Assembly (NCBI GenBank): GCA_017499595.2
Contig: JAFIQS020000014.1
Location: 1-64,000 of the forward strand
Origin: Psilocybe cubensis
Lineage: Eukaryota
DNA length: 64,000 nucleotides
Reading direction: 5' to 3'
Part shown: one piece after another, positions 1-64,000 of the stretch
Layout: every line of letters begins with the position of its first letter
Numbering within the stretch: position 1 is the stretch's first letter
The notes under the pieces: model-generated
The model's database searches: none
What the model was told of the DNA's origin: nothing
The model's input: only the letters and a program-made list of their open reading frames with translations
Position numbers and translations under genes: made by a program

Positions 1-169
1 TAAACCCTAAACCCTAAACCCTAAACCCTAAACCCTAAACCCTAAACCCTAAACCCTAAACCCTAAACCCTAAACCCTAAACCCTAAACCCTAAACCCTA
101 AACCCTAAACCCTAAACCCTAAACCCTAAACCCTAAACCCTAAACCCTAAACCCTAAACCCTAAACCCT
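1..169 (+). repeat. Terminal telomeric tract (CCCTAAA)n, i.e. TTTAGGG on the G-strand
   Basis: About 24 perfect CCCTAAA heptamers from base 1. Confidence 0.98.
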
Positions 170-236
170 TCTTTCCATTTTAACTCCCAGTTTAAACTAG
201 TCGCTCGCACCTCGCTTCGCTCGGTGCTCGCTCCCC
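168..236 (+). mobile_element. Stub of the extreme 3' end of the Penelope-like element, between two telomere tracts
   Basis: cttctttccattttaactcccagtttaaactagtcgctcgcacc...ctcccccc matches the element 3' end of the variant at 39095-39165. Confidence 0.9.
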
Positions 237-311
237 CCTAAACCCTAAACCCTAAACCCTAAACCCTAAACCCTAAACCCTAAACCCTAAACCCTAAACC
301 CTAAACCCTAA
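236..311 (+). repeat. Interstitial telomeric tract
   Basis: (CCCTAAA)n. Confidence 0.95.
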
Positions 312-810
312 CTTCCGAACGGCATGTGATTGTGAAGGGCCGGATCTAATTTAGTACATGGGAAAAGTTACTTAGTACTTCGGGAAAAGTTCCTTAGTAC
401 CGTGGAAACATTTTTGATGGACCGGATCATGAACTGTCCAATTAAGATTCACAACAATCAATCATTCTATTGTTTGATTGTTAGGTAAGGACCCAGGTAA
501 GCTATTTATACTCTAGACATGTGAATATTCCCATGTCGCGGTTACTCGGAGCCACGTAACCAGAGTAATCTATATCCATGTGATTCACATCACAGTCAAT
601 AACCCACGATGTCAAAGAACAAAAGTGTTGGATCCACTTTTGACAGGTTACCATGTGCCACATCGACCCGTGACACTCTGTTCATCAGAGACCTGTCTAA
701 CTTGACAATAAACATTGACAGATTTGTGATAGTCGGTAAGATACATGACAGCTGCGCAGCATCACTTCACGCGCTGTCATCGGATGTCTAGAACATTCCT
801 TCTAAGAATA

Positions 811-1802
811 GCCACTGAAGAGTCTATAAAGACGAAAGGGCTGGTTGTTGGGATCCCCCAACAGCCCTCAAGTACTCGTCCTCTCCCAAACTCCTGCCGC
901 TTGTGCCTTCCCAACTCATCCGGGAGCCCTTTCGTCACTGATCTTGCCCTTGACTCGGGGACGTTTCATCGACATGTTGGCTGCCTCACGGCAAGCGGGG
1001 CCCTTTTTCTTTCACTCGCTCACGCCTTCTATGTTGGGTTACGGAGGTCATACAAACTCGTTTTAGTCTAGCTGCGGGGATATCCAGCTATGATGACTTT
1101 GTAATTCGAGGGCGCGCAGTTCTTCAATGGGTATGGACATCAGGTGAGAGTACACTGGGGGTTGTCAGGACCAGCTCTGCTGGATACGCTCCTGGCAAGT
1201 CGGTTGCAGCCGGCGACACTACCGAATTGCTGGGACGTCCTAAAGCTTGTGGGTACCGCCGACCGCTGGAAACAGCCTAGGCACCGGTGGCGACCGGGTA
1301 TGGTAACAATCCCCAAGATTCAGCGAAAGCTGGAATGGATAATCAGCAGCGAATCCGTAACGGTCACGCCGACGGAAGCGTTCAACGACTAGGTGGTAGT
1401 GGGGTCTTCGGATCTTAAGATATAGTCTTGGGAGTGGGGAAACCCACATCTGGTATCTAAACCGCGCCTCGCTGCTTACGAGGACGGCCCGAAGTCCAGA
1501 ACCGCTTAAAACGCGGGTGACCCGGCCTCCCCTTAGTAAAGGGAGTTAACACAAGGATGGACAAATAGTTCGTCGCCGGAAATGAACCTGTGGCTGTAAT
1601 GGCTGATGTGGCGCCCCTTGGTAAAGGGCTTAAAGGGTATTAGCCTGCCATGTCCAATGGCATGAGAGTGTCCCTTGGTAAAGGACTTAATAGGCAATAG
1701 CCTGCTCTTTTGTCATGAGCGGTATGTAGTGATCGTTTGCCTGTACGGTAGCGCCCATTGCTTGCACTGGTCCACGCCCGTAAAAAATCACGAGCCGCTG
1801 GC
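811..1802 (+). ncRNA. Type I hammerhead ribozyme split by a group I intron (exon halves 811-868 and 1798-1802)
   Basis: gcca-CTGAAGA-gtct ataa agac-GAAA-gggctg...cagcccT | insertion | Ctggc; joining 868 to 1798 regenerates the intact copy at 6157-6219. Confidence 0.9.
869..1797 (+). ncRNA. Group I intron (IC1-like), 929 nt, no homing endonuclease ORF
   Basis: P element AATTGCTGGG (~1225), Q AATCAGCAGC (~1341), R GTTCAACGACTA (~1380), S AAGATATAGTC (~1417); P3 cactacc/ggtagtg; P7 gacta/tagtc; P8 gggtc-ttcg-gatct; P9 gtggg-gaaa-cccac; 5' exon ends in U868, intron ends in G1797; IGS gggggttgt (1157-1165) pairs with acagccctc (861-869). Confidence 0.9.
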
Positions 1803-1911
1803 CTTCTTTCTATTTCAAACTCACAGTTTAAACTAGTCGCTCGCACCTCGCTTCGCTCGGTGCTCGCTCCCCCCCTAAACCCAACGACTTTGCTATCACC
1901 CATCAGTTACC

Positions 1912-3070
1912 ATGTCATCCCAATACTCTGCTGCATTCTCTCGTGCCATGTCCCCTACCCTGGACGCACTCACCCAGGCCGTCGTCAACAACACTGTCTT
2001 CGGCGTCAACGATGAAGCAGGCCGCCATAACGCTCTTATCGACGAGCTGGCCACTGTGGTCATCAAAAAAATAGCTGAGTGCCGCTCCGTTGACCAAGTC
2101 ATAGACTGCGTCTTTTTTGACTATCGTGCTGCCCTCAGGGAGTTTCTCCTCAACCTCGCATCGTGGTGCGACAAGAGGGAAACAGTCAAGGCTAGCCTCG
2201 AGCGCCTTGAATCTGCCGTTAGCGCAGGCAACACGCCCAATCGCCTTAAGGTGAAGGCACCCGAGTTCCAACTTACGAAGGAATTCGCGGATGCCGGGTC
2301 AGCGGAGGCTCTTCGAGTCTCCACTACGTTCTCTTCCGCTCGTGATGCCTTCCAAAAGGCAATTAACGACGGCGCCGTTCAGGCGAAAAAGGACGAGCTG
2401 GCTTTTTGGGATGATAAATGCGCGCTCAACTCTTGCTACGAAGCTGCTGCCCTCATCGTTAAGGCAACTTACGATGATCGCAAATCCAGCTACAAGCTCC
2501 CTGTTTTCTCTACAGACAACAAGGGAGTTCGACGTATAGCAGAGTGGGTAGTGTCTCCGCAAAAGAAAGCCGAATGCAGTGCGCTGCAAACTATACTGCC
2601 GGCGATCTTTTCTCATATCAAACAGATTGTCAACATGCGCCACCGCGCCTTGGCAATTAAGATTGAGAAAAAGCGGACGACTGCGGCAACAGCCGATGTC
2701 GAGATGGCCGATGCGACCAAACCAGGTCCATCGATTCAATCCCTTATTGATAAGGGCTTGAATGCACGTCTCAAAAAGCTCAACCTTGGATCTGTGGGCA
2801 AGAAGGCAAGTTTTCGTAACCCTTCACCCATAATTCTGGACACTAATTATTACTCTAATTACCCAGACTTTGTCTGGCCAGAATTCGTCCAAGGCTCCTC
2901 AACCTCAGGCCAGGAAAGCTGGCCCTTCGAAACCCAAGTCGTCGTCGACGCCTTCGCAGAGGAAGCCTCAAACCAAGGCTTCCAACAAGGTCGACAACAA
3001 GAAGAAAGGGAAGGGGAGAGCTCCCGTCAAGAACAACGATCCAAAGGGAAAGGGAAAGGCAAGAGCCTAG
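1912..3070 (+). CDS. Predicted spliced ORF1 protein (join 1912-2805, 2867-3070; 365 aa) with Lys-rich C-terminal tail
   Basis: Spliced frame reads ...VGKK-TLSGQNSSKAPQPQ...KKKGKGRAPVKNNDPKGKGKARA*; open in all 7 copies. Confidence 0.65.
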
Positions 3071-5445
3071 ACGCGCGGTCTACTGTAGCATCATTTACGT
3101 CGGTGAGACCCGCCTTCCCCAACTCTATTCCTGACGATATACTCACCATGACTAAAACAGACGCAGTTTCTTTTGTACACCTCAATACCCCGATTTCATT
3201 CTTATTGGCTGGCCAGTATAGATCTAGTGTACACTGTAGTCCTGGTGTTTCGGTCCCTGTTGATGTAGCAAATGATTTATCTCTTGGACTCAATTATATG
3301 TTTTTTACACTGCCTTCTAAAAATCTGATCATGCAAGCATGGAATGATTTTCAACGAAGAATAAGATGGCGTATCTATTTTTTGTTTAAAGAAGGCATGA
3401 ATAAACCTTTCGATCCAGACTATGGAGTAAGCTCTAAAAAGAAAGAGAAACCTCCAATGTTACCGCAATTTATGGAACTTGGCCTTTCAATGGGACGTCG
3501 GTACGTTATTAAAACGATCGCAAGTATCCCGGAAGAAGCCCTTAAAGAGATGCGAAAGCACGCGTTCTCTCCTAAAAGGGACAAGATCCAAAAGTTTCTT
3601 TTCGATAACAACTATGTTATTACGATGACAGATAAGAATCTTGGCCTCGCGGTGTCTGAACGCGACTGGATATTAAGGAATGAGCTCAATCTTCTTGAAG
3701 ATGAACGCAACTACGAAGAGTTAGAATTCGAAGTTGCGCAAGAAGTTATGAAGAGCAAAATGATTCAGATGCAAACTCTCGCACGTACCGTCGAAGATGA
3801 ACATCTGTTTCTATTTGAACTTGGGTTGTCTCGATTCTTTCTATCGAATGTACCGGAAGACGGATCATCGTTCAAGTATCCTCAATTTCATGGTATACCT
3901 AAAATCCACAAGAAACCTACTGGATTTAGGCCCATAATTCCGTGTCACTCTGTAGTATTTAATCCTGCAGCCAAGTTTGTATCAAAAGAGCTTAAGCCGA
4001 TTATTAAATCGACTCCTTCAATCATTCACGGAACGAAGGATCTCTTTACGAGATTAAGCCAATTGCGTATAGACCCCAAACGACAATGGTATTTTGTCAC
4101 CGGGGATGTAGTTGCTTTCTATCCCAATATTCCGTTGGACTTGTGCATCGAAATCGTTTGTAATATGTACGAGGAATGGTTACTCAACGCTTCGGAAGAG
4201 AACACTGCATTAGCCCATATTAATCCAAATTCGTTAGAGAATAACTTGGTTAAATTGGGCATCTTTAAACGTGCTATCGAGATTGGCAATACGCAATTGA
4301 TAACACAACATGGGTCTAGATATTTTAGACAAAAAAATGGCCTCGCAATGGGCGTCGCGGATTCTCCGGACCTTGCTAACCTCTTTGGAGCCCATTTTGA
4401 AATAAAGTCAAAAATCTTAGACCACCCAAACGTGGCCTTCTATGGAAGGTACATCGACGATTGTTTCGCAATTGTTTACGCCGAGTCCGAAGCACTTGCA
4501 CTTAATCTTATTAAAGAAACAATAAAGTTCGATGGTTGTGTTATCGAATGGGCTGTTTCCTCGTCGGGATGTCAATTTCTCGATGCTTTCATATTCAAGG
4601 AGTCTGGAAAACTTCATTGGAAGCCATTTGTCAAGACAGGAAACAACCGAGAACGAGTTCCATGGGTATCACATCATCCTTTGGACGTCAAACGTGGCGT
4701 CTACATTGGAGAGTTATCCAGGTTAGCCGTGCTATGTAGTACTAAGGAAATCTACATCGGAGCAATTAGAGACCTTAACGCTCTCTATTTGATGCGCGGT
4801 TATCCCGAAAACCTAGTCATGTCTTGGTGTAAGAAGAATATACAAGAACGTTGGGAAAAGCGATTCGCTTTACGAGTCGCAGAGCACGACGAATCCATTC
4901 TTGTACTTAAAACCAGATTTGATCAGGTATGGAATTGGTTTTCAGCTGCTGAACTTGGAAAGACTGTTACCGAGTACTGGTCGGCATGGTATGAACATGC
5001 CGAGAAAGGTCTGTATAGTGCAGACTCGTCCAGACCCCTTATCAAACCAGATCCAAATTACGTTCACGACCTCGATGATGTTCGCCCGGAGCTGTTCACA
5101 CAGATCCTCGTGGACGGAGAAACTGAGTTCGTACCGGATTTGAGGAAGATAGGACTACTCGGAAGTCGTTGGATAGTATCGCGAAAGCGCAATACTAATC
5201 TTTTCGACCTTGCAAATGTGTGGAAGAAAACAGTCTTTCGTAAACTGGATGAAAACATCGCTGAAAAAGGTGGTGTTGTTCCCGAAACTCAAAACGTTAA
5301 TGAAACTTATCATTCTGCTCTAGTTGAAGCTGCTGAACAGATAAGTATCGAAAGTGATAACGAGATAATACTTCATAGACGTTCAATCTCACAAGAGAGG
5401 GAACATCCAGAATTCGGCAGAATATCCAAATTTTACAACCGATGA
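1912..5445 (+). CDS. Penelope-like element ORF1-reverse transcriptase polyprotein (1177 aa), no GIY-YIG endonuclease
   Basis: PLE-type RT motifs FHGIPKIHKKPTGFRPII, TGDVVAFYPNIP, RQKNGLAMGVADSPDLANLF, YGRYIDD, QFLD; helical/coiled-coil-like N-terminus; no GIY-YIG seen at the C-terminus. Confidence 0.95.
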   Translation: MSSQYSAAFSRAMSPTLDALTQAVVNNTVFGVNDEAGRHNALIDELATVVIKKIAECRSVDQVIDCVFFDYRAALREFLLNLASWCDKRETVKASLERLESAVSAGNTPNRLKVKAPEFQLTKEFADAGSAEALRVSTTFSSARDAFQKAINDGAVQAKKDELAFWDDKCALNSCYEAAALIVKATYDDRKSSYKLPVFSTDNKGVRRIAEWVVSPQKKAECSALQTILPAIFSHIKQIVNMRHRALAIKIEKKRTTAATADVEMADATKPGPSIQSLIDKGLNARLKKLNLGSVGKKASFRNPSPIILDTNYYSNYPDFVWPEFVQGSSTSGQESWPFETQVVVDAFAEEASNQGFQQGRQQEEREGESSRQEQRSKGKGKGKSLDARSTVASFTSVRPAFPNSIPDDILTMTKTDAVSFVHLNTPISFLLAGQYRSSVHCSPGVSVPVDVANDLSLGLNYMFFTLPSKNLIMQAWNDFQRRIRWRIYFLFKEGMNKPFDPDYGVSSKKKEKPPMLPQFMELGLSMGRRYVIKTIASIPEEALKEMRKHAFSPKRDKIQKFLFDNNYVITMTDKNLGLAVSERDWILRNELNLLEDERNYEELEFEVAQEVMKSKMIQMQTLARTVEDEHLFLFELGLSRFFLSNVPEDGSSFKYPQFHGIPKIHKKPTGFRPIIPCHSVVFNPAAKFVSKELKPIIKSTPSIIHGTKDLFTRLSQLRIDPKRQWYFVTGDVVAFYPNIPLDLCIEIVCNMYEEWLLNASEENTALAHINPNSLENNLVKLGIFKRAIEIGNTQLITQHGSRYFRQKNGLAMGVADSPDLANLFGAHFEIKSKILDHPNVAFYGRYIDDCFAIVYAESEALALNLIKETIKFDGCVIEWAVSSSGCQFLDAFIFKESGKLHWKPFVKTGNNRERVPWVSHHPLDVKRGVYIGELSRLAVLCSTKEIYIGAIRDLNALYLMRGYPENLVMSWCKKNIQERWEKRFALRVAEHDESILVLKTRFDQVWNWFSAAELGKTVTEYWSAWYEHAEKGLYSADSSRPLIKPDPNYVHDLDDVRPELFTQILVDGETEFVPDLRKIGLLGSRWIVSRKRNTNLFDLANVWKKTVFRKLDENIAEKGGVVPETQNVNETYHSALVEAAEQISIESDNEIILHRRSISQEREHPEFGRISKFYNR
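2806..2866 (+). other. Putative 61-nt GC-AG spliceosomal intron inside the ORF (also 7465-7525, 12608-12668, 17660-17720, 25246-25306, 30368-30428, 35675-35735)
   Basis: AAG|GCAAGT donor, CTAAT branch motifs, CCCAG| acceptor, AT-rich; removal joins codon 298 to the +1 frame ORF ending at 3070. Confidence 0.7.
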
Positions 5446-5555
5446 AAAGAATACTAGCGCGTAAGGCGTAAAGCATTAGAAAAAAACCCTAACCGTAAGT
5501 ATTCCTTGCTATAAAGTAACAAACATCTACTTACAAGCAACACTTTGGATTAAAT

Positions 5556-5630
5556 AGCTAAACCTAAACCCTAAACCCTAAACCCTAAACCCTAACCTAA
5601 CCCCAACCCTAAGCTAACTAAGTCTAACCT
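5556..5630 (+). repeat. Element-encoded degenerate reverse telomeric repeats in the 3' UTR (present in every unit)
   Basis: gctaaacctaaaccctaaaccctaaaccctaaaccctaacctaaccccaaccctaagctaactaag. Confidence 0.9.
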
Positions 5631-6156
5631 TAGTAGGAAGTAAGGTAGGCGTGTGAACTTCCGAACGGCATGTGATTGTGAAGGGCCGGATCTAATTTAG
5701 TACATGGGAAAAGTTACTTAGTACTTCGGGAAAAGTTCCTTAGTACCGTGGAAACATTTTTGATGGACCGGATCATGAACTGTCCAATTAAGATTCACAA
5801 CAATCAATCATTCTATTGTTTGATTGTTAGGTAAGGACCCAGGTAAGCTATTTATACTCTAGACATGTGAATATTCCCATGTCGCGGTTACTCGGAGCCA
5901 CGTAACCAGAGTAATCTATATCCATGTGATTCACATCACAGTCAATAACCCACGATGTCAAAGAACAAAAGTGTTGGATCCACTTTTGACAGGTTACCAT
6001 GTGCCACATCGACCCGTGACACTCTGTTCATCAGAGACCTGTCTAACTTGACAATAAACATTGACAGATTTGTGATAGTCGGTAAGATACATGACAGCTG
6101 CGCAGCATCACTTCACGCGCTGTCATCGGATGTCTAGAACATTCCTTCTAAGAATA

Positions 6157-6219
6157 GCCACTGAAGAGTCTATAAAGACGAAAGGGCTGGTTGTTGGGAT
6201 CCCCCAACAGCCCTCTGGC
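6157..6219 (+). ncRNA. Type I hammerhead ribozyme, intact (predicted cleavage after C6215)
   Basis: Helix I gcca/tggc, CUGAAGA, helix II gtct/agac, GAAA, helix III gggctg/cagccc, CUC triplet. Other intact copies start at 6399, 10816, 15962, 16596, 21007, 23449, 24182, 28593, 29304, 33714, 34611, 39033. Confidence 0.92.
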
Positions 6220-6290
6220 CTTCTTTCTATTTCAAACTCACAGTTTAAACTAGTCGCTCGCACCTCGCTTCGCTCGGTGCTCGCTCCCAC

Positions 6291-6348
6291 CCTAAACCCT
6301 AAACCCTAAACCCTAAACCCTAAAACCTAAACCCTAAACCCTAAACCC
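6291..6348 (+). repeat. Interstitial telomeric tract between units 1 and 2
   Basis: (CCCTAAA)n with one variant. Confidence 0.93.
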
Positions 6349-9300
6349 ATCACTTCACGCGCTGTCATCGGATGTCTAGAACATTCCTTCTAAGAATAGC
6401 CACTGAAGAGTCTATAAAGACGAAAGGGCTGGTTGTTGGGATCCCCCAACAGCCCTCTGGCCTTCTTTCTATTTCAAACTCACAGTTTAAACTAGTCGCT
6501 CGCACCTCGCTTCGCTCGGTGCTCGCTCCCCCCCTAAACCCAACGACTTTGCTATCACCCATCAGTTACCATGTCATCCCAATACTCTGCTGCATTCTCT
6601 CGTGCCATGTCCCCTACCCTGGACGCACTCACCCAGGCCGTCGTCAACAACACTGTCTTCGGCGTCAACGATGAAGCAGGCCGCCATAACGCTCTTATCG
6701 ACGAGCTGGCCACTGTGGTCATCAAAAAAATAGCTGAGTGCCGCTCCGTTGACCAAGTCATAGACTGCGTCTTTTTTGACTATCGTGCTGCCCTCAGGGA
6801 GTTTCTCCTCAACCTCGCATCGTGGTGCGACAAGAGGGAAACAGTCAAGGCTAGCCTCGAGCGCCTTGAATCTGCCGTTAGCGCAGGCAACACGCCCAAT
6901 CGCCTTAAGGTGAAGGCACCCGAGTTCCAACTTACGAAGGAATTCGCGGATGCCGGGTCAGCGGAGGCTCTTCGAGTCTCCACTACGTTCTCTTCCGCTC
7001 GTGATGCCTTCCAAAAGGCAATTAACGACGGCGCCGTTCAGGCGAAAAAGGACGAGCTGGCTTTTTGGGATGATAAATGCGCGCTCAACTCTTGCTACGA
7101 AGCTGCTGCCCTCATCGTTAAGGCAACTTACGATGATCGCAAATCCAGCTACAAGCTCCCTGTTTTCTCTACAGACAACAAGGGAGTTCGACGTATAGCA
7201 GAGTGGGTAGTGTCTCCGCAAAAGAAAGCCGAATGCAGTGCGCTGCAAACTATACTGCCGGCGATCTTTTCTCATATCAAACAGATTGTCAACATGCGCC
7301 ACCGCGCCTTGGCAATTAAGATTGAGAAAAAGCGGACGACTGCGGCAACAGCCGATGTCGAGATGGCCGATGCGACCAAACCAGGTCCATCGATTCAATC
7401 CCTTATTGATAAGGGCTTGAATGCACGTCTCAAAAAGCTCAACCTTGGATCTGTGGGCAAGAAGGCAAGTTTTCGTAACCCTTCACCCATAATTCTGGAC
7501 ACTAATTATTACTCTAATTACCCAGACTTTGTCTGGCCAGAATTCGTCCAAGGCTCCTCAACCTCAGGCCAGGAAAGCTGGCCCTTCGAAACCCAAGTCG
7601 TCGTCGACGCCTTCGCAGAGGAAGCCTCAAACCAAGGCTTCCAACAAGGTCGACAACAAGAAGAAAGGGAAGGGGAGAGCTCCCGTCAAGAACAACGATC
7701 CAAAGGGAAAGGGAAAGGCAAGAGCCTAGACGCGCGGTCTACTGTAGCATCATTTACGTCGGTGAGACCCGCCTTCCCCAACTCTATTCCTGACGATATA
7801 CTCACCATGACTAAAACAGACGCAGTTTCTTTTGTACACCTCAATACCCCGATTTCATTCTTATTGGCTGGCCAGTATAGATCTAGTGTACACTGTAGTC
7901 CTGGTGTTTCGGTCCCTGTTGATGTAGCAAATGATTTATCTCTTGGACTCAATTATATGTTTTTTACACTGCCTTCTAAAAATCTGATCATGCAAGCATG
8001 GAATGATTTTCAACGAAGAATAAGATGGCGTATCTATTTTTTGTTTAAAGAAGGCATGAATAAACCTTTCGATCCAGACTATGGAGTAAGCTCTAAAAAG
8101 AAAGAGAAACCTCCAATGTTACCGCAATTTATGGAACTTGGCCTTTCAATGGGACGTCGGTACGTTATTAAAACGATCGCAAGTATCCCGGAAGAAGCCC
8201 TTAAAGAGATGCGAAAGCACGCGTTCTCTCCTAAAAGGGACAAGATCCAAAAGTTTCTTTTCGATAACAACTATGTTATTACGATGACAGATAAGAATCT
8301 TGGCCTCGCGGTGTCTGAACGCGACTGGATATTAAGGAATGAGCTCAATCTTCTTGAAGATGAACGCAACTACGAAGAGTTAGAATTCGAAGTTGCGCAA
8401 GAAGTTATGAAGAGCAAAATGATTCAGATGCAAACTCTCGCACGTACCGTCGAAGATGAACATCTGTTTCTATTTGAACTTGGGTTGTCTCGATTCTTTC
8501 TATCGAATGTACCGGAAGACGGATCATCGTTCAAGTATCCTCAATTTCATGGTATACCTAAAATCCACAAGAAACCTACTGGATTTAGGCCCATAATTCC
8601 GTGTCACTCTGTAGTATTTAATCCTGCAGCCAAGTTTGTATCAAAAGAGCTTAAGCCGATTATTAAATCGACTCCTTCAATCATTCACGGAACGAAGGAT
8701 CTCTTTACGAGATTAAGCCAATTGCGTATAGACCCCAAACGACAATGGTATTTTGTCACCGGGGATGTAGTTGCTTTCTATCCCAATATTCCGTTGGACT
8801 TGTGCATCGAAATCGTTTGTAATATGTACGAGGAATGGTTACTCAACGCTTCGGAAGAGAACACTGCATTAGCCCATATTAATCCAAATTCGTTAGAGAA
8901 TAACTTGGTTAAATTGGGCATCTTTAAACGTGCTATCGAGATTGGCAATACGCAATTGATAACACAACATGGGTCTAGATATTTTAGACAAAAAAATGGC
9001 CTCGCAATGGGCGTCGCGGATTCTCCGGACCTTGCTAACCTCTTTGGAGCCCATTTTGAAATAAAGTCAAAAATCTTAGACCACCCAAACGTGGCCTTCT
9101 ATGGAAGGTACATCGACGATTGTTTCGCAATTGTTTACGCCGAGTCCGAAGCACTTGCACTTAATCTTATTAAAGAAACAATAAAGTTCGATGGTTGTGT
9201 TATCGAATGGGCGGTTTCCTCGTCGGGATGTCAATTTCTCGATGCTTTCATATTCAAGGAGTCTGGAAAACTTCATTGGAAGCCATTTGTCAAGACAGGA

Positions 9301-10951
9301 AACAACCGAGAACGAGTTCCATGGGTATCACATCATCCTTTGGACGTCAAACGTGGCGTCTACATTGGAGAGTTATCCAGGTTAGCCGTGCTATGTAGTA
9401 CTAAGGAAATCTACATCGGAGCAATTAGAGACCTTAACGCTCTCTATTTGATGCGCGGTTATCCCGAAAACCTAGTCATGTCTTGGTGTAAGAAGAATAT
9501 ACAAGAACGTTGGGAAAAGCGATTCGCTTTACGAGTCGCAGAGCACGACGAATCCATTCTTGTACTTAAAACCAGATTTGATCAGGTATGGAATTGGTTT
9601 TCAGCTGCTGAACTTGGAAAGACTGTTACCGAGTACTGGTCGGCATGGTATGAACATGCCGAGAAAGGTCTGTATAGTGCAGACTCGTCCAGACCCCTTA
9701 TCAAACCAGATCCAAATTACGTTCACGACCTCGATGATGTTCGCCCGGAGCTGTTCACACAGATCCTCGTGGACGGAGAAACTGAGTTCGTACCGGATTT
9801 GAGGAAGATAGGACTACTCGGAAGTCGTTGGATAGTATCGCGAAAGCGCAATACTAATCTTTTCGACCTTGCAAATGTGTGGAAGAAAACAGTCTTTCGT
9901 AAACTGGATGAAAACATCGCTGAAAAAGGTGGTGTTGTTCCCGAAACTCAAAACGTTAATGAAACTTATCATTCTGCTCTAGTTGAAGCTGCTGAACAGA
10001 TAAGTATCGAAAGTGATAACGAGATAATACTTCATAGACGTTCAATCTCACAAGAGAGGGAACATCCAGAATTCGGCAGAATATCCAAATCTTACAACCG
10101 ATGAAAAGAATACTAGCGCGTAAGGCGTAAAGCATTAGAAAAAAACCCTAACCGTAAGTATTCCTTGCTATAAAGTAACAAACATCTACTTACAAGCAAC
10201 ACTTTGGATTAAATAGCTAAACCTAAACCCTAAACCCTAAACCCTAAACCCTAACCTAACCCCAACCCTAAGCTAACTAAGTCTAACCTTAGTAGGAAGT
10301 AAGGTAGGCGTGTGAACTTCCGAACGGCATGTGATTGTGAAGGGCCGGATCTAATTTAGTACATGGGAAAAGTTACTTAGTACTTCGGGAAAAGTTCCTT
10401 AGTACCGTGGAAACATTTTTGATGGACCGGATCATGAACTGTCCAATTAAGATTCACAACAATCAATCATTCTATTGTTTGATTGTTAGGTAAGGACCCA
10501 GGTAAGCTATTTATACTCTAGACATGTGAATATTCCCATGTCGCGGTTACTCGGAGCCACGTAACCAGAGTAATCTATATCCATGTGATTCACATCACAG
10601 TCAATAACCCACGATGTCAAAGAACAAAAGTGTTGGATCCACTTTTGACAGGTTACCATGTGCCACATCGACCCGTGACACTCTGTTCATCAGAGACCTG
10701 TCTAACTTGACAATAAACATTGACAGATTTGTGATAGTCGGTAAGATACATGACAGCTGCGCAGCATCACTTCACGCGCTGTCATCGGATGTCTAGAACA
10801 TTCCTTCTAAGAATAGCCACTGAAGAGTCTATAAAGACGAAAGGGCTGGTTGTTGGGATCCCCCAACAGCCCTCTGGCCTTCTTTCTATTTCAAACTCAC
10901 AGTTTAAACTAGTCGCTCGCACCTCGCTTCGCTCGGTGCTCGCTCCCCCCC
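6348..10951 (+). mobile_element. Penelope-like element unit 2 (short 5' pLTR, no group I intron)
   Basis: Near-identical to unit 1 but lacking the 929-nt insertion. Confidence 0.92.
6571..10104 (+). CDS. PLE ORF1-RT polyprotein (1177 aa)
   Basis: Same RT motifs as unit 1. Confidence 0.95.
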   Translation: MSSQYSAAFSRAMSPTLDALTQAVVNNTVFGVNDEAGRHNALIDELATVVIKKIAECRSVDQVIDCVFFDYRAALREFLLNLASWCDKRETVKASLERLESAVSAGNTPNRLKVKAPEFQLTKEFADAGSAEALRVSTTFSSARDAFQKAINDGAVQAKKDELAFWDDKCALNSCYEAAALIVKATYDDRKSSYKLPVFSTDNKGVRRIAEWVVSPQKKAECSALQTILPAIFSHIKQIVNMRHRALAIKIEKKRTTAATADVEMADATKPGPSIQSLIDKGLNARLKKLNLGSVGKKASFRNPSPIILDTNYYSNYPDFVWPEFVQGSSTSGQESWPFETQVVVDAFAEEASNQGFQQGRQQEEREGESSRQEQRSKGKGKGKSLDARSTVASFTSVRPAFPNSIPDDILTMTKTDAVSFVHLNTPISFLLAGQYRSSVHCSPGVSVPVDVANDLSLGLNYMFFTLPSKNLIMQAWNDFQRRIRWRIYFLFKEGMNKPFDPDYGVSSKKKEKPPMLPQFMELGLSMGRRYVIKTIASIPEEALKEMRKHAFSPKRDKIQKFLFDNNYVITMTDKNLGLAVSERDWILRNELNLLEDERNYEELEFEVAQEVMKSKMIQMQTLARTVEDEHLFLFELGLSRFFLSNVPEDGSSFKYPQFHGIPKIHKKPTGFRPIIPCHSVVFNPAAKFVSKELKPIIKSTPSIIHGTKDLFTRLSQLRIDPKRQWYFVTGDVVAFYPNIPLDLCIEIVCNMYEEWLLNASEENTALAHINPNSLENNLVKLGIFKRAIEIGNTQLITQHGSRYFRQKNGLAMGVADSPDLANLFGAHFEIKSKILDHPNVAFYGRYIDDCFAIVYAESEALALNLIKETIKFDGCVIEWAVSSSGCQFLDAFIFKESGKLHWKPFVKTGNNRERVPWVSHHPLDVKRGVYIGELSRLAVLCSTKEIYIGAIRDLNALYLMRGYPENLVMSWCKKNIQERWEKRFALRVAEHDESILVLKTRFDQVWNWFSAAELGKTVTEYWSAWYEHAEKGLYSADSSRPLIKPDPNYVHDLDDVRPELFTQILVDGETEFVPDLRKIGLLGSRWIVSRKRNTNLFDLANVWKKTVFRKLDENIAEKGGVVPETQNVNETYHSALVEAAEQISIESDNEIILHRRSISQEREHPEFGRISKSYNR

Positions 10952-11012
10952 TAAAACCCCTAAACCCTAAACCCTAAACCCTAACCCTAAACCCTAAACC
11001 CTAAACCCTAAA
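10951..11012 (+). repeat. Interstitial telomeric tract
   Basis: (CCCTAAA)n with variants. Confidence 0.93.
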
Positions 11013-11602
11013 AGCCGGCGACACTACCGAATTGCTGGGACGTCCTAAAGCTTGTGGGTACCGCCGACCGCTGGAAACAGCCTAGGCACCGGTGGCGACC
11101 GGGTATGGTAACAATCCCCAAGATTCAGCGAAAGCTGGAATGGATAATCAGCAGCGAATCCGTAACGGTCACGCCGACGGAAGCGTTCAACGACTAGGTG
11201 GTAGTGGGGTCTTCGGATCTTAAGATATAGTCTTGGGAGTGGGGAAACCCACATCTGGTATCTAAACCGCGCCTCGCTGCTTACGAGGACGGCCCGAAGT
11301 CCAGAACCGCTTAAAACGCGGGTGACCCGGCCTCCCCTTAGTAAAGGGAGTTAACACAAGGATGGACAAATAGTTCGTCGCCGGAAATGAACCTGTGGCT
11401 GTAATGGCTGATGTGGCGCCCCTTGGTAAAGGGCTTAAAGGGTATTAGCCTGCCATGTCCAATGGCATGAGAGTGTCCCTTGGTAAAGGACTTAATAGGC
11501 AATAGCCTGCTCTTTTGTCATGAGCGGTATGTAGTGATCGTTTGCCTGTACGGTAGCGCCCATTGCTTGCACTGGTCCACGCCCGTAAAAAATCACGAGC
11601 CG
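11013..11602 (+). ncRNA. 5'-truncated second copy of the group I intron (catalytic core to omega-G; P1/IGS missing)
   Basis: Matches 1208-1797 by eye; ends ...cacgagccG|ctggc. Confidence 0.9.
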
Positions 11603-11713
11603 CTGGCTACTTTCCATTTAACTCCCAGTTTAAACTAGTCGCTCGCACCTCGCTTCGCTCGGTGCTCGCTCCCCCCCTAAACCCAACGACTTTGCTATTA
11701 TCCATCAGCCACT

Positions 11714-14700
11714 ATGTCATCTCAATACTCTGCTGCTTTCTCTCGTGCCATGTCCCCCACCCTGGACGCACTCACCCAGGCCGTCGTCAACAACACCGTT
11801 TTCGGCGTCAACGATGAAGCAGGCCGCCATAACGCTCTGATCGACGAGCTGGCCACTGTGGTCATCAAAAAAATAGCTGAGTGCCGCTCCGTTGACCAAG
11901 TCATAGACTGCGTCTTTTTTGACTATCGTGCTGCCCTTAGGGAGTTTCTCCTCAACCTCGCATCGTGGTGCGATAAGAGGGAAACAGTCAAGGCTAGCCT
12001 CGAGCGCCTTGAATCTGCCGTTAGCGCAGGCAACACGCCCAATCGCCTTAAGGTGAAGGCACCCGAGTTCCAACTTACGAAGGAATTCGCGGATGCCGGG
12101 TCAGCGGAGGCTCTTCGAGTCTCCACTACGTTCTCTACCGCTCGTGACGCCTTCCAAAAGGCAATTAACGACGGCGCCATTCAGGCGAAAAAGGACGAGC
12201 TGACTTTTTGGGATGATAAATGCGCACTCAACTCTTGCTACGAAGCTGCTGCCCTCATCGTTAAGGCAACTTACGATGATCGCAAATCCAGCTACAAGCT
12301 CCCTGTTTTCTCTACAGATAACAAGGGAGTTCGACGTATAGCAGAGTGGGTAGTGTCTCCGCAAAAGAAAGCCGAATGCAGTGCGCTGCAAACCATACTG
12401 CCGGCGATCTTTTCTCACATCAAACAAATTGTCAACATGCGCCACCGCGCTTTGGCAATTAAGATTGAGAAAAAGCGGACGACTGCGGCAACAGCCGATG
12501 TCGAGATGGCCGACGCGACCAAACCAGGTCCGTCGATTCAATCCCTTATTGATAAGGGCTTGAATGCACGTCTCAAGAAGCTCAACCTTGGATCTGTGGG
12601 CAAGAAGGCAAGTTTTCGTAACCCTTCACCCATAATTCTGGATACTAATTACTACTCTAATTACCCAGACTTTGTCTGGCCAGAATTCGTCCAAGGCTCC
12701 TCAACCTCAGGCCAAGAAAGCTGGCCCTTCGAAACCCAAGTCGTCGTCGACGCCTTCGCAACGCAAGCCTCAAACCAAGGCTTCCAACAAGGTCGACAAC
12801 AAGAAGAAAGGGAAGGGGAGAGCTCCCGTCAAGAACGATCCAAAGGGAAAGGGAAAGGCAAGAGCCTAGATGCGCGGTCTAATGTAGTACCTTTTACGTC
12901 GGTGAGACCCGCCTTCCCCAACTCTATTCCTGACGATATACTCACCATGACTAAAACAGACGCAGTTTCTTTCGTACACTTACATACTCCAATATCATTC
13001 TTGTTGGCTGGCCAGTATCGTAGTAGTGTACATTGTAGTCCTGGTGTTTCTGTCCCTGTTGATGTAGCAAACGATCTCTCTCTCGGACTTAATTATATGT
13101 TTTTCACTCTGCCTTCTAAAAGTCTGATCATGCAAGCATGGAATGATTTCCAACGAAGAATAAGATGGCGTATCTATTTTTTGTTTAAGGAAGGCATGAA
13201 TAAACCTTTTGATCCAGATTATGGAGTAAGCTCAAAAAAGAAAGAGAAACCTCCTGTATTACCGCAATATATGGAACTTGGCCTTTCGATGGGACGTCGG
13301 TACGTGCAACGCACGATCGCAAGTATCCCGGAAGAAGCCCTTACGGAGATGCGAAAGCACGCGTTCTCTCCTAAAAGGGACAAGATCCGTAAGTTTCTTA
13401 TCGATAACAACTATGTTATTACGATGACAGATAAGAATCTTGGCCTCGCGGTGTCTGAACGCGACTGGATATTAAGGAATGAGCTCAATCTTCTTGAAGA
13501 TGAACGTAATTACGAAGAGTTAGAATTCGAAGTTGCGCAAGAAGTTATGAAGAGCAAAATGATTCAGATGCAAACGCTCGCACGTACTGTCGAAGATGAA
13601 CATCTGTTTCTATTTGAACTTGGGTTGTCTCGATTCTTTCTATCGAATGTACCGGAAGACGGATCATCGTTCAAGTATCCTCAATTTCATGGTATACCTA
13701 AAATCCACAAGAAACCTACTGGATTTAGGCCCATAATTCCGTGTCACTCTGTAGTATTTAATCCTGCAGCCAAGTTTGTATCAAAAGAGCTTAAGCCGAT
13801 TATTAAATCGACTCCTTCAATCATACACGGAACGAAGGATCTCTTTACGAGATTAAGCCAATTGCGTATAGACTCCAAAAGACAATGGTATTTTGTCACT
13901 GGAGATGTAGTTGCTTTCTATCCCAATATTCCGTTGGACTTGTGCATCGAAATCGTTTATAGTATGTACGAGGAATGGTTACTCAACGCTTCGGAAGAAA
14001 ACACTGCATTAGCCCATATTAATCCAAATTCGTTAGAGAATAACTTGGTTAAATTGGGCATCTTTAAACGTGCTATCGAGATTGGCAATACGCAATTGAT
14101 AACACAACATGGGTCTAGATATTTTAGACAAAAAAATGGCCTCGCAATGGGCGTCGCGGATTCTCCGGACCTTGCTAACCTCTTTGGAGCCCATTTTGAA
14201 ATAAAGTCAAAAATCTTAGACCACCCAAACGTGGCCTTCTATGGAAGGTACATCGACGATTGTTTCGCAATTGTTTACGCCGAGTCCGAAGCACTTGCAC
14301 TTAATCTTATTAAAGAAACAATAAAGTTCGATGGTTGTGTTATCGAATGGGCTGTTTCCTCGTCGGGATGTCAATTTCTCGATGCTTTCATATTCAAGGA
14401 GTCTGGAAAACTTCATTGGAAGCCTTTTGTCAAGACAGGAAACAACCGAGAACGAGTTCCATGGGTATCACATCATCCTTTGGACGTCAAACGTGGCGTC
14501 TACATTGGAGAGTTATCCAGGTTAGCCGTGCTATGTAGTACCAAGGAAATCTACATCGGAGCAATTAGAGACCTTAACGCTCTCTATTTGATGCGCGGTT
14601 ATCCCGAAAACCTAGTCATATCTTGGTGTAAGAAGAATATACAAGAACGTTGGGAAAAGCGATTCGCTTTACGAGTCGCAGAGCACGACGAATCCATTCT

Positions 14701-15244
14701 TGTACTTAAAACCAGATTTGATCAGGTATGGAATTGGTTTTCAGCTGCTGAACTTGGAAAAACTGTTACCGAGTACTGGTCGGCATGGTATGAACATGCC
14801 GAGAAAGGTTTGTATAGTGCAGACTCGTCCAGACCCCTTATCAAACCAGATCCAAATTACGTTCACGACCTCGATGATGTTCGCCCGGAGCTGTTCACAC
14901 AGATCCTCGTGGACGGAGAAACTGAGTTCGTACCGGATTTGAGGAAGATAGGACTACTCGGAAGTCGTTGGATAGTATCGCGAAAACGCAATACTAATCT
15001 TTTCGACCTTGCAAATGTGTGGAAGAAAACAGTCTTTCGTAAACTGGATGAAGACATCGCTGAAAAAGGTGGTGTTGTTCCCGAAACTCAAAACGTTAAT
15101 GAAACTTATCATTCTGCTTTAGTTGAAGCTGCTGAGCAGATAAGTATCGAAAGTGATAACGAGATAATACTTCATAGACGTTCAATCTCACAAGAGAGGG
15201 AACATCCAGAATTTGGCAGAATATCCAAATCTTACAACCGATGA
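11714..15244 (+). CDS. PLE ORF1-RT polyprotein (1176 aa)
   Basis: Same RT motifs. Confidence 0.95.
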   Translation: MSSQYSAAFSRAMSPTLDALTQAVVNNTVFGVNDEAGRHNALIDELATVVIKKIAECRSVDQVIDCVFFDYRAALREFLLNLASWCDKRETVKASLERLESAVSAGNTPNRLKVKAPEFQLTKEFADAGSAEALRVSTTFSTARDAFQKAINDGAIQAKKDELTFWDDKCALNSCYEAAALIVKATYDDRKSSYKLPVFSTDNKGVRRIAEWVVSPQKKAECSALQTILPAIFSHIKQIVNMRHRALAIKIEKKRTTAATADVEMADATKPGPSIQSLIDKGLNARLKKLNLGSVGKKASFRNPSPIILDTNYYSNYPDFVWPEFVQGSSTSGQESWPFETQVVVDAFATQASNQGFQQGRQQEEREGESSRQERSKGKGKGKSLDARSNVVPFTSVRPAFPNSIPDDILTMTKTDAVSFVHLHTPISFLLAGQYRSSVHCSPGVSVPVDVANDLSLGLNYMFFTLPSKSLIMQAWNDFQRRIRWRIYFLFKEGMNKPFDPDYGVSSKKKEKPPVLPQYMELGLSMGRRYVQRTIASIPEEALTEMRKHAFSPKRDKIRKFLIDNNYVITMTDKNLGLAVSERDWILRNELNLLEDERNYEELEFEVAQEVMKSKMIQMQTLARTVEDEHLFLFELGLSRFFLSNVPEDGSSFKYPQFHGIPKIHKKPTGFRPIIPCHSVVFNPAAKFVSKELKPIIKSTPSIIHGTKDLFTRLSQLRIDSKRQWYFVTGDVVAFYPNIPLDLCIEIVYSMYEEWLLNASEENTALAHINPNSLENNLVKLGIFKRAIEIGNTQLITQHGSRYFRQKNGLAMGVADSPDLANLFGAHFEIKSKILDHPNVAFYGRYIDDCFAIVYAESEALALNLIKETIKFDGCVIEWAVSSSGCQFLDAFIFKESGKLHWKPFVKTGNNRERVPWVSHHPLDVKRGVYIGELSRLAVLCSTKEIYIGAIRDLNALYLMRGYPENLVISWCKKNIQERWEKRFALRVAEHDESILVLKTRFDQVWNWFSAAELGKTVTEYWSAWYEHAEKGLYSADSSRPLIKPDPNYVHDLDDVRPELFTQILVDGETEFVPDLRKIGLLGSRWIVSRKRNTNLFDLANVWKKTVFRKLDEDIAEKGGVVPETQNVNETYHSALVEAAEQISIESDNEIILHRRSISQEREHPEFGRISKSYNR

Positions 15245-16090
15245 AAAGAATACTAGCGCTTAAGGCGTAAAGCATTAGAAAAAAACCCTAACCGTAAGTA
15301 TTCCTTGCTATAAAGTAACAAACATCTACTTACAAGCAACACATTGGATTGAATAGCTAAACCTAAACCTAAACCCTAAACCCTAAACCCTAAACCCTAA
15401 CCTAACCCCAACCCTAAGCTAACTAAGTCTAACCTTAGTAGGAAGTAAGGTAGGCGTGTGAACTTCCGAACGGCATGTGATTGTGAAGGGCCGGATCTAA
15501 TTTAGTACATGGGAAAAGTTACTTAGTACTTCGGGAAAAGTTCCTTAGTACCGTGGAAACATTTTTGATGGACCGGATCATGAACTGTCCAATTAAGATT
15601 CACAACAATCAATCATTCTATTGTTTGATTGTTAGGTAAGGACCCAGGTAAGTTATTTATACTCTAGACATGTGAATATTCCCATGTCGCGGTTACTCGG
15701 AGCCACGTAACCAGAGTAATCTATATCCATGTGATTCACATCACAGTCAATAACCCACGATGTCAAAGAACAAAAGTGTTGGATCCACTTTTGACAGGTT
15801 ACCATGTGCCACATCGACCCGTGACACTCTGTTCATCAGAGACCTGTCTAACTTGACAATAAACATTGACAGATTTGTGATAGTCGGTAAGATACATGAC
15901 AGCTGCGCAGCATCACTTCACGCGCTGTCATCGGATGTCTAGAACATTCCTTCTAAGAATAGCCACTGAAGAGTCTATAAAGACGAAAGGGCTGGTTGTT
16001 GGGATCCCCCAACAGCCCTCTGGCTACTTTCCATTTAACTCCCAGTTTAAACTAGTCGCTCGCACCTCGCTTCGCTCGGTGCTCGCTCCC

Positions 16091-16171
16091 CCCCTAAACC
16101 CTAAACCCTAAACCCTAAACCCTAAACCCTAAACCCTAAACCCTAAACCCTAAACCCTAAACCCTAAACCC
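16091..16171 (+). repeat. Interstitial telomeric tract
   Basis: (CCCTAAA)n. Confidence 0.93.
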
Positions 16172-19100
16172 TCGGGAAAAGTTCCTTAGTACCGTGGAAA
16201 CATTTTTGATGGACCGGATCATGAACTGTCCAATTAAGATTCACAACAATCAATCAATTGATTGTTAGGTAAGGACCCAGGTAAGCTATTTATACTCTTG
16301 ACATGAGAATATTCCCATGTCACGGTTACTCGGAGCCACGTAACCAGAGTATTTTATATCCATGTGATTCACATCACAGTCAATAACCCACGATGTCAAA
16401 GAACAAAAGTGTTGGATCCACTTTTGACAGGTTACCATGTGCCACATCGACCCGTGACACTCTGTTCATCAGAGATCTGTCTAACTTGACAATAAACATT
16501 GACAGATTTGTGATAGTCGGTAAGATACATGACAGCTGCGCAGCATCACTTCACGCGCTGTCATCGGATGTTCCAGAACATTCCTTCTAAGAATAGCCAC
16601 TGAAGAGTCTATAAAGACGAAAGGGCTGGCTGCTGATAACAATCAACAGCCCTCTGGCCTTCTTTCCATTTAACTCACAGTTTAAACAAGTCGCTCGCAC
16701 CTCGCTTCGCTCGGTGCTCGCTCCCCCCCTAAACCCAACGACTTTGCTATTACCCAACAGCTACTATGTCTTCCACTTACTCTGCTGCCTTCTCTCGTGC
16801 CATGTCCCCCACCCTGGACGCACTCACCCAGGCTGTCGTCAACAACACAGTTTTTGGCGTCAACGACGAAGCTGGCCGCCACAACGCCCTCATCGACGAG
16901 TTGGCCACTGTCGTCATCAAGAAAATAGCTGAGTGCCGCTCCATTGACCAGATTGTAGACTGCGTCTTTTTTGACTATCGTGCTGCCCTTAGGGAGTTTC
17001 TCCTCAACCTCGCATCGTGGTGCGATAAGAGGGAAACAGTCAAGGCTAGCCTCGAGCGCCTTGAACTTGCCGTTAGCGCAGGCAACACCCCCAATCGCCT
17101 TCGGGTGAAGGCTCCCGAGTTCCAACTTACGAAGGAATTCGCGGATGCCGGGTCAGCGGAAGCTCTTCGAGTTTCCTCTACGTTCTCCACCGCTCGTGAT
17201 GTCTTCCAAAAGGCAATCAACGACGGCGCCATTCAGGCGAAAAAGGACGAACTGGCCTTTTGGGATGATAAATGCGCACTCAATAACTGTTATGAAGCTG
17301 CTGCCCTCATCGTTAAGACAACTTACGATGATCGCAAATCCAGCTATAAGCTCCCCGTTTTCTCTACAGACAACAAGGGAGTTCGTCGAATAACAGATTG
17401 GGTAGTGTCACCGCAGAAGAAGGCTGAATGCAGCGCATTGCAAACCATTTTGCCAGCCATCTTCTCTCATATCAAACAGATTGTCAACTTGCGCCACCGC
17501 GCTTTGGCAATCAAGATTGAGAAAAAGCGGTCGACTGCGGCAACAGCCGATGTCGAGATGGCCGATGCGACCAAACCAGGTCCATCGATTCAATCCCTTA
17601 TTGATAAGGGCTTGAATGCACGTCTCAAGAAGCTCAACCTTGGATCTGTGGGCAAGAAGGCAAGTTCTCGTAACCCTTCACCCATAATTCTGGATACTAA
17701 TTACTATTCTAATTACCCAGACTTTGTCTGGCCAGAATTCGTCCAAGGCTCCTCAACCTCAGGCCAAGAAAGCTGGCCCTTCGAAATTCAAACCCTCGTC
17801 GACGCCTTCGCAGAAGAAGCCCCAAACCAAGGCTTCCAACAAGGTCGACAACAAGAAGAAAGGGAAGGGGAGAGCTCCCGTCAAGAACGATCCAAAGGGA
17901 AAGGGAAAGGCAAGAGCCTAGACGCGCGGTCTAATGTAGTACCTTTTACGTCGGTAAGACCCGCCTTCCCCAACTCTATTCCTGACGATATACTCACCAT
18001 GACTAAAACAGACGCAGTTTCTTTTGTACACTTACATACGCCGATCTCATTCTTGTTGGCTGGCCAGTATCGTAGTAGTGTACACTGTAGTCCTGGTGTG
18101 GTGGTCCCTGTAGATATAGCAAATGATTTGTCACTCGGACTCAATTATATGTTTTTTACTCTGCCTTCTCAAAGTCTGATCATGCAAGCATGGAATGATT
18201 TTCAACGAAGAATAAGATGGCGTATCTATTTTTTGTTTAAGGAAGGCATGAACAAACCTTTTGATCCAGATTACGGAGTAAGCTCAAAAAAGAAAGAGAA
18301 ACCTCCAGTATTACCGCAATACATGGAACTTGGCCTTTCGATGGGACGTCGGTACGTGCAACGCACGATCGCAAGTATCCCGGAAGAAGCCCTTACGGAG
18401 ATGCGAAAGCACGCGTTCTCTCCTAAAAGGGACAAGATCCGTAAGTTTCTTATCGATAACAACTATGTTATTACGATGACAGATAAGAATCTTGGCCTCG
18501 CGGTGTCTGAACGCGACTGGATATTAAGGAATGAGCTCAATCTTCTTGAAGATGAACGTAACTATGAAGAGTTAGAATTCGAAGTTGCGCAAGAAGTAAT
18601 GAAGAGCAAAATGATCCAGATGCAAACTCTTGCACGTACCGTCGAAGATGAACATCTGTTTCTATTTGAACTTGGGTTGTCTCGATTCTTTCTATCGAAT
18701 GTACCGGAAGACGGATCATCGTTCAAGTATCCTCAATTTCATGGTATACCTAAAATCCACAAAAAACCTACTGGATTTAGACCCATAATTCCGTGTCACT
18801 CTGTAGTATTTAATCCTGCAGCCAAGTTTGTATCAAAAGAGCTTAAGCCGATTATTAAATCGACTCCTTCAATCATTCACGGAACGAAGGATCTCTTTAC
18901 GAGATTAAGCCAATTGCGTATAGACCCCAAACGACAATGGTATTTTGTCACCGGGGATGTAGTTGCTTTCTATCCCAATATTCCGTTGGACTTGTGCATC
19001 GAAATCGTTTGTAATATGTACGAGGAATGGTTACTCAACGCTTCGGAAGAAAACACTGCATTAGCCCATATTAATCCAAATTCGTTAGAGAATAACTTGG

Positions 19101-21140
19101 TTAAATTGGGCATCTTTAAACGTGCTATCGAGATTGGCAATACGCAATTGATAACACAACATGGGTCTAGATATTTTAGACAAAAAAATGGCCTCGCAAT
19201 GGGCGTCGCGGATTCTCCGGACCTTGCTAACCTCTTTGGAGCCCATTTTGAAATAAAGTCAAAAATCTTAGACCACCCAAACGTGGCCTTCTATGGAAGG
19301 TACATCGACGATTGTTTCGCAATTGTTTACGCCGAGTCCGAAGCACTTGCACTTAATCTTATTAAAGAAACAATAAAGTTCGATGGTTGTGTTATCGAAT
19401 GGGCTGTTTCCTCGTCGGGATGTCAATTTCTCGATGCTTTCATATTCAAGGAGTCTGGAAAACTTCATTGGAAGCCATTTGTCAAGACAGGAAACAACCG
19501 AGAACGAGTTCCATGGGTATCACATCATCCTTTGGACGTCAAACGTGGCGTCTACATTGGAGAGTTATCCAGGTTAGCCGTGCTATGTAGTACCAAGGAA
19601 ATCTACATCGGAGCAATTAGAGACCTTAACGCTCTCTATTTGATGCGCGGTTATCCCGAAAACCTAGTCATGTCTTGGTGTAAGAAGAATATACAAGAAC
19701 GTTGGGAAAAGCGATTCGCTTTACGAGTCGCAGAGCACGACGAATCCATTCTTGTACTTAAAACCAGATTTGATCAGGTATGGAATTGGTTTTCAGCTGC
19801 TGAACTTGGAAAAACTGTTACCGAGTACTGGTCGGCATGGTATGAACATGCCGAGAAAGGTTTGTATAGTGCAGACTCGTCCAGACCCCTTATCAAACCA
19901 GATCCAAATTACGTTCACGACCTCGATGATGTTCGCCCGGAGCTGTTCACACAGATCCTCGTGGACGGAGAAACTGAGTTCGTACCGGATTTGAGGAAGA
20001 TAGGACTACTCGGAAGTCGTTGGATAGTATCGCGAAAACGCAATACTAATCTTTTCGACCTTACAAATGTGTGGAAGAAAACAGTCTTTCGTAAACTGGA
20101 TGAAGACATCGCTGAAAAAGGTGGTGTTGTTCCCGAAACTCAAAACGTTAATGAAACTTATCATTCTGCTTTAGTTGAAGCTGCTGAACAGATAAGTATC
20201 GAAAGTGATAACGAGATAATACTTCATAGACGTTCAATCTCACAAGAGAGGGAACATCCAGAATTCGGCAGAATATCCAAATCTTACAACCGATGAAAAG
20301 AATACTAGCGCGTAAGGCGTAAAGCATTAGAAAAAAACCCTAACCGTAAGTATTCCTTGCTACAAAGTAACAAACATCTACTTACAAGCAACACATTGGA
20401 TTAAATAGCTAAACCTAAACCTAAACCCTAAACCCTAAACCCTAAGCCCTAACCTAACCCCAACCCTAAGCTAACTAAGTCTAACCTTAGTAGGAAGTAA
20501 GGTAGGCGTGTGAACTTCCGAAAGGCATGTGATTGTGAAGGGCCGGATCTAATTTAGTACATGGGAAAAGTTACTTAGTACCTCGGGAAAAGTTCCTTAG
20601 TACCGTGGAAACATTTTTGATGGACCGGATCATGAACTGTCCAATTAAGATTCACAACAATCAATCAATTGATTGTTAGGTAAGGACCCAGGTAAGCTAT
20701 TTATACTCTTGACATGAGAATATTCCCATGTCACGGTTACTCGGAGCCACGTAACCAGAGTATTTTATATCCATGTGATTCACATCACAGTCAATAACCC
20801 ACGATGTCAAAGAACAAAAGTGTTGGATCCACTTTTGACAGGTTACCATGTGCCACATCGACCCGTGACACTCTGTTCATCAGAGATCTGTCTAACTTGA
20901 CAATAAACATTGACAGATTTGTGATAGTCGGTAAGATACATGACAGCTGCGCAGCATCACTTCACGCGCTGTCATCGGATGTTCCAGAACATTCCTTCTA
21001 AGAATAGCCACTGAAGAGTCTATAAAGACGAAAGGGCTGGCTGCTGATAACAATCAACAGCCCTCTGGCCTTCTTTCCATTTAACTCACAGTTTAAACAA
21101 GTCGCTCGCACCTCGCTTCGCTCGGTGCTCGCTCCCCCCC
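16171..21140 (+). mobile_element. Penelope-like element unit 4 (subfamily with MSSTY start and ctgataacaatc hammerhead loop)
   Basis: pLTR-ORF-pLTR between telomere tracts. Confidence 0.92.
16766..20296 (+). CDS. PLE ORF1-RT polyprotein (1176 aa)
   Basis: Same RT motifs. Confidence 0.95.
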   Translation: MSSTYSAAFSRAMSPTLDALTQAVVNNTVFGVNDEAGRHNALIDELATVVIKKIAECRSIDQIVDCVFFDYRAALREFLLNLASWCDKRETVKASLERLELAVSAGNTPNRLRVKAPEFQLTKEFADAGSAEALRVSSTFSTARDVFQKAINDGAIQAKKDELAFWDDKCALNNCYEAAALIVKTTYDDRKSSYKLPVFSTDNKGVRRITDWVVSPQKKAECSALQTILPAIFSHIKQIVNLRHRALAIKIEKKRSTAATADVEMADATKPGPSIQSLIDKGLNARLKKLNLGSVGKKASSRNPSPIILDTNYYSNYPDFVWPEFVQGSSTSGQESWPFEIQTLVDAFAEEAPNQGFQQGRQQEEREGESSRQERSKGKGKGKSLDARSNVVPFTSVRPAFPNSIPDDILTMTKTDAVSFVHLHTPISFLLAGQYRSSVHCSPGVVVPVDIANDLSLGLNYMFFTLPSQSLIMQAWNDFQRRIRWRIYFLFKEGMNKPFDPDYGVSSKKKEKPPVLPQYMELGLSMGRRYVQRTIASIPEEALTEMRKHAFSPKRDKIRKFLIDNNYVITMTDKNLGLAVSERDWILRNELNLLEDERNYEELEFEVAQEVMKSKMIQMQTLARTVEDEHLFLFELGLSRFFLSNVPEDGSSFKYPQFHGIPKIHKKPTGFRPIIPCHSVVFNPAAKFVSKELKPIIKSTPSIIHGTKDLFTRLSQLRIDPKRQWYFVTGDVVAFYPNIPLDLCIEIVCNMYEEWLLNASEENTALAHINPNSLENNLVKLGIFKRAIEIGNTQLITQHGSRYFRQKNGLAMGVADSPDLANLFGAHFEIKSKILDHPNVAFYGRYIDDCFAIVYAESEALALNLIKETIKFDGCVIEWAVSSSGCQFLDAFIFKESGKLHWKPFVKTGNNRERVPWVSHHPLDVKRGVYIGELSRLAVLCSTKEIYIGAIRDLNALYLMRGYPENLVMSWCKKNIQERWEKRFALRVAEHDESILVLKTRFDQVWNWFSAAELGKTVTEYWSAWYEHAEKGLYSADSSRPLIKPDPNYVHDLDDVRPELFTQILVDGETEFVPDLRKIGLLGSRWIVSRKRNTNLFDLTNVWKKTVFRKLDEDIAEKGGVVPETQNVNETYHSALVEAAEQISIESDNEIILHRRSISQEREHPEFGRISKSYNR

Positions 21141-21217
21141 TAAACCCTAAACCCTAAACCCTAAACCCTAAACCCTAAACCCTAAACCCTAAACCCTAAA
21201 CCCTAAACCCTAACCCT
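21138..21217 (+). repeat. Interstitial telomeric tract
   Basis: (CCCTAAA)n. Confidence 0.93.
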
Positions 21218-23582
21218 ATTTAGGCCCATAATTCCGTGTCACTCTGTAGTATTTAATCCTGCAGCCAAGTTTGTATCAAAAGAGCTTAAGCCGATTATTA
21301 AATCGACTCCTTCAATCATTCACGGAACGAAGGATCTCTTTACGAGATTAAGCCAATTGCGTATAGACCCCAAACGACAATGGTATTTTGTCACCGGGGA
21401 TGTAGTTGCTTTCTATCCCAATATTCCGTTGGACTTGTGCATCGAAATCGTTTGTAGTATGTACGAGGAATGGTTACTCAATGCTTCGGAAGAAAACACT
21501 GCATTAGCCCATATTAATCCAAATTCGTTAGAGAATAACTTGGTTAAATTGGGCATCTTTAAACGTGCTATCGAGATTGGCAATACGCAATTGATAACAC
21601 AACATGGGTCTAGATATTTTAGACAAAAAAATGGCCTCGCAATGGGCGTCGCGGATTCTCCGGACCTTGCTAACCTCTTTGGAGCCCATTTTGAAATAAA
21701 GTCAAAAATCTTAGACCACCCTAATGTGGCCTTCTATGGAAGGTACATCGACGATTGTTTTGCAATTGTTTACGCCGAGTCCGAAGCACTTGCACTTAAT
21801 TTAATTAAAGAAACAATAAAGTTCGATGGTTGTGTTATCGAATGGGCTGTTTCCTCGTCGGGATGTCAATTTCTCGATGCTTTCATATTCAAGGAGTCTG
21901 GAAAACTTCATTGGAAGCCTTTTGTCAAGACAGGAAACAACCGAGAACGAGTTCCATGGGTATCACATCATCCTTTAGACGTCAAACGTGGCGTTTACAT
22001 TGGAGAGTTATCCAGGTTAGCCGTGCTATGTAGTACCAAGGAAATCTACATTGGAGCAATTAGAGACCTTAACGCTCTCTATTTGATGCGCGGTTATCCC
22101 GAAAACCTAGTCATGTCTTGGTGTAAGAAGAATATACAAGAACGTTGGGAAAAGCGATTCGCTTTACGAATCGCAGAGCACGACGAATCCATTCTTGTAC
22201 TTAAAACCAGGTTTGATCAGGTATGGAATTGGTTTTCAGCTGCTGAACTTGGAAAAACTGTTACCGAGTACTGGTCGGCATGGTATGAACATGCCGAGAA
22301 AGGTCTGTATAGTGTAGACTCGTCCAGACCCCTTATCAAACCAGATCCAAATTACGTTCACGACCTCGATGATGTTCGCCCGGAGCTGTTCACACAGATC
22401 CTCGTGGACGGAGAAACTGAGTTCGTACCGGATTTGAGGAAGATAGGACTACTCGGAAGTCGTTGGATAGTATCGCGAAAGCGCAATACTAATCTTTTCG
22501 ACCTTGCAAATGTGTGGAAGAAAACAGTTTTTCGTAAACTGGATGAAGACATTGCCGAAAAAGGTGGTGTTGTTCCCGAAACTCAAAACGTTAATGAAAC
22601 TTATCATTCTGCTCTAGTTGAAGCTGCTGAACAGATAAGTATCGAAAGCGATAACGAGATAATACTTCATAGACGTTCAATCTCACAAGAGAGGGAACAT
22701 CCAGAATTCGGCAGAATATCCAAATCTTACAACCGATGAAAAGAATACTAGCGCTTAAGGCGTAAAGCATTAGAAAAAAACCCTAACCGTAAGTATTCAT
22801 TGCTATAAAGTAACAAACATCTACTTACAAGCAACACATTGGATTAAATAGCTAAACCTAAACCTAAACCCTAAACCCTAAACCCTAAGCCCTAACCTAA
22901 CCCCAACCCTAAGCTAACTAAGTCTAACCTTAGTAGGAAGTAAGGTAGGCGTGTGAACTTCCGAACGGCATGTGATTGTGAAGGGCCGGATCTAATTTAG
23001 TACATGGGAAAAGTTACTTAGTACTTCGGGAAAAGTTCCTTAGTACCGTGAAAACATTTTTGATGGACCGGATCATGAACTGTCCAATTAAGATTCACAA
23101 CAATCAATCAATTGATTGTTAGGTAAGGACCCAGGTAAGCTATTTATACTCTTGACATGTGAATATTCCCATGTCGCGGTTACTCGGAGCCACGTAACCA
23201 GAGTAATCTATATCCATGTGATTCACATCACAGTCAATAACCCACGATGTCAAAGAACAAAAGTGTTGGATCCACTTTTGACAGGTTACCATGTACCACA
23301 TTGACCCGTGACACTCTGTTCATCAGAGACCTGTCTAACTTGACAATAAACATTGACAGATTTGTGATAGTCGGTAAGATACATGACAGCTGCACAGCAT
23401 CACTTCACGCGCTGTCATCGGATGTCTAGAACATTCCTTCTAAGAATAGCCACTGAAGAGTCTATAAAGACGAAAGGGCTGGTTGTTGGTACCCCCCAAC
23501 AGCCCTCTGGCCTTCTTTCCATTTAACTCACAGTTTAAACAAGTCGCTCGCACCTCGCTTCGCTCGGTGCTCGCTCCCCCCC
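21218..23582 (+). mobile_element. 5'-truncated element (starts mid-RT at FRPIIP), capped by telomere repeats
   Basis: taaccct|atttaggcccataattcc junction; RT C-terminal half to 22739, then full 3' UTR. Confidence 0.92.
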
Positions 23583-23599
23583 TAAACCCTAAACCCTAA

Positions 23600-26500
23600 A
23601 CCCTAAACCCTAAACCCTAAGCCCTAACCTAACCCCAACCCTAAGCTAACTAAGTCTAACCTTAGTAGGAAGTAAGGTAGGCGTGTGAACTTCCGAAAGG
23701 CATGTGATTGTGAAGGGCCGGATCTAATTTAGTACATGGGAAAAGTTACTTAGTACCTCGGGAAAAGTTCCTTAGTACCGTGGAAACATTTTTGATGGAC
23801 CGGATCATGAACTGTCCAATTAAGATTCACAACAATCAATCAATTGATTGTTAGGTAAGGACCCAGGTAAGCTATTTATACTCTTGACATGAGAATATTC
23901 CCATGTCACGGTTACTCGGAGCCACGTAACCAGAGTATTTTATATCCATGTGATTCACATCACAGTCAATAACCCACGATGTCAAAGAACAAAAGTGTTG
24001 GATCCACTTTTGACAGGTTACCATGTGCCACATCGACCCGTGACACTCTGTTCATCAGAGATCTGTCTAACTTGACAATAAACATTGACAGATTTGTGAT
24101 AGTCGGTAAGATACATGACAGCTGCGCAGCATCACTTCACGCGCTGTCATCGGATGTTCCAGAACATTCCTTCTAAGAATAGCCACTGAAGAGTCTATAA
24201 AGACGAAAGGGCTGGCTGCTGATAACAATCAACAGCCCTCTGGCCTTCTTTCCATTTAACTCACAGTTTAAACAAGTCGCTCGCACCTCGCTTCGCTCGG
24301 TGCTCGCTCCCCCCCTAAACCCAACGACTTTGCTATTACCCAACAGCTACTATGTCTTCCACTTACTCTGCTGCCTTCTCTCGTGCCATGTCCCCCACCC
24401 TGGACGCACTCACCCAGGCTGTCGTCAACAACACAGTTTTTGGCGTCAACGACGAAGCTGGCCGCCACAACGCCCTCATCGACGAGTTGGCCACTGTCGT
24501 CATCAAGAAAATAGCTGAGTGCCGCTCCATTGACCAGATTGTAGACTGCGTCTTTTTTGACTATCGTGCTGCCCTTAGGGAGTTTCTCCTCAACCTCGCA
24601 TCGTGGTGCGATAAGAGGGAAACAGTCAAGGCTAGCCTCGAGCGCCTTGAACTTGCCGTTAGCGCAGGCAACACCCCCAATCGCCTTCGGGTGAAGGCTC
24701 CCGAGTTCCAACTTACGAAGGAATTCGCGGATGCCGGGTCAGCGGAAGCTCTTCGAGTTTCCTCTACGTTCTCCACCGCTCGTGATGTCTTCCAAAAGGC
24801 AATCAACGACGGCGCCATTCAGGCGAAAAAGGACGAACTGGCCTTTTGGGATGATAAATGCGCACTCAATAACTGTTATGAAGCTGCTGCCCTCATCGTT
24901 AAGACAACTTACGATGATCGCAAATCCAGCTATAAGCTCCCCGTTTTCTCTACAGACAACAAGGGAGTTCGTCGAATAACAGATTGGGTAGTGTCACCGC
25001 AGAAGAAGGCTGAATGCAGCGCATTGCAAACCATTTTGCCAGCCATCTTCTCTCATATCAAACAGATTGTCAACTTGCGCCACCGCGCTTTGGCAATCAA
25101 GATTGAGAAAAAGCGGTCGACTGCGGCAACAGCCGATGTCGAGATGGCCGATGCGACCAAACCAGGTCCATCGATTCAATCCCTTATTGATAAGGGCTTG
25201 AATGCACGTCTCAAGAAGCTCAACCTTGGATCTGTGGGCAAGAAGGCAAGTTCTCGTAACCCTTCACCCATAATTCTGGATACTAATTACTATTCTAATT
25301 ACCCAGACTTTGTCTGGCCAGAATTCGTCCAAGGCTCCTCAACCTCAGGCCAAGAAAGCTGGCCCTTCGAAATTCAAACCCTCGTCGACGCCTTCGCAGA
25401 AGAAGCCCCAAACCAAGGCTTCCAACAAGGTCGACAACAAGAAGAAAGGGAAAGGGAGAGCTCCCGTCAAGAACGATCCAAAGGGAAAGGGAAAGGCAAG
25501 AGCCTAGACGCGCGGTCTAATGTAGTACCTTTTACGTCGGTAAGACCCGCCTTCCCCAACTCTATTCCTGACGATATACTCACCATGACTAAAACAGACG
25601 CAGTTTCTTTTGTACACTTACATACGCCGATCTCATTCTTGTTGGCTGGCCAGTATCGTAGTAGTGTACACTGTAGTCCTGGTGTGGTGGTCCCTGTAGA
25701 TATAGCAAATGATTTGTCACTCGGACTCAATTATATGTTCTTTACTCTGCCTTCTCAAAGTCTGATCATGCAAGCATGGAATGATTTTCAACGAAGAATA
25801 AGATGGCGTATCTATTTTTTGTTTAAGGAAGGCATGAACAAACCTTTTGATCCAGATTACGGAGTAAGCTCAAAAAAGAAAGAGAAACCTCCAGTATTAC
25901 CGCAATACATGGAACTTGGCCTTTCGATGGGACGTCGGTACGTGCAACGCACGATCGCAAGTATCCCGGAAGAAGCCCTTACGGAGATGCGAAAGCACGC
26001 GTTCTCTCCTAAAAGGGACAAGATCCGTAAGTTTCTTATCGATAACAACTATGTTATTACGATGACAGATAAGAATCTTGGCCTCGCGGTGTCTGAACGC
26101 GACTGGATATTAAGGAATGAGCTCAATCTTCTTGAAGATGAACGTAACTATGAAGAGTTAGAATTCGAAGTTGCGCAAGAAGTAATGAAGAGCAAAATGA
26201 TCCAGATGCAAACTCTTGCACGTACCGTCGAAGATGAACATCTGTTTCTATTTGAACTTGGGTTGTCTCGATTCTTTCTATCGAATGTACCGGAAGACGG
26301 ATCATCGTTCAAGTATCCTCAATTTCATGGTATACCTAAAATCCACAAGAAACCTACTGGATTTAGGCCCATAATTCCGTGTCACTCTGTAGTATTTAAT
26401 CCTGCAGCCAAGTTTGTATCAAAAGAGCTTAAGCCGATTATTAAATCGACTCCTTCAATCATTCACGGAACGAAGGATCTCTTTACGAGATTAAGCCAAT

Positions 26501-28727
26501 TGCGTATAGACCCCAAACGACAATGGTATTTTGTCACCGGGGATGTAGTTGCTTTCTATCCCAATATTCCGTTGGACTTGTGCATCGAAATCGTTTGTAG
26601 TATGTACGAGGAATGGTTACTCAATGCTTCGGAAGAAAACACTGCATTAGCCCATATTAATCCAAATTCGTTAGAGAATAACTTGGTTAAATTGGGCATC
26701 TTTAAACGTGCTATCGAGATTGGCAATACGCAATTGATAACACAACATGGGTCTAGATATTTTAGACAAAAAAATGGCCTCGCAATGGGCGTCGCGGATT
26801 CTCCGGACCTTGCTAACCTCTTTGGAGCCCATTTTGAAATAAAGTCAAAAATCTTAGACCACCCTAATGTGGCCTTCTATGGAAGGTACATCGACGATTG
26901 TTTTGCAATTGTTTACGCCGAGTCCGAAGCACTTGCACTTAATTTAATTAAAGAAACAATAAAGTTCGATGGTTGTGTTATCGAATGGGCTGTTTCCTCG
27001 TCGGGATGTCAATTTCTCGATGCTTTCATATTCAAGGAGTCTGGAAAACTTCATTGGAAGCCTTTTGTCAAGACAGGAAACAACCGAGAACGAGTTCCAT
27101 GGGTATCACATCATCCTTTAGACGTCAAACGTGGCGTTTACATTGGAGAGTTATCCAGGTTAGCCGTGCTATGTAGTACCAAGGAAATCTACATTGGAGC
27201 AATTAGAGACCTTAACGCTCTCTATTTGATGCGCGGTTATCCCGAAAACCTAGTCATGTCTTGGTGTAAGAAGAATATACAAGAACGTTGGGAAAAGCGA
27301 TTCGCTTTACGAATCGCAGAGCACGACGAATCCATTCTTGTACTTAAAACCAGGTTTGATCAGGTATGGAATTGGTTTTCAGCTGCTGAACTTGGAAAAA
27401 CTGTTACCGAGTACTGGTCGGCATGGTATGAACATGCCGAGAAAGGTCTGTATAGTGTAGACTCGTCCAGACCCCTTATCAAACCAGATCCAAATTACGT
27501 TCACGACCTCGATGATGTTCGCCCGGAGCTGTTCACACAGATCCTCGTGGACGGAGAAACTGAGTTCGTACCGGATTTGAGGAAGATAGGACTACTCGGA
27601 AGTCGTTGGATAGTATCGCGAAAGCGCAATACTAATCTTTTCGACCTTGCAAATGTGTGGAAGAAAACAGTCTTTCGTAAACTGGATGAAGACATCGCTG
27701 AAAAAGGTGGTGTTGTTCCCGAAACTCAAAACGTTAATGAAACTTATCATTCTGCTTTAGTTGAAGCTGCTGAACAGATAAGTATCGAAAGTGATAACGA
27801 GATAATACTTCATAGACGTTCAATCTCACAAGAGAGGGAACATCCAGAATTCGGCAGAATATCCAAATCTTACAACCGATGAAAAGAATACTAGCGCGTA
27901 AGGCGTAAAGCATTAGAAAAAAACCCTAACCGTAAGTATTCCTTGCTACAAAGTAACAAACATCTACTTACAAGCAACACATTGGATTAAATAGCTAAAC
28001 CTAAACCTAAACCCTAAACCCTAAACCCTAAGCCCTAACCTAACCCCAACCCTAAGCTAACTAAGTCTAACCTTAGTAGGAAGTAAGGTAGGCGTGTGAA
28101 CTTCCGAAAGGCATGTGATTGTGAAGGGCCGGATCTAATTTAGTACATGGGAAAAGTTACTTAGTACCTCGGGAAAAGTTCCTTAGTACCGTGGAAACAT
28201 TTTTGATGGACCGGATCATGAACTGTCCAATTAAGATTCACAACAATCAATCAATTGATTGTTAGGTAAGGACCCAGGTAAGCTATTTATACTCTTGACA
28301 TGAGAATATTCCCATGTCACGGTTACTCGGAGCCACGTAACCAGAGTATTTTATATCCATGTGATTCACATCACAGTCAATAACCCACGATGTCAAAGAA
28401 CAAAAGTGTTGGATCCACTTTTGACAGGTTACCATGTGCCACATCGACCCGTGACACTCTGTTCATCAGAGATCTGTCTAACTTGACAATAAACATTGAC
28501 AGATTTGTGATAGTCGGTAAGATACATGACAGCTGCGCAGCATCACTTCACGCGCTGTCATCGGATGTTCCAGAACATTCCTTCTAAGAATAGCCACTGA
28601 AGAGTCTATAAAGACGAAAGGGCTGGCTGCTGATAACAATCAACAGCCCTCTGGCCTTCTTTCCATTTAACTCACAGTTTAAACAAGTCGCTCGCACCTC
28701 GCTTCGCTCGGTGCTCGCTCCCCCCCT
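23600..28727 (+). mobile_element. Penelope-like element unit 5
   Basis: 5' pLTR starts in the internal telomere-like tract; ORF 24352-27882. Confidence 0.9.
24352..27882 (+). CDS. PLE ORF1-RT polyprotein (1176 aa)
   Basis: Same RT motifs. Confidence 0.95.
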   Translation: MSSTYSAAFSRAMSPTLDALTQAVVNNTVFGVNDEAGRHNALIDELATVVIKKIAECRSIDQIVDCVFFDYRAALREFLLNLASWCDKRETVKASLERLELAVSAGNTPNRLRVKAPEFQLTKEFADAGSAEALRVSSTFSTARDVFQKAINDGAIQAKKDELAFWDDKCALNNCYEAAALIVKTTYDDRKSSYKLPVFSTDNKGVRRITDWVVSPQKKAECSALQTILPAIFSHIKQIVNLRHRALAIKIEKKRSTAATADVEMADATKPGPSIQSLIDKGLNARLKKLNLGSVGKKASSRNPSPIILDTNYYSNYPDFVWPEFVQGSSTSGQESWPFEIQTLVDAFAEEAPNQGFQQGRQQEERERESSRQERSKGKGKGKSLDARSNVVPFTSVRPAFPNSIPDDILTMTKTDAVSFVHLHTPISFLLAGQYRSSVHCSPGVVVPVDIANDLSLGLNYMFFTLPSQSLIMQAWNDFQRRIRWRIYFLFKEGMNKPFDPDYGVSSKKKEKPPVLPQYMELGLSMGRRYVQRTIASIPEEALTEMRKHAFSPKRDKIRKFLIDNNYVITMTDKNLGLAVSERDWILRNELNLLEDERNYEELEFEVAQEVMKSKMIQMQTLARTVEDEHLFLFELGLSRFFLSNVPEDGSSFKYPQFHGIPKIHKKPTGFRPIIPCHSVVFNPAAKFVSKELKPIIKSTPSIIHGTKDLFTRLSQLRIDPKRQWYFVTGDVVAFYPNIPLDLCIEIVCSMYEEWLLNASEENTALAHINPNSLENNLVKLGIFKRAIEIGNTQLITQHGSRYFRQKNGLAMGVADSPDLANLFGAHFEIKSKILDHPNVAFYGRYIDDCFAIVYAESEALALNLIKETIKFDGCVIEWAVSSSGCQFLDAFIFKESGKLHWKPFVKTGNNRERVPWVSHHPLDVKRGVYIGELSRLAVLCSTKEIYIGAIRDLNALYLMRGYPENLVMSWCKKNIQERWEKRFALRIAEHDESILVLKTRFDQVWNWFSAAELGKTVTEYWSAWYEHAEKGLYSVDSSRPLIKPDPNYVHDLDDVRPELFTQILVDGETEFVPDLRKIGLLGSRWIVSRKRNTNLFDLANVWKKTVFRKLDEDIAEKGGVVPETQNVNETYHSALVEAAEQISIESDNEIILHRRSISQEREHPEFGRISKSYNR

Positions 28728-28729
28728 AA

Positions 28730-31700
28730 ACCCTAAACCCTAAGCCCTAACCTAACCCCAACCCTAAGCTAACTAAGTCTAACCTTAGTAGGAAGTAAGG
28801 TAGGCGTGTGAACTTCCGAACGGCATGTGATTGTGAAGGGCCGGATCTAATTTAGTACATGGGAAAAGTTACTTAGTACTTCGGGAAAAGTTCCTTAGTA
28901 CCGTGGAAACATTTTTGATGGACCGGATCATGAACTGTCCAATTAAGATTCACAACAATCAATCAATTGATTGTTAGGTAAGGACCCAGGTAAGCTATTT
29001 ATACTCTTGACATGTGAATATTCCCATGTCGCGGTTACTCGGAGCCACGTAACCAGAGTAATCTATATCCATGTGATTCACATCACAGTCAATAACCCAC
29101 GATGTCAAAGAACAAAAGTGTTGGATCCACTTTTGACAGGTTACCATGTGCCACATTGACCCGTGACACTCTGTTCATCAGAGACCTGTCTAACTTGACA
29201 ATAAACATTGACAGATTTGTGATAGTCGGTAAGATACATGACAGCTGCACAGCATCACTTCACGCGCTGTCATCGGATGTCTAGAACATTCCTTCTAAGA
29301 ATAGCCACTGAAGAGTCTATAAAGACGAAAGGGCTGGTTGTTGGTACCCCCCAACAGCCCTCTGGCCTTCTTTCCATTTAACTCACAGTTTAAACAAGTC
29401 GCTCGCACCTCGCTTCGCTCGGTGCTCGCTCCCCCCCTAAACCCAACGACTTTGCTATTACCCAACAGCTACCATGTCTTCCACTTACTCTGCTGCCTTC
29501 TCTCGTGCCATGTCCCCCACCCTGGACGCACTCACCCAGGCTGTCGTCAACAACACAGTTTTTGGCGTCAACGACGAAGCTGGCCGCCACAACGCCCTCA
29601 TCGACGAGTTGGCCACTGTCGTCATCAAGAAAATAGCTGAGTGCCGCTCCATTGACCAGATTGTAGACTGCGTCTTTTTTGACTATCGTGCTGCCCTTAG
29701 GGAGTTTCTCCTCAACCTCGCATCGTGGTGCGATAAGAGGGAAACAGTCAAGGCTAGCCTCGAGCGCCTTGAACTTGCCGTTAGCGCAGGCAACACCCCC
29801 AATCGCCTTCGGGTGAAGGCTCCCGAGTTCCAACTTACGAAGGAATTCGCGGATGCCGGGTCAGCGGAAGCTCTTCGAGTTTCCTCTACGTTCTCCACCG
29901 CTCGTGATGTCTTCCAAAAGGCAATCAACGACGGCGCCATTCAGGCGAAAAAGGACGAACTGGCCTTTTGGGATGATAAATGCGCACTCAATAACTGTTA
30001 TGAAGCTGCTGCCCTCATCGTTAAGACAACTTACGATGATCGCAAATCCAGCTATAAGCTCCCCGTTTTCTCTACAGACAACAAGGGAGTTCGTCGAATA
30101 ACAGATTGGGTAGTGTCACCGCAGAAGAAGGCTGAATGCAGCGCATTGCAAACCATTTTGCCAGCCATCTTCTCTCATATCAAACAGATTGTCAACTTGC
30201 GCCACCGCGCTTTGGCAATCAAGATTGAGAAAAAGCGGTCGACTGCGGCAACAGCCGATGTCGAGATGGCCGATGCGACCAAACCAGGTCCATCGATTCA
30301 ATCCCTTATTGATAAGGGCTTGAATGCACGTCTCAAGAAGCTCAACCTTGGATCTGTGGGCAAGAAGGCAAGTTCTCGTAACCCTTCACCCATAATTCTG
30401 GATACTAATTACTATTCTAATTACCCAGACTTTGTCTGGCCAGAATTCGTCCAAGGCTCCTCAACCTCAGGCCAAGAAAGCTGGCCCTTCGAAATTCAAA
30501 CCCTCGTCGACGCCTTCGCAGAAGAAGCCCCAAACCAAGGCTTCCAACAAGGTCGACAACAAGAAGAAAGGGAAGGGGAGAGCTCCCGTCAAGAACGATC
30601 CAAAGGGAAAGGGAAAGGCAAGAGCCTAGACGCGCGGTCTAATGTAGTACCTTTTACGTCGGTAAGACCCGCCTTCCCCAACTCTATTCCTGACGATATA
30701 CTCACCATGACTAAAACAGACGCAGTTTCTTTTGTACACTTACATACGCCGATCTCATTCTTGTTGGCTGGCCAGTATCGTAGTAGTGTACACTGTAGTC
30801 CTGGTGTGGTGGTCCCTGTAGATATAGCAAATGATTTGTCGCTCGGACTCAATTATATGTTTTTTACTCTGCCTTCTCAAAGTCTGATCATGCAAGCATG
30901 GAATGATTTTCAACGAAGAATAAGATGGCGTATCTATTTTTTGTTTAAGGAAGGCATGAACAAACCTTTTGATCCAGATTACGGAGTAAGCTCAAAAAAG
31001 AAAGAGAAACCTCCAGTATTACCGCAATACATGGAACTTGGCCTTTCGATGGGACGTCGGTACGTGCAACGCACGATCGCAAGTATCCCGGAAGAAGCCC
31101 TTACGGAGATGCGAAAGCACGCGTTCTCTCCTAAAAGGGACAAGATCCGTAAGTTTCTTATCGATAACAACTATGTTATTACGATGACAGATAAGAATCT
31201 TGGCCTCGCGGTGTCTGAACGCGACTGGATATTAAGGAATGAGCTCAATCTTCTTGAAGATGAACGTAACTATGAAGAGTTAGAATTCGAAGTTGCGCAA
31301 GAAGTAATGAAGAGCAAAATGATCCAGATGCAAACTCTTGCACGTACCGTCGAAGATGAACATCTGTTTCTATTTGAACTTGGGTTGTCTCGATTCTTTC
31401 TATCGAATGTACCGGAAGACGGATCATCGTTCAAGTATCCTCAATTTCATGGTATACCTAAAATCCACAAGAAACCTACTGGATTTAGGCCCATAATTCC
31501 GTGTCACTCTGTAGTATTTAATCCTGCAGCCAAGTTTGTATCAAAAGAGCTTAAGCCGATTATTAAATCGACTCCTTCAATCATTCACGGAACGAAGGAT
31601 CTCTTTACGAGATTAAGCCAATTGCGTATAGACCCCAAACGACAATGGTATTTTGTCACCGGGGATGTAGTTGCTTTCTATCCCAATATTCCGTTGGACT

Positions 31701-33850
31701 TGTGCATCGAAATCGTTTGTAGTATGTACGAGGAATGGTTACTCAATGCTTCGGAAGAAAACACTGCATTAGCCCATATTAATCCAAATTCGTTAGAGAA
31801 TAACTTGGTTAAATTGGGCATCTTTAAACGTGCTATCGAGATTGGCAATACGCAATTGATAACACAACATGGGTCTAGATATTTTAGACAAAAAAATGGC
31901 CTCGCAATGGGCGTCGCGGATTCTCCGGACCTTGCTAACCTCTTTGGAGCCCATTTTGAAATAAAGTCAAAAATCTTAGACCACCCTAATGTGGCCTTCT
32001 ATGGAAGGTACATCGACGATTGTTTTGCAATTGTTTACGCCGAGTCCGAAGCACTTGCACTTAATTTAATTAAAGAAACAATAAAGTTCGATGGTTGTGT
32101 TATCGAATGGGCTGTTTCCTCGTCGGGATGTCAATTTCTCGATGCTTTCATATTCAAGGAGTCTGGAAAACTTCATTGGAAGCCTTTTGTCAAGACAGGA
32201 AACAACCGAGAACGAGTTCCATGGGTATCACATCATCCTTTAGACGTCAAACGTGGCGTTTACATTGGAGAGTTATCCAGGTTAGCCGTGCTATGTAGTA
32301 CCAAGGAAATCTACATTGGAGCAATTAGAGACCTTAACGCTCTCTATTTGATGCGCGGTTATCCCGAAAACCTAGTCATGTCTTGGTGTAAGAAGAATAT
32401 ACAAGAACGTTGGGAAAAGCGATTCGCTTTACGAATCGCAGAGCACGACGAATCCATTCTTGTACTTAAAACCAGGTTTGATCAGGTATGGAATTGGTTT
32501 TCAGCTGCTGAACTTGGAAAAACTGTTACCGAGTACTGGTCGGCATGGTATGAACATGCCGAGAAAGGTCTGTATAGTGTAGACTCGTCCAGACCCCTTA
32601 TCAAACCAGATCCAAATTACGTTCACGACCTCGATGATGTTCGCCCGGAGCTGTTCACACAGATCCTCGTGGACGGAGAAACTGAGTTCGTACCGGATTT
32701 GAGGAAGATAGGACTACTCGGAAGTCGTTGGATAGTATCGCGAAAGCGCAATACTAATCTTTTCGACCTTGCAAATGTGTGGAAGAAAACAGTTTTTCGT
32801 AAACTGGATGAAGACATTGCCGAAAAAGGTGGTGTTGTTCCCGAAACTCAAAACGTTAATGAAACTTATCATTCTGCTCTAGTTGAAGCTGCTGAACAGA
32901 TAAGTATCGAAAGCGATAACGAGATAATACTTCATAGACGTTCAATCTCACAAGAGAGGGAACATCCAGAATTCGGCAGAATATCCAAATCTTACAACCG
33001 ATGAAAAGAATACTAGCGCTTAAGGCGTAAAGCATTAGAAAAAAACCCTAACCGTAAGTATTCATTGCTATAAAGTAACAAACATCTACTTACAAGCAAC
33101 ACATTGGATTAAATAGCTAAACCTAAACCTAAACCCTAAACCCTAAACCCTAAGCCCTAACCTAACCCCAACCCTAAGCTAACTAAGTCTAACCTTAGTA
33201 GGAAGTAAGGTAGGCGTGTGAACTTCCGAACGGCATGTGATTGTGAAGGGCCGGATCTAATTTAGTACATGGGAAAAGTTACTTAGTACTTCGGGAAAAG
33301 TTCCTTAGTACCGTGGAAACATTTTTGATGGACCGGATCATGAACTGTCCAATTAAGATTCACAACAATCAATCAATTGATTGTTAGGTAAGGACCCAGG
33401 TAAGCTATTTATACTCTTGACATGTGAATATTCCCATGTCGCGGTTACTCGGAGCCACGTAACCAGAGTAATCTATATCCATGTGATTCACATCACAGTC
33501 AATAACCCACGATGTCAAAGAACAAAAGTGTTGGATCCACTTTTGACAGGTTACCATGTGCCACATTGACCCGTGACACTCTGTTCATCAGAGACCTGTC
33601 TAACTTGACAATAAACATTGACAGATTTGTGATAGTCGGTAAGATACATGACAGCTGCACAGCATCACTTCACGCGCTGTCATCGGATGTCTAGAACATT
33701 CCTTCTAAGAATAGCCACTGAAGAGTCTATAAAGACGAAAGGGCTGGTTGTTGGTACCCCCCAACAGCCCTCTGGCCTTCTTTCCATTTAACTCACAGTT
33801 TAAACAAGTCGCTCGCACCTCGCTTCGCTCGGTGCTCGCTCCCCCCCTAA
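28730..33850 (+). mobile_element. Penelope-like element unit 6
   Basis: pLTR variant ggtacccccc at both ends; ORF 29474-33004. Confidence 0.9.
29474..33004 (+). CDS. PLE ORF1-RT polyprotein (1176 aa)
   Basis: Same RT motifs. Confidence 0.95.
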   Translation: MSSTYSAAFSRAMSPTLDALTQAVVNNTVFGVNDEAGRHNALIDELATVVIKKIAECRSIDQIVDCVFFDYRAALREFLLNLASWCDKRETVKASLERLELAVSAGNTPNRLRVKAPEFQLTKEFADAGSAEALRVSSTFSTARDVFQKAINDGAIQAKKDELAFWDDKCALNNCYEAAALIVKTTYDDRKSSYKLPVFSTDNKGVRRITDWVVSPQKKAECSALQTILPAIFSHIKQIVNLRHRALAIKIEKKRSTAATADVEMADATKPGPSIQSLIDKGLNARLKKLNLGSVGKKASSRNPSPIILDTNYYSNYPDFVWPEFVQGSSTSGQESWPFEIQTLVDAFAEEAPNQGFQQGRQQEEREGESSRQERSKGKGKGKSLDARSNVVPFTSVRPAFPNSIPDDILTMTKTDAVSFVHLHTPISFLLAGQYRSSVHCSPGVVVPVDIANDLSLGLNYMFFTLPSQSLIMQAWNDFQRRIRWRIYFLFKEGMNKPFDPDYGVSSKKKEKPPVLPQYMELGLSMGRRYVQRTIASIPEEALTEMRKHAFSPKRDKIRKFLIDNNYVITMTDKNLGLAVSERDWILRNELNLLEDERNYEELEFEVAQEVMKSKMIQMQTLARTVEDEHLFLFELGLSRFFLSNVPEDGSSFKYPQFHGIPKIHKKPTGFRPIIPCHSVVFNPAAKFVSKELKPIIKSTPSIIHGTKDLFTRLSQLRIDPKRQWYFVTGDVVAFYPNIPLDLCIEIVCSMYEEWLLNASEENTALAHINPNSLENNLVKLGIFKRAIEIGNTQLITQHGSRYFRQKNGLAMGVADSPDLANLFGAHFEIKSKILDHPNVAFYGRYIDDCFAIVYAESEALALNLIKETIKFDGCVIEWAVSSSGCQFLDAFIFKESGKLHWKPFVKTGNNRERVPWVSHHPLDVKRGVYIGELSRLAVLCSTKEIYIGAIRDLNALYLMRGYPENLVMSWCKKNIQERWEKRFALRIAEHDESILVLKTRFDQVWNWFSAAELGKTVTEYWSAWYEHAEKGLYSVDSSRPLIKPDPNYVHDLDDVRPELFTQILVDGETEFVPDLRKIGLLGSRWIVSRKRNTNLFDLANVWKKTVFRKLDEDIAEKGGVVPETQNVNETYHSALVEAAEQISIESDNEIILHRRSISQEREHPEFGRISKSYNR

Positions 33851-33857
33851 ACCCTAA

Positions 33858-36800
33858 AATTCGGCAGAATATCCAAATCTTACAACCGATGAAAAGAATA
33901 CTAGCGCTTAAGGCGTAAAGCATTAGAAAAAAACCCTAACCGTAAGTATTCCTTGCTATAAAGTAACAAACATCTACTTACAAGCAACACATTGGATTGA
34001 ATAGCTAAACCTAAACCTAAACCCTAAACCCTAAACCCTAAGCCCTAACCTAACCCCAACCCTAAGCTAACTAAGTCTAACCTTAGTAGGAAGTAAGGTA
34101 GGCGTGTGAACTTCCGAACGGCATGTGATTGTGAAGGGCCGGATCTAATTTAGTACATGGGAAAAGTTACTTAGTACTTCGGGAAAAGTTCCTTAGTACC
34201 GTGGAAACATTTTTGATGGACCAGATCATGAACTGTCCAATTAAGATTCACAACAATCAATCAGTCTATTGTTTGATTGTTAGGTAAGGACCCAGGTAAG
34301 CTATTTATACTCTAGACATGTGAATATTCCCATGTCGCGGTTACTCGGAGCCACGTAACCAGAGTTTTCTATATCCATGTGATTCACATCACAGTCAATA
34401 ACCCACGATGTCAAAGAACAAAAGTGTTGGATCCACTTTTGACAGGTTACCATATGCCACATTGACCCGTGACACTCTGTTCATCAGAGATCTGTCTAAC
34501 TTGACAATAAACATTGACAGATTTGTGATAGTCGGTAAGATACATGACAGCTGCGCAGCATCACTTCACGCGCTGTCATCGGATGTTCCAGAACATTCCT
34601 TCTAAGAATAGCCACTGAAGAGTCTATAAAGACGAAAGGGCTGGCTGCTGATAACAATCAACAGCCCTCTGGCTTCTTTCCATTTTAACTCCCAGTTTAA
34701 ACTAGTCGCTCGCACCTCGCTTCGCTCGGTGCTCGCTCCCCCCCTAAACCCAACGACTTTGCTATCACCCATCAGCCACTATGTCATCCCAATACTCTGC
34801 TGCTTTCTCTCGTGCCATGTCCCCCACCCTGGACGCACTCACCCAGGCCGTCGTCAACAACACCGTCTTCGGCGTCAACGATGAAGCAGGCCGCCATAAC
34901 GCTCTGATCGACGAGCTGGCCACTGTGGTCATCAAAAAAATAGCTGAGTGCCGCTCCGTTGACCAAGTCATAGACTGCGTCTTTTTTGACTATCGTGCTG
35001 CCCTCAGGGAGTTTCTTCTCAACCTCGCATCGTGGTGCGATAAGAGAGAAACAGTCAAGGCTAGCCTCGAGCGCCTTGAATCTGCCGTTAGCGCAGGCAA
35101 CACGCCCAATCGCCTTAAGGTGAAGGCGCCCGAGTTCCAACTCACGAAGGAATTCGCGGATGCCGGGTCAGCGGAGGCTCTTCGAGTCTCCACTACGTTC
35201 TCTACCGCTCGTGACGTCTTCCAAAAGGCGATTAACGACGGCGCCATTCAGGCGAAAAAGGATGAGCTGGCCTTTTGGGATGATAAATGCGCACTCAACT
35301 CTTGCTACGAAGCTGCTGCCCTCATCGTTAAGGCAACTTACGATGATCGCAAATCCAGCTACAAGCTCCCTGTTTTCTCTACAGACAACAAGGGAGTCCG
35401 ACGTATAGCAGAGTGGGTAGTGTCTCCGCAAAAGAAAGCCGAATGCAGTGCGCTGCAAACTATACTGCCGGCGATCTTTTCTCATATCAAACAAATTGTC
35501 AACATGCGCCACCGCGCCTTGGCAATTAAGATTGAGAAAAAGCGGACGACTGCGGCAACAGCCGATGTCGAGATGGCCGACGCGACCAAACCAGGTCCGT
35601 CGATTCAATCCCTTATTGATAAGGGCTTGAATGCACGTCTCAAAAAGCTCAACCTTGGATCTGTGGGCAAGAAGGCAAGTTTTCGTAACCCTTCACCCAT
35701 AATTCTGGACACTAATTATTACTCTAATTACCCAGACTTTGTCTGGCCAGAATTCGTCCAAGGCTCCTCAACCTCAGGCCAGGAAAGCTGGCCCTTCGAA
35801 ACCCAAGTCGTCGTCGATGCCTTCGCAGAGGAAGCCCCAAACCAAGGCTTCCAACAAGGTCGACAACAAGAAGAAAGGGAAGGGGAGAGCTCCCGTCAAG
35901 AACAACGATCCAAAGGGAAAGGGAAAGGCAAGAGCCTAGACGCGCGGTCTACTGTAGCATCATTTACGTCGGTGAGACCCGCCTTCCCCAACTCTATTCC
36001 TGACGATATACTCACCATGACTAAAACAGACGCGGTTTCTTTCGTACACTTACATACTCCAATTTCATTCTTGTTGGCTGGCCAGTATCGTAGTAGTGTA
36101 CATTGTAGTCCTGGTGTTTCTGTCCCTGTTGATGTAGCAAACGATCTCTCTCTCGGACTAAATTATATGTTTTTCACACTGCCTTCTAAAAGTCTGATCA
36201 TGCAAGCATGGAATGATTTTCAACGAAGAATAAGATGGCGTATCTATTTTTTGTTTAAGGAAGGCATGAATAAACCTTTTGATCCAGATTATGGAGTAAG
36301 TTCTAAGAAAAAAGAAAAACCTCCTGTATTACCGCAATATATGGAACTTGGCCTTTCGATGGGACGTCGGTACGTGCAACGCACGATCGCAAGTATCCCG
36401 GAAGAAGCCCTCACGGAGATGCGAAAGCACGCGTTCTCTCCTAAAAGGGACAAGATCCGTAAGTTTCTTATCGATAACAACTATGTTATTACGATGACAG
36501 ATAAGAATCTTGGCCTCGCGGTGTCTGAACGCGACTGGATAATAAGGAATGAGCTCAATCTTCTTGAAGATGAACGCAACTACGAAGAGTTAGAATTCGA
36601 AGTTGCTCAAGAAGTTATGAAGAGCAAAATGATTCAGATGCAAACGCTCGCACGTACTGTCGAAGATGAACATCTGTTTCTATTTGAACTTGGGTTGTCT
36701 CGATTTTTTCTATCAAATGTACCGGAAGACGGATCATCGTTCAAGTATCCTCAATTTCATGGTATACCTAAAATCCATAAAAAACCTACTGGATTTAGGC

Positions 36801-39165
36801 CCATAATTCCGTGTCACTCTGTAGTATTTAATCCTGCAGCCAAGTTCGTATCAAAAGAGCTTAAGCCGATTATTAAATCGACTCCTTCAATCATACACGG
36901 AACGAAGGATCTCTTTACGAGATTAAGCCAATTGCGTATAGACTCCAATAGACAATGGTATTTTGTCACTGGAGATGTAGTTGCTTTCTATCCCAATATT
37001 CCGTTGGACTCGTGCATCGAAATCGTTTGTAGTATGTACGAGGAATGGTTACTCAACGCTTCGGAAGAAAACACTGCATTAGCCCATATTAATCCAAATT
37101 CGTTAGAAAATAACTTGGTTAAATTGGGCATCTTTAAACGTGCTATCGAGATTGGCAATACGCAATTAATAACACAACATGGGTCTAGATATTTTAGACA
37201 AAAAAATGGCCTCGCAATGGGCGTCGCGGATTCTCCGGACCTTGCTAACCTCTTTGGAGCCCATTTTGAAATAAAGTCAAAAATCTTGGACCACCCAAAC
37301 GTGGCCTTCTATGGAAGGTACATCGACGATTGTTTCGCAATTGTTTACGCCGAGTCCGAAGCACTTGCACTTAATCTTATTAAAGAAACAATAAAGTTCG
37401 ATGGTTGTGTTATCGAATGGGCTGTTTCCTCGTCGGGATGTCAATTTCTCGATGCTTTCATATTCAAGGAGTCTGGAAAACTTCATTGGAAGCCTTTTGT
37501 CAAGACAGGAAACAACCGAGAACGAGTTCCATGGGTATCACATCATCCTTTGGACGTCAAACGTGGCGTCTACATTGGAGAGTTATCCAGGTTAGCCGTG
37601 CTATGTAGTACCAAGGAAATCTACATCGGAGCAATTAGAGACCTTAACGCTCTCTATTTGATGCGCGGTTATCCCGAAAACCTAGTCATATCTTGGTGTA
37701 AGAAGAATATACAAGAACGTTGGGAAAAGCGATTCGCTTTACGAGTCGCAGAGCACGACGAATCCATTCTTGTACTTAAAACCAGATTTGATCAGGTATG
37801 GAATTGGTTTTCAGCTGCTGAACTTGGAAAAACTGTTACCGAGTACTGGTCGGCATGGTATGAACATGCCGAGAAAGGTTTGTATAGTGCAGACTCGTCC
37901 AGACCCCTTATCAAACCAGATCCAAATTACGTTCACGACCTCGATGATGTTCGCCCGGAGCTGTTCACACAGATCCTCGTGGACGGAGAAACTGAGTTCG
38001 TACCGGATTTGAGGAAGATAGGACTACTCGGAAGTCGTTGGATAGTATCGCGAAAACGCAATACTAATCTTTTCGACCTTGCAAATGTGTGGAAGAAAAC
38101 AGTCTTTCGTAAACTGGATGAAGACATCGCTGAAAAAGGTGGTGTTGTTCCCGAAACTCAAAACGTTAATGAAACTTATCATTCTGCTTTAGTTGAAGCT
38201 GCTGAGCAGATAAGTATCGAAAGTGATAACGAGATAATACTTCATAGACGTTCAATCTCACAAGAGAGGGAACATCCAGAATTCGGCAGAATATCCAAAT
38301 CTTACAACCGATGAAAAGAATACTAGCGCTTAAGGCGTAAAGCATTAGAAAAAAACCCTAACCGTAAGTATTCCTTGCTATAAAGTAACAAACATCTACT
38401 TACAAGCAACACATTGGATTGAATAGCTAAACCTAAACCTAAACCCTAAACCCTAAACCCTAAGCCCTAACCTAACCCCAACCCTAAGCTAACTAAGTCT
38501 AACCTTAGTAGGAAGTAAGGTAGGCGTGTGAACTTCCGAACGGCATGTGATTGTGAAGGGCCGGATCTAATTTAGTACATGGGAAAAGTTACTTAGTACT
38601 TCGGGAAAAGTTCCTTAGTACCGTGGAAACATTTTTGATGGACCAGATCATGAACTGTCCAATTAAGATTCACAACAATCAATCAGTCTATTGTTTGATT
38701 GTTAGGTAAGGACCCAGGTAAGCTATTTATACTCTAGACATGTGAATATTCCCATGTCGCGGTTACTCGGAGCCACGTAACCAGAGTTTTCTATATCCAT
38801 GTGATTCACATCACAGTCAATAACCCACGATGTCAAAGAACAAAAGTGTTGGATCCACTTTTGACAGGTTACCATATGCCACATTGACCCGTGACACTCT
38901 GTTCATCAGAGATCTGTCTAACTTGACAATAAACATTGACAGATTTGTGATAGTCGGTAAGATACATGACAGCTGCGCAGCATCACTTCACGCGCTGTCA
39001 TCGGATGTTCCAGAACATTCCTTCTAAGAATAGCCACTGAAGAGTCTATAAAGACGAAAGGGCTGGCTGCTGATAACAATCAACAGCCCTCTGGCTTCTT
39101 TCCATTTTAACTCCCAGTTTAAACTAGTCGCTCGCACCTCGCTTCGCTCGGTGCTCGCTCCCCCC
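33858..39165 (+). mobile_element. Penelope-like element unit 7, most proximal; its 5' repeat extends back into the ORF 3' end
   Basis: Begins aattcggcagaatatcc (last ORF codons), then full UTR, ORF, UTR. Confidence 0.9.
34781..38314 (+). CDS. PLE ORF1-RT polyprotein (1177 aa)
   Basis: Same RT motifs. Confidence 0.95.
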   Translation: MSSQYSAAFSRAMSPTLDALTQAVVNNTVFGVNDEAGRHNALIDELATVVIKKIAECRSVDQVIDCVFFDYRAALREFLLNLASWCDKRETVKASLERLESAVSAGNTPNRLKVKAPEFQLTKEFADAGSAEALRVSTTFSTARDVFQKAINDGAIQAKKDELAFWDDKCALNSCYEAAALIVKATYDDRKSSYKLPVFSTDNKGVRRIAEWVVSPQKKAECSALQTILPAIFSHIKQIVNMRHRALAIKIEKKRTTAATADVEMADATKPGPSIQSLIDKGLNARLKKLNLGSVGKKASFRNPSPIILDTNYYSNYPDFVWPEFVQGSSTSGQESWPFETQVVVDAFAEEAPNQGFQQGRQQEEREGESSRQEQRSKGKGKGKSLDARSTVASFTSVRPAFPNSIPDDILTMTKTDAVSFVHLHTPISFLLAGQYRSSVHCSPGVSVPVDVANDLSLGLNYMFFTLPSKSLIMQAWNDFQRRIRWRIYFLFKEGMNKPFDPDYGVSSKKKEKPPVLPQYMELGLSMGRRYVQRTIASIPEEALTEMRKHAFSPKRDKIRKFLIDNNYVITMTDKNLGLAVSERDWIIRNELNLLEDERNYEELEFEVAQEVMKSKMIQMQTLARTVEDEHLFLFELGLSRFFLSNVPEDGSSFKYPQFHGIPKIHKKPTGFRPIIPCHSVVFNPAAKFVSKELKPIIKSTPSIIHGTKDLFTRLSQLRIDSNRQWYFVTGDVVAFYPNIPLDSCIEIVCSMYEEWLLNASEENTALAHINPNSLENNLVKLGIFKRAIEIGNTQLITQHGSRYFRQKNGLAMGVADSPDLANLFGAHFEIKSKILDHPNVAFYGRYIDDCFAIVYAESEALALNLIKETIKFDGCVIEWAVSSSGCQFLDAFIFKESGKLHWKPFVKTGNNRERVPWVSHHPLDVKRGVYIGELSRLAVLCSTKEIYIGAIRDLNALYLMRGYPENLVISWCKKNIQERWEKRFALRVAEHDESILVLKTRFDQVWNWFSAAELGKTVTEYWSAWYEHAEKGLYSADSSRPLIKPDPNYVHDLDDVRPELFTQILVDGETEFVPDLRKIGLLGSRWIVSRKRNTNLFDLANVWKKTVFRKLDEDIAEKGGVVPETQNVNETYHSALVEAAEQISIESDNEIILHRRSISQEREHPEFGRISKSYNR

Positions 39166-39219
39166 CTAAACCCTAAACCCTAAACCCTAAACCCTAAACC
39201 CTAAACCCTAAACCCTAAA
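39163..39219 (+). repeat. Innermost telomeric tract, junction to unique subtelomeric DNA
   Basis: About 8 CCCTAAA units followed by non-repetitive sequence. Confidence 0.95.
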
Positions 39220-39223
39220 ACTC

Positions 39224-41222
39224 CTATGGTTCATGTGTGGGCCTCATCACCTGGAAAGTGAGTCCTCCATCCTTTTTTCTGTGGCGCTCACGCTTCTCAA
39301 TCACCAAGCGCCCTTGCGAGAACCCTTCAGCGAGACACCGTGGTTGTGCTGGCTGCAACTGGGGTCTCGGTGCGGCCGTCAGGGTCGCTGCGACCCTGCT
39401 CACACTCCCCTCGGTCTGCGCCGAGCTGCTCGCTCCACTCCCACGTACCAGTGGTGAGCCTGCTCGTGGACGTTTGAGGGCTGAGGCGGATTCGCCCCTG
39501 GGTAAAAGAAGAAGCAAGGAGATGAAATATTAAATACTGAGAAAATCAATGAAAGGTGTGTTGTACATACCTATCTCCGTTTGCCGTCGACAGTCTTCGC
39601 TTCCGTGTATATCTGGAAGCGGTGGCGACTTGACTAATTTCAAAAGGTACGGTCAGTTTTTTGTTGTGTTCGTTGACTAGACAATGGGTTGACTCGTACC
39701 TGTCGCCATTCTGTGTTTCTGTGCAATGATTGGTCATTCTACATAATCGAAAAGAAGTGTCAGATACGGTTTCACACTCTGACGATGAGAAAAGGAAACA
39801 ATATATCATACCCTCCATTGCCGTGTCTGAGCTTTGCAAGAGACTCGACGGGGTTACCCCCGGAGCCCTCTTCACGGTTCAATGTCATCTTGATGGATCT
39901 TGATTGATAATTTGTTTCCGTTTCTCCGATATTGGAGTGGAAACTGTCGGTAGCGCTCCTTGGGATGTTGGCATGGCTTCCATGCTGATAATAGGAAACC
40001 AGTTGGTCAACATTTTCAAGGGTTGGAAGAAACTGCTGTCTTCGTTTGTCATCTTCGGTGTGCACCCTAGTGAGGGCGTGTGTCGCCTGTGCTGGTAGTT
40101 CTGGATTAATGAACCAGATTCCGCCATGAATGATGTCAATATAGCGGTTTTGCTTCCCAGGTTCGGACGCAGCACTCGTGGAGGTGGTGGAGGGCTCACT
40201 CAAGTACCTGAGGACAATGAGTTCTGAGGCCAATCTGAGCCCTGCAATGCAAGACATACCTTTCATTCTGATCAACAAATTGACATGCCTCAGGATTTCT
40301 GAAAGACGGAGCTTGATTACTGCTTGATGCCTGAGGAGGGGTATTGATGCGCGTTGACGTAGGGAATATGCCCTCAGAACGAGGTATAATTTTATTCAGT
40401 GAGGAGTTCCTTGAGACAAGCGGTCTAGTCGGAATGATGCCTGCACCTGACATAGAAAGCTGGTTAGCGGGATCGACAAAGTTGAAACCCTCCGGAGCAG
40501 ACGAAAAGCCTAGATCTATTGATGAGAACAACACGGAAGCCGTTGTTAGCCTGAAGTCTCAAATATGGGGCATCTCGGTTCTTACAGCTCGGATCATCCA
40601 AGGCTTGCGATTGATACATTGATGATGATGCCATGGCAGGCTCCTCGTTAATTTGATGGCATAACGAAGATGATTTTGGAGAGGTGTTGAATGGAGTGTG
40701 TAATTTGGGAGCCTGAGTTGACGCTAACGCTGCGTTTGTTGTGGTACGCATATCTGGTATTGATTTCAACATTGCTTCTTAAAGATTATGGTCAGTACTT
40801 TGTTGTGAAAACAAATGTTCCCATTTCTTACTGCTCATGTCTGCTGAAGTTGAATCAGGAGATAAATACGGTTCGATGCCATGTTCTATGGGAATTTCCA
40901 AGTGTATTGACAATGAGGGCATGGCGCTTGGAGGGCCCGTAATGCTGTCGGTAATAGCATCTGTTGAGGGATGGTCTTCAAGTACCACTTGTGGATCTTC
41001 TGAGCGCAGATCACATATTGATTAGAAATCCAAGTCAAATATGATAGGGAGATTACCCACCAGCCAACATCTCAGAGAACGAAAGATTGTAGTCCAAAGA
41101 ATAATCGACGAAAGAGTAGTCAAATACATTGCTGGAATCCATGTTTGAGTATACTGGCTTGGGGTACCAAAGTAGGAGGGGGGGAAGAATGGTATGGTAC
41201 GGGTCAATGAAGTATTTCTCAT
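39224..41222 (-). CDS. Multi-exon hypothetical protein gene (possibly degenerate), paralog of 53161-54900; exon boundaries not resolved
   Basis: Peptide blocks shared with the paralog (RYxxIxHGGIWF, LPTLExVxQLVSYY, TASRYTRKRRLSTA, LTFQVM); both start MRNT; shared upstream TATAAATA. Confidence 0.5.
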
Positions 41223-42089
41223 GTTTTCGGCTCTTGCAGGGCTAGTGCAGGATGACTCCTCGATTCCTCGTGTATAAAATGATGTTGCAAACCTTTTAGG
41301 CAATAAAATAACTGTTTCCCCATGAACACACACAATCGACGCGGTTCTAATCTTATAGCCGCATCATTTCCCTGACGTTCCCAGAGAAATGACCTGTCAT
41401 CCACCTATTTCCACCACACAAGATGTGATTGGTTGATATGTTACTTCTCATACTAATAGATCTATTTATAATACATAGCCACTGGTTACATCGAGGTTGA
41501 TGTTCCTACCTCGCGTTTAACCAATTAGTCGGACCTTAAACCATTCACCCGAAAGAGAAGTGATAGGGGATACCATCCGTGCGCATTCCACCACAATATA
41601 TGTGAATCAAACAACCAATCCGGTATAGAGATGGTGTACAGTCTTTCCGCGCACTCTCATGGGTACTCGCTTTCTGAATCGACGGCGCTACTCAGTAGTT
41701 TACATACCCAAACAACCCCTCCCTTTTTACATGAATGGCATCAGGTGAGGAACACGACCGCAGATGAATATGGGTCGTCCTGCATCAGTGTCAGGACTGT
41801 CAACATGCATGACAAATTTTGCGCACATATAGCAAAGAAGCAGGGAGGGTTGTTAGCCAATCAGAATAAATCTGTGAGCGGAAGGGGTGGTAGACAAAAA
41901 GTTTGACAACGCTGTAGAAAACTTACTTTTGCACCGTTTCCTGTAGCCCACAGGCTCCCGTGTACATACGCACATACCCCAATCACCATTTTACAACTCC
42001 AGTTCAATCCTTTGGCAATACCTGGAGTCGTTCCACGGACGCTTGATTTTTTCAGTCTGTATTTCGTGTCTTCGGCTGATGGCTAGTTC

Positions 42090-44650
42090 TTCCTTTTCTC
42101 ACGCTCTCGTCCCTTCGTGTTCTCCAAATTCCATGGGCATTCTCGATTGGTTACTTTATCTGAGACTCGCATTCGCTAGAGGAACATCTGTGCAGAAGTA
42201 GAAAGGGAATATGGTGACACCTCATGGCATAGTTACGGGTACGTGCATCAACATCTCAGTTTCGTCCCCACCCAATGATTCGACTTTGCTCTCTGCCCCT
42301 TGGTCCCCTTTGACCGTCATCGATTACTCTTGCTGATCGATGGACAACAACCCAAACACGTTGGAGCTTACAACTAGCTGACACGTCTTCCCCCATCTCG
42401 ACACGGTAAGCCGAAAACTGTCGGAAGTTAGATAGGGCCCGGGAACACACTCCTCGTCAGTGGTTTGCTTTCAGTCCCCCCATGCTATTAACATGCACGC
42501 ACAGAGATGGAGTCCTCCTTTACATCCCCTTTCCCTCGTCATGACTTCCCACATCCCTTCTCCACCTTTTAGTCATCGCATCGTCAATGATGCCTTCACT
42601 CCACTATACCGACCCCCACCTCCAAACATTCGGGTACCTTCATATTGCCCTGGAACCAGCCTCCGTATTCAAGGTTCCGTGAATGAGTTTAGCTCTACGA
42701 CACCCTTTTTGTCAGCTCTGAGAGCCTCGAAGACCTTGCAGAAGTTACTGGACGCGTCAACATTTCAACCGACATCGAAGGTAGTATGCCGCACGTGAAG
42801 GAATGTGTCTTAGGGTTGGATCCCAGTCCAATGACGGATGGGATATGGGCAGTTAGAGGTGATGGTAAGCCTTTCCTTATGATTCAATCCTTTCTTATGC
42901 CCTCAATCCTTCCTTGACGTTCATGTACGCTCGCGTCTGGCCGACGTATCTCAAACTCACGCTCTCAACGTATGCAACGTAATGAAAAGAGATAATAAAC
43001 CGGTGGTGCATTACAGAATGGGTAGAGGTGCGTAATTGATACTCCATGGGTATCTCTGATTCATAATGATTCAAATTTTGTCGCCGGTTTCGTCACTCAG
43101 TCCTCATTGACATCCATCGTCATCCACCATTGTGCCCGCTCAAACCATGTCAATAGCTCTTGATGCAACTGTTGCTCTGGAACGCTCCCTCAACACCAAT
43201 GCCACCCGCTTTCTATCTCCCTAGCTCACGATTTAGCAATGAAGTTTCGTTTCCAGGTATCAAGCCGCTCCAATTTCATATCACTATCCCCCCAGACGCG
43301 CACGCACACCCGCATATAAGCAATCGTCTCTTTTTGATTCACGATTAATTCTCATATTCCTGAAGTATAGCCACTTTGGTCCGACCACACGATACCATAG
43401 CAGCTCGGGGAATCCACAAAAGTGTACGTTGACGCCACCGTATCGTGACTTCGTCTCATACAATATCAAACACAGTAGGTGAAGGAACCATGTGTATCAC
43501 GATTGGTATCTCAATCAATCTTAAGGCGGCTCAAGGACGCTATAGGGAGGTAGCGCACTTGAATATTCACTCTATCGAGCATGGGTAAACGCTTCTCACA
43601 GACATTTATCTTACAAATAGCTGATGGGCATTCACCAATGTCGACGCACATGCTCTTGGTAAGTAGTTTACTATCCGTTCCCCCGTACTGTTAACATCCG
43701 AGGTAGCTCATACACAGCAACGGTATGTCCCTTCACACCGCGTTACCCTCGTTGTCACTGACCACACTTCTCATCGATCCATCCTCCTCTATCTCAACAT
43801 CCCGTCACCAATGCAGCCTTCACACCAATATATCAACCTCCGCCCCCAAGTCTCCAGACCTTTTGATTACCTTCGCGCCATCCTGGATACAGCCTTGCTA
43901 TTCGAAATCCTGGGCACGCGAGGTCAAATCTACGGCACTGTTACCGTTGACTCTGAGAATTGGAAAAGACTCCGCAGAGGCTATAGGACATGACCACGTC
44001 TCAAACAACATTGAATGTATGCTCCGGCTTTGGATCTAGGTCGAGCGAAGGATGGAACACACGGGCATTTGGAGGTTGTAGTAAGTCTCTCACAAAAATC
44101 TGATTCTTTTTGCTTTTCCTCTTGTTTGAATCCTTGCTTACAATATTAACCATTCTCCTACGTTCATGCACGCTTTCGCCTAGACAATGTATCTTAAACT
44201 CACACACTCAACGTATAGAACGTGATGAAAACAGACAAAAAGCTGGTGTTGCATGACGGAATAGTTATAGGCACGTAAATGCTACTCTGTTTGGACCTCG
44301 GACTCATAATCATTCGGATTCTGTCACCAATTTCCCCGTTCAGTCCCCATCGAAATCCAATATCATCCACCCTTCTGTCTGCTCAACCCACGTCAACACA
44401 AAGATAATGGAAGCTGAGAACAAATCAATAATGTTCCACCGTCCGAAAAGGAGCAGGCAACGAGTGTAAGGTGTTTGATCAAAAAGTGGAACGAGATAAT
44501 AACCTCTCAGTACGTATTATATTCTCTGTAAATGAAATGGTTTCTCAGGAACCTTTCCTCGATATCACTTCCACCCGCTTTCTATTGCACAAGCTCACAA
44601 TTTAGCAATGAAATTTGTTTCCTGGCATCGAGCAGGGGTAAGCGCTTCTC
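42090..44650 (+). pseudogene. Two degenerate tandem copies of an unknown gene/repeat family, related to 50130-51730
   Basis: Shared blocks such as tctcacgctctcgtcccttcgtgttc, gtgaaggaatg..tcttagggt, ccacccgctttctat, gtaggtgaaggaa..atgtgtatca; no long ORF. Confidence 0.4.
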
Positions 44651-45761
44651 AGAGACATTTAATTATTTTTGTCTCTTCTCAACGTGGTTTTCAGGTTGTG
44701 AGTTGCATGGCGGCAGAGAATGTCAATGGTCGGATTCACCGTATCTTTTGTATGCGAGCACCGTTAGTATAATGCATATTGACACTTGGACTGACTATAC
44801 TCTGGGTTTTTATTGATGAGCAAGGGATGATGTGTGTCTTTTCAAGGTAAATTATCTCTTCTTGTAGTATAATGTCACATCCTATTAATTTACCTATTGC
44901 GGTTCCCCTCCCTGTTAATGCTTTCTCTGAAGTATAGAAGGCCATCTAAACTGATTGAAAGTCGGAAAGCGGATTCAACCCCGGTGACGGATTCAAGTAC
45001 AGTCAATGCTCATTGTTGAAGATACTCATTCGTTACTCACTTCTTGACACTCGTCCCTTGTTAGCTGTGACACTTTTGCATCGATCTAAAGGTGCGCATG
45101 GACCCACCAATGGGTTAAGCCGAGTTTTAAGCCTGAACCTTCGAACTGTAACATTAACGTGGCGGTTTTAGCACGCAAGTAGATCTGAGAGTGAGTGGAA
45201 AAACATATTGTAACGCTTTAGGCGCTCCCACCTGTTCGGTTTCAAGGTACAAAATTTGCCAATTGTTCGGACCACATTGCACTTAATCAATCATCCATAC
45301 CGTCCCTGTATGTCCTGTTCACACCTCAAATACACATATGAGCAGTGAATTTGTACTGTGGATCGCTTGCGAGGTGACGTGAACCTCATACCTTTCATTT
45401 AACTCTACACATCGTGGCTTGAACATGCTCAGTCACTCCTCCGTCGAGCGCAGCATCCAATCGGAAGGATTAGGATGGCAACTGATGACCGGATAACATG
45501 CGGCGACTAAAACGATGTATATTTCTTTCCACGGAACTGGAATTCCGCGCCTTGAGGTTAGTTCTTTGATACCGAGGACATGCGACCTCAGGCAGGTAAC
45601 TGTTATAATTCACACCCGCCACTGCCCCTTCATGGAAGAAACGTGCTGAGAAGTAGTTTGTAGACCTATAATACGGAATGAACAATGGTATCTGATTCCC
45701 AGACACCCATAATCTTACCTCTTTCTTGAACTTTGTCCTTTCAATTTTCGAGCACTCAGCA

Positions 45762-46753
45762 ATGTCTACATTCAACGTTAACATCGCTCACGTTAACACC
45801 TCCCAAAGTGTCCCTGTTAGCACGCCCAGATTACCCCAATCCGCTGGAAACTCTTCTGGTGCTGGTGCCACAACATATGTAGTGGCGCCACAGGCGACAT
45901 CGTCGTCAAAATATGACCCCCAACCTTGGACTGATATTTTGTCGTTGGTGGGACCTACCCCACGAGACATCTTGGAGATATACTATGCAAAGTTCTCGAG
46001 TCATACCGTCGACGTTGGAAAAGCGGCACCCAGCGAGGAGTCCACCAACCTCATCCGTTCGCCAGTAGATGTGCTTTTAGGGTTTCCACAATCCGGCAGC
46101 GGAGATGTGTCCCAACGTCATGACAATTTTCATCGTACAACCTCTGGTTCCGTGGCGAAGGAGTCCGAGTCGATTGTGGACCGTCTTGTCGTGGTTAGCC
46201 TGGCCACTGGAACGGTAGACCCAGCCGTTCTCATTCGCACGTCACGCCGCTCCCGAGAGAAGCGTTCACAGGGCGTGATGCGGAGCCAGGCGGCGTCAGA
46301 CAGACATCACCCTTACAACGTGGCGAATAGGCCGTCCAGGATAGCTGTACCGAGAAACAGTGGTAACGAAGATGCAAACACTTTCTGTCGTCCATCCGGA
46401 GAGACAGAAAACACACAATTTAGGACTTCCCAGCACCGGGAACAACACCACAGGCACGGCTCCGGGAATGATATTCCCGTTGAGCAGATGCCTCTGACGG
46501 CACCGAACCCAAACGAAGATGGAAGGTAATTTGTGGATTTCTATCTCTCGATATCATGACACTGACAGTTTTTTTATGCAGGGATTCGGAGATGAGGGGG
46601 TCAACCGGAGATGGGGATAGTGGGGAGACTGAACAGCCGCCGCGAAAAATGCAGGGTCATAGAAGTGATAGAGACCCTTGCTTTAGAACCCGGGAGGAGA
46701 TTTGCTCCCAGGGCAAGGCGGGTGTAGGGAAAAGGAAGAGGCAAAAGCGGTGA
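45762..46753 (+). CDS. Two-exon hypothetical protein, low-complexity, with C-terminal basic NLS-like KRKRQKR
   Basis: Long ORF from ATG 45762; AG|GTAATT...CTGAC...TGCAG| intron joins in frame to the 46556-46753 ORF; TATA-like motif near 45667. Confidence 0.6.
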
Positions 46754-49700
46754 TTGGAGTTGGAGAGGATCGTAGAATTAAAATTAGTATCTTATCAGTC
46801 CATCGACTGGATCGATGGAGGCTGATTAGATTATATATATTGTTTTTATTTTATCTCCTTTATTTTGAGTGATGAGCGTGAGAACATGAACAGTCCATTT
46901 TCATGTGCAACTTTGACCAACAGGGCAGACCTATTCATGGTGCATAACTTTCAATGTAGATCTTAAAACACAAACGACAACATTTCATTAGCTTGATGGA
47001 AAAAAGTAGAGAAGGGTGATCGAGGCGAATGATACCGTCGCCGTAACTGCGGCTGTGCGGTGCTGTAGACGCGTGAAAAGCGGAGTTTGAATGCGCTTGA
47101 CAACAGCAAGGCCAAACAACTCGCCGCGCTGCTCTTGTACCTTTTTTCCATTGCTGTCCCCACTCAGTACTATACCAGCCACTCAAACGACGATTGGAAA
47201 CGAAGAGAAGCTCGAAATGCAGTCAAAAAATGCAGGGGACCTGGTGGATTACGAAGCAGGATGACTTTGGTGAGGGGTCGATGGATTGCATTGAGACGTC
47301 AAGTTCGGTGAGTGCTTGACATCCAACCGTCTCGCATACATCAACCACCACCACGCTCCCCCCTCTCCCAACCCTTTGATATCGTTTGCACCCGGAACCG
47401 CCACTTTCTCACTCTGCACCGCGCTGCCGCACGCGAAACATAGACCCCGCAGCAGCTACACCAAGTCAATCACCGACTCTCCGTATACTGTGCGCAGCTT
47501 CTCTGGACATTTTGTAAGGCGTCAGTGCATTATCCTCCGCGCATGTCCATCTGTTGAGACATGTCATCCAGCGTGCTATGGCGCATATACGAAGTACCTT
47601 CGTCTCCCACCTGCACCACTTCATTGCACTCGGTCTTGCTCCCTTCCTCACGTTTCCATGCTCCCGTCGTCAAAAACCTCCGAAATGCATTCGCCCAGTG
47701 CTTGAAATCTCGCTTTTGAGTCGACTACATGTATCACAACGTCGACAGGATGTGTGTTCGCCACAAAACACGAATTCGAGGTTAGGGGTGTGTGTCCTGG
47801 CTGTACACATTGCAGAAACACACGGTGCGCGTCTATCTGTTTCTCCGCAATCCTCTGGCTATCACTTCTCTTCCTGCGTGTTCTGGGTGGACACTATACC
47901 ATCTCTATTGTTGACGTGTACACGGCGTGCCGAAGCTGTAGTGTGTTTTCCGGTGTCGTTTGTCTTCCCCCATGTAGACTACAATGCTTGACGCTCGGAG
48001 AACCAGGCTGCAAATGTTGTGTCCTGTTATTTGTATGTGAAAGTTATTTGAACGGTGCAAAATAACCATCGAATGACGCATATATTTGACGGCTTCGCAA
48101 TCAACTATCGTGTGTCATTTTTGTAACCGCTTCATCAATCATCGGTCAACACCCTGTTCACCTGCATCCTCACGCATCTCTATTTCGACGGGTCCCCAAT
48201 ATCTCGACGAATGTCCCGCTGGTCCCTCTCCCTCCCCTATGACGAAGCAAAACCACCGTGACAGCGCCTGCGTTTGCTGACGGCAACGAGTGTGCTGACA
48301 TCTATCTGTCTAGATCAGGCTCCAGAGCGATGTATGTCGATCAACCCTCGCGCTCGCTGAAGGTGACTGCAACGACAATGGTATCGCGTGTGCAGACATC
48401 TATCTCCCTAGCTCACACTCCACAGTACATGAACGACTTTAGGTCAATGTTAATGTCCATCGCAGCGTATCTGTCAAATGTATGTATGTATGATTTAATA
48501 TCATGAATGTTTTGCACCGCTTTGAAAACATCTATCAAATTGTGCATATATTCCACAATTTGTGACGCATATATGCGCAGTATCCTTCATCACTGCGAAT
48601 TTGTGTGCATGCCGTGGAAACTGCCACAACGCTTAGTGATCTCTCATCCGATCACTTTGCGACAACTTTCCCTGTGCGCGACCTCTACGTCGTTCCATCT
48701 ACATCAAAATACACTAAATTGGGGCTCAAACTTATCAAGATATTCAATGACATCTATGGTATATGTATTCTTTACATTAAACTCTGTATTTTCATTGGAT
48801 ACTAACTACTTTTTCGGTACCACCCTGAAGCCTGCAATTGCTCTTGTGCGGTCAAAATGTGTCGGTGATGTCCCAGTACTTCTTTCGGTGACGCACGTGT
48901 TTATGCATCATCAAATGCCTCTGTACGAACCCATTAGGGACATAATGTGGTCGTTAGAATCCTTGGAATCCTGCCTTTACTTCCTCTTGGTCCCCCCAAT
49001 TTACCTCGATCTGCGGCGAGGTGCTCATTCAATGCCTTGATCTAATAATATCCAAATGCCTTGAACTTAAGGTCGTTGGACAGCCATCAGGTAGTGGTTG
49101 TGTTATTCTCTACGAGCACATAAAGTATATATAAGCAATCCAACTTCAATATAATAGGGACGAGTACCCACCTGCCAACAGTTCATAGAGCAACAGATCA
49201 TAGCTCCAACCCCGAAAATGGGGACCCAACAGTCAGACTCTTAAAATATCGGCTTTGATAATGAATTTCTGTTGAGCCCAAGACCACACGAGGTTCTGTG
49301 GCAACGCTACACGTTGACTCCCCTGTATCCCCTGTAGTCACACCACTGCGCTGAATCCCCTTTTCCTCAAGCCATGCTAAGACTACCTGGTTGCGTGCTA
49401 TGGCATTCGTGAGCTGCGCACATTCCAGGCCGACTTGACTGGGACACTCACCATCGGTCACGGCGTGAACTAGCAATAAATGCTGCTCACATAATAAAAT
49501 AATTCAGTCTCGACTACTCAGATTGATGCTTGAAGCAATAGACCACGTACTTGGGCTTCTATCCCGCTACACATACATGAAGATGTAGCAATAGACAGAT
49601 AAGACGCAGTGTACGAGTCTGCGTGAATCGAAGCGTAGTGGTCACCGTGGAGTGCATTGTCCACTGCCACAGTAGCATGGGTAAAGACTGACGAGTTGTA

Positions 49701-50129
49701 TAACACATTGGGTTGGTGAATATTTATACTTGATGCAAAAACAAAGTCTGTTTGTTTGCTATGGATGCAGCGAGATTCTTGTGCTGAAGATGAACAAAAA
49801 TCTCTTTATGCTCTCACAATAAATCATTTTTATAACCCCTCGATTCTTCTAAGCGCCACTCTCGACGAATCTCACTATCGTGCAATACATTTGCTTTGAT
49901 TTTGGCTGTCCTTCACCTCTTTTATTGATAAACAAAGTAATTTATTCTTGCATAGACAACGTCAATGGCCGTTTTGAACGCCAACTTACCAAAAAACGGC
50001 TTGGAAACATATACGATCTCCTTCTGTTAACCAATCCATGTGTTCCCTTTGTCTTGCGTGTCGCTGGCGTTGTTCATTAGGGTGAAGCGCGAACAAAGAA
50101 ATTTTGATTTCAAACTCCTCTTGAAACCT

Positions 50130-51730
50130 GAGTTCTCCCTGTTCTCACGCTCTCGTCCCTTCGTGTTCAACCGTCTAGACGGTTCCAACTTCCTTACGCA
50201 CCCTAGGCTGGTTACCTCATTTGTGATTTGAATTTGCCAAATGTTGATCTTGGGAGAAATAGAAGGGGTCCGGTGACGTATTGTGGCATGGCTAGAGGTG
50301 TGTAAATCATTATCTCATTTTTGGCCCCACCTCTTGATTCGACATCCGCCTCTTTAAAGGTCCTCAACTGCCATCTGTCCCTCTTCCAAATCAATGGAAA
50401 ACAACACAAGTAAAGTCGCTCTTACAAGTGGAGTTTCCCGACTACCTGGACACGGTCACAGAACATGGATCAGGAGTTGGATAGGGCAACACGCTCATGG
50501 TAAAACTTCGCTCTCAGTCTCCCAGCACTTTTAACATCTGAGGCCATTCTACATGAAGCTCAGGAACCACGATCGTGCCTCCCATTGCATGCATTTGCCC
50601 TCATTTCCACTTCACTCACTTCTCATGGAGCTATCCCACCTTCCATCAATGATGCATTCAATCCCCTGTGACAACCCTCGCCTCCACCTTCCCGTTATCA
50701 CCTTCGTATCCTCCGTTCGAAGTCCTGGGCTTGATGGTAATTCGATGTCATCTTTTACATCGTCCTCCGGATTGAAGAAGACTCCACAGAGCCTACCGGA
50801 CCGTGACCACATCAAGAACAATATCGAAGGCATGCCTCGCGTGAAGGAATGCTTGTCTTAGGGCTTGATATCTCAGTCCATCGAAACATGAGTTATGGGC
50901 GATTGGATGTAATGGTGAGCCTTTCATAGACATTCGATTATCTCTCCCTTTCCTCTTGTTCCAATCATTTCTTACGCCCTCTACTCTTCCTTGACATTTA
51001 TGCGCACTCTCGTCTAGGCGATGATCGTACTCGTACCCGCAACCTACAGAGCGTGATGAAAAGGGATGGGAGACAAGGATTGCATTGCGGAATACCTGGT
51101 GCGTAATCCTTTATGTTGATCTAAGACCCACAATGATTCGAACTTTGGTACCTGTTGTCCTTATCCACCGTCGTGCCACCTTTTGTACGCTCAAATTGTG
51201 TCAGTACAAAGATCACGACCCTGAAAATGAATCGATTACATTCTACCGGCTGAGCGTGATCAGGGAAACGAATCTAAGGAGTTAAGTTACGAAGCGGAAC
51301 GGTATACTACACTTTCGGTAAGTGTTTATCATTGAATTGACCGTGCACTGGAATATTCTCTGTGGCTGAAATGGTTTCTCTGAATGTATTCCCTCGATAT
51401 CACATCCACCCGCTTCCCATATCGCTTACACACGCTTTAGCCATGAAGGTTTTGGTTACCTGCTATGGAGCCGCTAGAATTTTGCATCACCGTCCCAACG
51501 GAAACGCTTTCACACCGCATATAATCACTCGTATCTTTTCATTTTTCAATTGATTCACATTTTTTGAGGTATAGGCGTTTCGGTGCGACTCCACAGGCTT
51601 CTGAGTAGCTCAGGGAAGCCAGGGAAATGTTCGTTGAGGCTACCGTACCGTGACTACGTCTTATAAGACATCAAACAAGTAGGTGAAGGAAACAATGTGT
51701 ATCATGGTTAGTATCTGAATCAATTCTAGG
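50130..51730 (+). pseudogene. Diverged copy of the 42090-43520 segment
   Basis: Colinear shared blocks; fragmented ORFs. Confidence 0.4.
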
Positions 51731-53160
51731 ACGGATGATGGGCGCTCTGGAGATGATACACGCTTTGCTATGGACTTCATTGACATCTACCATGGGTACG
51801 CTTTATCTTTACCTTTCCTCTGCATTTCTTCGTCTCAACGCGCGCGCGGGTCGAGGGAAGTTAGTGAGGTTTAAACGTGTAGGGGAATTGATGTTGGTGA
51901 GTGAGTTGTTTTTGGTCTCATGTTCTGGTAGATGGAATGGATGAACAGACGAGCGTACCATCACCCTTCGCTGGTATCCCCACTACCTCAGTCTTCCCTT
52001 CCATTGGCATATTGTGGTACGCACAACATAGTCATCATGGCCCAGAATGGGGTCTATGTGCACATTGTACGCATCCCATACAGTTGATATGCCGCCTGCG
52101 TTGTTTATACATTTAGGCTGCCAATTTTACCAGTGGATAGTGACGTGTGCACTATATTTCATTCTTCTGCCATGCACCCGTGCTTGTTTCAATACATCCT
52201 GACTGGCCTGTCAATGGTGCTCCATACATTTGAAAGGCACTTCTCGCGGAGCACACACTGGCTGCCTATCGGTGTGTATGTGTGTACTACATTATGATTA
52301 GCGAGATTCACAGTGAGTTTGGGTTATCCATGTTTACGAGCATCCACTCAAGGCCACGGCCACGTCTAAGGTCCCTCTCAACATCCAGTCACTGTTATTA
52401 TGGCTGGTATTTATTTTTTTTGTATTCCAATCGCCTCACACTTGGACTAGTGTTCTTGGATACATTGTCTAAATTTTCATTTCTCCGTGGTGATGTGTTT
52501 TTAGTGCGTCTCTGTCTCGGCGCATCTGTATCAAATGTTAGATAAAAATGTGTTTTACTGCCTAGTTGGGTTTAAATATTATATCTTCCATACAATTGAG
52601 AATAACACCCCTTTAAAAATGCAATGTGTCAACGTATGCGCAATGGTATGAATGCATCATGGGCTCATTATAGCTGGAAAAGAGAAGGACGAGATGATTT
52701 AACAAGAATTACCACAAGCCGAGGCAAACCAATTTCCTCACCCTACCCCCTACTGTTTTCCGGTTGTACTAATTGAAATTCCTCGTAGTACGTACGCAAA
52801 TAGGTCTTATTATCATTCAATTCTCCTTCTTACTGCCCATCCATCGATATTGGTCAAAAGGCCTTAATTACGAAGTGCCGAAAGGCCGTTGGCAGAAAGA
52901 TATCCCACGGTCACTGCACATCTTGATGATCTCGGTAGTACTAGCCCGACCGCAAAGTGTTATCTGATCTCTTATCTCACTCTTCAGCATTGTACAATGT
53001 TGCTGCTCTCCCACCTACCCATTTCAAGACAAACAATGCTCAAACTTGGGAAAAAACTCTGTGACAACCAAGGTATTTCTATTCTGTTTCATTTTTATTA
53101 AATACTAACTAAATTTTGTTGGCTGTCGAAGTGTCGAGCGTGAGGTAACACCCTGACCTC

Positions 53161-54900
53161 CTATGGCCTTTGTACGGCCGACATCACCTGGAAGGTGAGT
53201 TCCTTCCCCTTCTTTGAGTGGCGCTCACGGTCATGCACCACCACATGCCCCTCCGAGACCGCACCAGCCATGCATCGCGGTGTGGCCGGCTTGCGATGCG
53301 GCCTCCGAGTCGGTGCGGCCGTCAGGGCCCTCGCGACCCTGCCTTCTCCTGCCTTTTGGTCCCGAAGAGGGTCCCGTGGCGACCTCTTTCGTGGACGTTT
53401 TGCGGCAGGTGCGGATTTGCTGCTGGAATAGAGTGGGACGGGATGAGATGGAATATCAGTTGTTGAAAGAGCAAAAACGGTGTGTTGTACATACCCATCG
53501 TTGTCCGCCGTTGACAGCCTTCGCTTCCTAGTATATCTGGAAGCGGTGGACACTTGCCTAATTTTTTGCAGTCATTGTCAGTTTCGCTGTCGTTTTTATT
53601 GACCAGATGAACGGAAAACTCGTACCTGTCGCCGTTCCGTGTTGCGGAGAGATGGTTCGCCATCCTGAATCACAATAGATGTTATTAGCCGCAGTTCATA
53701 CTCTGGGGGAGAAAAGGAAACATCATATCATACCCTCCATCTTTGTGTGTGGGCCCAGCGAAAGGCTCAACGGGGTCGCCCCCGGAGCCCACTTCGCGGT
53801 TCGATGTCCACTGCGTGGATCCGTTTTTATGATGTGTTTCCTTTTCTCCGATATGGAAGTGGAAACTGTTGCTAGAACTCCCTGGGAGGCTAGCATGACT
53901 CCCAGGGAGATAATACGAAACCAGTTGTTCAACGCTTTCAAGCGTTGGAAGCAACTGTCGTTTTTGTTTTCTATCTTCCGTGTCTACCCTCGTAAGGGTT
54001 TTCGCCACCTGTGTGGATGGATCTGTGTCGGCGAACCAGATCCCACCATGAGCGATATTGACGTATCGATCATGTTGCACATTTGTAGGGGCTACCCCCG
54101 TGGAAGAAGTTGGCGGATAGCATAGGTGCCTGAACAAGGACATTAGTTTCGCTCAAAGTGTAGCCCAATAAACATACCCATCAGTCACGTCCACGGATGT
54201 ATATTCACCAAAGTTTTCGAGCGACTGTGATTGGCGCATGCTCGATGGCGCCTGACAAAAGGTCGGTGGATAAGTTGCAGATGTACATGAATCCTCAGGA
54301 AAGATTCTGCACGGATCCGGAGTTGACACACGTCCTGAAGTCAATGAGGGGGAAAAGTCAGGAGACAACCTAAACAAGGCTGTTGGCGGATGTGTGGTTA
54401 GCAGGCCGAAGTGAAAACATGGAGCATGCCAATTCTTACGGTTGATGGCCTCAAAGTTTTGAAAAGAATACATGGGAGATGGCTCCATTGTAGGGTGCGG
54501 TGAGAGATCAAGGGTGGATGCCAATGTTGATGCTTGTTGCTGGGGGTTGATTGGAGAAAATTGAGTGTATGTGTTGAAAAATGGTGCGTAAGAGTCGATA
54601 ACAGATATATGTCCTCCATCCGCCTCGTTGAAAGAGGAGTGTATTGACGGCTCGCTCTGTGGTAATATCATTGTGCTGTCTGAGAAGAGGTCAGTGATCG
54701 ATAAGAAAGCCAACTTCATCACTGGGAAAGAGCATATTTACCGGTGGCGAGTCCGGAGTACAAAAAGTTAAAAGTGGAAAAATTCTCCATCTTGGATAGA
54801 GTCTGTGGATGGCCTGTGGTGTATGGAGTTGGGTTGGGGGCGACAATGTAGAAAGGAAGAAAGAATCAATTTTGATACGGTGTGAAGGGGTATTTCTCAT
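53161..54900 (-). CDS. Multi-exon hypothetical protein gene, paralog of 39224-41222; exon boundaries not resolved
   Basis: Colinear peptide similarity with 39224-41222; KRPRKRS basic motif. Confidence 0.5.
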
Positions 54901-57900
54901 GTTTTCGTCCCTTGTTGGGCTAGTGCAGGATGACTCGTCAACTTCTCGTGTATAAAATGATGTTTCACCCTTTAGGCAATAAAATACTGTTGTTCACCAT
55001 GAACACACACAATCGACGTTTGTCTGTGCCTATGGCCGCACCATTTCCCTGACGTGCCGAGAGAAATGACCCTTCATTATCCACCTCGTGTCCTATTTCC
55101 AACACACAAAAAGCGATTGGTTAATGTGTTATTTCTCACAGGTCTATTTATAATACAGCCACTGTTACATCGAGGTTGATGTCCCTACCTCGGCGTACCT
55201 GTTATTCAGACCTCGATGTGCTAGGATTGTCATTAAACATCCCATACTAGAATCTGAGGAAGATGTCATACTATCCATATGTGACTCAGTGCAGCAGAAG
55301 ACAATTCCAGATGAGCAGGGACAAGCGGTCTTCCCGCGCACCATTAGGAACACTCGCAGTAGTTTAAACTTACATCTCTGACTACGACACACAAGCACAC
55401 CCGTTCATGACTCCAAGAACTGGATAGGCAAGGAAACATGTAACAGGGATGTTCCGCCGTTGGGCCGTCAACACGAACACGACCACAATGACTTACCGGA
55501 ACGTACCTCAATCTCATACGTTTTCACAGTGGTTAATCTTGTTGAATATCCGTATCAACGTATGTGTCATTTTATACTTCAATTTACACTTTATCCTGAA
55601 CTATACAAGAACCACATGTCGGGGAGTAATGTCGGCGCGCGCCGCGCACCCGACGCGCACACGCGGAGTTTAAATTTCTTTTGAACCAGCAAGGACAAAC
55701 AATGCGCCTGTCCATTGACAATGTGTCAATATCGTCCTCCACAGCCATCTCCCCCTTGTTACTGACTCAAAAGACGACTGTTCAAAGTAAATCACTCGCT
55801 TTCAAACAGCTCGAATCATATTCTTTGAGGAATACAAGAAACATGCAGAAGTCATTGCGACGTGGAGTGTGGGTGGGGGTCGAGGGAAGCCAACGGTAGG
55901 GGGATCGAGGAGGAGGAAGATCTCGGTGAGTGCGTTGCTTTTGGTTCTGGTTTTGTATGTTCTGGAAGATGGGATCGGAGAAAACACGGCCGTAACGTTT
56001 CTTCGTGTCGCTAACCCCGTCACCTTCATCTTCCCATTGCACTGACGAACGGCGCACACATAACCTAGTCGCCGTGGCAGCTGCACTCTCAATCTTCATC
56101 TTTTTCTTTAAAATGCCTTTCCTCATTTGTCTGTATACTTGGCCCACAGGCTCGTTTACACCCTGCGCATGTTTATGGCGCATATACAAGGTATTTTCAT
56201 CCTGTTTACCTCCCTTTGACCACGTAGATGGGCCTCCAATCATCCTCAATACCCTCCCCTCGTTTTCGTAGGCCCACTAACTCCGCTCCTATGACATGTG
56301 GACATTGAAGGGAACAATGGGTTTAGCAACAGTTTAAGGATTCTTACTGCGGGCTAGAAACTGCGACTCGTACGCGTAATCACACTCACTGCATTCAGGG
56401 TTTGGTTTATCGTGGTTGCGGGCAGCAGGCCATGGGTGGTGGTATACTAAAAGTTCAATCTCGCTTTATGCAGTCGCAGGCAGGACAAAGGGGGATCTAT
56501 TAGTGCATTCCGTGCGACTAGACAGCTATATGCTCAGACTTTCCCAACCCTGTAAGTGCCTGCACCATACAATATCAGTGGAGACGCATAGCGATTCCCT
56601 AATGTCAAGCTTTTGCCTTTAAACCTCAACATTTAAGAGTTTTCCCTGGTCGTTTACTGGCTTGCCTGTGCCAGTAAGCTGTACCACAATGTCCTGGAGA
56701 TCATGAGAGTTCCACAAAGATACTCCCATTTTTCGATCATGTTATCATGCCATACCAGTACGCCGACTCTTATTTATGTCTACGTTAGTGATTGGATAGT
56801 GGAAAGAACGTCACAAACTTGTTAAGCTCACCACACGTCCTATAATTGAACCCGCGATTAACGACTCAGCTCTATTTCACCCGTCTCCTTTACTTACTTC
56901 CGGGTGTAGTGGCAGTAGCAGTACGTACCTACTTGGCTCTGAATCAGCTAGCGTGCCTTCGCCGTCACATTACAACCCTAGCAGCTTTGGGACATAAAGT
57001 GCAATGGAATGATTCTCGACACTGTGGATATGTGTAACAACATTCAGCGTAGAATCTGCCTGCGCGTTCTCAAAAGCGCATACATAGAAGCTAACAATGT
57101 TGTTGGTAATGGTCGATACAAGCTACATAAGTGGCCAAGCAATGAAAAACATCTGAATTTGCACCCTCTAATGTCAAGCAGCCCTGCCGTCCTCTGCCTT
57201 TCTATGTGCCCCTTCTCAGATACTTTGGCTTCGACCACAAAAGGCACGCAAAGGTGCAATATCACGTACATGGTGCGTAGCAGGTCGTATTGGAGATCTG
57301 TGGGTTGGAGGTGAGAAGGAGGTGGGTTGTGAATGGTAAGCGAAACTTCACTCACCCGGCCTGCACCCTTTCAACAACTCGACGCTTTCTACATGACATA
57401 CTGAACGTTCTTTAGACATGAGCCAGGGCGTAATTGAGAATGAGGTAGAGGCGGCAGAGGCTGGTAGAAGATTGGGGGGAATCGGGTCAAATCAACAACC
57501 CAAAGCACCAAAACGCCAACTCACCTATCCTCGAATTCGACAATCCCACTTACCGCACTCAGTCTCTCCAGCGTCAATCTCCGATAACTATCAAGAAGCT
57601 ACGAGGTGTATGCGCGGATGCGCTTGTCACAAATATGAAAGTGTGCGTGTGGCTACATACATCTGTTCCAGCCTGGCTGCAAAAGGCAATGCCGGTGTGA
57701 AAAAAAATGAAGAATAAACGAAAGGGTCCGTGAACGTAGCGAGAAAGCAGTTTAAGGATGATCCGGTACGTGTATTTGGACGAGAGGGAAGAACAGGGGG
57801 ATAGGCGTGGTGACGATGGAGATATGGGAGACTGTAGGGAACAAATTCGTGACGCACGTTATTAGCATGCATATTCTATACGCTATCAGAAGTATAACGC

Positions 57901-59734
57901 ACCTCAATAGATGCACCTCTAGGATCCTGCTTCCCTCCGAATCACCAATTCTTTGTTCGTGGCGTTGGAAAATGAAGCGAGAGTGTCCCGACCGACTGGG
58001 GTGGAGAAATAGATACCTAATTGGAGTCTGGTCAGTATATGCGTTAAAATGAGGAGCTGGGGCGGAGAGGGGTAGATGGGTGAAAGAAATGGGGGATGGG
58101 TGGAGATGATAGGAGAAGGTCGCACTCATTAAACGAGCACGAGATCCGGATCTATGTATCAGATATTCCGGTACATTCAGAGAGATATTGTATGGTCTCG
58201 GGACAGACCGAATGCAAATGGGTGGAAAGAAGGCATCGTATATATAACACAACATTGAGTAGTGCTCTCTTACCTCGGTAGAACAATCATAAAGAAGGAT
58301 GCGGTGAGTTGAGGTTGTCTTTGAGGATAGTACAGGGCGAGGTAAGGTAAACGTGATTAAAGTGTATGCGGGTTGGTAAGAGCTCTTGAATGCGGCCCCT
58401 GGTCACTGGTGTTCGGGGAGTCGGTATGAGAAGGAAGGAGAAAGATTATGCTAACGAGGAGAGTAACTATAACAGACTGTCTGACGGGGGAAGCAACGAC
58501 ACACCTTGATTTGGGGTCTGATGCCGTCGGTCCTCTGCCCGTCGATTGTTGCCCATGTCCATGCACCATTGCTCCAACCCCTCGGAGTATGTCTTCATGT
58601 TGTTCTTGAGGAAATCTTCTCACTGGAAAATTAGAGATGATATCAACTCAATGTCAAAGGATAGAGCAGCACGAATAATCAAATCCTGAACAGGAATAAA
58701 GAAGGGCAAATGCAAGAAGGATGACGTAGATAAATGAGGGACATGTATAACAGATACATACACAGATTGAAAACGCTTCTGTCACGGGTGAGAAGCCAGT
58801 AGCGTACGATACAAGACTGAGGAGCTGAGGGTGCATCGCATATACGCGTTGGAAGGAGGGGAAAAAAGAATCGAGACGCACGAGCCTCGGAAATTGTTCG
58901 GCTAAGTCCCACACGTCATGTGTTACAACTCCCACGCCTCAACTTAGGGGGTACTGGTCAAGATGATTGTCTTGTTTCATGGTATCATATGCCTAGCGGT
59001 TATAACACATTTTGTGAGCCCGTCTGTCGTTTAAAATTCAAATTTTAAACCCAAACACCAGGAGCTGGAAGAAATGCGGCCAAGAGTGCGCCAGTATACC
59101 TTCGTTATGTTCAGAATGCTGCGGCAGTCGTAACATCATGGTCATGTTTCCCTTTCTATGCTACTCGTCGTATTCACTGAGGATCCTGTTCCAGGTTAAT
59201 CTCCGAATTTTTTAGTGCCAAATTCTGGTTTTGGTTGATTGTGTGTTGAAGTGCTTCTTTCAGTAGAACCACATTGAATTCCCTACATTCAGAGTAAGAC
59301 TCCAGTCACGAATGGTCGAGTTACGCATTTAGATACTCAACGGATAGGACTACAACTGCAAGTCTAAAATGCTTATTTGTTATTGAGGGACAGACTTTAT
59401 GGAGATATATAATTTTTCAAAGCCATTTTGTCCAACTAAGTTGGCAGTAACTATGTGTTCCTTGTTTCTATCAGGCGTGAGATATATTTATGTCAAGACG
59501 GCTGGTACGAAATATCGATAAAATGGAATATGTCGCAAGTGTGCCTTCTACTTATCCGCCAGTTGTAGCGCGTCTAATAATAACCCAAACCTTTAGAAGA
59601 TAGCATGCGCAGATTAGGACGATGTGACATGAGACCAACGAGATGTATTTCCTATAAATGAAGCTGAGGTGAGAAAAGTTGATATCGCACGTTCTTCAAT
59701 CCTCATCCCGTATTAAGACTCTGCAGGATCAACA

Positions 59735-60407
59735 ATGTGGTCTTTTCATGCAGCATTATACTTATATTTGTTCTCATGTATATTAACTCGAGCCAGTTTG
59801 AGTGATATACAGGTAATTCTGATATGTTACTCTCCAAAAGCATACTCACTAATGATTCTATGGAGCGCCGAAACGACTTGACATGTGCAGACCCAAGCCT
59901 TGCAGACGTTTACGTGGCGGGATACAGCCCAGCCAATTCCGCACATACAGTAAGCCCGCGCTGGGTACTCGCATTACAGCGCAGCGGCCTAGGTGCCGAC
60001 TGGGAGATCCAAGGAGACCTCTTCCTAGCATGGCAAACCGAGCAAGAGTTCACGGTACCCTTTTACCGCCTGTTCAACCCGACAACAACTGATTGGATCA
60101 CAATGATCTCAACGGATGGCTCGCCTCCTGTTGTCAGTGGGTTTGAAGACGCGACAGTAATTGGCTTTGCATATTCCACGCAGGTGTGCGGGAGTGTGCC
60201 TCTTCTGGGTGCGTCGTTGCCGAGCAAAGGCGATCATTGGTATACAACGGATGTCAGGGAACACAATTTCTTCTTGGAAAACGGTTGGGTTGATGCAGGA
60301 ATTGCAGCGTTTGTGTTGCCATTGAACGGTGCGTCAATGAAATAACGCTAAAGCAAACTTTCAAATTAAATTATAGTGCAATAGGGTGTGGATGTGGATC
60401 AACTTAG
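59735..60407 (+). CDS. Secreted DUF5648-like protein (about 3 exons)
   Basis: Signal-like MWSFHAALYLYLFSCILTRA; introns starting at 59813 and ~60329; repeats VPFYRLFNP..DWI and CGSVPLL....DHWYTT..GW..GIAAFV, family recognised from memory; TATAAA near 59653. Confidence 0.7.
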
Positions 60408-61049
60408 CATACCTTCAGTTCAGCATTGAGAGTAATACATAATATTATTTGAACTGAAGAATAGGGGAAACGTGAGAGAAAATGTACCAACCAGAAGTTA
60501 TGGGTTACATTCTCCCTTTTTTCATCTACCCCTCATATCCAGGAGTCCATTCAATCATTGAAATTGCAAGAAAAAGAAAAATCCGTACTCAATGTTCAAG
60601 TTCAAAAAGATTGGAACGTCATATTTACATTTCACGACATTGTGTGGCAGACAACGTCGCCTTGCAATTGTTCATTCAACCATCAGCAAATTTCTCAAGT
60701 TTCTTCTTTGTAATTGAGCAAGGTTTGTTGTAGACTAACCTACAATGCCTCACTGAAATTGATATTTCGTAAGATATGGGTTTGTTTGTTTCATCAGTCC
60801 AACCGTACAAATGACTGTCGGTTGTGCTTCTTTAATTACGGCTAGCTGAGAACTTCATAATACCGTCTGGGTAAATAAGCCATTTTATTTCTTTACAAAT
60901 GTGAAATGGGTGTACACACAACGAGACTTTCACGCGGCTTTAACAAAAAAATAAATCCGGCAGCGTCCATCTCAGACAAAGGGACTTTGTTGGTGTGCTA
61001 GCTGTACAAACTCGATGCCGCATCCCTTCCTGAGTCGAGTCTCTGGACT

Positions 61050-61232
61050 TTAGCGATCTCTGATCTTAGCTTATTCCAATACTGCCAGGACCCATTCACA
61101 GACTCATTTGACGAATTCCTGGCTTCTAATACGCCAGGACAGCCAGCGGTATGTTACATGATTGCTTCAGCGATTTCTCATCTTAGCTTATTCCAATATT
61201 GCCACGACCCGTTCACAGACTCAGTTGACGAT
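61050..61232. repeat. Imperfect direct repeat, two copies of about 65 bp
   Basis: agcgat.tct.atcttagcttattccaata.tgcca.gaccc.ttcacagactca.ttgacga at ~61052 and ~61169. Confidence 0.7.
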
Positions 61233-64000
61233 AGAAGTCAGAACCTTGCAAACGGTATTAGTATGTACCCAGTGAGTCCATATTGATACTTTCCTCTGTT
61301 GAACAAGGACTAAGGGCGAGCTTTGACGAAGCTTGCGTTTAGGCGGGTATGAGCGTAAAATACCTCCACTTACCTGCCAGATTTGGACCGTCTTTCAGAA
61401 CAAATGTACTCTTGTCAGAAACACAACATTGTTACAAGTCATAATTGTACGGGCATACTAAAAATTTATCATCATTTCTGTACACTCTGCTGAATCGTGG
61501 ATGCCTGCTGAGATGGTTCCGTATTGTACTCTATCCAGCACAATGAACTATCATGAATAAAGCAATACTTTATTTTCAAGGAAACACCGGGCTTACCCGC
61601 CATTCTGCACCAGCTGTATCGTTCCCAACACAGGATACTTCTTCATGATAATAATTGTATTTCATGAAATGTGGCCTTGTGATAGAACCAGCACAGGACC
61701 AGCAGGATAGCTGGGCTGCTATAGACACTCTGGGGCCACGGATCATCCAATTCAACGTCGTCCGCGATTCTGAGAGTCGAGGAAATGATACTGGTGTCTG
61801 TGAACTTTGTCAGGTGTTACCTCCCTTATGGTATGCCAACGGCACTTACCCCTACCTGCAAGGCTCCCTACCACACCATGATGGTGCTACGTTGACCGTT
61901 GACCAGCTTAAACCTATGCCAGTGGAGGTCTCGCCTCGTTTGCTTTAAGTACATGCGCTGAAGCCCCTCACTCCCGTGGCGAGGCCTGACGGGCGAAATC
62001 ATCTGTCAGTCTACAAACTATGCCTGGAGTGCTCGTTAAACTTGCCTTTTAATGTGTCCTTAGTGAGCTCTTAGACTCTGAGAGTAATTATGTAGGGGAA
62101 TTTGTAGCAATAGACAGATAATCATGATGAAGTGTAATACAAGCAGGGCATTGGAGGCCTCCAATGGATTTTGTTATGATGGAGCATTATGTGTGTAGCA
62201 AAAAAACAGCAGTGATGGGACGATTGAGTGTAGATTGCATAGGTTCAGCATTGAGTGCCTTTATTGTGCTTTATCAGCAACCTTTGACATCATCTGTTTC
62301 GTCTGCTTAGTGTACTCGACAGCATCTCTCTACAGCTATAAAACATCCTTATTGTTCATGTGCCATACGATACGAAGCTGCTATAGCTCCCATAATTTCT
62401 TTTCTCACCATGTGCTTCTGCGTCGTCGGCTAGAGATTCATAATCTCGCACCGGTAAAATTCCGTCTAGTAAACCCAGACCCCATTCTTCGGACGACTGA
62501 ATACTTGTATTTGGCAGAGAAGCATGAACAACACGTACAGTTCCAAAAAATCTGGATACCAATGTCACCACTCTCGATACACGTCGTTTTGCACCTAAAA
62601 TGTCCCAACGCAGAAAGACAATTGTCAATAACTATCATTATTGGCCGGCCCACTCATATCCAGGGGTACAAACAGTTGCATGTGCATGAGCTGGAGAGGA
62701 CGAGCATACCTTAGGCATGGATCTAGGCCTGTGTTCTCCTCCCGCTTCTACTGGAACCACGTATTCCCAAAGCAGGACGGTAGAAAGCCAATCACGAATA
62801 TAAACTTTATGTTCTTGCCATTCCGTGGATGTACTAAAGCATGCGCAAGCGTGGCGGGCAGACGTTGGCGGTGATGCTTACACACTCAACAACAATGACA
62901 TACCTCAAATGTTAACTTACTACATCAATGTACTCCTATCAGCTTTCTCCCACAACATTTAGTGCTTATAGGTGAAGCGTCAGTTACAGCCGTCCGTTTA
63001 AAACCATCGAGGAAGGGTTGTTGATGTCCAACTCGAGAAACCCCTGAATCGTGTTCCCGGCTGTTCCCGGCCTACCTCATTCGCCCTTGCAAACAACAAG
63101 GCCAAATAAAAGCGACTTTCCTCTCTTCTTCCACCTCGCCTCCACCCACCCGCACGACAACGATACTCAACACAGCCCAAACTCATCGACCGTCAACGGA
63201 ATAACTAAAATTATTTCCCATGTACCGAACTGAAGTTGCTCCAATAGCGATTACATGCATCCGGGCGTGCGAGCATGCAGGGGCAAGTTGGGAGAGTGTA
63301 AGCAAGGGTGCGGTCCAGGAACTAAGAGGACGGTAAGTCTTTTAAAACTTCGTCGAATATATTCACAGCTTTGTACCCCCATATACTACGTCTAATATGC
63401 TAATACATCCCATTTCCTCTCCCTGCCTCCCTGCCTCCCTGCCTCCCCACTATCCATGCCCAACCACCAACGAGGGAGATATGGACGTCAGGAAGACGCA
63501 GATTTTGTGATTCTCTGCGTCGGACTTGGTCAATCCTGGGAGTCTATTATAAATGCCTTTGGTGGGTGTGTATGGCTTAGCAAGGTTATGATGGATGGCT
63601 GGCGGCACGGTGCTACGGTGCACACTCACTCTTCTTGGCGTCTGGGAAGTCATTCAGTGGCATTTTATTTCCTCTGGACTTCTCAGCTGGTGTTACCGCT
63701 TCCGCTTTGTAGAGTTTCTGCTCAGGAGACCCGCAGATATCACGTTGGTCTTAAAAATGCGCATTTGGGTACGTCTCTGTCGTGCTTGTTCGTAATTCTG
63801 GATGTAGGGCATGCGTATATGCGCCTGATTTGGATCTATGGTGCCTGCTTGATGTTTGTTTCTTGAACAGTCTGTTGGTTCTCTTAGGATATAATCCCGC
63901 TCATTGTATTCGTGCTGGTGGAGTGGCTCTTTTGGTAATCTGCACCTAGTATCCGTCCAGAATAACGCTGAGACACCTTGGAAGCATGTCATTCCTCTCC

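Follow-up and report, generated by a model that had tools for sequence, protein, structure and literature searches.

The DNA analysed here (the window) is a stretch of 64,000 nt from Psilocybe cubensis. It is a chromosome end with a tandem array of putatively endonuclease-less Penelope-like retroelements (PLEs), probably of the Athena/Coprina type. The head-to-tail array occupies the first 39.2 kb or so, and its 3' pLTRs all end in CCCCCC followed by (CTAAACC)n. The array agrees with the description of telomeric PLEs whose 3' ends are joined to telomere repeats (PMC8557442), and assignment to this group rests on the telomeric location, the 3' end on telomere repeats and pLTRs with a hammerhead motif. 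The features of the first element (copy 1) and its surroundings are as follows.

1-165, + strand: terminal telomere repeats (CCCTAAA)n, C-rich strand, with the chromosome end to the left
310-868, + strand: upstream part ('U3') of the 5' pLTR of copy 1, the 5' exon; 559 of 559 positions identical to the intron-less pLTRs at 5656 and 10315
869-1797, + strand: group I intron (929 nt), assigned by Rfam match and exact borders; no homing endonuclease among the frames scanned
1798-1882, + strand: downstream part ('R', type a) of the pLTR, the 3' exon, ending in CCCCCCCTAAACCC
1912-5445, + strand: PLE reverse-transcriptase ORF, 1177 aa, 99% identical to Psilocybe cubensis proteins
5656-6299, + strand: 3' pLTR of copy 1, intron-less, in which the hammerhead motif is complete (6157-6219)

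Reverse-transcriptase motifs, including YIDD, are visible in the translation of the ORF at 1912-5445. The 99%-identical proteins carry a precomputed PF00078 assignment, and one is named 'Reverse transcriptase domain-containing protein' by a source. Pfam scans of the ORF itself returned no family at all, reverse transcriptase included, and a PDB sequence search with the reverse transcriptase gave no match. A GIY-YIG endonuclease domain was likewise not returned by the Pfam scan, which also missed the reverse transcriptase. The array, the pLTR ends and the ORF confirm an earlier proposal that a telomeric PLE hosts the intron. Between copies 1 and 2, the ORF shows 2 differences in 3534 positions. 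The ORF of copy 3 is a mosaic, with 12, 11, 37, 23, 8, 3, 6 and 2 differences from copy 1 in successive 500-nt segments. Other elements of the array are cut short in the same manner as the second intron copy described below, with breaks at U3 positions 760 and 380 and, within the ORF, near 21214.

The borders of the insertion are set by comparison with intact pLTRs. The 16-mer that spans the intact junction is CAACAGCCCTCTGGCC. The + strand has 13 occurrences of it, 10 of them exact and 3 with a single mismatch, where 0.03 would be expected. In a self-BLAST of 300-1910, all other pLTRs align to 310-869 and pick up again at 1795/1798, and the extra DNA is therefore 869-1797, or 929 nt, with one ambiguous base (C) and a target duplication of at most 1 nt. 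Relative to the 13 intact junctions, the insertion is preceded by T868 and its last base is G1797, the terminal guanosine (omega-G). A preliminary description of this DNA had reported a clean 929-nt insertion after a U, ending in G and with no target duplication; this proved exact against the 13 intact junctions, with no duplication beyond 1 nt and with U868 and G1797 in place. The R of copy 1 is identical over the 73 nt compared to the R of the intron-less pLTRs at 6161, 6403 and 10820. Given the matches in U3 (559/559) and R (73/73) and the 2/3534 differences in the ORF, the presence or absence of the intron is a recent and precise difference.

The group I intron and its guide sequence

The Rfam group I intron model (RF00028) covers 1153-1449 with 70.9 bits and an E value of 5.6e-16 (gathering score 50), and a second match of 71.0 bits lies at 10915-11254 (threshold 50). 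In the copy 1 intron, P2, P2.1 and P3 to P9 were verified base by base, and all pairs in the core are standard. A group I core with P3, P7, P8 and P9, as previously read from the sequence, is thus borne out by both the model score and the individual helices. We take the layout to be IC1-like, a subgroup label assigned from the architecture. The parts of the intron are as follows.

878-1147, + strand: L1 insertion of 270 nt in the P1 loop, between the 5' splice site and the guide sequence
1148-1165, + strand: guide-sequence strand of P1; 1156-1165 pairs with A861-A870, and 1148-1153 with intron 872-877
1166-1214, + strand: P2 (1166-1170/1190-1194, with an inner hairpin) and P2.1 (1199-1203/1210-1214)
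1217-1447, + strand: catalytic core, from the RF00028 match and the base-by-base check
1217-1224/1394-1401: P3, 8 bp
1228-1233/1343-1348: P4, 6 bp
1237-1240/1337-1340: P5, 4 bp, with a P5abc-like extension at 1241-1336
1354-1357/1373-1376: P6, 4 bp
1387-1391/1423-1427: P7, 5 bp (GACUA/UAGUC), made by the conserved R and S elements
1403-1406/1411-1414: P8, 4 bp, UUCG loop
1434-1438/1443-1447: P9, 5 bp, GAAA loop
1448-1796, + strand: 3' peripheral extension of 350 nt with repeated CCCUUGGUAAAGGG-type hairpins

In P1, A861-A870 is paired with U1156-U1165 over 10 bp, and the U868·G1158 wobble lies at the splice site. The helix is extended by 6 bp between G872-C877 and G1148-C1153, and the duplex has a predicted energy of -24.4 kcal/mol. 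Both the pairing of the guide sequence (1156-1165) with the exon, wobble included, and the P1 extension had been claimed before, and both are real. No other run in the intron is as long as the 8-bp run anchored at U868; the next has 6. Among 2000 shuffles, an anchored 8-bp run arose 10 times within the 40-nt zone upstream of P2 and 142 times anywhere in the intron. When 800-1216 is folded without constraints, P1 is present in the minimum-energy and centroid structures alike. For P10, no convincing pairing of the 3' exon with the guide sequence was found: in the adjacent register C1798-G1157 is the sole pair, and a shifted 6-bp pairing with 1142-1148 reaches -7.8 kcal/mol.

Guanosine-dependent self-splicing is predicted. 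Folding could be slowed by two unusual features, the L1 insertion of 270 nt and the 3' tail of 350 nt. No Pfam family above threshold, and hence no homing endonuclease, was found in 10 of the 15 stop-to-stop frames of at least 45 aa (the 5 left out being the shortest or overlapping), which makes endonuclease-driven homing by the intron itself unlikely.

By covariance model, the intron belongs to the same ribozyme family as the nuclear rDNA group I introns (e.g., Tetrahymena LSU, IC1). It shares with them the P1 U·G wobble, the terminal G, P2/P2.1, the P5abc-like extension, a P7 formed by R and S and the GAAA L9 loop, and like most nuclear introns it has no endonuclease gene in the frames scanned. 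Unlike the rDNA introns, it resides, in sense orientation, in the non-coding terminal repeat of a retrotransposon, which is presumably transcribed outside the rDNA unit, and differs from them in its number of about three copies, its 270-nt L1 insertion and its 350-nt 3' tail.

A hammerhead motif split between positions 16.1 and 17

The intron interrupts a hammerhead-type motif of the pLTR, the parts of which lie on either side of it.

811-868, + strand: 5' portion, with helix I strand GCCA at 811-814 and core CUGAAGA at 815-821
822-824/831-833: helix II, followed by GAAA at 834-837, helix III at 838-867 and U16.1 at 868
1798-1802, + strand: 3' portion, with C17 at 1798 and the helix I 3' strand UGGC at 1799-1802

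Mapping of positions places the insertion between U16.1 and C17, where the preliminary description had put it. The predicted cleavage point is between 1798 and 1799, one base 3' of the 3' splice site of the intron. The CUGAAGA and GAAA segments, the A837-U868 pair (A15.1-U16.1) and C17 are identical in all 14 pLTRs with the motif. Helix I has 4 bp (GCCA/UGGC), helix II 3 bp and helix III 7 bp at its base, and the centroid fold of an intact copy is a three-way junction. In the covariance-model check proposed earlier, the group I part stood above its Rfam threshold and the hammerhead part fell below every one: RF03152 gave 25.3 bits (threshold 56.3) and RF00008 19.5 bits (threshold 48.5), both short of the gathering score, and a whole-window scan with RF03152 gave 29.1 bits with an E value of 0.92. 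The paired positions are invariant, so there is no covariation; covariation in helix III among pLTR variants was ruled out, with only the invariant helix base folding in all three variants and the distal helix III of variant B predicted to be open. We describe it, as judged from its sequence, as a hammerhead motif of the fungal PLE kind and not as a proven ribozyme.

In fungal PLEs, the hammerheads of the pLTRs are of type I and have a large helix III, and a related motif from Serpula cleaves in vitro as a monomer (PMC4209133). The motif in Psilocybe resembles these in its type I form, its position in the pLTR and its large helix III. A solo R at 167-245 starts 3-5 nt from the predicted cleavage site, which, like the cleavage of the Serpula motif, is an indirect hint of self-cleavage.

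The geometry of the locus suggests that splicing may gate hammerhead cleavage. In unspliced RNA the hammerhead would be split by 929 nt and should not cleave, and the 3' strand of helix III would be occupied by P1. Once spliced, the pLTR would have the same sequence as the intron-less ones, with the hammerhead restored. In the only PLE examined in vitro, hammerhead mutants left insertion unaffected (PMC11167929), so gating may matter little to the element.

Two known systems come close to this arrangement. In the Penelope element of Drosophila virilis, a spliceosomal intron ends at helix I, and the spliced and unspliced forms give different hammerheads (PMC4209133). In Psilocybe, unlike in Drosophila virilis, the interrupting intron is itself a ribozyme by family, it ends one base from the scissile bond, and the hammerhead motif is below the Rfam thresholds. 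In the twin-ribozyme introns of Didymium (Dir.S956-1) and Naegleria (Nae.S516), as presented in PMC3679873 and PMC1464144, ribozymes are likewise nested in one transcript and the processing of one conditions the other, as proposed here. Their capping ribozyme, which is group I-derived, occupies a peripheral loop of the splicing ribozyme. Here, by contrast, the predicted splicing ribozyme lies within the catalytic core of the hammerhead motif, between 16.1 and 17, and thus the outer ribozyme is physically split.

Copies, junction reads and strain variants

The preliminary description mentioned neither a second, truncated intron copy in the window nor the coincidence of the hammerhead site with a boundary between pLTR halves. 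The second copy is arranged as follows.

10958-11012, + strand: telomere repeats capping the second intron copy
11013-11602, + strand: second intron copy, 5'-truncated within P2.1 (equivalent to 1208-1797); 590 of 590 bases match copy 1
11603-11680, + strand: R of type b, departing from the R of copy 1 at the sixth exon base

Owing to the truncation, this copy has neither P1 nor the guide sequence, nor the hammerhead's 5' half. It begins inside the intron right after telomere repeats, and an intron-bearing element must therefore once have been at the chromosome end. The two copies show 0 differences in 590 positions inside the intron versus 12 in 118 alignment columns outside it (Fisher p 2.5e-10), an identity that polishing of a repeat-rich assembly could have produced artificially.

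Among intron-less pLTRs, the U3/R combinations A+a, A+b, B+c, B+e and A'+c occur, and the U3 of the 3' pLTR of copy 3 differs from that of copy 1 at 1 of 559 bases. Given that U3 and R types reassort in pLTRs that have no intron, the hammerhead site is a general boundary between pLTR halves. Identical introns beside different R were considered as proof of intron mobility and downgraded, since the same reassortment occurs without an intron.

One way to account for such patterns is spread at the DNA level, by ectopic gene conversion, by break-induced replication at telomeres or by a homing endonuclease encoded elsewhere. Near-identical telomeric repeats are good recombination substrates, and the mosaic ORF of copy 3 fits this. 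We nevertheless regard DNA-level spread as improbable. A first insertion outside rDNA would still require an RNA route or an endonuclease, and the intron frames scanned encode none; the identity of the copies stops 5 nt past the 3' splice site, so there is no co-converted flank; and the head-to-tail junction described below is not predicted.

Raw DNA reads of the independent run X20 cover the intron evenly at a mean depth of about 102, compared with 1336 for U3 and 357 for the ORF, so that the depth of the intron amounts to 7.6% of that of U3 and 29% of that of the ORF. Estimated from the 1632 million letters read in X20 and the 41-47 million letters of contigs in sibling runs, the intron is present in roughly three copies per genome, and thus does not have the copy number of rDNA. 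Of the 23 runs listed (8 studies), 17 contain all or part of the stretch and 10 contain at least half of its sampled words, and a contig of run X10 covers 1280-1840 and bridges 1797/1798. Near-identical telomeric arrays are difficult to assemble, and an rDNA or mitochondrial intron might have been misjoined into one. Such an artefact is scarcely credible in view of the even coverage in X20, far from an rDNA-like excess, the presence across the runs listed, the bridging contig and the two copies with different flanks in one window.

Nine reads of X20 (7 different starts, shorter side up to 74 nt) join 1797 directly to 869, a head-to-tail junction whose support is these 9 reads of a single run. 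Reverse splicing into the 5' splice site of unspliced RNA would be expected to give such a junction, as would a full-length intron circle. It is not an outcome predicted by ordinary DNA recombination.

The variants listed from other strains include four core substitutions, all structure-neutral or improving. G>A changes at 1234 and 1392 lie in joining regions and go toward the Rfam consensus, U>C at 1413 turns G1404·U1413 into a G-C pair, and 1429 is unpaired. All 4 intron indels listed from other strains are inside L1. Among the listed runs that contain the stretch, X16 is the only one on record as RNA; it has 0.07 of the words, and its single contig is a pLTR in the intron-less or spliced form. 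Spliced RNA would have the sequence of the intron-less copies and could not be distinguished from them. Two possible RNA runs under the species label contain next to none of the words of the stretch.

Both intron copies in the window are unspliced in the DNA, and splicing is therefore at best incomplete. This, together with the weak P10 and the unusual extensions, suggests that splicing is weak or optional, and could mean that the intron is a dead passenger, which entered by a single past reverse-splicing event, lost splicing and was copied along by retrotransposition and telomeric DNA recombination, the intron-less pLTRs being the older state or products of gene conversion. Of the two copies, the truncated one is certainly dead, both extensions (L1 and 3') are large, the pLTR halves reassort at the site without an intron so that mosaics need no intron mobility, and the runs listed give no RNA support for splicing (the X16 contig is of the intron-less or spliced form). 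On the other hand, the core scores 70.9 bits against the consensus with every helix intact, P1 is perfect over 10 + 6 bp with its wobble in place, the listed strain variants spare or improve the pairings with indels only in L1, and gene conversion leaves the 1797>869 DNA junction unexplained. On balance we think it rather unlikely that the intron is dead.

Proposed spread of a group I intron through RNA

In the reading we prefer, and hold to be probable, PLE RNA received a mobile group I intron by reverse splicing, the PLE reverse transcriptase then established this intron in DNA, and the hammerhead is split until the intron is spliced out. The observed basis of this reading consists of the identity of the intron, its borders and pairings, its position within the hammerhead motif, the second copy, the presence in independent DNA data and the head-to-tail junction. 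From these we infer the entry route, present-day splicing and the gating of the hammerhead. Free intron RNA, led by its 10-nt guide sequence, would reverse-splice into PLE RNA after ...ACAGCCCU, and the PLE reverse transcriptase would copy the intron-bearing RNA onto a chromosome end. The host element would thereby supply the reverse-transcription and integration steps that are wanting for an intron in rDNA, and the intron now persists at few copies per genome amid a far larger pLTR population.

This cycle resembles the retrohoming of group II introns, in that ribozyme-catalysed reverse splicing would be joined to cDNA synthesis and integration. Group II introns encode their own reverse transcriptase and reverse-splice into DNA. 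Unlike them, the Psilocybe intron would borrow the reverse transcriptase and telomere priming of its host, and would insert into RNA. It also resembles the RNA-level mobility proposed for nuclear group I introns, in which the guide sequence directs reverse splicing into a heterologous RNA that is then reverse-transcribed and integrated (PMC1299323 and PMC3679873). In contrast to the rDNA proposal, the recipient PLE RNA is by nature reverse-transcribed and integrated.

Reviews (PMC3679873, PMC8395846, PMC9223047) place all known nuclear group I introns in rDNA. According to PMC3679873, their spread by reverse splicing, reverse transcription and integration has yet to be demonstrated as a whole. 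The earlier statements that nuclear group I introns are known essentially from rDNA and that PLE pLTRs carry hammerheads thus hold. In the full-text literature searched, which leaves most subscription journals outside its scope, a group I intron is reported neither from a Penelope-like element nor from any other retrotransposon. A metagenome scan for relatives with the R...S motif pair found 120 loci, in which similarity never extended beyond the core (best 81% over 54 nt), and a PLE reverse transcriptase or pLTR occurred at none of the 120.

A bolder version of the preferred reading is one we put forward tentatively, as a possibility somewhat short of even. In this version the intron is an active mobile ribozyme that escaped its rDNA niche by parasitising a retrotransposon. 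Its targets for reverse splicing would be the hammerhead site of PLE RNA and its own unspliced precursor (giving the tandem junction), the PLE enzyme would then reverse-transcribe the product and add it to telomeres, and the element would receive a splicing-dependent hammerhead switch in return. If true, the complete pathway of RNA-level mobility, long a proposal for group I introns, would here have its first natural example.

So far as the literature searched shows, the locus is the first case of a large, predicted self-splicing ribozyme lodged in the catalytic core of a small, putative self-cleaving one, and it may form a natural logic element made of two ribozymes. At the chromosome end, parasitism thereby gains a third layer, with an intron in a retroelement in a telomere. 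Since PLE RNA is in any case reverse-transcribed and integrated, the locus makes the question of RNA-level spread testable, and offers a natural test of group I intron spread through RNA in one cultivable fungus.

A telomeric array of Penelope-like elements

The left end of the window consists of (CCCTAAA)n repeats, and the window is a chromosome end. From ~170 to 39,200 a single family of Penelope-like retroelements (PLEs) forms a head-to-tail array that includes truncated copies and seven ORFs of 1176-1177 aa, with repeats of ~645 bp and short telomere tracts between the ORFs. The telomere unit in 1-165, 236-311 and all inter-element tracts is the 7-nt CCCTAAA (TTTAGGG on the opposite strand; 98 matches to a 20-mer), whereas the usual fungal unit is the 6-nt TTAGGG.

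1912-5445: PLE reverse-transcriptase ORF, with RT motifs including YIDD in translation

Psilocybe cubensis proteins match this ORF at 99% identity; one of them is named by its source as a reverse-transcriptase-domain protein, and for near-identical entries in the database PF00078, PF28514 and PF26215 are precomputed. A local Pfam scan of the ORF gave no family even at E 10, and a PDB sequence search gave no match. The terminal repeat (pLTR) comprises U3 (equivalent to 310-868) and R (equivalent to 1798-1882), followed 3' of R by CCCCCC and then (CTAAACC)n. A telomere-like tract, internal and in part degenerate, lies between the 3' UTR and U3 at 5562-5610 and at the equivalent place in every element. 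Telomere repeats cap new copies on the 5' side, and the truncation point varies (U3 position 310, 380 or 760; the ORF near 21214; inside the intron). The element at 21214-22739 is truncated inside the RT ORF, leaving a 460-aa remnant, and telomere repeats (21138-21213) directly precede it, a capping like that of the truncated intron. In architecture these elements match the endonuclease-less telomeric Athena/Coprina-type PLEs, which, according to PMC8557442, contain hammerhead motifs and are attached via reverse-complement telomere repeats.

The intron and the hammerhead motif that it divides

The junction 16-mer CAACAGCCCTCTGGCC has 13 matches in the window (10 exact, three with one mismatch; 0.03 expected), and in the first element this sequence is broken after T868 by 929 nt ending in G1797. 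A preliminary description had proposed a clean insertion of this length, without target duplication, following a U and ending in G. Comparison with the 13 junctions bears this out, with one base (C) ambiguous at the border, and the covariance-model search it had called for matched the Rfam group I intron model at 1153-1449 with 70.9 bits (gathering score 50). Between pLTRs that otherwise match fully, over 559 nt in U3 and the 73 nt compared in R, presence and absence of the intron are exact to the base, whatever the reading of the mosaics described below.

861-870 with 1156-1165: P1, exon A861-U868 and intron C869-A870 with U1156-U1165, containing U868·G1158
872-877 with 1148-1153: P1 extension; duplex energy of P1 including it, -24.4 kcal/mol

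No other pairing in the whole intron is as good as the anchored 8-bp one with the exon, which was reached by 10 of 2000 shuffles in the 40-nt guide zone and, with the entire intron allowed, by 142 of 2000. P1 also forms in an unconstrained fold of 800-1216 despite the competing hammerhead helix III. The proposed pairing of the internal guide sequence with the exon, with the wobble at the splice site, holds. Downstream lie P2, P2.1 and P3-P9, all in standard pairs, among them the P3, P7, P8 and P9 claimed earlier; a P5abc-like extension has GAAA loops, P8 is capped by UUCG and P9 by GAAA. We take this layout to resemble subgroup IC1. Unusual features are a 270-nt insertion in the P1 loop (L1), a 350-nt 3' tail of repeated hairpins and a poor P10. 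No homing endonuclease was found in the 10 of 15 frames of at least 45 aa that were scanned. With core and P1 intact, 869-1797 is a genuine group I intron.

All 14 pLTRs that retain the region carry GCCA-CUGAAGA-G UC(UAUAAA)GA C-GAAA-helix III-U-C, the predicted scissile bond and UGGC: a hammerhead motif whose core is complete, with 4 bp in helix I, 3 bp in helix II and a long helix III. The earlier claim of a pLTR hammerhead stands as regards this core and the three-way junction in the centroid fold of an intact copy, and falls short on both Rfam models (RF03152, 25.3 bits against 56.3; RF00008, 19.5 against 48.5; whole-window scan, RF03152 at 29.1 bits, E 0.92). Helix III folds at its base in each of the three sequence variants, across which there is no covariation. 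At 6183-6214 helix III has an alternative, shifted 10-bp register (GGUUGUUGGG/CCCAACAGCC), with which the active conformation would be incompatible. The motif fits in shape the fungal PLE hammerheads, which PMC4209133 describes as type I with a large helix III, the one from Serpula lacrymans being active as a monomer. As previously mapped, the intron parts U16.1 (868) from C17 (1798); the predicted scissile bond follows one base further 3'.

Two further observations touch this site. A solo R (167-245) with telomere repeats on both sides starts 3-5 nt from the predicted cleavage site; this single instance looks as cDNA of a hammerhead-cleaved 3' fragment would. A 178-nt contig of metatranscriptome run X16 (748-869 + 1818-1856) is an intron-less pLTR variant, uncut across the hammerhead site; it may be RNA or contaminating DNA, spliced or never interrupted.

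Three reviews place all known nuclear group I introns in rDNA (PMC3679873, PMC8395846, PMC9223047), in agreement with the preliminary description. These rDNA introns are relatives in kind of the present one. Twin-ribozyme introns are a precedent for a ribozyme inside a ribozyme, and PLE hammerheads include the D. virilis case, where, according to PMC4209133, a spliceosomal intron abuts helix I. The full-text literature searched, of incomplete coverage, held no report of a group I intron in a PLE or any retrotransposon.

Copies in independent reads and along the array

The stretch or part of it occurs in 17 of the 23 public runs listed (8 studies), with at least half of the sampled words in 10. 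Four runs were aligned to 312-2400 at 90% likeness.

Mean depth in raw DNA reads of run X20
U3: about 1336
Intron: about 102
ORF: about 357

From the depth of the intron relative to U3, about 8% of pLTRs contain it; its copy number is estimated at roughly three per genome, based on 1632 million letters read (X20) and on sibling-run contigs totalling 41-47 million letters. No intron copy at least 90% alike can reside in the rDNA repeats of the X20 strain. Intermediate-frequency variants indicate several slightly different copies; among those listed, four fall in the core, in joining regions or turning G1404·U1413 into G-C, and four are indels, all in L1; beyond those listed there are 94 more substitutions. 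Contigs of two other organisms (runs X8 and X10) include intron pieces, one of them covering 1280-1840; for 1012-1164, X10 has two versions, with 3 and 13 differences from the window. Several strains carry the intron in their DNA, in few copies.

Nine X20 reads join 1797 directly to 869 (7 start points, shorter side up to 74 nt); identical, exact intron termini recur head-to-tail in DNA, seen in few reads of a single run. This junction is not expected from ordinary recombination. The chemistry of an excised intron predicts it in two ways: it could arise by reverse splicing after ...CCCU of an unspliced precursor, where the next base is also C, or from a full-length intron circle, circularisation being a group I pathway treated in PMC3679873.

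A second Rfam group I match is genuine only from 11013 onward, where telomere repeats join directly to intron position 1208. Because they run straight into the intron, this copy (11013-11602) is 5'-truncated and cannot splice; one intron copy once stood at the very chromosome end. It shows no differences from the first over 590 nt, and beyond the intron the next 118 alignment columns contain 12 differences, starting at exon base +6 (Fisher p 2.5e-10). Between the two intron-bearing elements the ORFs differ at 99 of 3534 positions, and the ORF of the intron-less second element differs from the first at 2 of 3534. The third ORF (11714-15244) is a mosaic, with up to 37 differences per 500 nt from the first in its 5' half and 2-8 in its 3' half.

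An identical intron beside a different R could mean movement between subfamilies. This reading is weakened, since U3 and R types reassort without the intron, in five combinations among intron-less pLTRs (A+a, A+b, B+c, B+e, A'+c), and the U3 of the third element's own 3' pLTR differs from that of the first at 1 of 559 bases. The hammerhead site is, on these grounds, a general joint between pLTR halves, and the intron may just travel with the U3 side. In the pLTRs at 6161, 15966, 16600, 23453, 34615 and others the switch falls within the invariant ~14 nt round the predicted cleavage site. The pattern suggests that halves from different templates were joined at the hammerhead site, perhaps by a switch of template at that site or close to it.

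Possible mobility and consequences for the element

The intron would have reached PLE RNA by reverse splicing, and the PLE reverse transcriptase would then have made the cDNA, a route to which group II retrohoming is analogous; PMC3679873 describes a complete RNA-level mobility pathway as so far without evidence. The intron may still be competent to splice, and the split hammerhead would be inactive before splicing, helped by P1, which would occupy the 3' strand of helix III. In the only PLE assayed in vitro, insertion persists in hammerhead mutants, according to PMC11167929, and an element whose hammerhead is disabled may therefore still insert. This tolerance fits the presence of unspliced copies in DNA, and the functional weight of the gating idea falls with it. 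The combined reading, in which the intron both moves through RNA and acts as a switch on the hammerhead, is one we would advance only tentatively, as somewhat less likely than its opposite. That the intron is catalytically active, now or recently, is probable.

Follow-up and report, generated by a model that had tools for sequence, protein, structure and literature searches.

An intron-borne antisense to the hammerhead core in a telomeric retroelement of Psilocybe cubensis, a candidate clamp on a neighbouring ribozyme

A putatively self-splicing, Tetrahymena-like group I intron of Psilocybe cubensis interrupts a predicted hammerhead ribozyme in a telomeric retroelement, and a 12-nt stretch of this intron (AGCCCTTTCGTC) is perfectly complementary to a stretch of the split hammerhead itself (GACGAAAGGGCT). 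We propose, tentatively and with a little less than even confidence, that this segment is the core of an intron-encoded antisense clamp that would hold the core of the neighbouring hammerhead inactive until splicing. Coordinates throughout refer to the 64 kb of DNA that we analysed (the window), and the features are collected in Table 1.

Results

An intron within a retroelement hammerhead

Judged from its sequence, the host of the intron appears to be an endonuclease-less, telomere-attaching Penelope-like retroelement of the Athena/Coprina type. Head-to-tail copies, often 5'-truncated, lie at the chromosome end, with telomere repeats after each ...GCTCGCTCCCCCCC 3' end. The array extends to 39220 and holds 14 hammerheads, each about 80 nt upstream of an element 3' end and near a reverse-complement telomere repeat. 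The open reading frame of the reverse transcriptase (RT) in E1, the most distal near-complete copy, contains YIDD and further RT motifs recognised by eye. RVT_1 scored 27.6 bits when the RT region was scanned alone, below the cut-off of 29.6, and neither Pfam with the whole reading frame nor a PDB sequence search gave a match. The part of the RT region that was searched (amino acids 560-1060) is 98-99% identical to proteins named Psilocybe cubensis in the sources, and no endonuclease domain or family (GIY-YIG) was detected in the reading frame.

The template of E1 is a read-through, unspliced RNA. When the insert was compared by BLAST with the rest of the window, the only matches were a second, 590-nt copy and matches of 12 nt; the arm showed no wider similarity to the element on either strand. 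Because this truncated copy abuts telomere repeats, intron-bearing, unspliced RNA must have been reverse transcribed and added to the chromosome end.

We class the interrupted motif as a predicted hammerhead. The type-I core is complete (CUGAAGA, GAAA, A837-U868 and C17); of its three helices, helix I is the open one, helix II is GUC/GAC and helix III consists of 7 bp plus 5 bp. In the intact copies, helix I is GCCA/UGGC plus AAGAA/UUCUU. Both Rfam matches fall below their gathering thresholds: RAGATH-1-hammerhead with 25.3 bits on intact copies (threshold 56.3) and Hammerhead_3 with 19.5 bits (threshold 48.5). The minimum-energy fold of an intact copy favours a shifted register of helix III. 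Passages of one study mention a kinetic analysis of the Serpula lacrymans hammerhead motif and report related fungal motifs as active (PMC4209133).

The insertion point, which a preliminary description of this DNA had also placed within the hammerhead, lies between U16.1 and C17. RF00028 matched the insert with 70.9 bits (gathering score 50; model positions 1-253; E about 1e-16), and 13 of the 14 hammerheads in the window are free of the intron at exactly its bounds, reading ...CAGCCCTCTGGC... instead. The 5' exon ends in U868 and the last base of the intron is G1797, bounds that amend the anatomy implied by the preliminary description and that a shared C makes ambiguous by one base to the right. 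A DNA contig from sequencing run X9 joins 868 to 1798. None of the RNA sequencing runs held more than 0.04 of the sampled words, and spliced RNA would be indistinguishable from transcripts of the intron-less copies.

The intron, which by its features may belong to subgroup IC1, has a U868-G1158 wobble inside a 10-bp P1 that is prolonged by a 6-bp extension. A 270-nt arm at the tip of P1 puts about 290 nt between the 5' splice site and the guide sequence. Two stems close the base of this arm, GUCC/GGAC (878-881/1136-1139) and CCCA/UGGG (885-888/1129-1132).

Table 1. Features of the intron, the split hammerhead and the host retroelement in the window
Feature	Position	Strand	Basis or remark
Terminal telomere-type repeats, (CCCTAAA)n	1-167	+	Window begins at chromosome end
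E1, most distal near-complete retroelement copy	312-6289	+	Telomere repeats next; parts: partial upstream 3' UTR, intron-split hammerhead, terminal region, RT ORF, 3' UTR, intact hammerhead, 3' end
Predicted type-I hammerhead, 5' part (5' exon)	794-868	+	Sequence; sub-threshold Rfam matches
Helix I 5' strand	~806-814	+	
CUGAAGA	815-821	+	
Helix II	822-824/831-833	+	
G12 A13 A14	834-836	+	
Helix III hairpin	837-868	+	U16.1 = T868
Target of the 12-mer (GAC, GAA, AGGGCU)	831-842	+	Identical in 14/14 hammerhead copies
P1 5' strand (spans splice site) and P1 extension	861-877	+	Sequence, fold; extension 872-877
P1, ACAGCCCU (exon) and CA (intron) with UGGGGGUUGU	861-870/1156-1165	+	
Group I intron, 929 nt, putatively self-splicing	869-1797	+	RF00028; absence from the other 13 hammerheads
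Arm at P1 tip, 270 nt, without long ORF	878-1147	+	
Extended antisense to hammerhead 5' half	910-968	+	RNAduplex
12-mer AGCCCUUUCGUC	925-936	+	Intron positions 57-68
3' strands of P1 extension and P1	1148-1165	+	Extension 1148-1153; P1 (internal guide sequence) 1156-1165
Group I catalytic core	1153-1449	+	P2, P2.1, P3-P9, P5abc-type insertion
P7	~1386-1391/1423-1427	+	P8 has a UUCG loop, P9 a GAAA loop
Long 3' extension past P9	1450-1797	+	Repeated CCCUUGGUAAAGG-type hairpins
3' exon: C17, helix I 3' strand (UGGCC...), terminal region	1798-1882	+	Ends ...GCTCGCTCCCCCCCTAAACCC
RT ORF, 1177 aa, YIDD motif	1912-5445	+	Motifs by eye
Second intron copy, 5'-truncated, 100% identical to 1208-1797	11013-11602	+	Directly after telomere repeats (10958-11013)

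The GCTCGCTCCCCCCCTAAACCC at the end of the 3' exon is the 3' end motif of the retroelement.

The intron is complementary to the core of its host ribozyme

Reading the letters confirmed the exact complementarity of 925-936 to 831-842, and the target consists of the 3' strand of helix II followed by G12 A13 A14 and by the opening six bases of helix III on its 5' side, in agreement with the preliminary description, which had named the GAAA core and the 5' strand of helix III. While the target occurs 14 times in the window, once per hammerhead, the 12-mer occurs a single time. It is identical in a contig of sequencing run X11, the only one of the runs X9-X12 with a listed contig across 925-936; X9 and X10 do not cover 905-945 and X12 hardly does, gaps that prove nothing, and a diverged arm variant in X10, with 13 differences in 1012-1164, ends short of the 12-mer. 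When the intron was shuffled with its dinucleotides preserved, 13 of 2000 shuffles gave a perfect complement of at least 12 nt to 794-868, and among natural sequences one of 306 equally sized block pairs from the non-repetitive part of the window did so.

The match extends further than first noted. RNAduplex joined 910-968 to 816-852 in a collinear duplex of 29 bp in five blocks (816-820/964-968, 822-825/959-962, 831-842/925-936, 843-844/920-921 and 847-852/910-915) with an energy of -37.5 kcal/mol, which was matched by one of 500 shuffles of 869-1147 and by none of 200 shuffles of the whole intron. The antisense lies about 40-100 nt into the intron; its targets are the CUGAAGA box, both strands of helix II and the GAAA core, and with the blocks at 910-915 and 920-921 the antisense spans the entire 5' strand of helix III. 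In the fold of the arm itself, the central CUUUC of the 12-mer is mostly unpaired (0.72-0.96). The shuffle tests thus bear out the proposition that the match is non-random.

These numbers have to be weighed against a functionless origin, in which the match would be a product of chance or a relic, such as a small inverted duplication of hammerhead 831-852 in an ancestor of the intron, that is decaying neutrally. The feature was chosen post hoc from a 64-kb window, and the 12-mer taken alone is rare rather than extreme by either count. Furthermore, apart from a 9-nt insert, 910-930 resembles the helix III 3' strand (CCCAAC...AGCCCU), as it would after a duplication. On the other hand, the long duplex is seldom equalled in shuffled sequence, the P. 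cubensis match is perfect despite the divergence of the arm, and a comparison of the arm with the reverse strand of the element found no similarity beyond the paired blocks. We give a functionless origin a real but clearly minority chance of being correct.

Folding models of helix III and P1

Helix III (AGGGCUG/CAGCCCU) does hold the exon bases that the internal guide sequence requires, as had been pointed out. The further proposal, that the antisense opens helix III and so favours P1, fared less uniformly: the antisense covers the 5' strand of helix III, but nested folds form P1 without it. Even with no antisense at all, P1 leads the native hammerhead fold by about 10 kcal/mol. If only the 12-mer is paired, helix III forms again in a shifted register (843-852/857-866, -16.2 versus -17.3 kcal/mol) that still holds the exon; the upper-stem block 910-915/847-852 removes this shifted hairpin.

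Folding the region with and without an intact 925-936, the check that the preliminary description had put forward, lent the idea no support in nested models, and a pseudoknot of antisense and P1 is beyond such models. In these pseudoknot-free ensembles, whose outcome flips with the 3' end that is chosen, the probability of P1 in the fold of 780-1170 was 0.91 for the wild type, 0.98-0.99 for two mutants altered in 925-936 only and 0.93 for a mutant of the extended blocks. P1 was similar or higher in the mutants than in the wild type when 780-1190, 780-1250 and 780-1460 were folded. In the fold of 780-1210, the wild type had P1 at 0.00 and the antisense at 0.96, and the two 925-936-only mutants had P1 at 0.58-0.63. 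Replacing 925-936 thus lowered P1 in none of these pseudoknot-free folds. Folds that represent nascent RNA (780-940 and 780-1000) gave the 12-bp duplex a probability of 0.96-0.97. The pseudoknot of antisense and P1 was estimated at -133.3 before any penalty, compared to -126.1 for P1 alone, and the 20-bp antisense is favoured only when P1 forms as well (-133.3, against -113.8 when P1 is absent, no pseudoknot penalty being applied). Thermodynamic folds require no role for the antisense, a point in favour of a functionless match.

The same ensembles bear on the idea of a splicing attenuator, in which the 12-bp duplex and the shifted hairpin 843-852/857-866 would compete with P1 and keep some transcripts unspliced, as copying of the intron by the retroelement requires. 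Antisense and P1 are mutually exclusive in the pseudoknot-free fold of 780-1210, and unspliced RNA was copied on at least two occasions, which yielded E1 and the truncated copy. However, this exclusion stems from the nested model, since a pseudoknot lets both helices coexist, and it flips with the 3' end, as the high wild-type P1 for 780-1170 illustrates. The blocks at 910-921 also pair with bases of the shifted hairpin, which argues against their stabilising it. We consider an attenuator very unlikely.

A distant homologue carries a candidate antisense at the same position

A metagenome scan with a P7/P8 pattern led us to fetch 117 loci, most of them unrelated to the P. cubensis intron. Only two, L078 and L071, aligned to it over a long stretch (BLAST, 68% over about 300 nt, in the 3' extension); they are nearly identical to each other and count as one independent lineage. 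Their first intron adjoins an RT with 31% identity to that of P. cubensis and lies 13 nt 3' of the cleavage site of a hammerhead, its 5' exon being outside helix III. At the junctions L078 shows the pattern of the P. cubensis intron, U before C at the 5' end and G before C at the 3' end. The base of its arm has counterpart stems, GUCU/AGAC and UACCA/UGGUA, and the differences from P. cubensis, read by eye, appear to be compensatory changes. Shared ancestry alone would leave some complementarity.

The L078 segment AGCCGUUUUGCU starts at intron position 58, compared to 57 in P. cubensis, and in both introns a 22-nt spacer and then GGACGUU follow. Ten of its 12 positions, nine of them contiguous, pair with GACGAAAUGGUG of the L078 hammerhead, and it alone ranks first of 835 windows as a complement to the core of that hammerhead. 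Between P. cubensis and L078, one pair of the 12-bp pairing has changed on both sides (G-C to U-G), three one-sided changes still pair and two break the pairing, in a comparison of two lineages that is too small for statistics. Contiguous runs reach 12 and 9 in the cognate pairs and 7 and 5 when the partners are swapped. The segment itself is identical at 8 of 12 positions and GGACGUU, which is complementary to the helix II strand GUCU, at 7 of 7, whereas the flanks of these conserved islands are identical at only 6/29, 5/22 and 7/28 positions (21-25%). A MAFFT alignment of the arms that set the 12-mer against a different L078 segment was rejected, the register being fixed instead by position 57/58, the 22-nt spacer and GGACGUU.

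The antisense thus looks conserved by position in one distant homologue. As for the pairing itself, whose retention in homologues had been named as a test of the proposed function, the position and the best rank among 835 windows speak for it, but the L078 antisense duplex is weak (-10.1 kcal/mol, with three G-U pairs) and has a probability of 0.00 in the predicted L078 folds. Both sides of the question of a functionless origin find support here: the best whole duplex of L078 is no better than those of shuffled sequences (277 of 500 reach it), yet its top-ranking complement occupies the same position although the flanks have fallen to a random level of identity. Since the 5' exon of the homologue lies outside helix III, freeing the exon cannot be the conserved role.

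L078 also bears on the notion that AGCCCU (925-930) imitates the 5' exon and binds the guide, for example to circularise the intron or to mask the guide, with the hammerhead match as a side effect of the self-complementarity of helix III. This hexamer can pair with G1158-U1163, ending in a U-G wobble, and the L078 guide sequence has its longest complement, the 8-bp UUUUGCUG, within the homologous L078 segment. Many windows of the P. cubensis intron, however, complement its G/U-rich guide equally well or better (10 bp at intron position 438), and the 12-mer stretch is not among the 12 listed guide-complementary runs, all of at least 7 bp. The register differs between the two introns, and UUCGUC (931-936) is accounted for by the hammerhead core only. 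A primary role of the 12-mer as a guide-target mimic was dropped for the P. cubensis intron in view of the better guide complements elsewhere, and we assign the notion as a whole only the slimmest chance.

Other loci were less informative about the arm. Related introns accompany RTs of 31-36% identity in 4 of the 117 loci, and at one of these four an intron seems to interrupt the RT reading frame. At L036, L047, L059 and L042, introns lie beside or near related RTs, with the 5' arm missing from the contig or of another family, and no hammerhead motif was found at these four loci; L036 aligns to part of the 3' extension (92% over 39 nt). Two candidates were set aside: L019, an AT-rich, phage-like contig with endonuclease-bearing introns, and L118, the sole match to the arm pattern in prokaryote genomes, which is a chance match in a bacterial gene and has no Rfam match. 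A pattern made from the conserved 3' part of the arm had no matches in viral contigs.

Discussion

The sequences establish the complementarity and its rarity by chance, the bounds of the intron, P1 and the conserved position in one distant homologue; we infer that the antisense duplex would form in the RNA, that it would silence the hammerhead and that it may help P1. In the proposed clamp, pairing would begin between the mostly unpaired CUUUC of the 12-mer and the single-stranded GAAAG in the hammerhead core and would extend from there across the collinear blocks, so that the catalytic core would be locked in an inactive duplex until the intron leaves. At the P. cubensis insertion specifically, the helix III 3' strand in the 5' exon would lose its partner and, once freed, could pair with the guide sequence to make P1. 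Splicing would remove the antisense along with the intron, and the rejoined hammerhead could then fold and cleave. Splitting probably leaves the hammerhead inactive before splicing in any case, which may make silencing superfluous at the P. cubensis site.

The antisense could also act in trans, by tethering the excised intron to the conserved core of intron-less hammerhead RNAs and opening their fold for reverse splicing by the guide sequence at a nearby U, after which the RT of the element would fix the insertion. The stretch of the hammerhead that the 12-mer matches is precisely the one that all 14 copies share unchanged; in the variable upper stem the match holds for the local variant alone. 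Two related introns share the position-57 segment and yet use U residues 14 nt apart beside the hammerhead, and the truncated copy after telomere repeats represents intron-bearing RNA that was reverse transcribed and integrated. Moreover, engineered trans-splicing ribozymes gain efficiency or site access from an added antisense region, according to passages of PMC6155759. Nevertheless, reverse transcription of spliced RNA would explain the intron-less copies just as well, as losses, and the geometry is crossed, with the antisense 5' of the guide and binding upstream of the splice site, unlike the engineered extensions. Only two lineages are known, and reverse splicing is hypothetical. Such a trans-acting guide strikes us as distinctly unlikely. 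We also rate as unlikely a homing scheme for a lineage of telomere-retroelement introns, in which the excised intron would dock by its position-57 antisense on the hammerhead core of element RNA, melt that ribozyme and reverse-splice at a nearby U, with integration by the element RT. The target U for homing would be U16.1 in P. cubensis, and in L078 it lies 13 nt past the cleavage site.

The P. cubensis intron shares with Tetrahymena-type nuclear rDNA introns the RF00028 core, a P5abc-type insertion, the U-G wobble, the terminal G and the pairing of guide and 5' exon. It differs from them in its host, a hammerhead in a telomeric retrotransposon, in the distance of the guide from the 5' splice site with a 270-nt arm at the tip of P1, and in that this arm is antisense to an upstream exon structure. 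The retroelement, in turn, resembles Penelope-like elements such as Athena and Coprina, for which passages of PMC4209133 and PMC8557442 describe type-I hammerheads with a long helix III in a fungal terminal repeat, head-to-tail copies split by telomere repeats and the lack of an endonuclease. The passages on Penelope-like hammerheads in these two papers mention no group I intron, though the primary papers on the endonuclease-less clade may mention one. Our literature search, which covered sources other than the supplementary lists of fungal hammerheads, found no report of a group I intron in a Penelope-like element or in nuclear DNA outside rDNA.

An extra duplex between ribozyme and substrate, in addition to P1, is also found in engineered trans-splicing Tetrahymena ribozymes (passages of PMC6155759). 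The antisense regions of those ribozymes are designed, lie at the 5' end of the ribozyme and bind the substrate 3' of the splice site, whereas that of P. cubensis is natural, forms part of the P1 arm, pairs 5' of the splice site and is directed at the catalytic core of another ribozyme. Woodson and co-workers reportedly found that in Tetrahymena pre-rRNA an exon hairpin, P(-1), competes with P1 and that an upstream antagonist shifts the balance. In both cases an exon hairpin rivals P1 for bases at the 5' splice site and a third sequence tips the balance; there both competitors are exon rRNA, whereas here the hairpin is helix III and the antagonist is intronic. Twin-ribozyme group I introns, in which a second ribozyme inside the intron caps an endonuclease mRNA (GIR1 with GIR2), likewise place two ribozymes whose folds need coordination in one transcription unit. 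The P. cubensis intron instead lies inside the second ribozyme and splits it, and GIR1 gave no Rfam match in the whole window at gathering scores or in 780-1900 at E-values up to 10.

According to the abstracts of two reviews, rDNA is the only known location of nuclear group I introns (PMC3679873, PMC8395846), statements with which a group I intron in a nuclear retrotransposon contrasts. The first of these reviews also holds, in a further passage, that experimental evidence is still missing for the route from reverse splicing through reverse transcription to genomic integration (PMC3679873). If the homing scheme were true, this would be the first natural system with the full group I route of reverse splicing, reverse transcription and integration, and it would include a ribozyme that targets another ribozyme. 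The antisense offers a concrete, mutable handle on two ribozymes that share one transcript, and possibly on how such an intron finds its target.

A retroelement array with a hammerhead in every copy

Behind the terminal telomere repeats, a head-to-tail array extending to 39220 is made up of units that measure roughly 5 kb. Several are truncated at the 5' end, and all share a 3' terminus (...GCTCGCTCCCCCCC) that telomere repeats follow. Every full unit contains an ORF of 1176-1177 aa with reverse transcriptase (RT) motifs. A search with residues 560-1060, its RT region, matched at 98-99% identity proteins that the sources name as Psilocybe cubensis. The ORF's sole Pfam match is a sub-threshold hit to RVT_1, and no endonuclease was found in it with Pfam. 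A type-I hammerhead (CUGAAGA, a GUC/GAC helix II, GAAA and a long helix III) sits about 80 nt upstream of each 3' end; all 14 copies in the window lie on the + strand and score below the Rfam threshold. Excerpts of PMC8557442 and PMC4209133 describe endonuclease-less, telomere-attaching Penelope-like elements and fungal hammerheads, and the array, telomere repeats and hammerheads fit the type as described there, as the RT ORF may too.

Inside the 3' UTR of each unit, the hammerhead is also preceded, at a distance of about 590 nt, by a telomere-like run (5569-5595, 10228-10254, 15374-15400 and in later units), which differs from the copy-junction repeats. Several copies reach upstream of the hammerhead cleavage site (6326-6400, 312-793); their RNA templates had therefore escaped cutting by the 5' hammerhead. 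Retention of the 3' end motif means that the 3' hammerhead must remain uncut too, putting in question when the hammerheads act at all.

A group I intron splits one hammerhead

Thirteen hammerheads lack an insert (...CAACAGCCCTC^TGGCC...), and the copy at 794 is interrupted by 929 nt (...CAACAGCCCT(868)/CAAGTAC...CGAGCCG(1797)/CTGGCC..., slashes marking intron boundaries). A U precedes the insert and a G ends it, with bounds ambiguous by one base. It splits the ribozyme between U16.1 and C17, one base ahead of the cleavage site. The Rfam group I model RF00028 is covered in full on 1153-1449, at 70.9 bits. Coded sequencing runs from several organisms contain the intron, and a contig from one of them (X9) joins 868 to 1798.

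A second intron copy at 11013-11602 matches 1208-1797 with 100% identity, and telomere repeats immediately precede it, the hallmark of a cDNA that was made from unspliced RNA, cut short at its 5' end and added to a chromosome end. The full intron is present in the most distal large copy (312-6289), so unspliced RNA has been the template at least twice. In the P5 region, ACAAUCCCCA (1306-1315) is a 10-bp complement of the guide sequence UGGGGGUUGU; this pairing is a possible alternative to P1, either a misfold or regulatory.

Features of the interrupted hammerhead and modeled energies of its folds
Feature	Position	Detail
Terminal telomere repeats	1-167	(CCCTAAA)n, start of window
P1	861-870/1156-1165	ACAGCCCU/CA with UGGGGGUUGU; U868-G1158 pair
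P1 extension	872-877/1148-1153	GUACUC/GAGUAC
P1-tip arm	878-1147	270 nt, houses antisense
Antisense block	816-820/964-968	RNAduplex
Antisense block	822-825/959-962	RNAduplex
Antisense block	831-842/925-936	RNAduplex
Antisense block	843-844/920-921	RNAduplex
Antisense block	847-852/910-915	RNAduplex
Fold, P1 only	780-1170	-126.1 kcal/mol
Fold, 12-bp antisense and shifted hairpin, without P1	780-1170	-123.1 kcal/mol
Fold, native hammerhead helices	780-1170	-116.5 kcal/mol
Fold, 20-bp antisense without P1	780-1170	-113.8 kcal/mol
Fold, P1 and 20-bp antisense (pseudoknot)	780-1170	-133.3 kcal/mol, no penalty applied

The intron carries an antisense to the hammerhead

The exact reverse complementarity reported in the preliminary description is borne out: AGCCCTTTCGTC (925-936, intron positions 57-68) matches GACGAAAGGGCT (831-842) in the hammerhead. 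Within the 64-kb window the 12-mer occurs once and its target 14 times, once per hammerhead; the X11 contig (900-1101), the sole one among those listed to cover the 12-mer, has it unchanged. Dinucleotide-preserving shuffles gave perfect complements of at least 12 nt between the intron and the 5' part of the hammerhead (794-868) in 13 of 2000 trials, and one of 306 comparable block pairs from the window's non-repetitive part has such a match. Among 918 windows of the P. cubensis intron the 12-mer is the top complement to its own hammerhead core. The antisense extends further, as five collinear blocks totaling 29 bp at -37.5 kcal/mol; shuffling the P1 arm attained this energy once in 500 trials, and shuffling the whole intron never did in 200.

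We tentatively read the segment as an intron-borne clamp on the 5' half of the hammerhead, a proposal to which we give slightly less than an even chance. The hammerhead would stay unfolded as long as the intron remains and, at the window insertion site, the clamp would additionally free the 3' strand of helix III for P1. A trans-acting guide for reverse splicing of the intron into element RNAs, which we judge improbable, would explain why the perfect match falls on exactly the part invariant in 14/14 hammerheads, and why different U residues beside the hammerhead are the sites of two related introns. That the segment mimics the target of the guide sequence is scarcely credible, being weakened by a survey of guide-complementary runs.

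Folding models allow but do not demand a switch

For the nascent RNA, modeled as 780-940 and as 780-1000, folding gives the 12-bp duplex a probability of 0.96-0.97. Helix III then shifts register to 843-852/857-866 (-16.2 versus -17.3 kcal/mol for the native form), and the 12-mer alone leaves the exon held. The proposal that opening helix III favors P1 survives in part. Modeling shows the long antisense to be favorable only in company of P1, and the very bases of the shifted hairpin are the partners of blocks 910-915 and 920-921. Against it, replacing 925-936 never reduced P1 probability in nested models. The energies and the replacement outcome therefore neither require nor exclude the switch. 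A role for the segment as a splicing attenuator seems to us very unlikely.

The shifted 10-bp register of helix III (837-868) also beats the active-hammerhead register under the nearest-neighbor model, in intact copies too (6147-6222: MFE -27.1 kcal/mol, z -2.94), and the hammerhead may be bistable by itself.

Related introns in metagenomes

Scanning metagenomes for the P7/P8 pattern gave 117 loci, four of which (L036, L078, L059 and L047) also encode RTs with 31-36% identity to the window RT, so group I introns are recurring neighbors of elements of this kind. L078 and the near-identical L071 share the order hammerhead, intron 1, intron 2, RT ORF, second hammerhead. Comparing the two L078 hammerheads delimits intron 1 as 846 nt (...GACUUCGU/CAGAGC...GAGCACG/CGCAAC), which lies 13 nt beyond the cleavage site in the 3' direction and has the U/C...G/C pattern of the window intron.

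The preliminary description called for a comparison with homologs, and L078/L071 supply one independent lineage. The L078 segment, AGCCGUUUUGCU, begins at intron position 58 (57 in the window), and in both introns a 22-nt spacer and then GGACGUU follow. Gapless comparison reveals conserved islands (12-mer 8/12, GGACGUU 7/7, CCAAACUCC 9/10 identical) amid stretches with 6/29, 5/22 and 7/28 identities. Ten of the 12 positions of the L078 segment, nine of them contiguous, pair with its own hammerhead (GACGAAAUGGUG), three as G-U, and the segment is the top complement to that core among 835 windows. Pair changes from the window comprise one two-sided (G-C to U-G), three one-sided that still pair and two breaks. 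Against conservation of the pairing stand the weakness of the duplex in L078 (-10.1 kcal/mol), its absence from predicted folds, a best whole duplex no better than shuffles (277/500 match) and the single independent lineage. A segment with no function, or a relic, is a rather unlikely reading. Because the L078 exon lies outside helix III, freeing the exon cannot be the conserved role; both introns are compatible with a role in binding or silencing the hammerhead.

The best-conserved part of the arm between the window and L078 intron 1 is GUUCUUCAAUGG...GACAU.AGGU, just ahead of the P1 3' strand (window 1115-1147). Repeated hairpin modules, CCCUUGGUAAAGGGCUUAA.GGG.AUUAGCCUGC, in the 350-nt post-P9 extension (1540-1700) are kept in other element-associated introns (L036 609-647, 92% over 39 nt; L078 ~8610-8480). 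At L078 9305-9210 (- strand) the exon-intron junction UUCGU/CAG forms an 8-bp complement of the adjacent hammerhead's CUGACGAG box; the intron-less hammerhead of that contig has CUGAUGAG instead. The telomere unit is a 7-mer in the window and of 6-mer type at the L078 element end (CCCTAACCCTAACC, ~2850, - strand), so the two intron-bearing elements belong to hosts that differ in their telomere repeat.

Full-text literature searches turned up no description of a group I intron within a Penelope-like element or hammerhead. One point of reference is the P(-1) exon hairpin of Tetrahymena. Among published systems, engineered trans-splicing ribozymes offer the nearest functional analog with their antisense region (excerpts of PMC6155759).

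Intron 2 lies right behind the RT ORF's start codon (L078 ~8277-7277, - strand; L071 ~8125-9130), with Rfam scores of 76.5 and 79 bits and a guide sequence, GGGGCUUGU, similar to that of the window intron. With bounds placed by eye (...GCGUCCU/CAAAGG...CCCCCUUUG/UAUGCG), splicing would bring the ORF back into frame at codon 9. If these bounds are true, intron 2 would be a group I intron within a nuclear-type protein-coding ORF.

Follow-up and report, generated by a model that had tools for sequence, protein, structure and literature searches.

Retroelements need far more structural protein than polymerase. They are known to solve this by ribosomal frameshifting, by readthrough of a stop codon or, in a small number of LTR elements, by alternative splicing. 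In cellular genes, alternatively spliced introns inside coding exons have been described as exitrons. Penelope-like elements are the closest relatives of telomerase.

According to excerpts of PMC3735527, the barley Copia-superfamily LTR element BARE1 is a single gag-pol ORF with a facultative 104-nt intron near the end of gag; its spliced RNA carries a frameshift and yields the structural protein only, while its unspliced RNA yields the polyprotein (PMC3735527). The same excerpts attribute the excess of structural protein in Drosophila copia to alternative splicing and not to ribosomal frameshifting, and excerpts of PMC5580714 describe a subgenomic GAG RNA in Arabidopsis EVD/Ty1-copia, where alternative splicing provides the excess of structural protein over enzymes. 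For the Penelope-like elements Coprina and Athena, the excerpts of the literature searched, a set without Gladyshev & Arkhipova 2007 and supplements, contain no description of an intron that switches between ORF1 and an ORF1-reverse transcriptase (RT) fusion.

Here we report a candidate intron of this kind in a 64,000-nt stretch of Psilocybe cubensis DNA (the window). As in the excerpted account of BARE1, there is a single ORF in which optional removal of an intron would end translation after the structural protein, a likeness that here concerns the sequence layout only. Splicing was shown experimentally for BARE1, an LTR element, whereas here it is inferred, and for a Penelope-like element. 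In the BARE1 of that account the shifted frame meets a stop 3 residues on, whereas here it enters a conserved basic tail of 54-75 aa under purifying selection; unlike in BARE1, the intron is itself under coding constraint. The copia and EVD systems, as excerpted, splice out much of pol or link splicing with premature termination, whereas the 61-nt intron considered here only changes the frame. The likeness to the BARE1/copia family is one of mechanism and not of membership: LTRs are absent, and Pfam and NCBIfam scans of the element detected neither Gag nor protease or integrase families.

The element and its telomeric array

The window begins at a chromosome end, with the telomere repeat (CCCTAAA)n at positions 1-169 (read from the sequence; no strand assigned). 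Shorter blocks of the same repeat set the element copies apart, with 12 blocks in the window, which carries about eight head-to-tail retroelement copies, all on the + strand, some of them 5'-truncated, with their 5' ends distal. Comparison of the copies delimited, on the + strand, a leader upstream of ORF1 (1798-1911) and within it CCCTAAACCC (1875-1884), the point where copies abut telomere repeats. A read-through ORF follows at 1912-5445 (+ strand), whose 1177 aa comprise the ORF1 core, an intron peptide, a linker and the RT. Its length is 1177 or 1176 aa in all seven full copies, and in each it reads through a 61-nt segment.

The RT carries TDKNLG at aa 573-578 (3628-3645, + strand), a 'DKN' motif whose six residues are all invariant in a 27-sequence alignment, and the active-site YIDD at aa 847-850 (4450-4461, + strand), which is invariant or nearly so in the same alignment. 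The DKN motif is given as typical of Penelope-like RTs in excerpts of PMC13159263. The RT matched the NCBIfam Drt3a RT (E 9.2e-6); a profile search gave a single PDB match, a weak one to an RT chain (E 0.03). Relatives carry PF00078 in precomputed annotation, and in the ESM-Atlas the closest clusters consist of rotifer and basidiomycete proteins with PF28514/PF26215. A Pfam scan of the long ORF and its parts returned no family except a chance-level HEPN match. No endonuclease family was found on the RT part with Pfam at E<=10, in a scan that also missed the RT itself, nor in the NCBIfam scan of the element.

By its RT motifs, array layout and predicted hammerhead ribozymes, the element is classified as a probable endonuclease-less Penelope-like retroelement of the Coprina type. 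It shares with Athena and Coprina, as excerpts of PMC8557442 and PMC13159263 describe them, a position at telomeres in which reverse-complement telomere repeats set head-to-tail copies apart, ORFs directed toward the centromere, hammerhead ribozymes in the flanks, an RT with the DKN motif and apparently no endonuclease, a coiled-coil/disordered ORF1 region and introns retained in genomic copies.

The occurrence of predicted hammerheads together with a putative group I intron in the leader of the element is a side observation. A type-I hammerhead with a long helix III was predicted by a motif and helix scan at 815-869 (+ strand) in a repeated flank, with predicted cleavage after C869 and 14 copies in the array. 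Its layout is CUGANGA / helix II / GAAA / long helix III / UH, with paired helix III changes between copies, and the same scan recovered this layout in most relatives; an Rfam search reported no hammerhead in the window. The adjoining 929 nt (869-1797, + strand) are group I intron-like, with RF00028 scores for the catalytic core (P3-P9) of 70.9 and 71 bits in the window, above the gathering score. Copy 1 carries this segment and copy 3 a 5'-truncated form of it, whereas the other copies lack it exactly. A homologue in the metagenomic locus L070 scored 72.8 and 76.5 bits; in L051, L064 and L069 the RF00028 scores were only 31.6-39.6 bits. In the window and in L070, both presence/absence junctions are compatible with the U|...G| rule of group I introns, allowing for an ambiguity of 1 nt, and no convincing internal guide sequence for P1 pairing was found. 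An interruption of the ORF1 start in L070 by the second ribozyme of that locus was considered, and checking did not support it.

The candidate intron and its two readings in the window

The first exon is the ORF1 core of 298 aa at 1912-2805 (+ strand). Its AlphaFold model (pLDDT 82.5) is helical with one beta hairpin, and Foldseek found no match to it in the PDB at E<=0.001. The core ends in a highly conserved ADVEMAD...PGPSIQS motif.

A candidate spliceosomal GC-AG intron of 61 nt (phase 0, length 3n+1) follows at 2806-2866 (+ strand), called from its splice signals and from relatives. These signals are AAG|GCAAGT at 2803-2811, CTAAT at both 2842-2846 and 2855-2859, and CAG| ending at 2866. 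The donor falls on a codon boundary, the intron is stop-free in the ORF1/RT frame and its length is within the fungal size range. A first-pass annotation made from the sequence alone had pointed to this stretch inside the long ORF, and it is indeed present in all seven full copies, with identical donor, branch and acceptor; the copy 2 intron lies at 7465-7525 (+ strand, same signals) and the others at 12608-12668, 17660-17720, 25246-25306, 30368-30428 and 35675-35735. Reading the sequence also bears out the proposed outcome of removal: with the 61 nt taken out, the frame of exon 1 resumes at 2867 in the +1 frame and continues through a basic tail of 67 aa (2867-3070, + strand) to the stop TAG at 3068-3070, giving a product of 298 + 67 = 365 aa. 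The tail in the window is Lys/Ser/Pro-rich, with a pI of about 11.7.

Public P. cubensis gene models place the donor elsewhere, at a GT 12 nt upstream of the GC. This alternative donor, GTGGGC at 2794-2799 (+ strand; deduced from the P0008 junction), is a poor one and would define a 73-nt intron (2794-2866), also 3n+1. With a GC at one site and the public models using the upstream GT, the donor in P. cubensis may be either.

Substitutions between the window copies include those on which the first-pass annotation had relied. At 2959-2962 the long frame reads EE or TQ where the spliced frame reads Q-R (Q-K in three copies), at 2968 the spliced frame reads P in either case where the long frame reads S or P, and the only indel in 2700-3200 is one of 3 nt (3032-3034). 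Taken over 2867-3070, nine codons vary in the spliced frame and nine in the long frame; fully synonymous codons number 4/9 in the spliced, 2/9 in the long and 1/10 in the third frame. In the window this segment is open whichever of the three frames is read, and the evidence for the spliced frame from the window copies alone is weak. Within the intron, three of the four variable sites are synonymous in the long frame.

A listing of sequencing runs contained no RNA run with the element, and the runs that were examined have no bearing on expression either way. One run that behaved like DNA covered the element deeply and had no 2805>2867 joint, two runs guessed to be RNA contained only 1818-1879 joined to other sequence, and one further run held three short pieces of the element.

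Layout and selection in relatives

It is the relatives, and not the window copies, that are decisive in the case for more than chance. These were 50 metagenomic loci with ORF1 followed by RT, which together with the window copy form 32 sequence clusters. ORF1 and RT share one stop-free frame in all 50 loci. With the window copy added, the long frame is stop-free in 51/51 loci (32/32 clusters), against 0/51 and 2/51 loci (0/32 and 1/32 clusters) for the other two frames, which contain on average 3.4 and 4.1 stops. No intron-less copy was found among the 50 loci.

Introns were called with a home-made score favouring GTRAGT. In 27 of the 31 anchored loci the best-scoring intron is of phase 0, 49-61 nt long, 3n+1 and stop-free in the long frame, and the same phase-0 3n+1 intron was recovered in all four window copies scored alongside. 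The splice signals share a single homologous site of phase 0 that follows the conserved ORF1 motif. One exception, L028, has its intron called at phase 1 with 79 nt; L017, L036 and L037 were mis-scored, and 3n+1 alternatives are present in all three. In a listing filtered for 3n+1/3n+2 candidates plus a stop, 22 more loci have candidates, and in 19 deeper loci of this filtered listing 3n+1 candidates are followed by basic tails. Donors are GT, of varied strength, in 27/27 metagenomic relatives with a called intron, a count that is partly circular since the score favours GTRAGT. Judged from these calls, the GC donor is lineage-specific, with relatives using GT. The weak GC donor on which the first-pass idea of ratio control relied is not the conserved device, given both the donors of the relatives and the upstream GT of the public models.

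None of the 31 loci has a long-frame stop inside the intron, and the other frames contain stops in 27 and 28 of the 31. The open long frame over 2867-3070 was also considered as support and dropped as weak, because the third frame is stop-free there in 24/31 loci too.

Substitution ratios separate the two readings. Over the overlap (2867-3070), nine independent pairs gave pN/pS values for the tail, long and third frames of 0.27, 1.34 and 1.97, and four further pairs values of 0.35, 1.04 and 2.03, respectively; as baselines, exon 1 had 0.20 and the RT 0.18 among relatives. By this measure the spliced-frame tail is under purifying selection, and the long frame of the same segment is an unconstrained acidic/Gln-rich linker that is only kept open. 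The intron gave 0.28 in the long frame against 0.92 and 1.38 in the others, and a weaker signal in the four deeper pairs (0.55 against 0.74 and 0.98, from few changes). It appears to evolve as coding sequence in the long frame and would behave as a translated, exitron-like intron. As in exitrons, splice signals and coding constraint meet in one segment whose length is not 3n, so that splicing alters the C-terminus; unlike exitrons, the segment would serve here as a gag/pol-type switch of a retroelement. Over 2867-3070, the first-pass proposal of dual coding stands for the +1 frame, which the comparison of both frames across relatives found constrained, and not for the long frame, whose constraint lies instead in the intron itself.

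The tail is conserved in kind. Tails in relatives have 54-75 aa with 26-35% K+R and 2-9% D+E, a KGKGK-like C-terminal ending occurs in 27/31 loci, and this type of ending and the stop position are conserved in relatives down to 28-40% identity. A basic tail of this kind also closes public ORF1-only gene models from nine named genera; such tailed models of 334-400 aa are found in Psilocybe, Hypholoma, Trametes, Plicaturopsis, Mycena, Lenzites and Gymnopilus. These spliced models may be ab initio predictions, and among un-annotated sources, metagenomes and Logan included, a profile search with ORF1 turned up no spliced ORF1 and with it no indirect cDNA evidence. That the +1-frame tail is a functionless annotation artefact of low-complexity sequence would agree with the three open frames and the thin substitution evidence in the window, and is scarcely credible given tail-frame ratios of 0.27 and 0.35 against at least 1.0 in the other frames and an ending and stop position conserved across relatives.

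Routes to the reverse transcriptase and their significance

We document how the element is laid out, that this arrangement is conserved and that both reading frames are under selection. The reading we prefer, with a probability of roughly three in four, is that partial splicing sets the ratio of ORF1 to ORF1-RT, with a translatable intron as the switch. Where the intron is removed, the ORF1 frame would enter the 67-aa tail and stop at 3070, and the resulting 365-aa helical, basic-tailed protein would presumably be the nucleic-acid-binding or chaperone partner. Where the intron is retained, translation would pass through the intron peptide and the freely evolving linker into the RT, and the ORF1-RT fusion so formed would be the only evident way in which the RT is made. 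The fraction of transcripts that escape splicing would then set the ratio of the two proteins. From selection on both readings we infer that splicing takes place and that it is partial.

An unlikely alternative is that splicing is near-constitutive and that ribosomes on the spliced mRNA reach the RT through a programmed -1 frameshift close to the ORF1 end. Relative to the spliced ORF1 frame the RT does lie at -1, and in the window copies a G GGA AAG heptamer stands in the tail frame 5-7 codons before the stop. Counting G GGA AAG or G GGA AAA, such a heptamer lies near the ORF1 stop in 11/31 loci, including all four window copies scored; the same or a similar one occurs in L001, L002, L004, L005 and L024, in the last near the start of the tail. 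Furthermore, the Fig. 1 legend in the excerpts of PMC8557442 has the ORF1 of some Penelope-like elements separable by a frameshift with a pseudoknot. However, the heptamer is missing in 20/31 loci and is not conserved, and the 99 nt downstream in the window fold no better than shuffled sequences (z = -0.70; 54/200 as good). Nor does a -1 frameshift account for an intron that has no long-frame stop in any of the 31 loci and evolves as coding sequence in that frame, or for a gap that is open throughout in all 32 clusters.

Alternatively, spliced ORF1 and the RT could be separate products, the RT having a start of its own through internal initiation or reinitiation and the long frame being open only incidentally, which we consider very unlikely. 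At 3148 the window copy does have an in-frame ATG, just past the start of the conserved RT N-terminal motif, but this Met is not conserved. No in-frame ATG lies between the ORF1 stop and that motif in 27/31 loci (the exceptions being L022, L024 and L027, with L001 left out as its motif position was mis-called), and the distance from the motif to the first in-frame Met runs from 3 to about 57 residues. This Met stands 40-60 residues inside the conserved RT N-terminal region in many loci and 3-20 residues past the motif start in others, including the window copies. With its N-terminus lacking a start codon of its own in most relatives, the RT would need the fusion. An independent RT start also sits poorly with a long frame that is open in 32/32 clusters when the other frames are open in 0/32 and 1/32.

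Still less probable is a reading without splicing, in which the long ORF is the sole reading of the mRNA and ribosomes enter the tail by a +1 shift near the 'acceptor'. It would account for an 'intron' that evolves as coding sequence, and no spliced RNA was seen. Against it, donor, branch-like and YAG motifs keep their place although the encoded residues differ, and the segment varies in length between 49 and 61 nt and is always 3n+1. The tail frame moreover has stops inside the segment in 27/31 loci, sometimes the acceptor TAG itself, which would confine a +1 shift to a few bases, where no conserved shifty site is seen.

Returning to partial splicing, only unspliced RNA would encode the RT, which would explain why the intron is kept in every genomic copy; a preference for copying unspliced RNA is presumably part of this. 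On a wider reading, one toward which we lean neither way, a whole, deeply diverged clade of telomere-adding Penelope-like elements in mushroom-forming fungi would make its RT only through the retained intron and its basic-tailed ORF1 only through splicing. The intron would be a gag/pol-type switch tuned by donor strength (GT variants, and GC in Psilocybe cubensis) and the reason why intron-containing RNA is always copied. The puzzle of why Penelope-like elements retain introns would then have a functional answer.

If the preferred reading is true, the splicing solution would extend to Penelope-like elements, with two twists: a translated intron under coding constraint, and a spliced frame that encodes a conserved basic tail and not only a stop. 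Both common annotations of these loci, a single 1170-aa 'hypothetical protein' and a 360-aa protein plus an RT fragment, would be half right.

The candidate intron and the frames around it

The long ORF of the Penelope-like element (1912-5445) runs in frame through a 61-nt segment at 2806-2866, laid out as the first-pass annotation had described it: AAG/GCAAGT...CTAAT...CTAAT...CAG/, with the donor on a codon boundary. With these 61 nt removed, the ORF1 frame resumes at 2867 and ends at a stop at 3068-3070, so that the 298-aa core encoded by exon 1 (1912-2805) gains a 67-residue tail of pI 11.7, which includes 15 K, 4 R and 2 D but no E. The splice signals are kept in all seven full copies in the window, and the differences between copies cited in the annotation were confirmed, the sole indel of the region being 3 nt. 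The window copies represent about four lineages at most 5% apart, the variable codons of 2867-3070 are fully synonymous in 4/9 cases in the spliced frame vs 2/9 in the long frame, and all three frames are open in this region; the window copies by themselves therefore prove little.

Eighty related metagenomic loci were taken, of which 51 contain the C-terminal part of ORF1; the 29 without an ORF1 match were left out. ORF1 and RT share a frame with no stop between them in 50/50 loci with ORF1 before RT, while the parts of the 51st locus (L053) lie in tandem order and were unusable. Clustering at 70% nucleotide identity groups these 50 loci and the window copy into 32 clusters. No stop interrupts the long frame in any locus (51/51) or cluster (32/32), and the other two frames are free of stops in 0/51 and 2/51 loci, with 3.4 and 4.1 stops on average.

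Introns were called with a simple splice-site score in the 31 metagenomic loci carrying the anchor motif. In 27/31 loci the best intron occupied the homologous position, began in phase 0 and measured 49-61 nt, always 3n+1. Locus L028 differed, with a 79-nt phase 1 intron called; loci L017, L036 and L037 were mis-scored, 3n+1 alternatives existing in all three. The long frame passes through the intron without a stop in all 27 loci and the four window copies (31/31), and the other two frames meet stops there (27/31 and 28/31). The donor, branch-like and acceptor motifs of the intron persist despite differences in the residues it encodes. In 19 loci at greater distance (28-46% protein identity), 3n+1 candidates with basic tails after them were again present; this set weighs less, since its filter required a 3n+1/3n+2 candidate and a stop.

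Selection was compared by codon (Nei-Gojobori) in nine phylogenetically independent pairs. In the overlap (2867-3070), pN/pS was 0.27 in the spliced frame, 1.34 in the long frame and 1.97 in the third frame, against baselines of 0.20 in exon 1 and 0.18 in the RT; four deeper pairs gave 0.35, 1.04 and 2.03. The constraint on the +1 frame expected among relatives is thus present, and of the "dual-coding" overlap proposed earlier, the tail frame stands and the long frame is reduced to an open spacer. The overlap therefore encodes one constrained product, the tail. Within the intron, pN/pS was 0.28 in the long frame (0.27 without the intron ends) and 0.92 and 1.38 in the other two, the signal being weaker in the four deeper pairs (0.55, 0.74 and 0.98), where changes are few and one pair is identical. 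By these ratios, coding-like evolution in the long frame is a property of the candidate intron, not of the overlap.

Donors in the relatives are GT variants of differing strength, and GC is found solely in the four window copies. The weak GC donor, previously proposed as the control device, is specific to this lineage and so cannot be a conserved control device, although splicing here may be less efficient because of it. In the public models of P. cubensis the intron begins 12 nt further upstream, at a poor GT donor (2794), and measures 73 nt, also 3n+1; we favour the GC site as the putative true donor because of its homology with relatives and its fit to the consensus.

A search with the ORF1 core retrieved annotated ORF1-only proteins of 334-400 aa from Psilocybe cubensis, P. 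cyanescens, P. cf. subviscida, Hypholoma, Gymnopilus, Mycena, Plicaturopsis, Trametes and Lenzites; Mucidula was also matched, its sequence being left out of the tail inspection. The inspected proteins carry ADVEMAD...PGPSIQS followed by a Lys/Ser/Pro-rich tail, often ending in KGKGK and a few residues, and in several the junction immediately follows the Lys-Lys found just ahead of the window's candidate donor. A second search gave 54 long relatives, about 40 of them 1150-1210 aa in length and most of them metagenomic, with ORFs called without splicing; they are read-through ORF1-RT proteins, and the junction in their alignment reads KK-V-S/R, corresponding to a GT donor. The motif ADVEMAD-x3-5-PGPSIQS-L/M-I/V-D-K (2692-2760, ORF1 residues 261-283) is almost invariant down to 26% identity, far above the conservation of the remainder of ORF1. 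The ORF1 core is confidently predicted to fold into long helices and one beta hairpin (pLDDT 82.5), and comparison with solved structures gave no fold match at E<=0.001. The description of ORF1 as "abundant" and "nucleic-acid-binding" is drawn from its composition.

Production of the reverse transcriptase

In 27/31 loci the long frame lacks an ATG from the ORF1 stop up to the conserved motif of the RT N-terminus. The first Met lies about 40-57 residues past the start of this motif in many loci and 3-20 in others; in the window copies it lies 7 residues into the motif, and the ATG at 3148 is not conserved. The RT must therefore be made as an extension of ORF1. Spliced RNA would encode ORF1 with the basic tail and intron-retaining RNA would encode ORF1-RT, which on the sequence comparisons is the best reading, with a probability of roughly three in four. 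A search of sequencing runs for RNA containing the element listed none, and the run contigs compared with the window speak neither for nor against splicing.

A -1 frameshift on spliced RNA could also yield the RT, being geometrically possible, and the KGKGK codons supply a heptamer (G GGA AAG or G GGA AAA) in 11/31 loci, window copies included. However, the heptamer is missing in the other 20/31, the window sequence downstream folds no better than shuffles (z = -0.70), and such a shift leaves the open, coding-like intron unexplained. A +1 frameshift without splicing would be confined to a few bases of the "acceptor", since stops interrupt the tail frame within the segment in 27/31 loci, and no shared shifty site was seen there.

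Ribozymes in the flanks and leader

A type-I hammerhead with a long helix III is present in every repeated flank, with 14 copies in the window (815-869, with predicted cleavage after C869; further examples at 6161-6215, 16600-16654 and 39037-39091). Helix III shows paired changes between copies, and the hammerhead is present in most relatives (L001-L071). Rfam reported no hammerhead even at E<=0.1, so the curated models do not recognise these variants.

In copy 1 the helix-I partner of the hammerhead is pushed 929 nt downstream by a group I intron-like segment (869-1797), which lies upstream of ORF1 on the same strand. Matches to the group I catalytic core (RF00028) in the window score 70.9 bits (1208-1449) and 71 bits (11013-11254). 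The 5' boundary of the segment is at most one base from the hammerhead cleavage site; the segment is exactly absent from other copies, is 5'-truncated in copy 3, and by DNA depth occurs in a minority of copies. A distantly related metagenomic locus, L070 (31% protein identity), holds a homologous 846-nt segment (3905-4750, 65% identical over its full length) 13 nt past the hammerhead site in its 5' flank, with no counterpart in the 3' flank on that contig, and a second group I ribozyme copy (5018-5331), with RF00028 scores of 72.8 and 76.5 bits. Weaker matches (31.6-39.6 bits) lie upstream of ORF1 in three further loci (L051, 608-1009; L064, 957-1321; L069, 1-294). The presence/absence junctions in the window and L070 are both compatible with the rule of an exon-terminal U and an intron-terminal G; a search for a guide sequence of the segment found none. 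The leader segment may be a group I intron, either self-splicing or reverse-spliced, located in a nuclear, non-rDNA retrotransposon. A literature search found nothing on a group I intron residing in a nuclear retrotransposon, and PMC4209133 names group I introns solely as the origin of an endonuclease family.

The telomeric array and comparison with known elements

The window starts with 169 bases of (CCCTAAA)n (1-169), followed by about eight head-to-tail element copies, all on the plus strand, with short (CCCTAAA)n blocks between them. The telomere repeat here (1-169, 236-305) is of the 7-nt CCCTAAA (TTTAGGG) type; in L070 the related element is followed by CCCTAA-type repeats. Beyond the array, one ORF of at least 200 aa is listed in 40000-64000, at 45762-46529. 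The ORF is intact in seven copies, at 1176 or 1177 aa, and one copy is 5'-truncated within it; P. cubensis has near-identical annotated proteins, at 94-99% identity. The RT motifs of the ORF, YIDD and TDKNLG, show little or no variation among 27 aligned relatives. Further support for an RT is mixed: a local Pfam scan of the ORF found no family, NCBIfam gave a weak RT match (Drt3a, E 9.2e-6), and PF00078 is precomputed on relatives in the protein collection. The nearest ESM-Atlas clusters are of rotifer and basidiomycete proteins, which serves as a lead only.

The centromere-side end of each copy lies at an internal CCCTAAACCC in the leader (1875-1884), abutting telomere repeats (boundaries at 6290-6348, 10950-11012, 16092-16172 and 21138-21218), and the distal ends are cut at varied points, equivalent to 310, 760, 1208, about 1802 and 3924. 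Such ends fit a scheme in which the telomeric G-overhang primes reverse transcription on the internal leader motif and capping by telomerase follows. The 62 nt of leader at 1818-1879 are all that X5 and X6, two sequencing runs guessed to be RNA, contain of the element, and in them it adjoins unrelated sequence of about 255 nt; this leader motif may be common to another transcribed element or gene.

Judged by features, the element fits the endonuclease-deficient Penelope-like elements (Coprina/Athena) as described in PMC8557442 and PMC13159263, through its telomeric position, distal 5' ends, interspersed telomere repeats and hammerhead ribozymes in the repeated flank. According to these papers, Coprina is single-ORF and Athena two-ORF, conserved introns occur in Penelope-like elements, and in some animal members ORF1 is set apart by a frameshift. 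Among the papers searched there was no account of an intron switching ORF1 vs ORF1-RT, and a prior description is possible. The Psilocybe element lacks LTRs, Gag, protease and integrase and so does not belong to the BARE1/copia families, and copia and Arabidopsis Ty1/copia offer a looser likeness (PMC5580714). Its putative mechanism, an optional intron changing the frame of a single ORF, nevertheless resembles that of BARE1, in which, according to PMC3735527, removal of a 104-nt optional intron near the gag end shifts the frame of the single gag-pol ORF and leaves spliced RNA to encode Gag alone.

What the first reader, a model, noticed from the sequence alone, without database searches (positions are those of the whole stretch)
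11013..11640. Same intron in two element variants and only in upstream pLTRs: possible mobile hyperparasite using the host RT
Seen: the second intron copy looks identical to 1208-1797 yet is followed by a different 3' exon (ctggctactttccatttaactcccag vs ctggccttctttctatttcaaactcacag) and a diverged ORF. In units 1 and 3 the intron is in the upstream pLTR while the same-variant downstream pLTR lacks it. No homing endonuclease ORF is present, and this copy is truncated and telomere-capped within the intron. Inference: intron-containing RNA was reverse transcribed, and the intron spreads by reverse splicing into hammerheads followed by PLE reverse transcription, or is lost from one repeat by splicing. 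Gene conversion is an alternative.
Basis: partly seen in the sequence, partly recalled or inferred. Interest (0 to 1): 0.8.

Follow-up and report, generated by a model that had tools for sequence, protein, structure and literature searches.

The report
Group I intron splitting retroelement hammerhead
A self-splicing (group I) intron, a kind known in cell nuclei only from ribosomal RNA genes, sits inside the small self-cutting RNA of a retroelement that builds a mushroom chromosome end, and it has been copied there through RNA.

Summary
The window is a chromosome end: a (CCCTAAA)n tract, then eight stacked Coprina-type (endonuclease-less Penelope-like) retroelements. A 929-nt ORF-less group I intron (869-1797; Rfam 70.9 bits, cut-off 50) lies between U16.1 and C17 of the hammerhead in unit 1's upstream repeat. 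That is 1 nt from the hammerhead cleavage site. A 10-bp P1 with a U.G wobble marks the 5' splice site, and the intron ends in G. Copy 2 (11013-11602) is 590/590 identical to 1208-1797. It is 5'-truncated, capped by telomere repeats, and followed by a diverged 3' exon and ORF.

Reverse transcription of unspliced element RNA is well supported. The shared intron does not show independent invasion of two variants. Units 1 and 3 are mosaics, and the same sharp identity break at the hammerhead site occurs in unit 3's intron-less downstream repeat. "Upstream only" is 2 of 7 versus 0 of 8 sites (P=0.2).

Two further observations point to RNA-level turnover. Unit 2, nearly identical to unit 1, lacks the intron precisely. 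Independent DNA reads contain an exact head-to-tail intron junction (1797->869). No RNA data were available. Seven literature searches found no nuclear group I intron outside rDNA.

The parts
1..165 (.). Terminal telomere tract, 23 perfect CCCTAAA units (G-strand TTTAGGG); the chromosome end is at position 1
306..868 (+). Unit 1 upstream repeat ('A part') ending in the 5' portion of the hammerhead: helix I strand GCCA 811-814, core CUGAAGAG 815-822, helix II, CGAAA 833-837, helix III 838-867, U16.1 = U868. This is the 5' exon of the intron
869..1797 (+). Complete group I intron, 929 nt, ORF-less, 54% G+C against 43-46% in its flanks. Its first 2 nt (869-870) pair in P1, whose 5' strand 861-870 begins in the 5' exon. 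The P1-loop insertion is 871-1155 and the internal guide sequence UGGGGGUUGU is 1156-1165. P2/P2.1 occupy 1166-1214 and the P3-P9 core 1215-1449. The 3' extension 1450-1797 carries direct repeats. The terminal G is 1797
1798..1882 (+). 3' exon, variant 'a': hammerhead C17 (1798), helix I strand UGGC (1799-1802), then an 80-nt tail ending in C-rich/telomere-complementary sequence
1912..5445 (+). Unit 1 ORF, 1177 aa, intact. It is 98-99% identical to proteins that sources name reverse-transcriptase-domain/hypothetical proteins of Psilocybe cubensis. A YIDD motif is visible
5656..6299 (+). Unit 1 downstream repeat with an uninterrupted hammerhead (core at 6161). Its A part is 559/559 identical to the upstream A part, and it has no intron
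6348..10959 (+). Unit 2. It is 5'-truncated 109 nt before the hammerhead site and capped by telomere repeats. It differs from unit 1 by 3 substitutions and 1 indel. Its upstream hammerhead (core at 6403) lacks exactly the 929 nt
10948..11012 (.). Internal telomere tract that caps unit 3
11013..11602 (+). Intron copy 2 (the finding): the 3' 590 nt of the intron, 100% identical to 1208-1797. It starts inside P2.1, so it lacks P1, the guide sequence and the 5' splice site and cannot splice
11603..16101 (+). Rest of unit 3: 3' exon variant 'b', an intact ORF 11714-15244 (1176 aa), and a downstream repeat 15461-16101. That repeat has an A part 99.8% identical to unit 1's, an intron-less hammerhead (core at 15966) and the variant-b tail
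16172..39220 (+). Five older units: U4 16172-21147, U5 21218-23589, U6 23589-28733, U7 28724-33854, U8 33858-39173. All are intron-less. They are followed by the old telomere tract 39163-39220 and then unique subtelomeric DNA

Best explanation
A 929-nt ORF-less group I intron (IC1-like; the subgroup name is from recall) lives in the sense strand of a telomere-attaching, endonuclease-less Penelope-like retroelement of the Coprina type. It is inserted between U16.1 and C17 of the hammerhead ribozyme of the element's upstream repeat. Its guide sequence pairs with the invariant 3' strand of hammerhead helix III, so the two ribozymes compete for the same RNA. The hammerhead can only assemble after splicing (inferred).

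The intron most likely entered once by reverse splicing into element RNA, and the element's own reverse transcriptase fixed it in DNA (inferred). Since then it travels as a passenger. When unspliced RNA is copied onto the chromosome end, the new unit keeps the intron, as in units 1 and 3. When spliced RNA or an intron-less template is copied, the unit lacks it precisely, as in unit 2.

Copy 2 is the remnant of such a retro-copy. Either the cDNA stopped at intron position 340 (window 1208), or the end later eroded to that point, and telomerase then capped it (the structure is shown; the order of events is inferred). The intron appears in two element 'variants' because this family is mosaic. The block 'A part + intron' is shared between units 1 and 3, and the break point at the hammerhead site is a general recombination or template-switch point of the family.
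For: Group I identity:
- RF00028 scores 70.9 and 71.0 bits against a cut-off of 50.
- A 10-bp P1 joins 861-870 to 1156-1165, with U868.G1158 at the splice site, directly 5' of P2. It appears in the MFE and centroid folds. Only 20 of 5000 shuffles reach it.
- The intron ends in G1797.
- Intron-less sites differ by exactly 929 nt. In independent raw DNA reads, 194 reads join 868 to 1798.
- G+C is 54% against 43-46% in the flanks.

Hammerhead:
- The core is present at 14 of 14 repeat sites.
- The Rfam alignment places cleavage after CUC, so the intron lies 1 nt upstream of the cleavage site.
- The target ACAGCCCTC occurs only at these 14 sites in the 64 kb.

Retro-copying:
- The sense-strand units are stacked on a telomere and variably 5'-truncated, at unit-1 coordinates 760, 1208, 380 and 3924. 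Each is capped by CCCTAAA tracts.
- Passages of PMC8557442 describe this attachment mode for Athena and Coprina.

Passenger rather than invader:
- Units 1 and 3 differ by 0/590 in the intron and 1/559 in the A part.
- They differ by 9.65% in the 3' exon plus leader and 8.2% in the downstream 3' exon that has no intron.
- ORF divergence is 1.2-7.25% by region.
- In two other organism labels the intron differs from the window about as little as the A part does. For X9: 6/767 against 2/531. For X10: 8/561 against 1/464.

Long residence: one strain holds several intron haplotypes, for example 1010 T>C in 61 of 93 reads and 1564 A>C in 55 of 112.
Against: - There is no RNA evidence. The only runs guessed to be RNA held next to none of the intron's words, and the one that was laid covered only 1818-1879. 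Splicing in vivo is therefore not shown.
- No relatives of the intron were found. Covariation, origin and age could not be tested.
- Unit 3's upstream flank is lost to the truncation, so block sharing against a fresh reverse-splicing event cannot be told apart for this copy.
- The head-to-tail intron junction in DNA (9 reads, 7 start places) suggests the intron RNA does more than ride along.
- Precise intron loss in unit 2 could equally come from gene conversion by an intron-less repeat.
- Pfam found no family in the ORF and a profile search found no solved structure. The reverse-transcriptase assignment rests on source names, precomputed Pfam labels of near-identical proteins and the YIDD motif.
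Confidence: 0.58

Rival explanations
1. Active hyperparasite. Excised or circular intron RNA repeatedly reverse-splices into hammerhead sites of different element variants, and each event is fixed at a chromosome end by the element's reverse transcriptase. Units 1 and 3 would then be two separate invasions.
For: - The intron copies are identical (590/590), while the 3' exon diverges from base +6.
- The target ACAGCCCU|C is invariant in 14 of 14 hammerheads, so every variant is a possible target.
- There is no endonuclease, so mobility would have to be at the RNA level.
- An exact head-to-tail junction 1797->869 occurs in DNA reads of another sample: 9 reads, 7 starts, 74 nt on the shorter side. 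This is what reverse transcription of a full-length intron circle, or reverse splicing into an occupied site, would leave.
- Passages of PMC3679873 state that full-length circles can integrate in vitro.
Against: - The same identity break at the hammerhead site exists without an intron, in unit 3's downstream repeat.
- The A part is as conserved as the intron between the two units.
- Occupancy is low: 1 of 14 intact hammerhead sites in the window. Intron depth is about 6-10% of repeat depth in raw reads of another sample.
- Intron divergence between organism labels resembles that of the adjoining A part.
Confidence: 0.28
2. Inert relic. The intron entered once but no longer splices. It is now carried purely as DNA/RNA cargo, and presence or absence among units comes from gene conversion or unequal exchange between intron-bearing and intron-less repeats in a recombining subtelomere.
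For: - Mosaic units show frequent exchange.
- There is no RNA evidence for splicing.
- The intron has unusually large peripheral additions: a 285-nt P1 loop and a 348-nt 3' extension with direct repeats. The RNA fold z-score is unremarkable.
Against: - All defining core elements are intact, and the model score is well above threshold.
- All 4 variant positions seen in the core among other samples lie at unpaired or wobble positions: 1234, 1392 and 1429, and 1413 U>C, which turns a G.U pair of P8 into G-C. This is my reading.
- The head-to-tail junction uses both exact splice-site boundaries, which DNA recombination would not produce with only 1 nt of shared sequence.
- Intron-bearing unit 1 is the youngest full-length addition and has an intact ORF.
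Confidence: 0.11
3. DNA-level homing. A homing endonuclease supplied in trans, for example from an rDNA intron, cuts the hammerhead DNA site and the intron is copied in by repair.
For: Homing is the efficient known route for nuclear group I introns (PMC3679873 passages). It leaves precise presence/absence alleles.
Against: - There is no endonuclease gene in the intron.
- The site is not an rDNA site.
- Homing would be expected to fill most of the 14 identical target sites, but 13 are empty.
- Copy 2's truncation and capping are signs of a retro-copy.
Confidence: 0.03

Closest known systems
Nuclear all-ribozyme group I introns of rDNA (IC1 type, e.g. the Tetrahymena LSU intron)
   Same: Complete P1-P9 core. 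U.G wobble at the 5' splice site. Terminal G. P2/P2.1 and a long P5 extension. J8/7-P7 sequence AAGAUAUAGUC. No ORF. Optional among copies. The subgroup features are from recall.
   Different: It is not in rDNA. The exons are the two halves of a hammerhead ribozyme in a telomeric retroelement. It has a 285-nt insertion in the P1 loop and a 348-nt 3' extension. Reviews state that all known nuclear group I introns are in rDNA (PMC3679873 passages; PMC8395846 and PMC9223047, abstract starts in the listing).
Coprina/Athena endonuclease-deficient Penelope-like elements with hammerheads in their repeats
   Same: Stacked on telomeres in sense orientation, 5'-truncated and capped by telomeric repeats. 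They carry reverse-complement telomere repeats beside a hammerhead. The hammerhead is the fungal type I form with a large helix III (PMC8557442 passages; PMC4209133 passages).
   Different: None of the papers read or found mentions a group I intron in such an element.
Spliceosomal introns retained in Penelope-like elements
   Same: A retroelement that keeps an intron through its RNA copying cycle (Arkhipova et al. 2003, seen only as cited in PMC4209133).
   Different: Here the intron is a self-splicing ribozyme, and it sits in a non-coding ribozyme rather than in the ORF.
Reverse-splicing pathway of group I intron transposition (Woodson; Birgisdottir and Johansen; Bhattacharya)
   Same: An endonuclease-less intron at a new site whose 5' flank matches its guide sequence, which is the pattern this pathway predicts (PMC3679873 passages; PMC1299323, abstract start).
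   Different: The review says the reverse-transcription and integration steps have never been shown. Here the target RNA is itself the template of a reverse transcriptase that attaches cDNA to chromosome ends, so both steps are supplied.
Group I intron inside a phage DGR template repeat
   Same: A group I intron inside the RNA template of a retroelement.
   Different: That case is prokaryotic, and its intron is evidently spliced out before copying. Here unspliced RNA was copied into DNA. I did not test that finding.

Membership tests
Group I intron (Rfam RF00028) | Conserved catalytic core P3-P9 scored by the covariance model at or above the curated threshold | tested here: met
   70.9 bits (1153-1449) and 71.0 bits (copy 2) against a cut-off of 50, E about 5e-16. 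These are the only 2 matches in the window
Group I intron (Rfam RF00028) | P1 helix between the 5' exon and an internal guide sequence, with a U.G wobble at the 5' splice site | tested here: met
   861-870 pairs with 1156-1165 over 10 bp, with U868.G1158, immediately 5' of P2. 20 of 5000 shuffles reach 10 bp
Group I intron (Rfam RF00028) | Terminal guanosine at the 3' splice site, and exact excision boundaries | tested here: met
   G1797. Intron-less sites lack exactly 869-1797, with a 1-nt ambiguity. In raw DNA reads, 194 reads join 868->1798 and 9 reads join 1797->869
Group I intron (Rfam RF00028) | Guanosine-binding site in P7 | tested here: met
   The J6/7-P7 segment GUUCAACGACUA and the J8/7-P7' segment AAGAUAUAGUCU align to the consensus with high posterior probability. 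This is by alignment only
Group I intron (Rfam RF00028) | Self-splicing or protein-assisted splicing of the RNA | not testable with these tools
   No RNA run held the intron
Nuclear rDNA group I introns | Inserted in an SSU or LSU rRNA gene | tested here: not met
   The window has no rRNA match. Both exons are retroelement repeat sequence
Mobile (homing) group I introns | Encodes a homing endonuclease | tested here: not met
   The longest frame is 112 aa. The 7 longest frames gave no Pfam hit better than E 0.11
Twin-ribozyme group I introns | A second (lariat-capping) ribozyme inside the intron | tested here: not met
   A permissive Rfam scan of 780-1900 found only Intron_gpI, a weak suhB match (E 0.084) and the hammerhead piece
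Coprina-type EN-deficient Penelope-like element | Sense-oriented, 5'-truncated copies attached to and capped by telomeric repeats | tested here: met
   Eight units lie between CCCTAAA tracts, with 5' ends at different unit positions
Coprina-type EN-deficient Penelope-like element | Hammerhead ribozyme in the flanking direct repeats | tested here: inconclusive
   The CUGAAGAG...CGAAA core with helices I-III is present at 14 of 14 sites. Rfam hammerhead models score below threshold: RAGATH-1-hammerhead 25.3 bits against 56.3, E 0.018. Cleavage was not tested
Coprina-type EN-deficient Penelope-like element | Penelope/telomerase-like reverse transcriptase without a GIY-YIG endonuclease | tested here: inconclusive
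   Pfam returned 0 families for the ORF, even at E<=10, and a PDB profile search returned 0. Near-identical proteins carry a source name 'Reverse transcriptase domain-containing protein' and precomputed PF00078. A YIDD motif is visible. No phylogeny was made

The most novel reading that the evidence does not exclude
The intron is an active ribozyme-only hyperparasite of a retrotransposon. Free or full-length-circular intron RNA reverse-splices into the hammerhead of element RNAs, and the element's telomere-primed reverse transcriptase writes it into chromosome ends. This would be the first natural system showing the complete reverse-splicing, reverse-transcription and integration route that has been postulated for group I intron transposition for over 30 years. 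The head-to-tail intron junction in genomic DNA would be its footprint. By splitting the hammerhead, the intron would also decide whether the element RNA keeps its promoter-bearing 5' repeat.
Probability: 0.3. Interest if true: 0.92.

Novelty: new variant of a known kind. Interest (0 to 1): 0.8.

Why it matters
Reviews state that every known nuclear group I intron sits in rDNA. They also state that the reverse-transcription and integration steps of the reverse-splicing route of intron spread have never been demonstrated (PMC3679873 passages).

This intron is an exception in both respects:
- It is in a nuclear, non-ribosomal transcript.
- That transcript is the template of a reverse transcriptase that adds cDNA to chromosome ends, so both missing steps are built in.
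- At least one copy, the 5'-truncated and telomere-capped one, clearly passed through RNA into DNA.

It is also a natural case of one ribozyme interrupting another. Splicing should rebuild a hammerhead whose cleavage site lies 1 nt from the ligation junction. That gives a simple, testable RNA switch.

The system is small and multi-copy, and the organism is a cultivable mushroom. The open question can therefore be tested directly by RT-PCR, in vitro splicing and long-read telomere assemblies.

Tried and rejected
- Whole-genome search: no genome is held for this window. A genome-wide census of intron copies and a comparison with host rDNA introns could not be done.
- Metagenome scan with a 21-letter P7/P3' motif. 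The best matches share only 33-52-nt core segments at 79-88% identity (44 of 123 loci had any BLAST hit). None of the 123 has the element's ORF or a hammerhead core. The 10 best hold only group I introns and no rRNA match. No relative was found, so no tree was made. This used the single metagenome scan, so related Coprina loci could not be fetched.
- RNA evidence: the runs guessed to be RNA held next to none of the intron's words. The one that was laid (X19) covered only 1818-1879. Nothing can be said about expression or splicing.
- Pfam on the 1177-aa ORF found 0 families, even at E<=10. A PDB profile search of a 13-sequence alignment found 0 hits.
- Earlier notes of this scan: nothing by place or by sequence, and nothing holding all the search words.
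- Gladyshev and Arkhipova 2007 is not held. The attachment mechanism is cited from passages of PMC8557442 instead.
- Considered and rejected: random capture of an abundant intron RNA by template jumping. The 10-bp guide/exon match, the U.G wobble and the terminal G at exact boundaries argue for ribozyme-made junctions.
- Considered and rejected: assembly artefact. Ten runs under four organism labels hold at least half of the intron's words, and raw reads cover the intron continuously.
- 'Upstream only' as a significant pattern: P=0.2.
Full report
WHAT THE WINDOW IS

The window starts at a chromosome end. Positions 1-165 are 23 perfect CCCTAAA units. Up to 39220 there follows a stack of eight copies of one retroelement, all sense on the + strand and separated by CCCTAAA tracts. 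After an old internal telomere tract (39163-39220) comes unique DNA.

Each full unit has a 1176-1177-aa ORF. Its closest proteins (98-99% identity) are named by their sources as reverse-transcriptase-domain or hypothetical proteins of Psilocybe cubensis. Hundreds of relatives at 43-72% identity lie on contigs of mostly 3-6 kb. The ORF is flanked by direct repeats that contain a hammerhead core (CUGAAGAG ... CGAAA). I found 14 such cores.

The units are 5'-truncated at different points, at unit-1 coordinates 760, 1208, 380 and 3924. Each is capped by telomere repeats. This is the architecture described for endonuclease-less Penelope-like elements (Athena, Coprina), which attach to G-overhangs with the help of reverse-complement telomere repeats next to a hammerhead (passages of PMC8557442). 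Fungal elements of this kind are reported to carry type I hammerheads with a large helix III (passages of PMC4209133), as is the case here.

There is a caveat on the protein. A profile search found no solved structure. The reverse-transcriptase assignment therefore rests on source names and precomputed labels and on the visible YIDD motif.

CHECKING THE OBSERVATION

- Rfam finds exactly two matches at gathering threshold in the 64 kb, both to the group I intron model: 70.9 bits at 1153-1449 and 71.0 bits at copy 2, against a cut-off of 50.
- BLAST of the intron finds only these two places. 11013-11602 equals 1208-1797 at 590 of 590 bases.
- Copy 2 begins directly after the telomere tract 10948-11012.
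- Downstream of copy 2, the 3' exon differs from unit 1's from the sixth base onward. The first 109 nt are 92.7% identical, and the units differ at 115 positions over about 4.5 kb.
- The downstream repeats of units 1 and 3 have uninterrupted hammerheads with the matching 3'-exon variant (cores at 6161 and 15966).
- There is no endonuclease. Of 22 stop-to-stop frames of 30 aa or more, the longest is 112 aa. The 7 longest gave nothing better than E=0.11 in Pfam.

TRUE EXTENT AND ANATOMY OF THE INTRON

Comparison with intron-less repeats shows that the insertion is 869-1797, 929 nt, not 1208-1797. The 5' exon ends ...ACAGCCCU, and the intron ends ...GAGCCG. This is the canonical U before the intron and G at its end, with a 1-nt ambiguity because a C lies on both sides.

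- P1. Bases 861-870 pair with UGGGGGUUGU at 1156-1165 over 10 bp, with U868.G1158 at the splice site. This pairing appears in both the MFE and centroid folds. A 7-bp form persists when the competing hammerhead helix III is included in the fold. Only 20 of 5000 shuffles of the 335 nt upstream of P3 give 10 bp. The guide sequence lies directly 5' of P2, where it belongs.
- P1 loop. Between the splice site and the guide sequence is a 285-nt insertion in the P1 loop.
- Core. P2/P2.1 follow at 1166-1214, then the P3-P9 core at 1215-1449. The P7 strands are almost letter-perfect against the consensus.
- 3' extension. A 348-nt extension carries direct repeats, 34 nt twice and a 15-nt hairpin motif three times.
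- No second ribozyme was found.
- Composition. G+C is 54% throughout the 929 nt, against 43-46% in the element and the subtelomere. This fits a foreign block with exactly these borders.

WHERE IT SITS

The Rfam alignment of an intact repeat to a hammerhead model is below threshold (25.3 bits against 56.3, E 0.018). It nonetheless shows helices I-III and the cleavage triplet CUC. By this alignment, U868 is U16.1 and the next C is C17.

The intron therefore lies 1 nt upstream of the hammerhead cleavage site. Its guide sequence pairs with the 3' strand of helix III. The 9-mer ACAGCCCTC occurs only at the 14 hammerhead sites in the window. In the precursor RNA the two ribozymes compete for the same strand, and helix I is split by 929 nt. 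The hammerhead should be able to form only after splicing. This is inferred and not tested.

IS THE INTRON SHARED BY TWO VARIANTS BECAUSE IT MOVED?

Units 1 and 3 are mosaics. Divergence by region is:

| Region | Divergence |
|---|---|
| 3' exon plus leader | 9.65% |
| ORF, three successive parts | 2.3%, 7.25%, 1.2% |
| Downstream A part | 0.18% (1 of 559) |
| Downstream 3' exon | 8.2% |

The longest difference-free run outside the intron is 425 nt. The A part is identical over 370 and 290 nt on either side of its one difference.

So the sequence just upstream of the hammerhead site is as conserved between the two units as the intron is. The jump to about 8% divergence happens at the same point in unit 3's downstream repeat, where there is no intron. 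Across the array, helix III loop types and 3'-exon types are also re-assorted. Type A occurs with tails a and b, tail c occurs with types B and C, and type B occurs with tails c and d.

The break next to the 3' splice site is therefore a property of the element family and does not mark intron movement. Its cause could be recombination in the subtelomere, or template switching at the end of hammerhead-cleaved RNA. Unit 3's own upstream flank is lost, so the two models cannot be separated for this copy.

The 'upstream only' pattern is 2 of 7 against 0 of 8 sites, P=0.2. In this element type both repeats are copied from the template independently, so no special mechanism is needed to keep the pattern.

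EVIDENCE THAT RNA-LEVEL EVENTS DO OCCUR

First, copy 2 is a sense-oriented, 5'-truncated, telomere-capped copy in a retro-array. The intron therefore passed through element RNA into DNA. Either the cDNA stopped there or the end eroded later.

Second, unit 2 lies between the two intron-bearing units. It differs from unit 1 by 3 substitutions and 1 indel in about 4.5 kb. It keeps 109 nt of 5' exon and lacks exactly the 929 nt. This is what copying of spliced RNA would give. Gene conversion by an intron-less repeat would give the same result.

Third, public reads add independent evidence.
- The intron's words are held at 0.5 or more in 10 of the 20 listed runs, under four organism labels.
- In raw DNA reads of another sample (X17), depth summed over both read directions is about 1060-1570 on the A part, about 78-118 on the intron and about 330-395 on the ORF start. 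The intron therefore occupies roughly a quarter of ORF-bearing 5' ends.
- That sample carries several intron haplotypes: 1010 T>C in 61 of 93 reads, 1062 in 40 of 114, 1413 in 32 of 83, 1564 in 55 of 112, 1767 in 28 of 101, and a TT insertion behind 921 in 27 of 116.
- 194 reads join 868 to 1798, which is the intron-less form.
- 9 reads from 7 start places, with 74 nt on the shorter side, join 1797 back to 869. This is an exact head-to-tail intron junction present as DNA.

DNA recombination would not produce that junction with a single shared base. It is the junction of a full-length intron circle. It is also the junction expected from a second intron reverse-spliced into an occupied site. Full-length circles are a general product of nuclear group I introns and can integrate in vitro (passages of PMC3679873; abstract start of PMC6274462). 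I treat this as suggestive evidence, from one run and 9 reads, that the ribozyme is active and that its products are reverse-transcribed.

Fourth, contigs of two other organism labels show the intron at the same site. One 574-nt contig of X10 spans 1280-1840. The intron diverges little from the window, about as little as the A part:

| Run | Intron | A part |
|---|---|---|
| X9 | 6 of 767 | 2 of 531 |
| X10 | 8 of 561 | 1 of 464 |

ORF pieces differ by 2-10%, but paralogous variants confound that comparison.

The four core positions that vary among samples are 1234, 1392, 1413 and 1429. By my reading of the Rfam alignment they are unpaired, or they turn a G.U pair into G-C. This is weak evidence of constraint. 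The table omits 104 lesser differences.

WHAT COULD NOT BE DONE

- No genome is held for the window, so there was no census of intron copies and no comparison with host rDNA introns.
- The one metagenome scan found no relative. It returned 123 loci sharing only core segments, none with the element's ORF or a hammerhead.
- No RNA run held the intron.

COMPARISON WITH WHAT IS KNOWN

Reviews state that all known nuclear group I introns interrupt rRNA genes (PMC3679873 passages; PMC8395846 and PMC9223047, abstract starts). [quoted passage not shown]

Penelope-like elements are known to retain spliceosomal introns (cited in PMC4209133). Seven full-text searches and the passages read gave no report of a group I intron in such an element, or anywhere in a nucleus outside rDNA. 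The library does not hold most subscription-journal papers. It is an analogy that I did not test.

VERDICT

The thing is real and unusual. It is a complete, endonuclease-less group I intron in a nuclear non-rDNA transcript. It splits the hammerhead of a telomere-building retroelement 1 nt from the cleavage site, and it has been retro-copied with its host.

The specific claim that the intron hopped between two variants is not supported by the identity pattern. The wider idea that it depends on the element's reverse transcriptase is the best explanation of its origin and persistence. Ongoing reverse-splicing spread remains a live possibility, which I put at about 0.3.

Noticed in passing
window 166-235: Between two telomere tracts lies a 70-nt piece of the element. 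It starts 5 nt after the hammerhead cleavage site and runs to the telomere-complementary tail. It looks like a cDNA of the short 3' product of hammerhead cleavage in a downstream repeat, which would be indirect evidence that the hammerhead cuts in vivo.
   Followed up: partly
reads of run X17 laid on window:306-2400: DNA reads (9 reads, 7 start places) join intron end 1797 to intron start 869, an exact head-to-tail intron junction. This could be a tandem intron or a reverse-transcribed full-length intron circle. It is sub-stoichiometric, about a tenth of intron depth.
   Followed up: partly
window 1783-1797 versus 16638-16653 (and the same site in units 6 and 8): The last 15 nt of the intron (AAUCACGAGCCG...) resemble the 5' exon of the B-type hammerhead (AAUCAACAGCCCU...), so BLAST alignments run from the 3' exon into the intron end. 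This could be chance or a 5'-exon mimic. It was not analysed further.
   Followed up: no
window 1-165 and all internal tracts: The telomere repeat is the 7-nt CCCTAAA/TTTAGGG ('plant-type') unit, although the closest proteins are from an agaric mushroom. From recall, most fungi use TTAGGG. This was not checked in the literature.
   Followed up: no
window 23589, 28724, 33858 (starts of units 6-8): These units begin inside the 3' UTR or telomere-like region of a preceding unit (unit-1 coordinates 5558, 5569, 5411) and have little or no telomere tract between them. They look like copies of read-through transcripts of tandem units, or products of unequal exchange.
   Followed up: partly
window 1529-1705: The intron's 3' extension carries direct repeats, 34 nt twice at 57-nt spacing. 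These include a 15-nt hairpin motif CCCUUGGUAAAGGG present three times. Similar repeat-bearing P9 extensions are described for host-dependent myxomycete rDNA introns (PMC3679873 passage).
   Followed up: no
window 1912-5445 (P0001): hmmscan against Pfam-A returned no family for this 1177-aa ORF or its 98%-identical relative, even at E<=10. The precomputed table lists PF00078, PF28514 and PF26215 for the relative. The discrepancy is unexplained.
   Followed up: partly
window 1798-39173, units 1-8: The units are strongly mosaic. Pairwise mismatch density changes abruptly along the element, for example units 1 and 3 at 0-2 per 200 nt in the 3' half against 12-19 per 200 nt in parts of the 5' half. 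Helix III loop types and 3'-exon types are re-assorted at the hammerhead site.
   Followed up: partly
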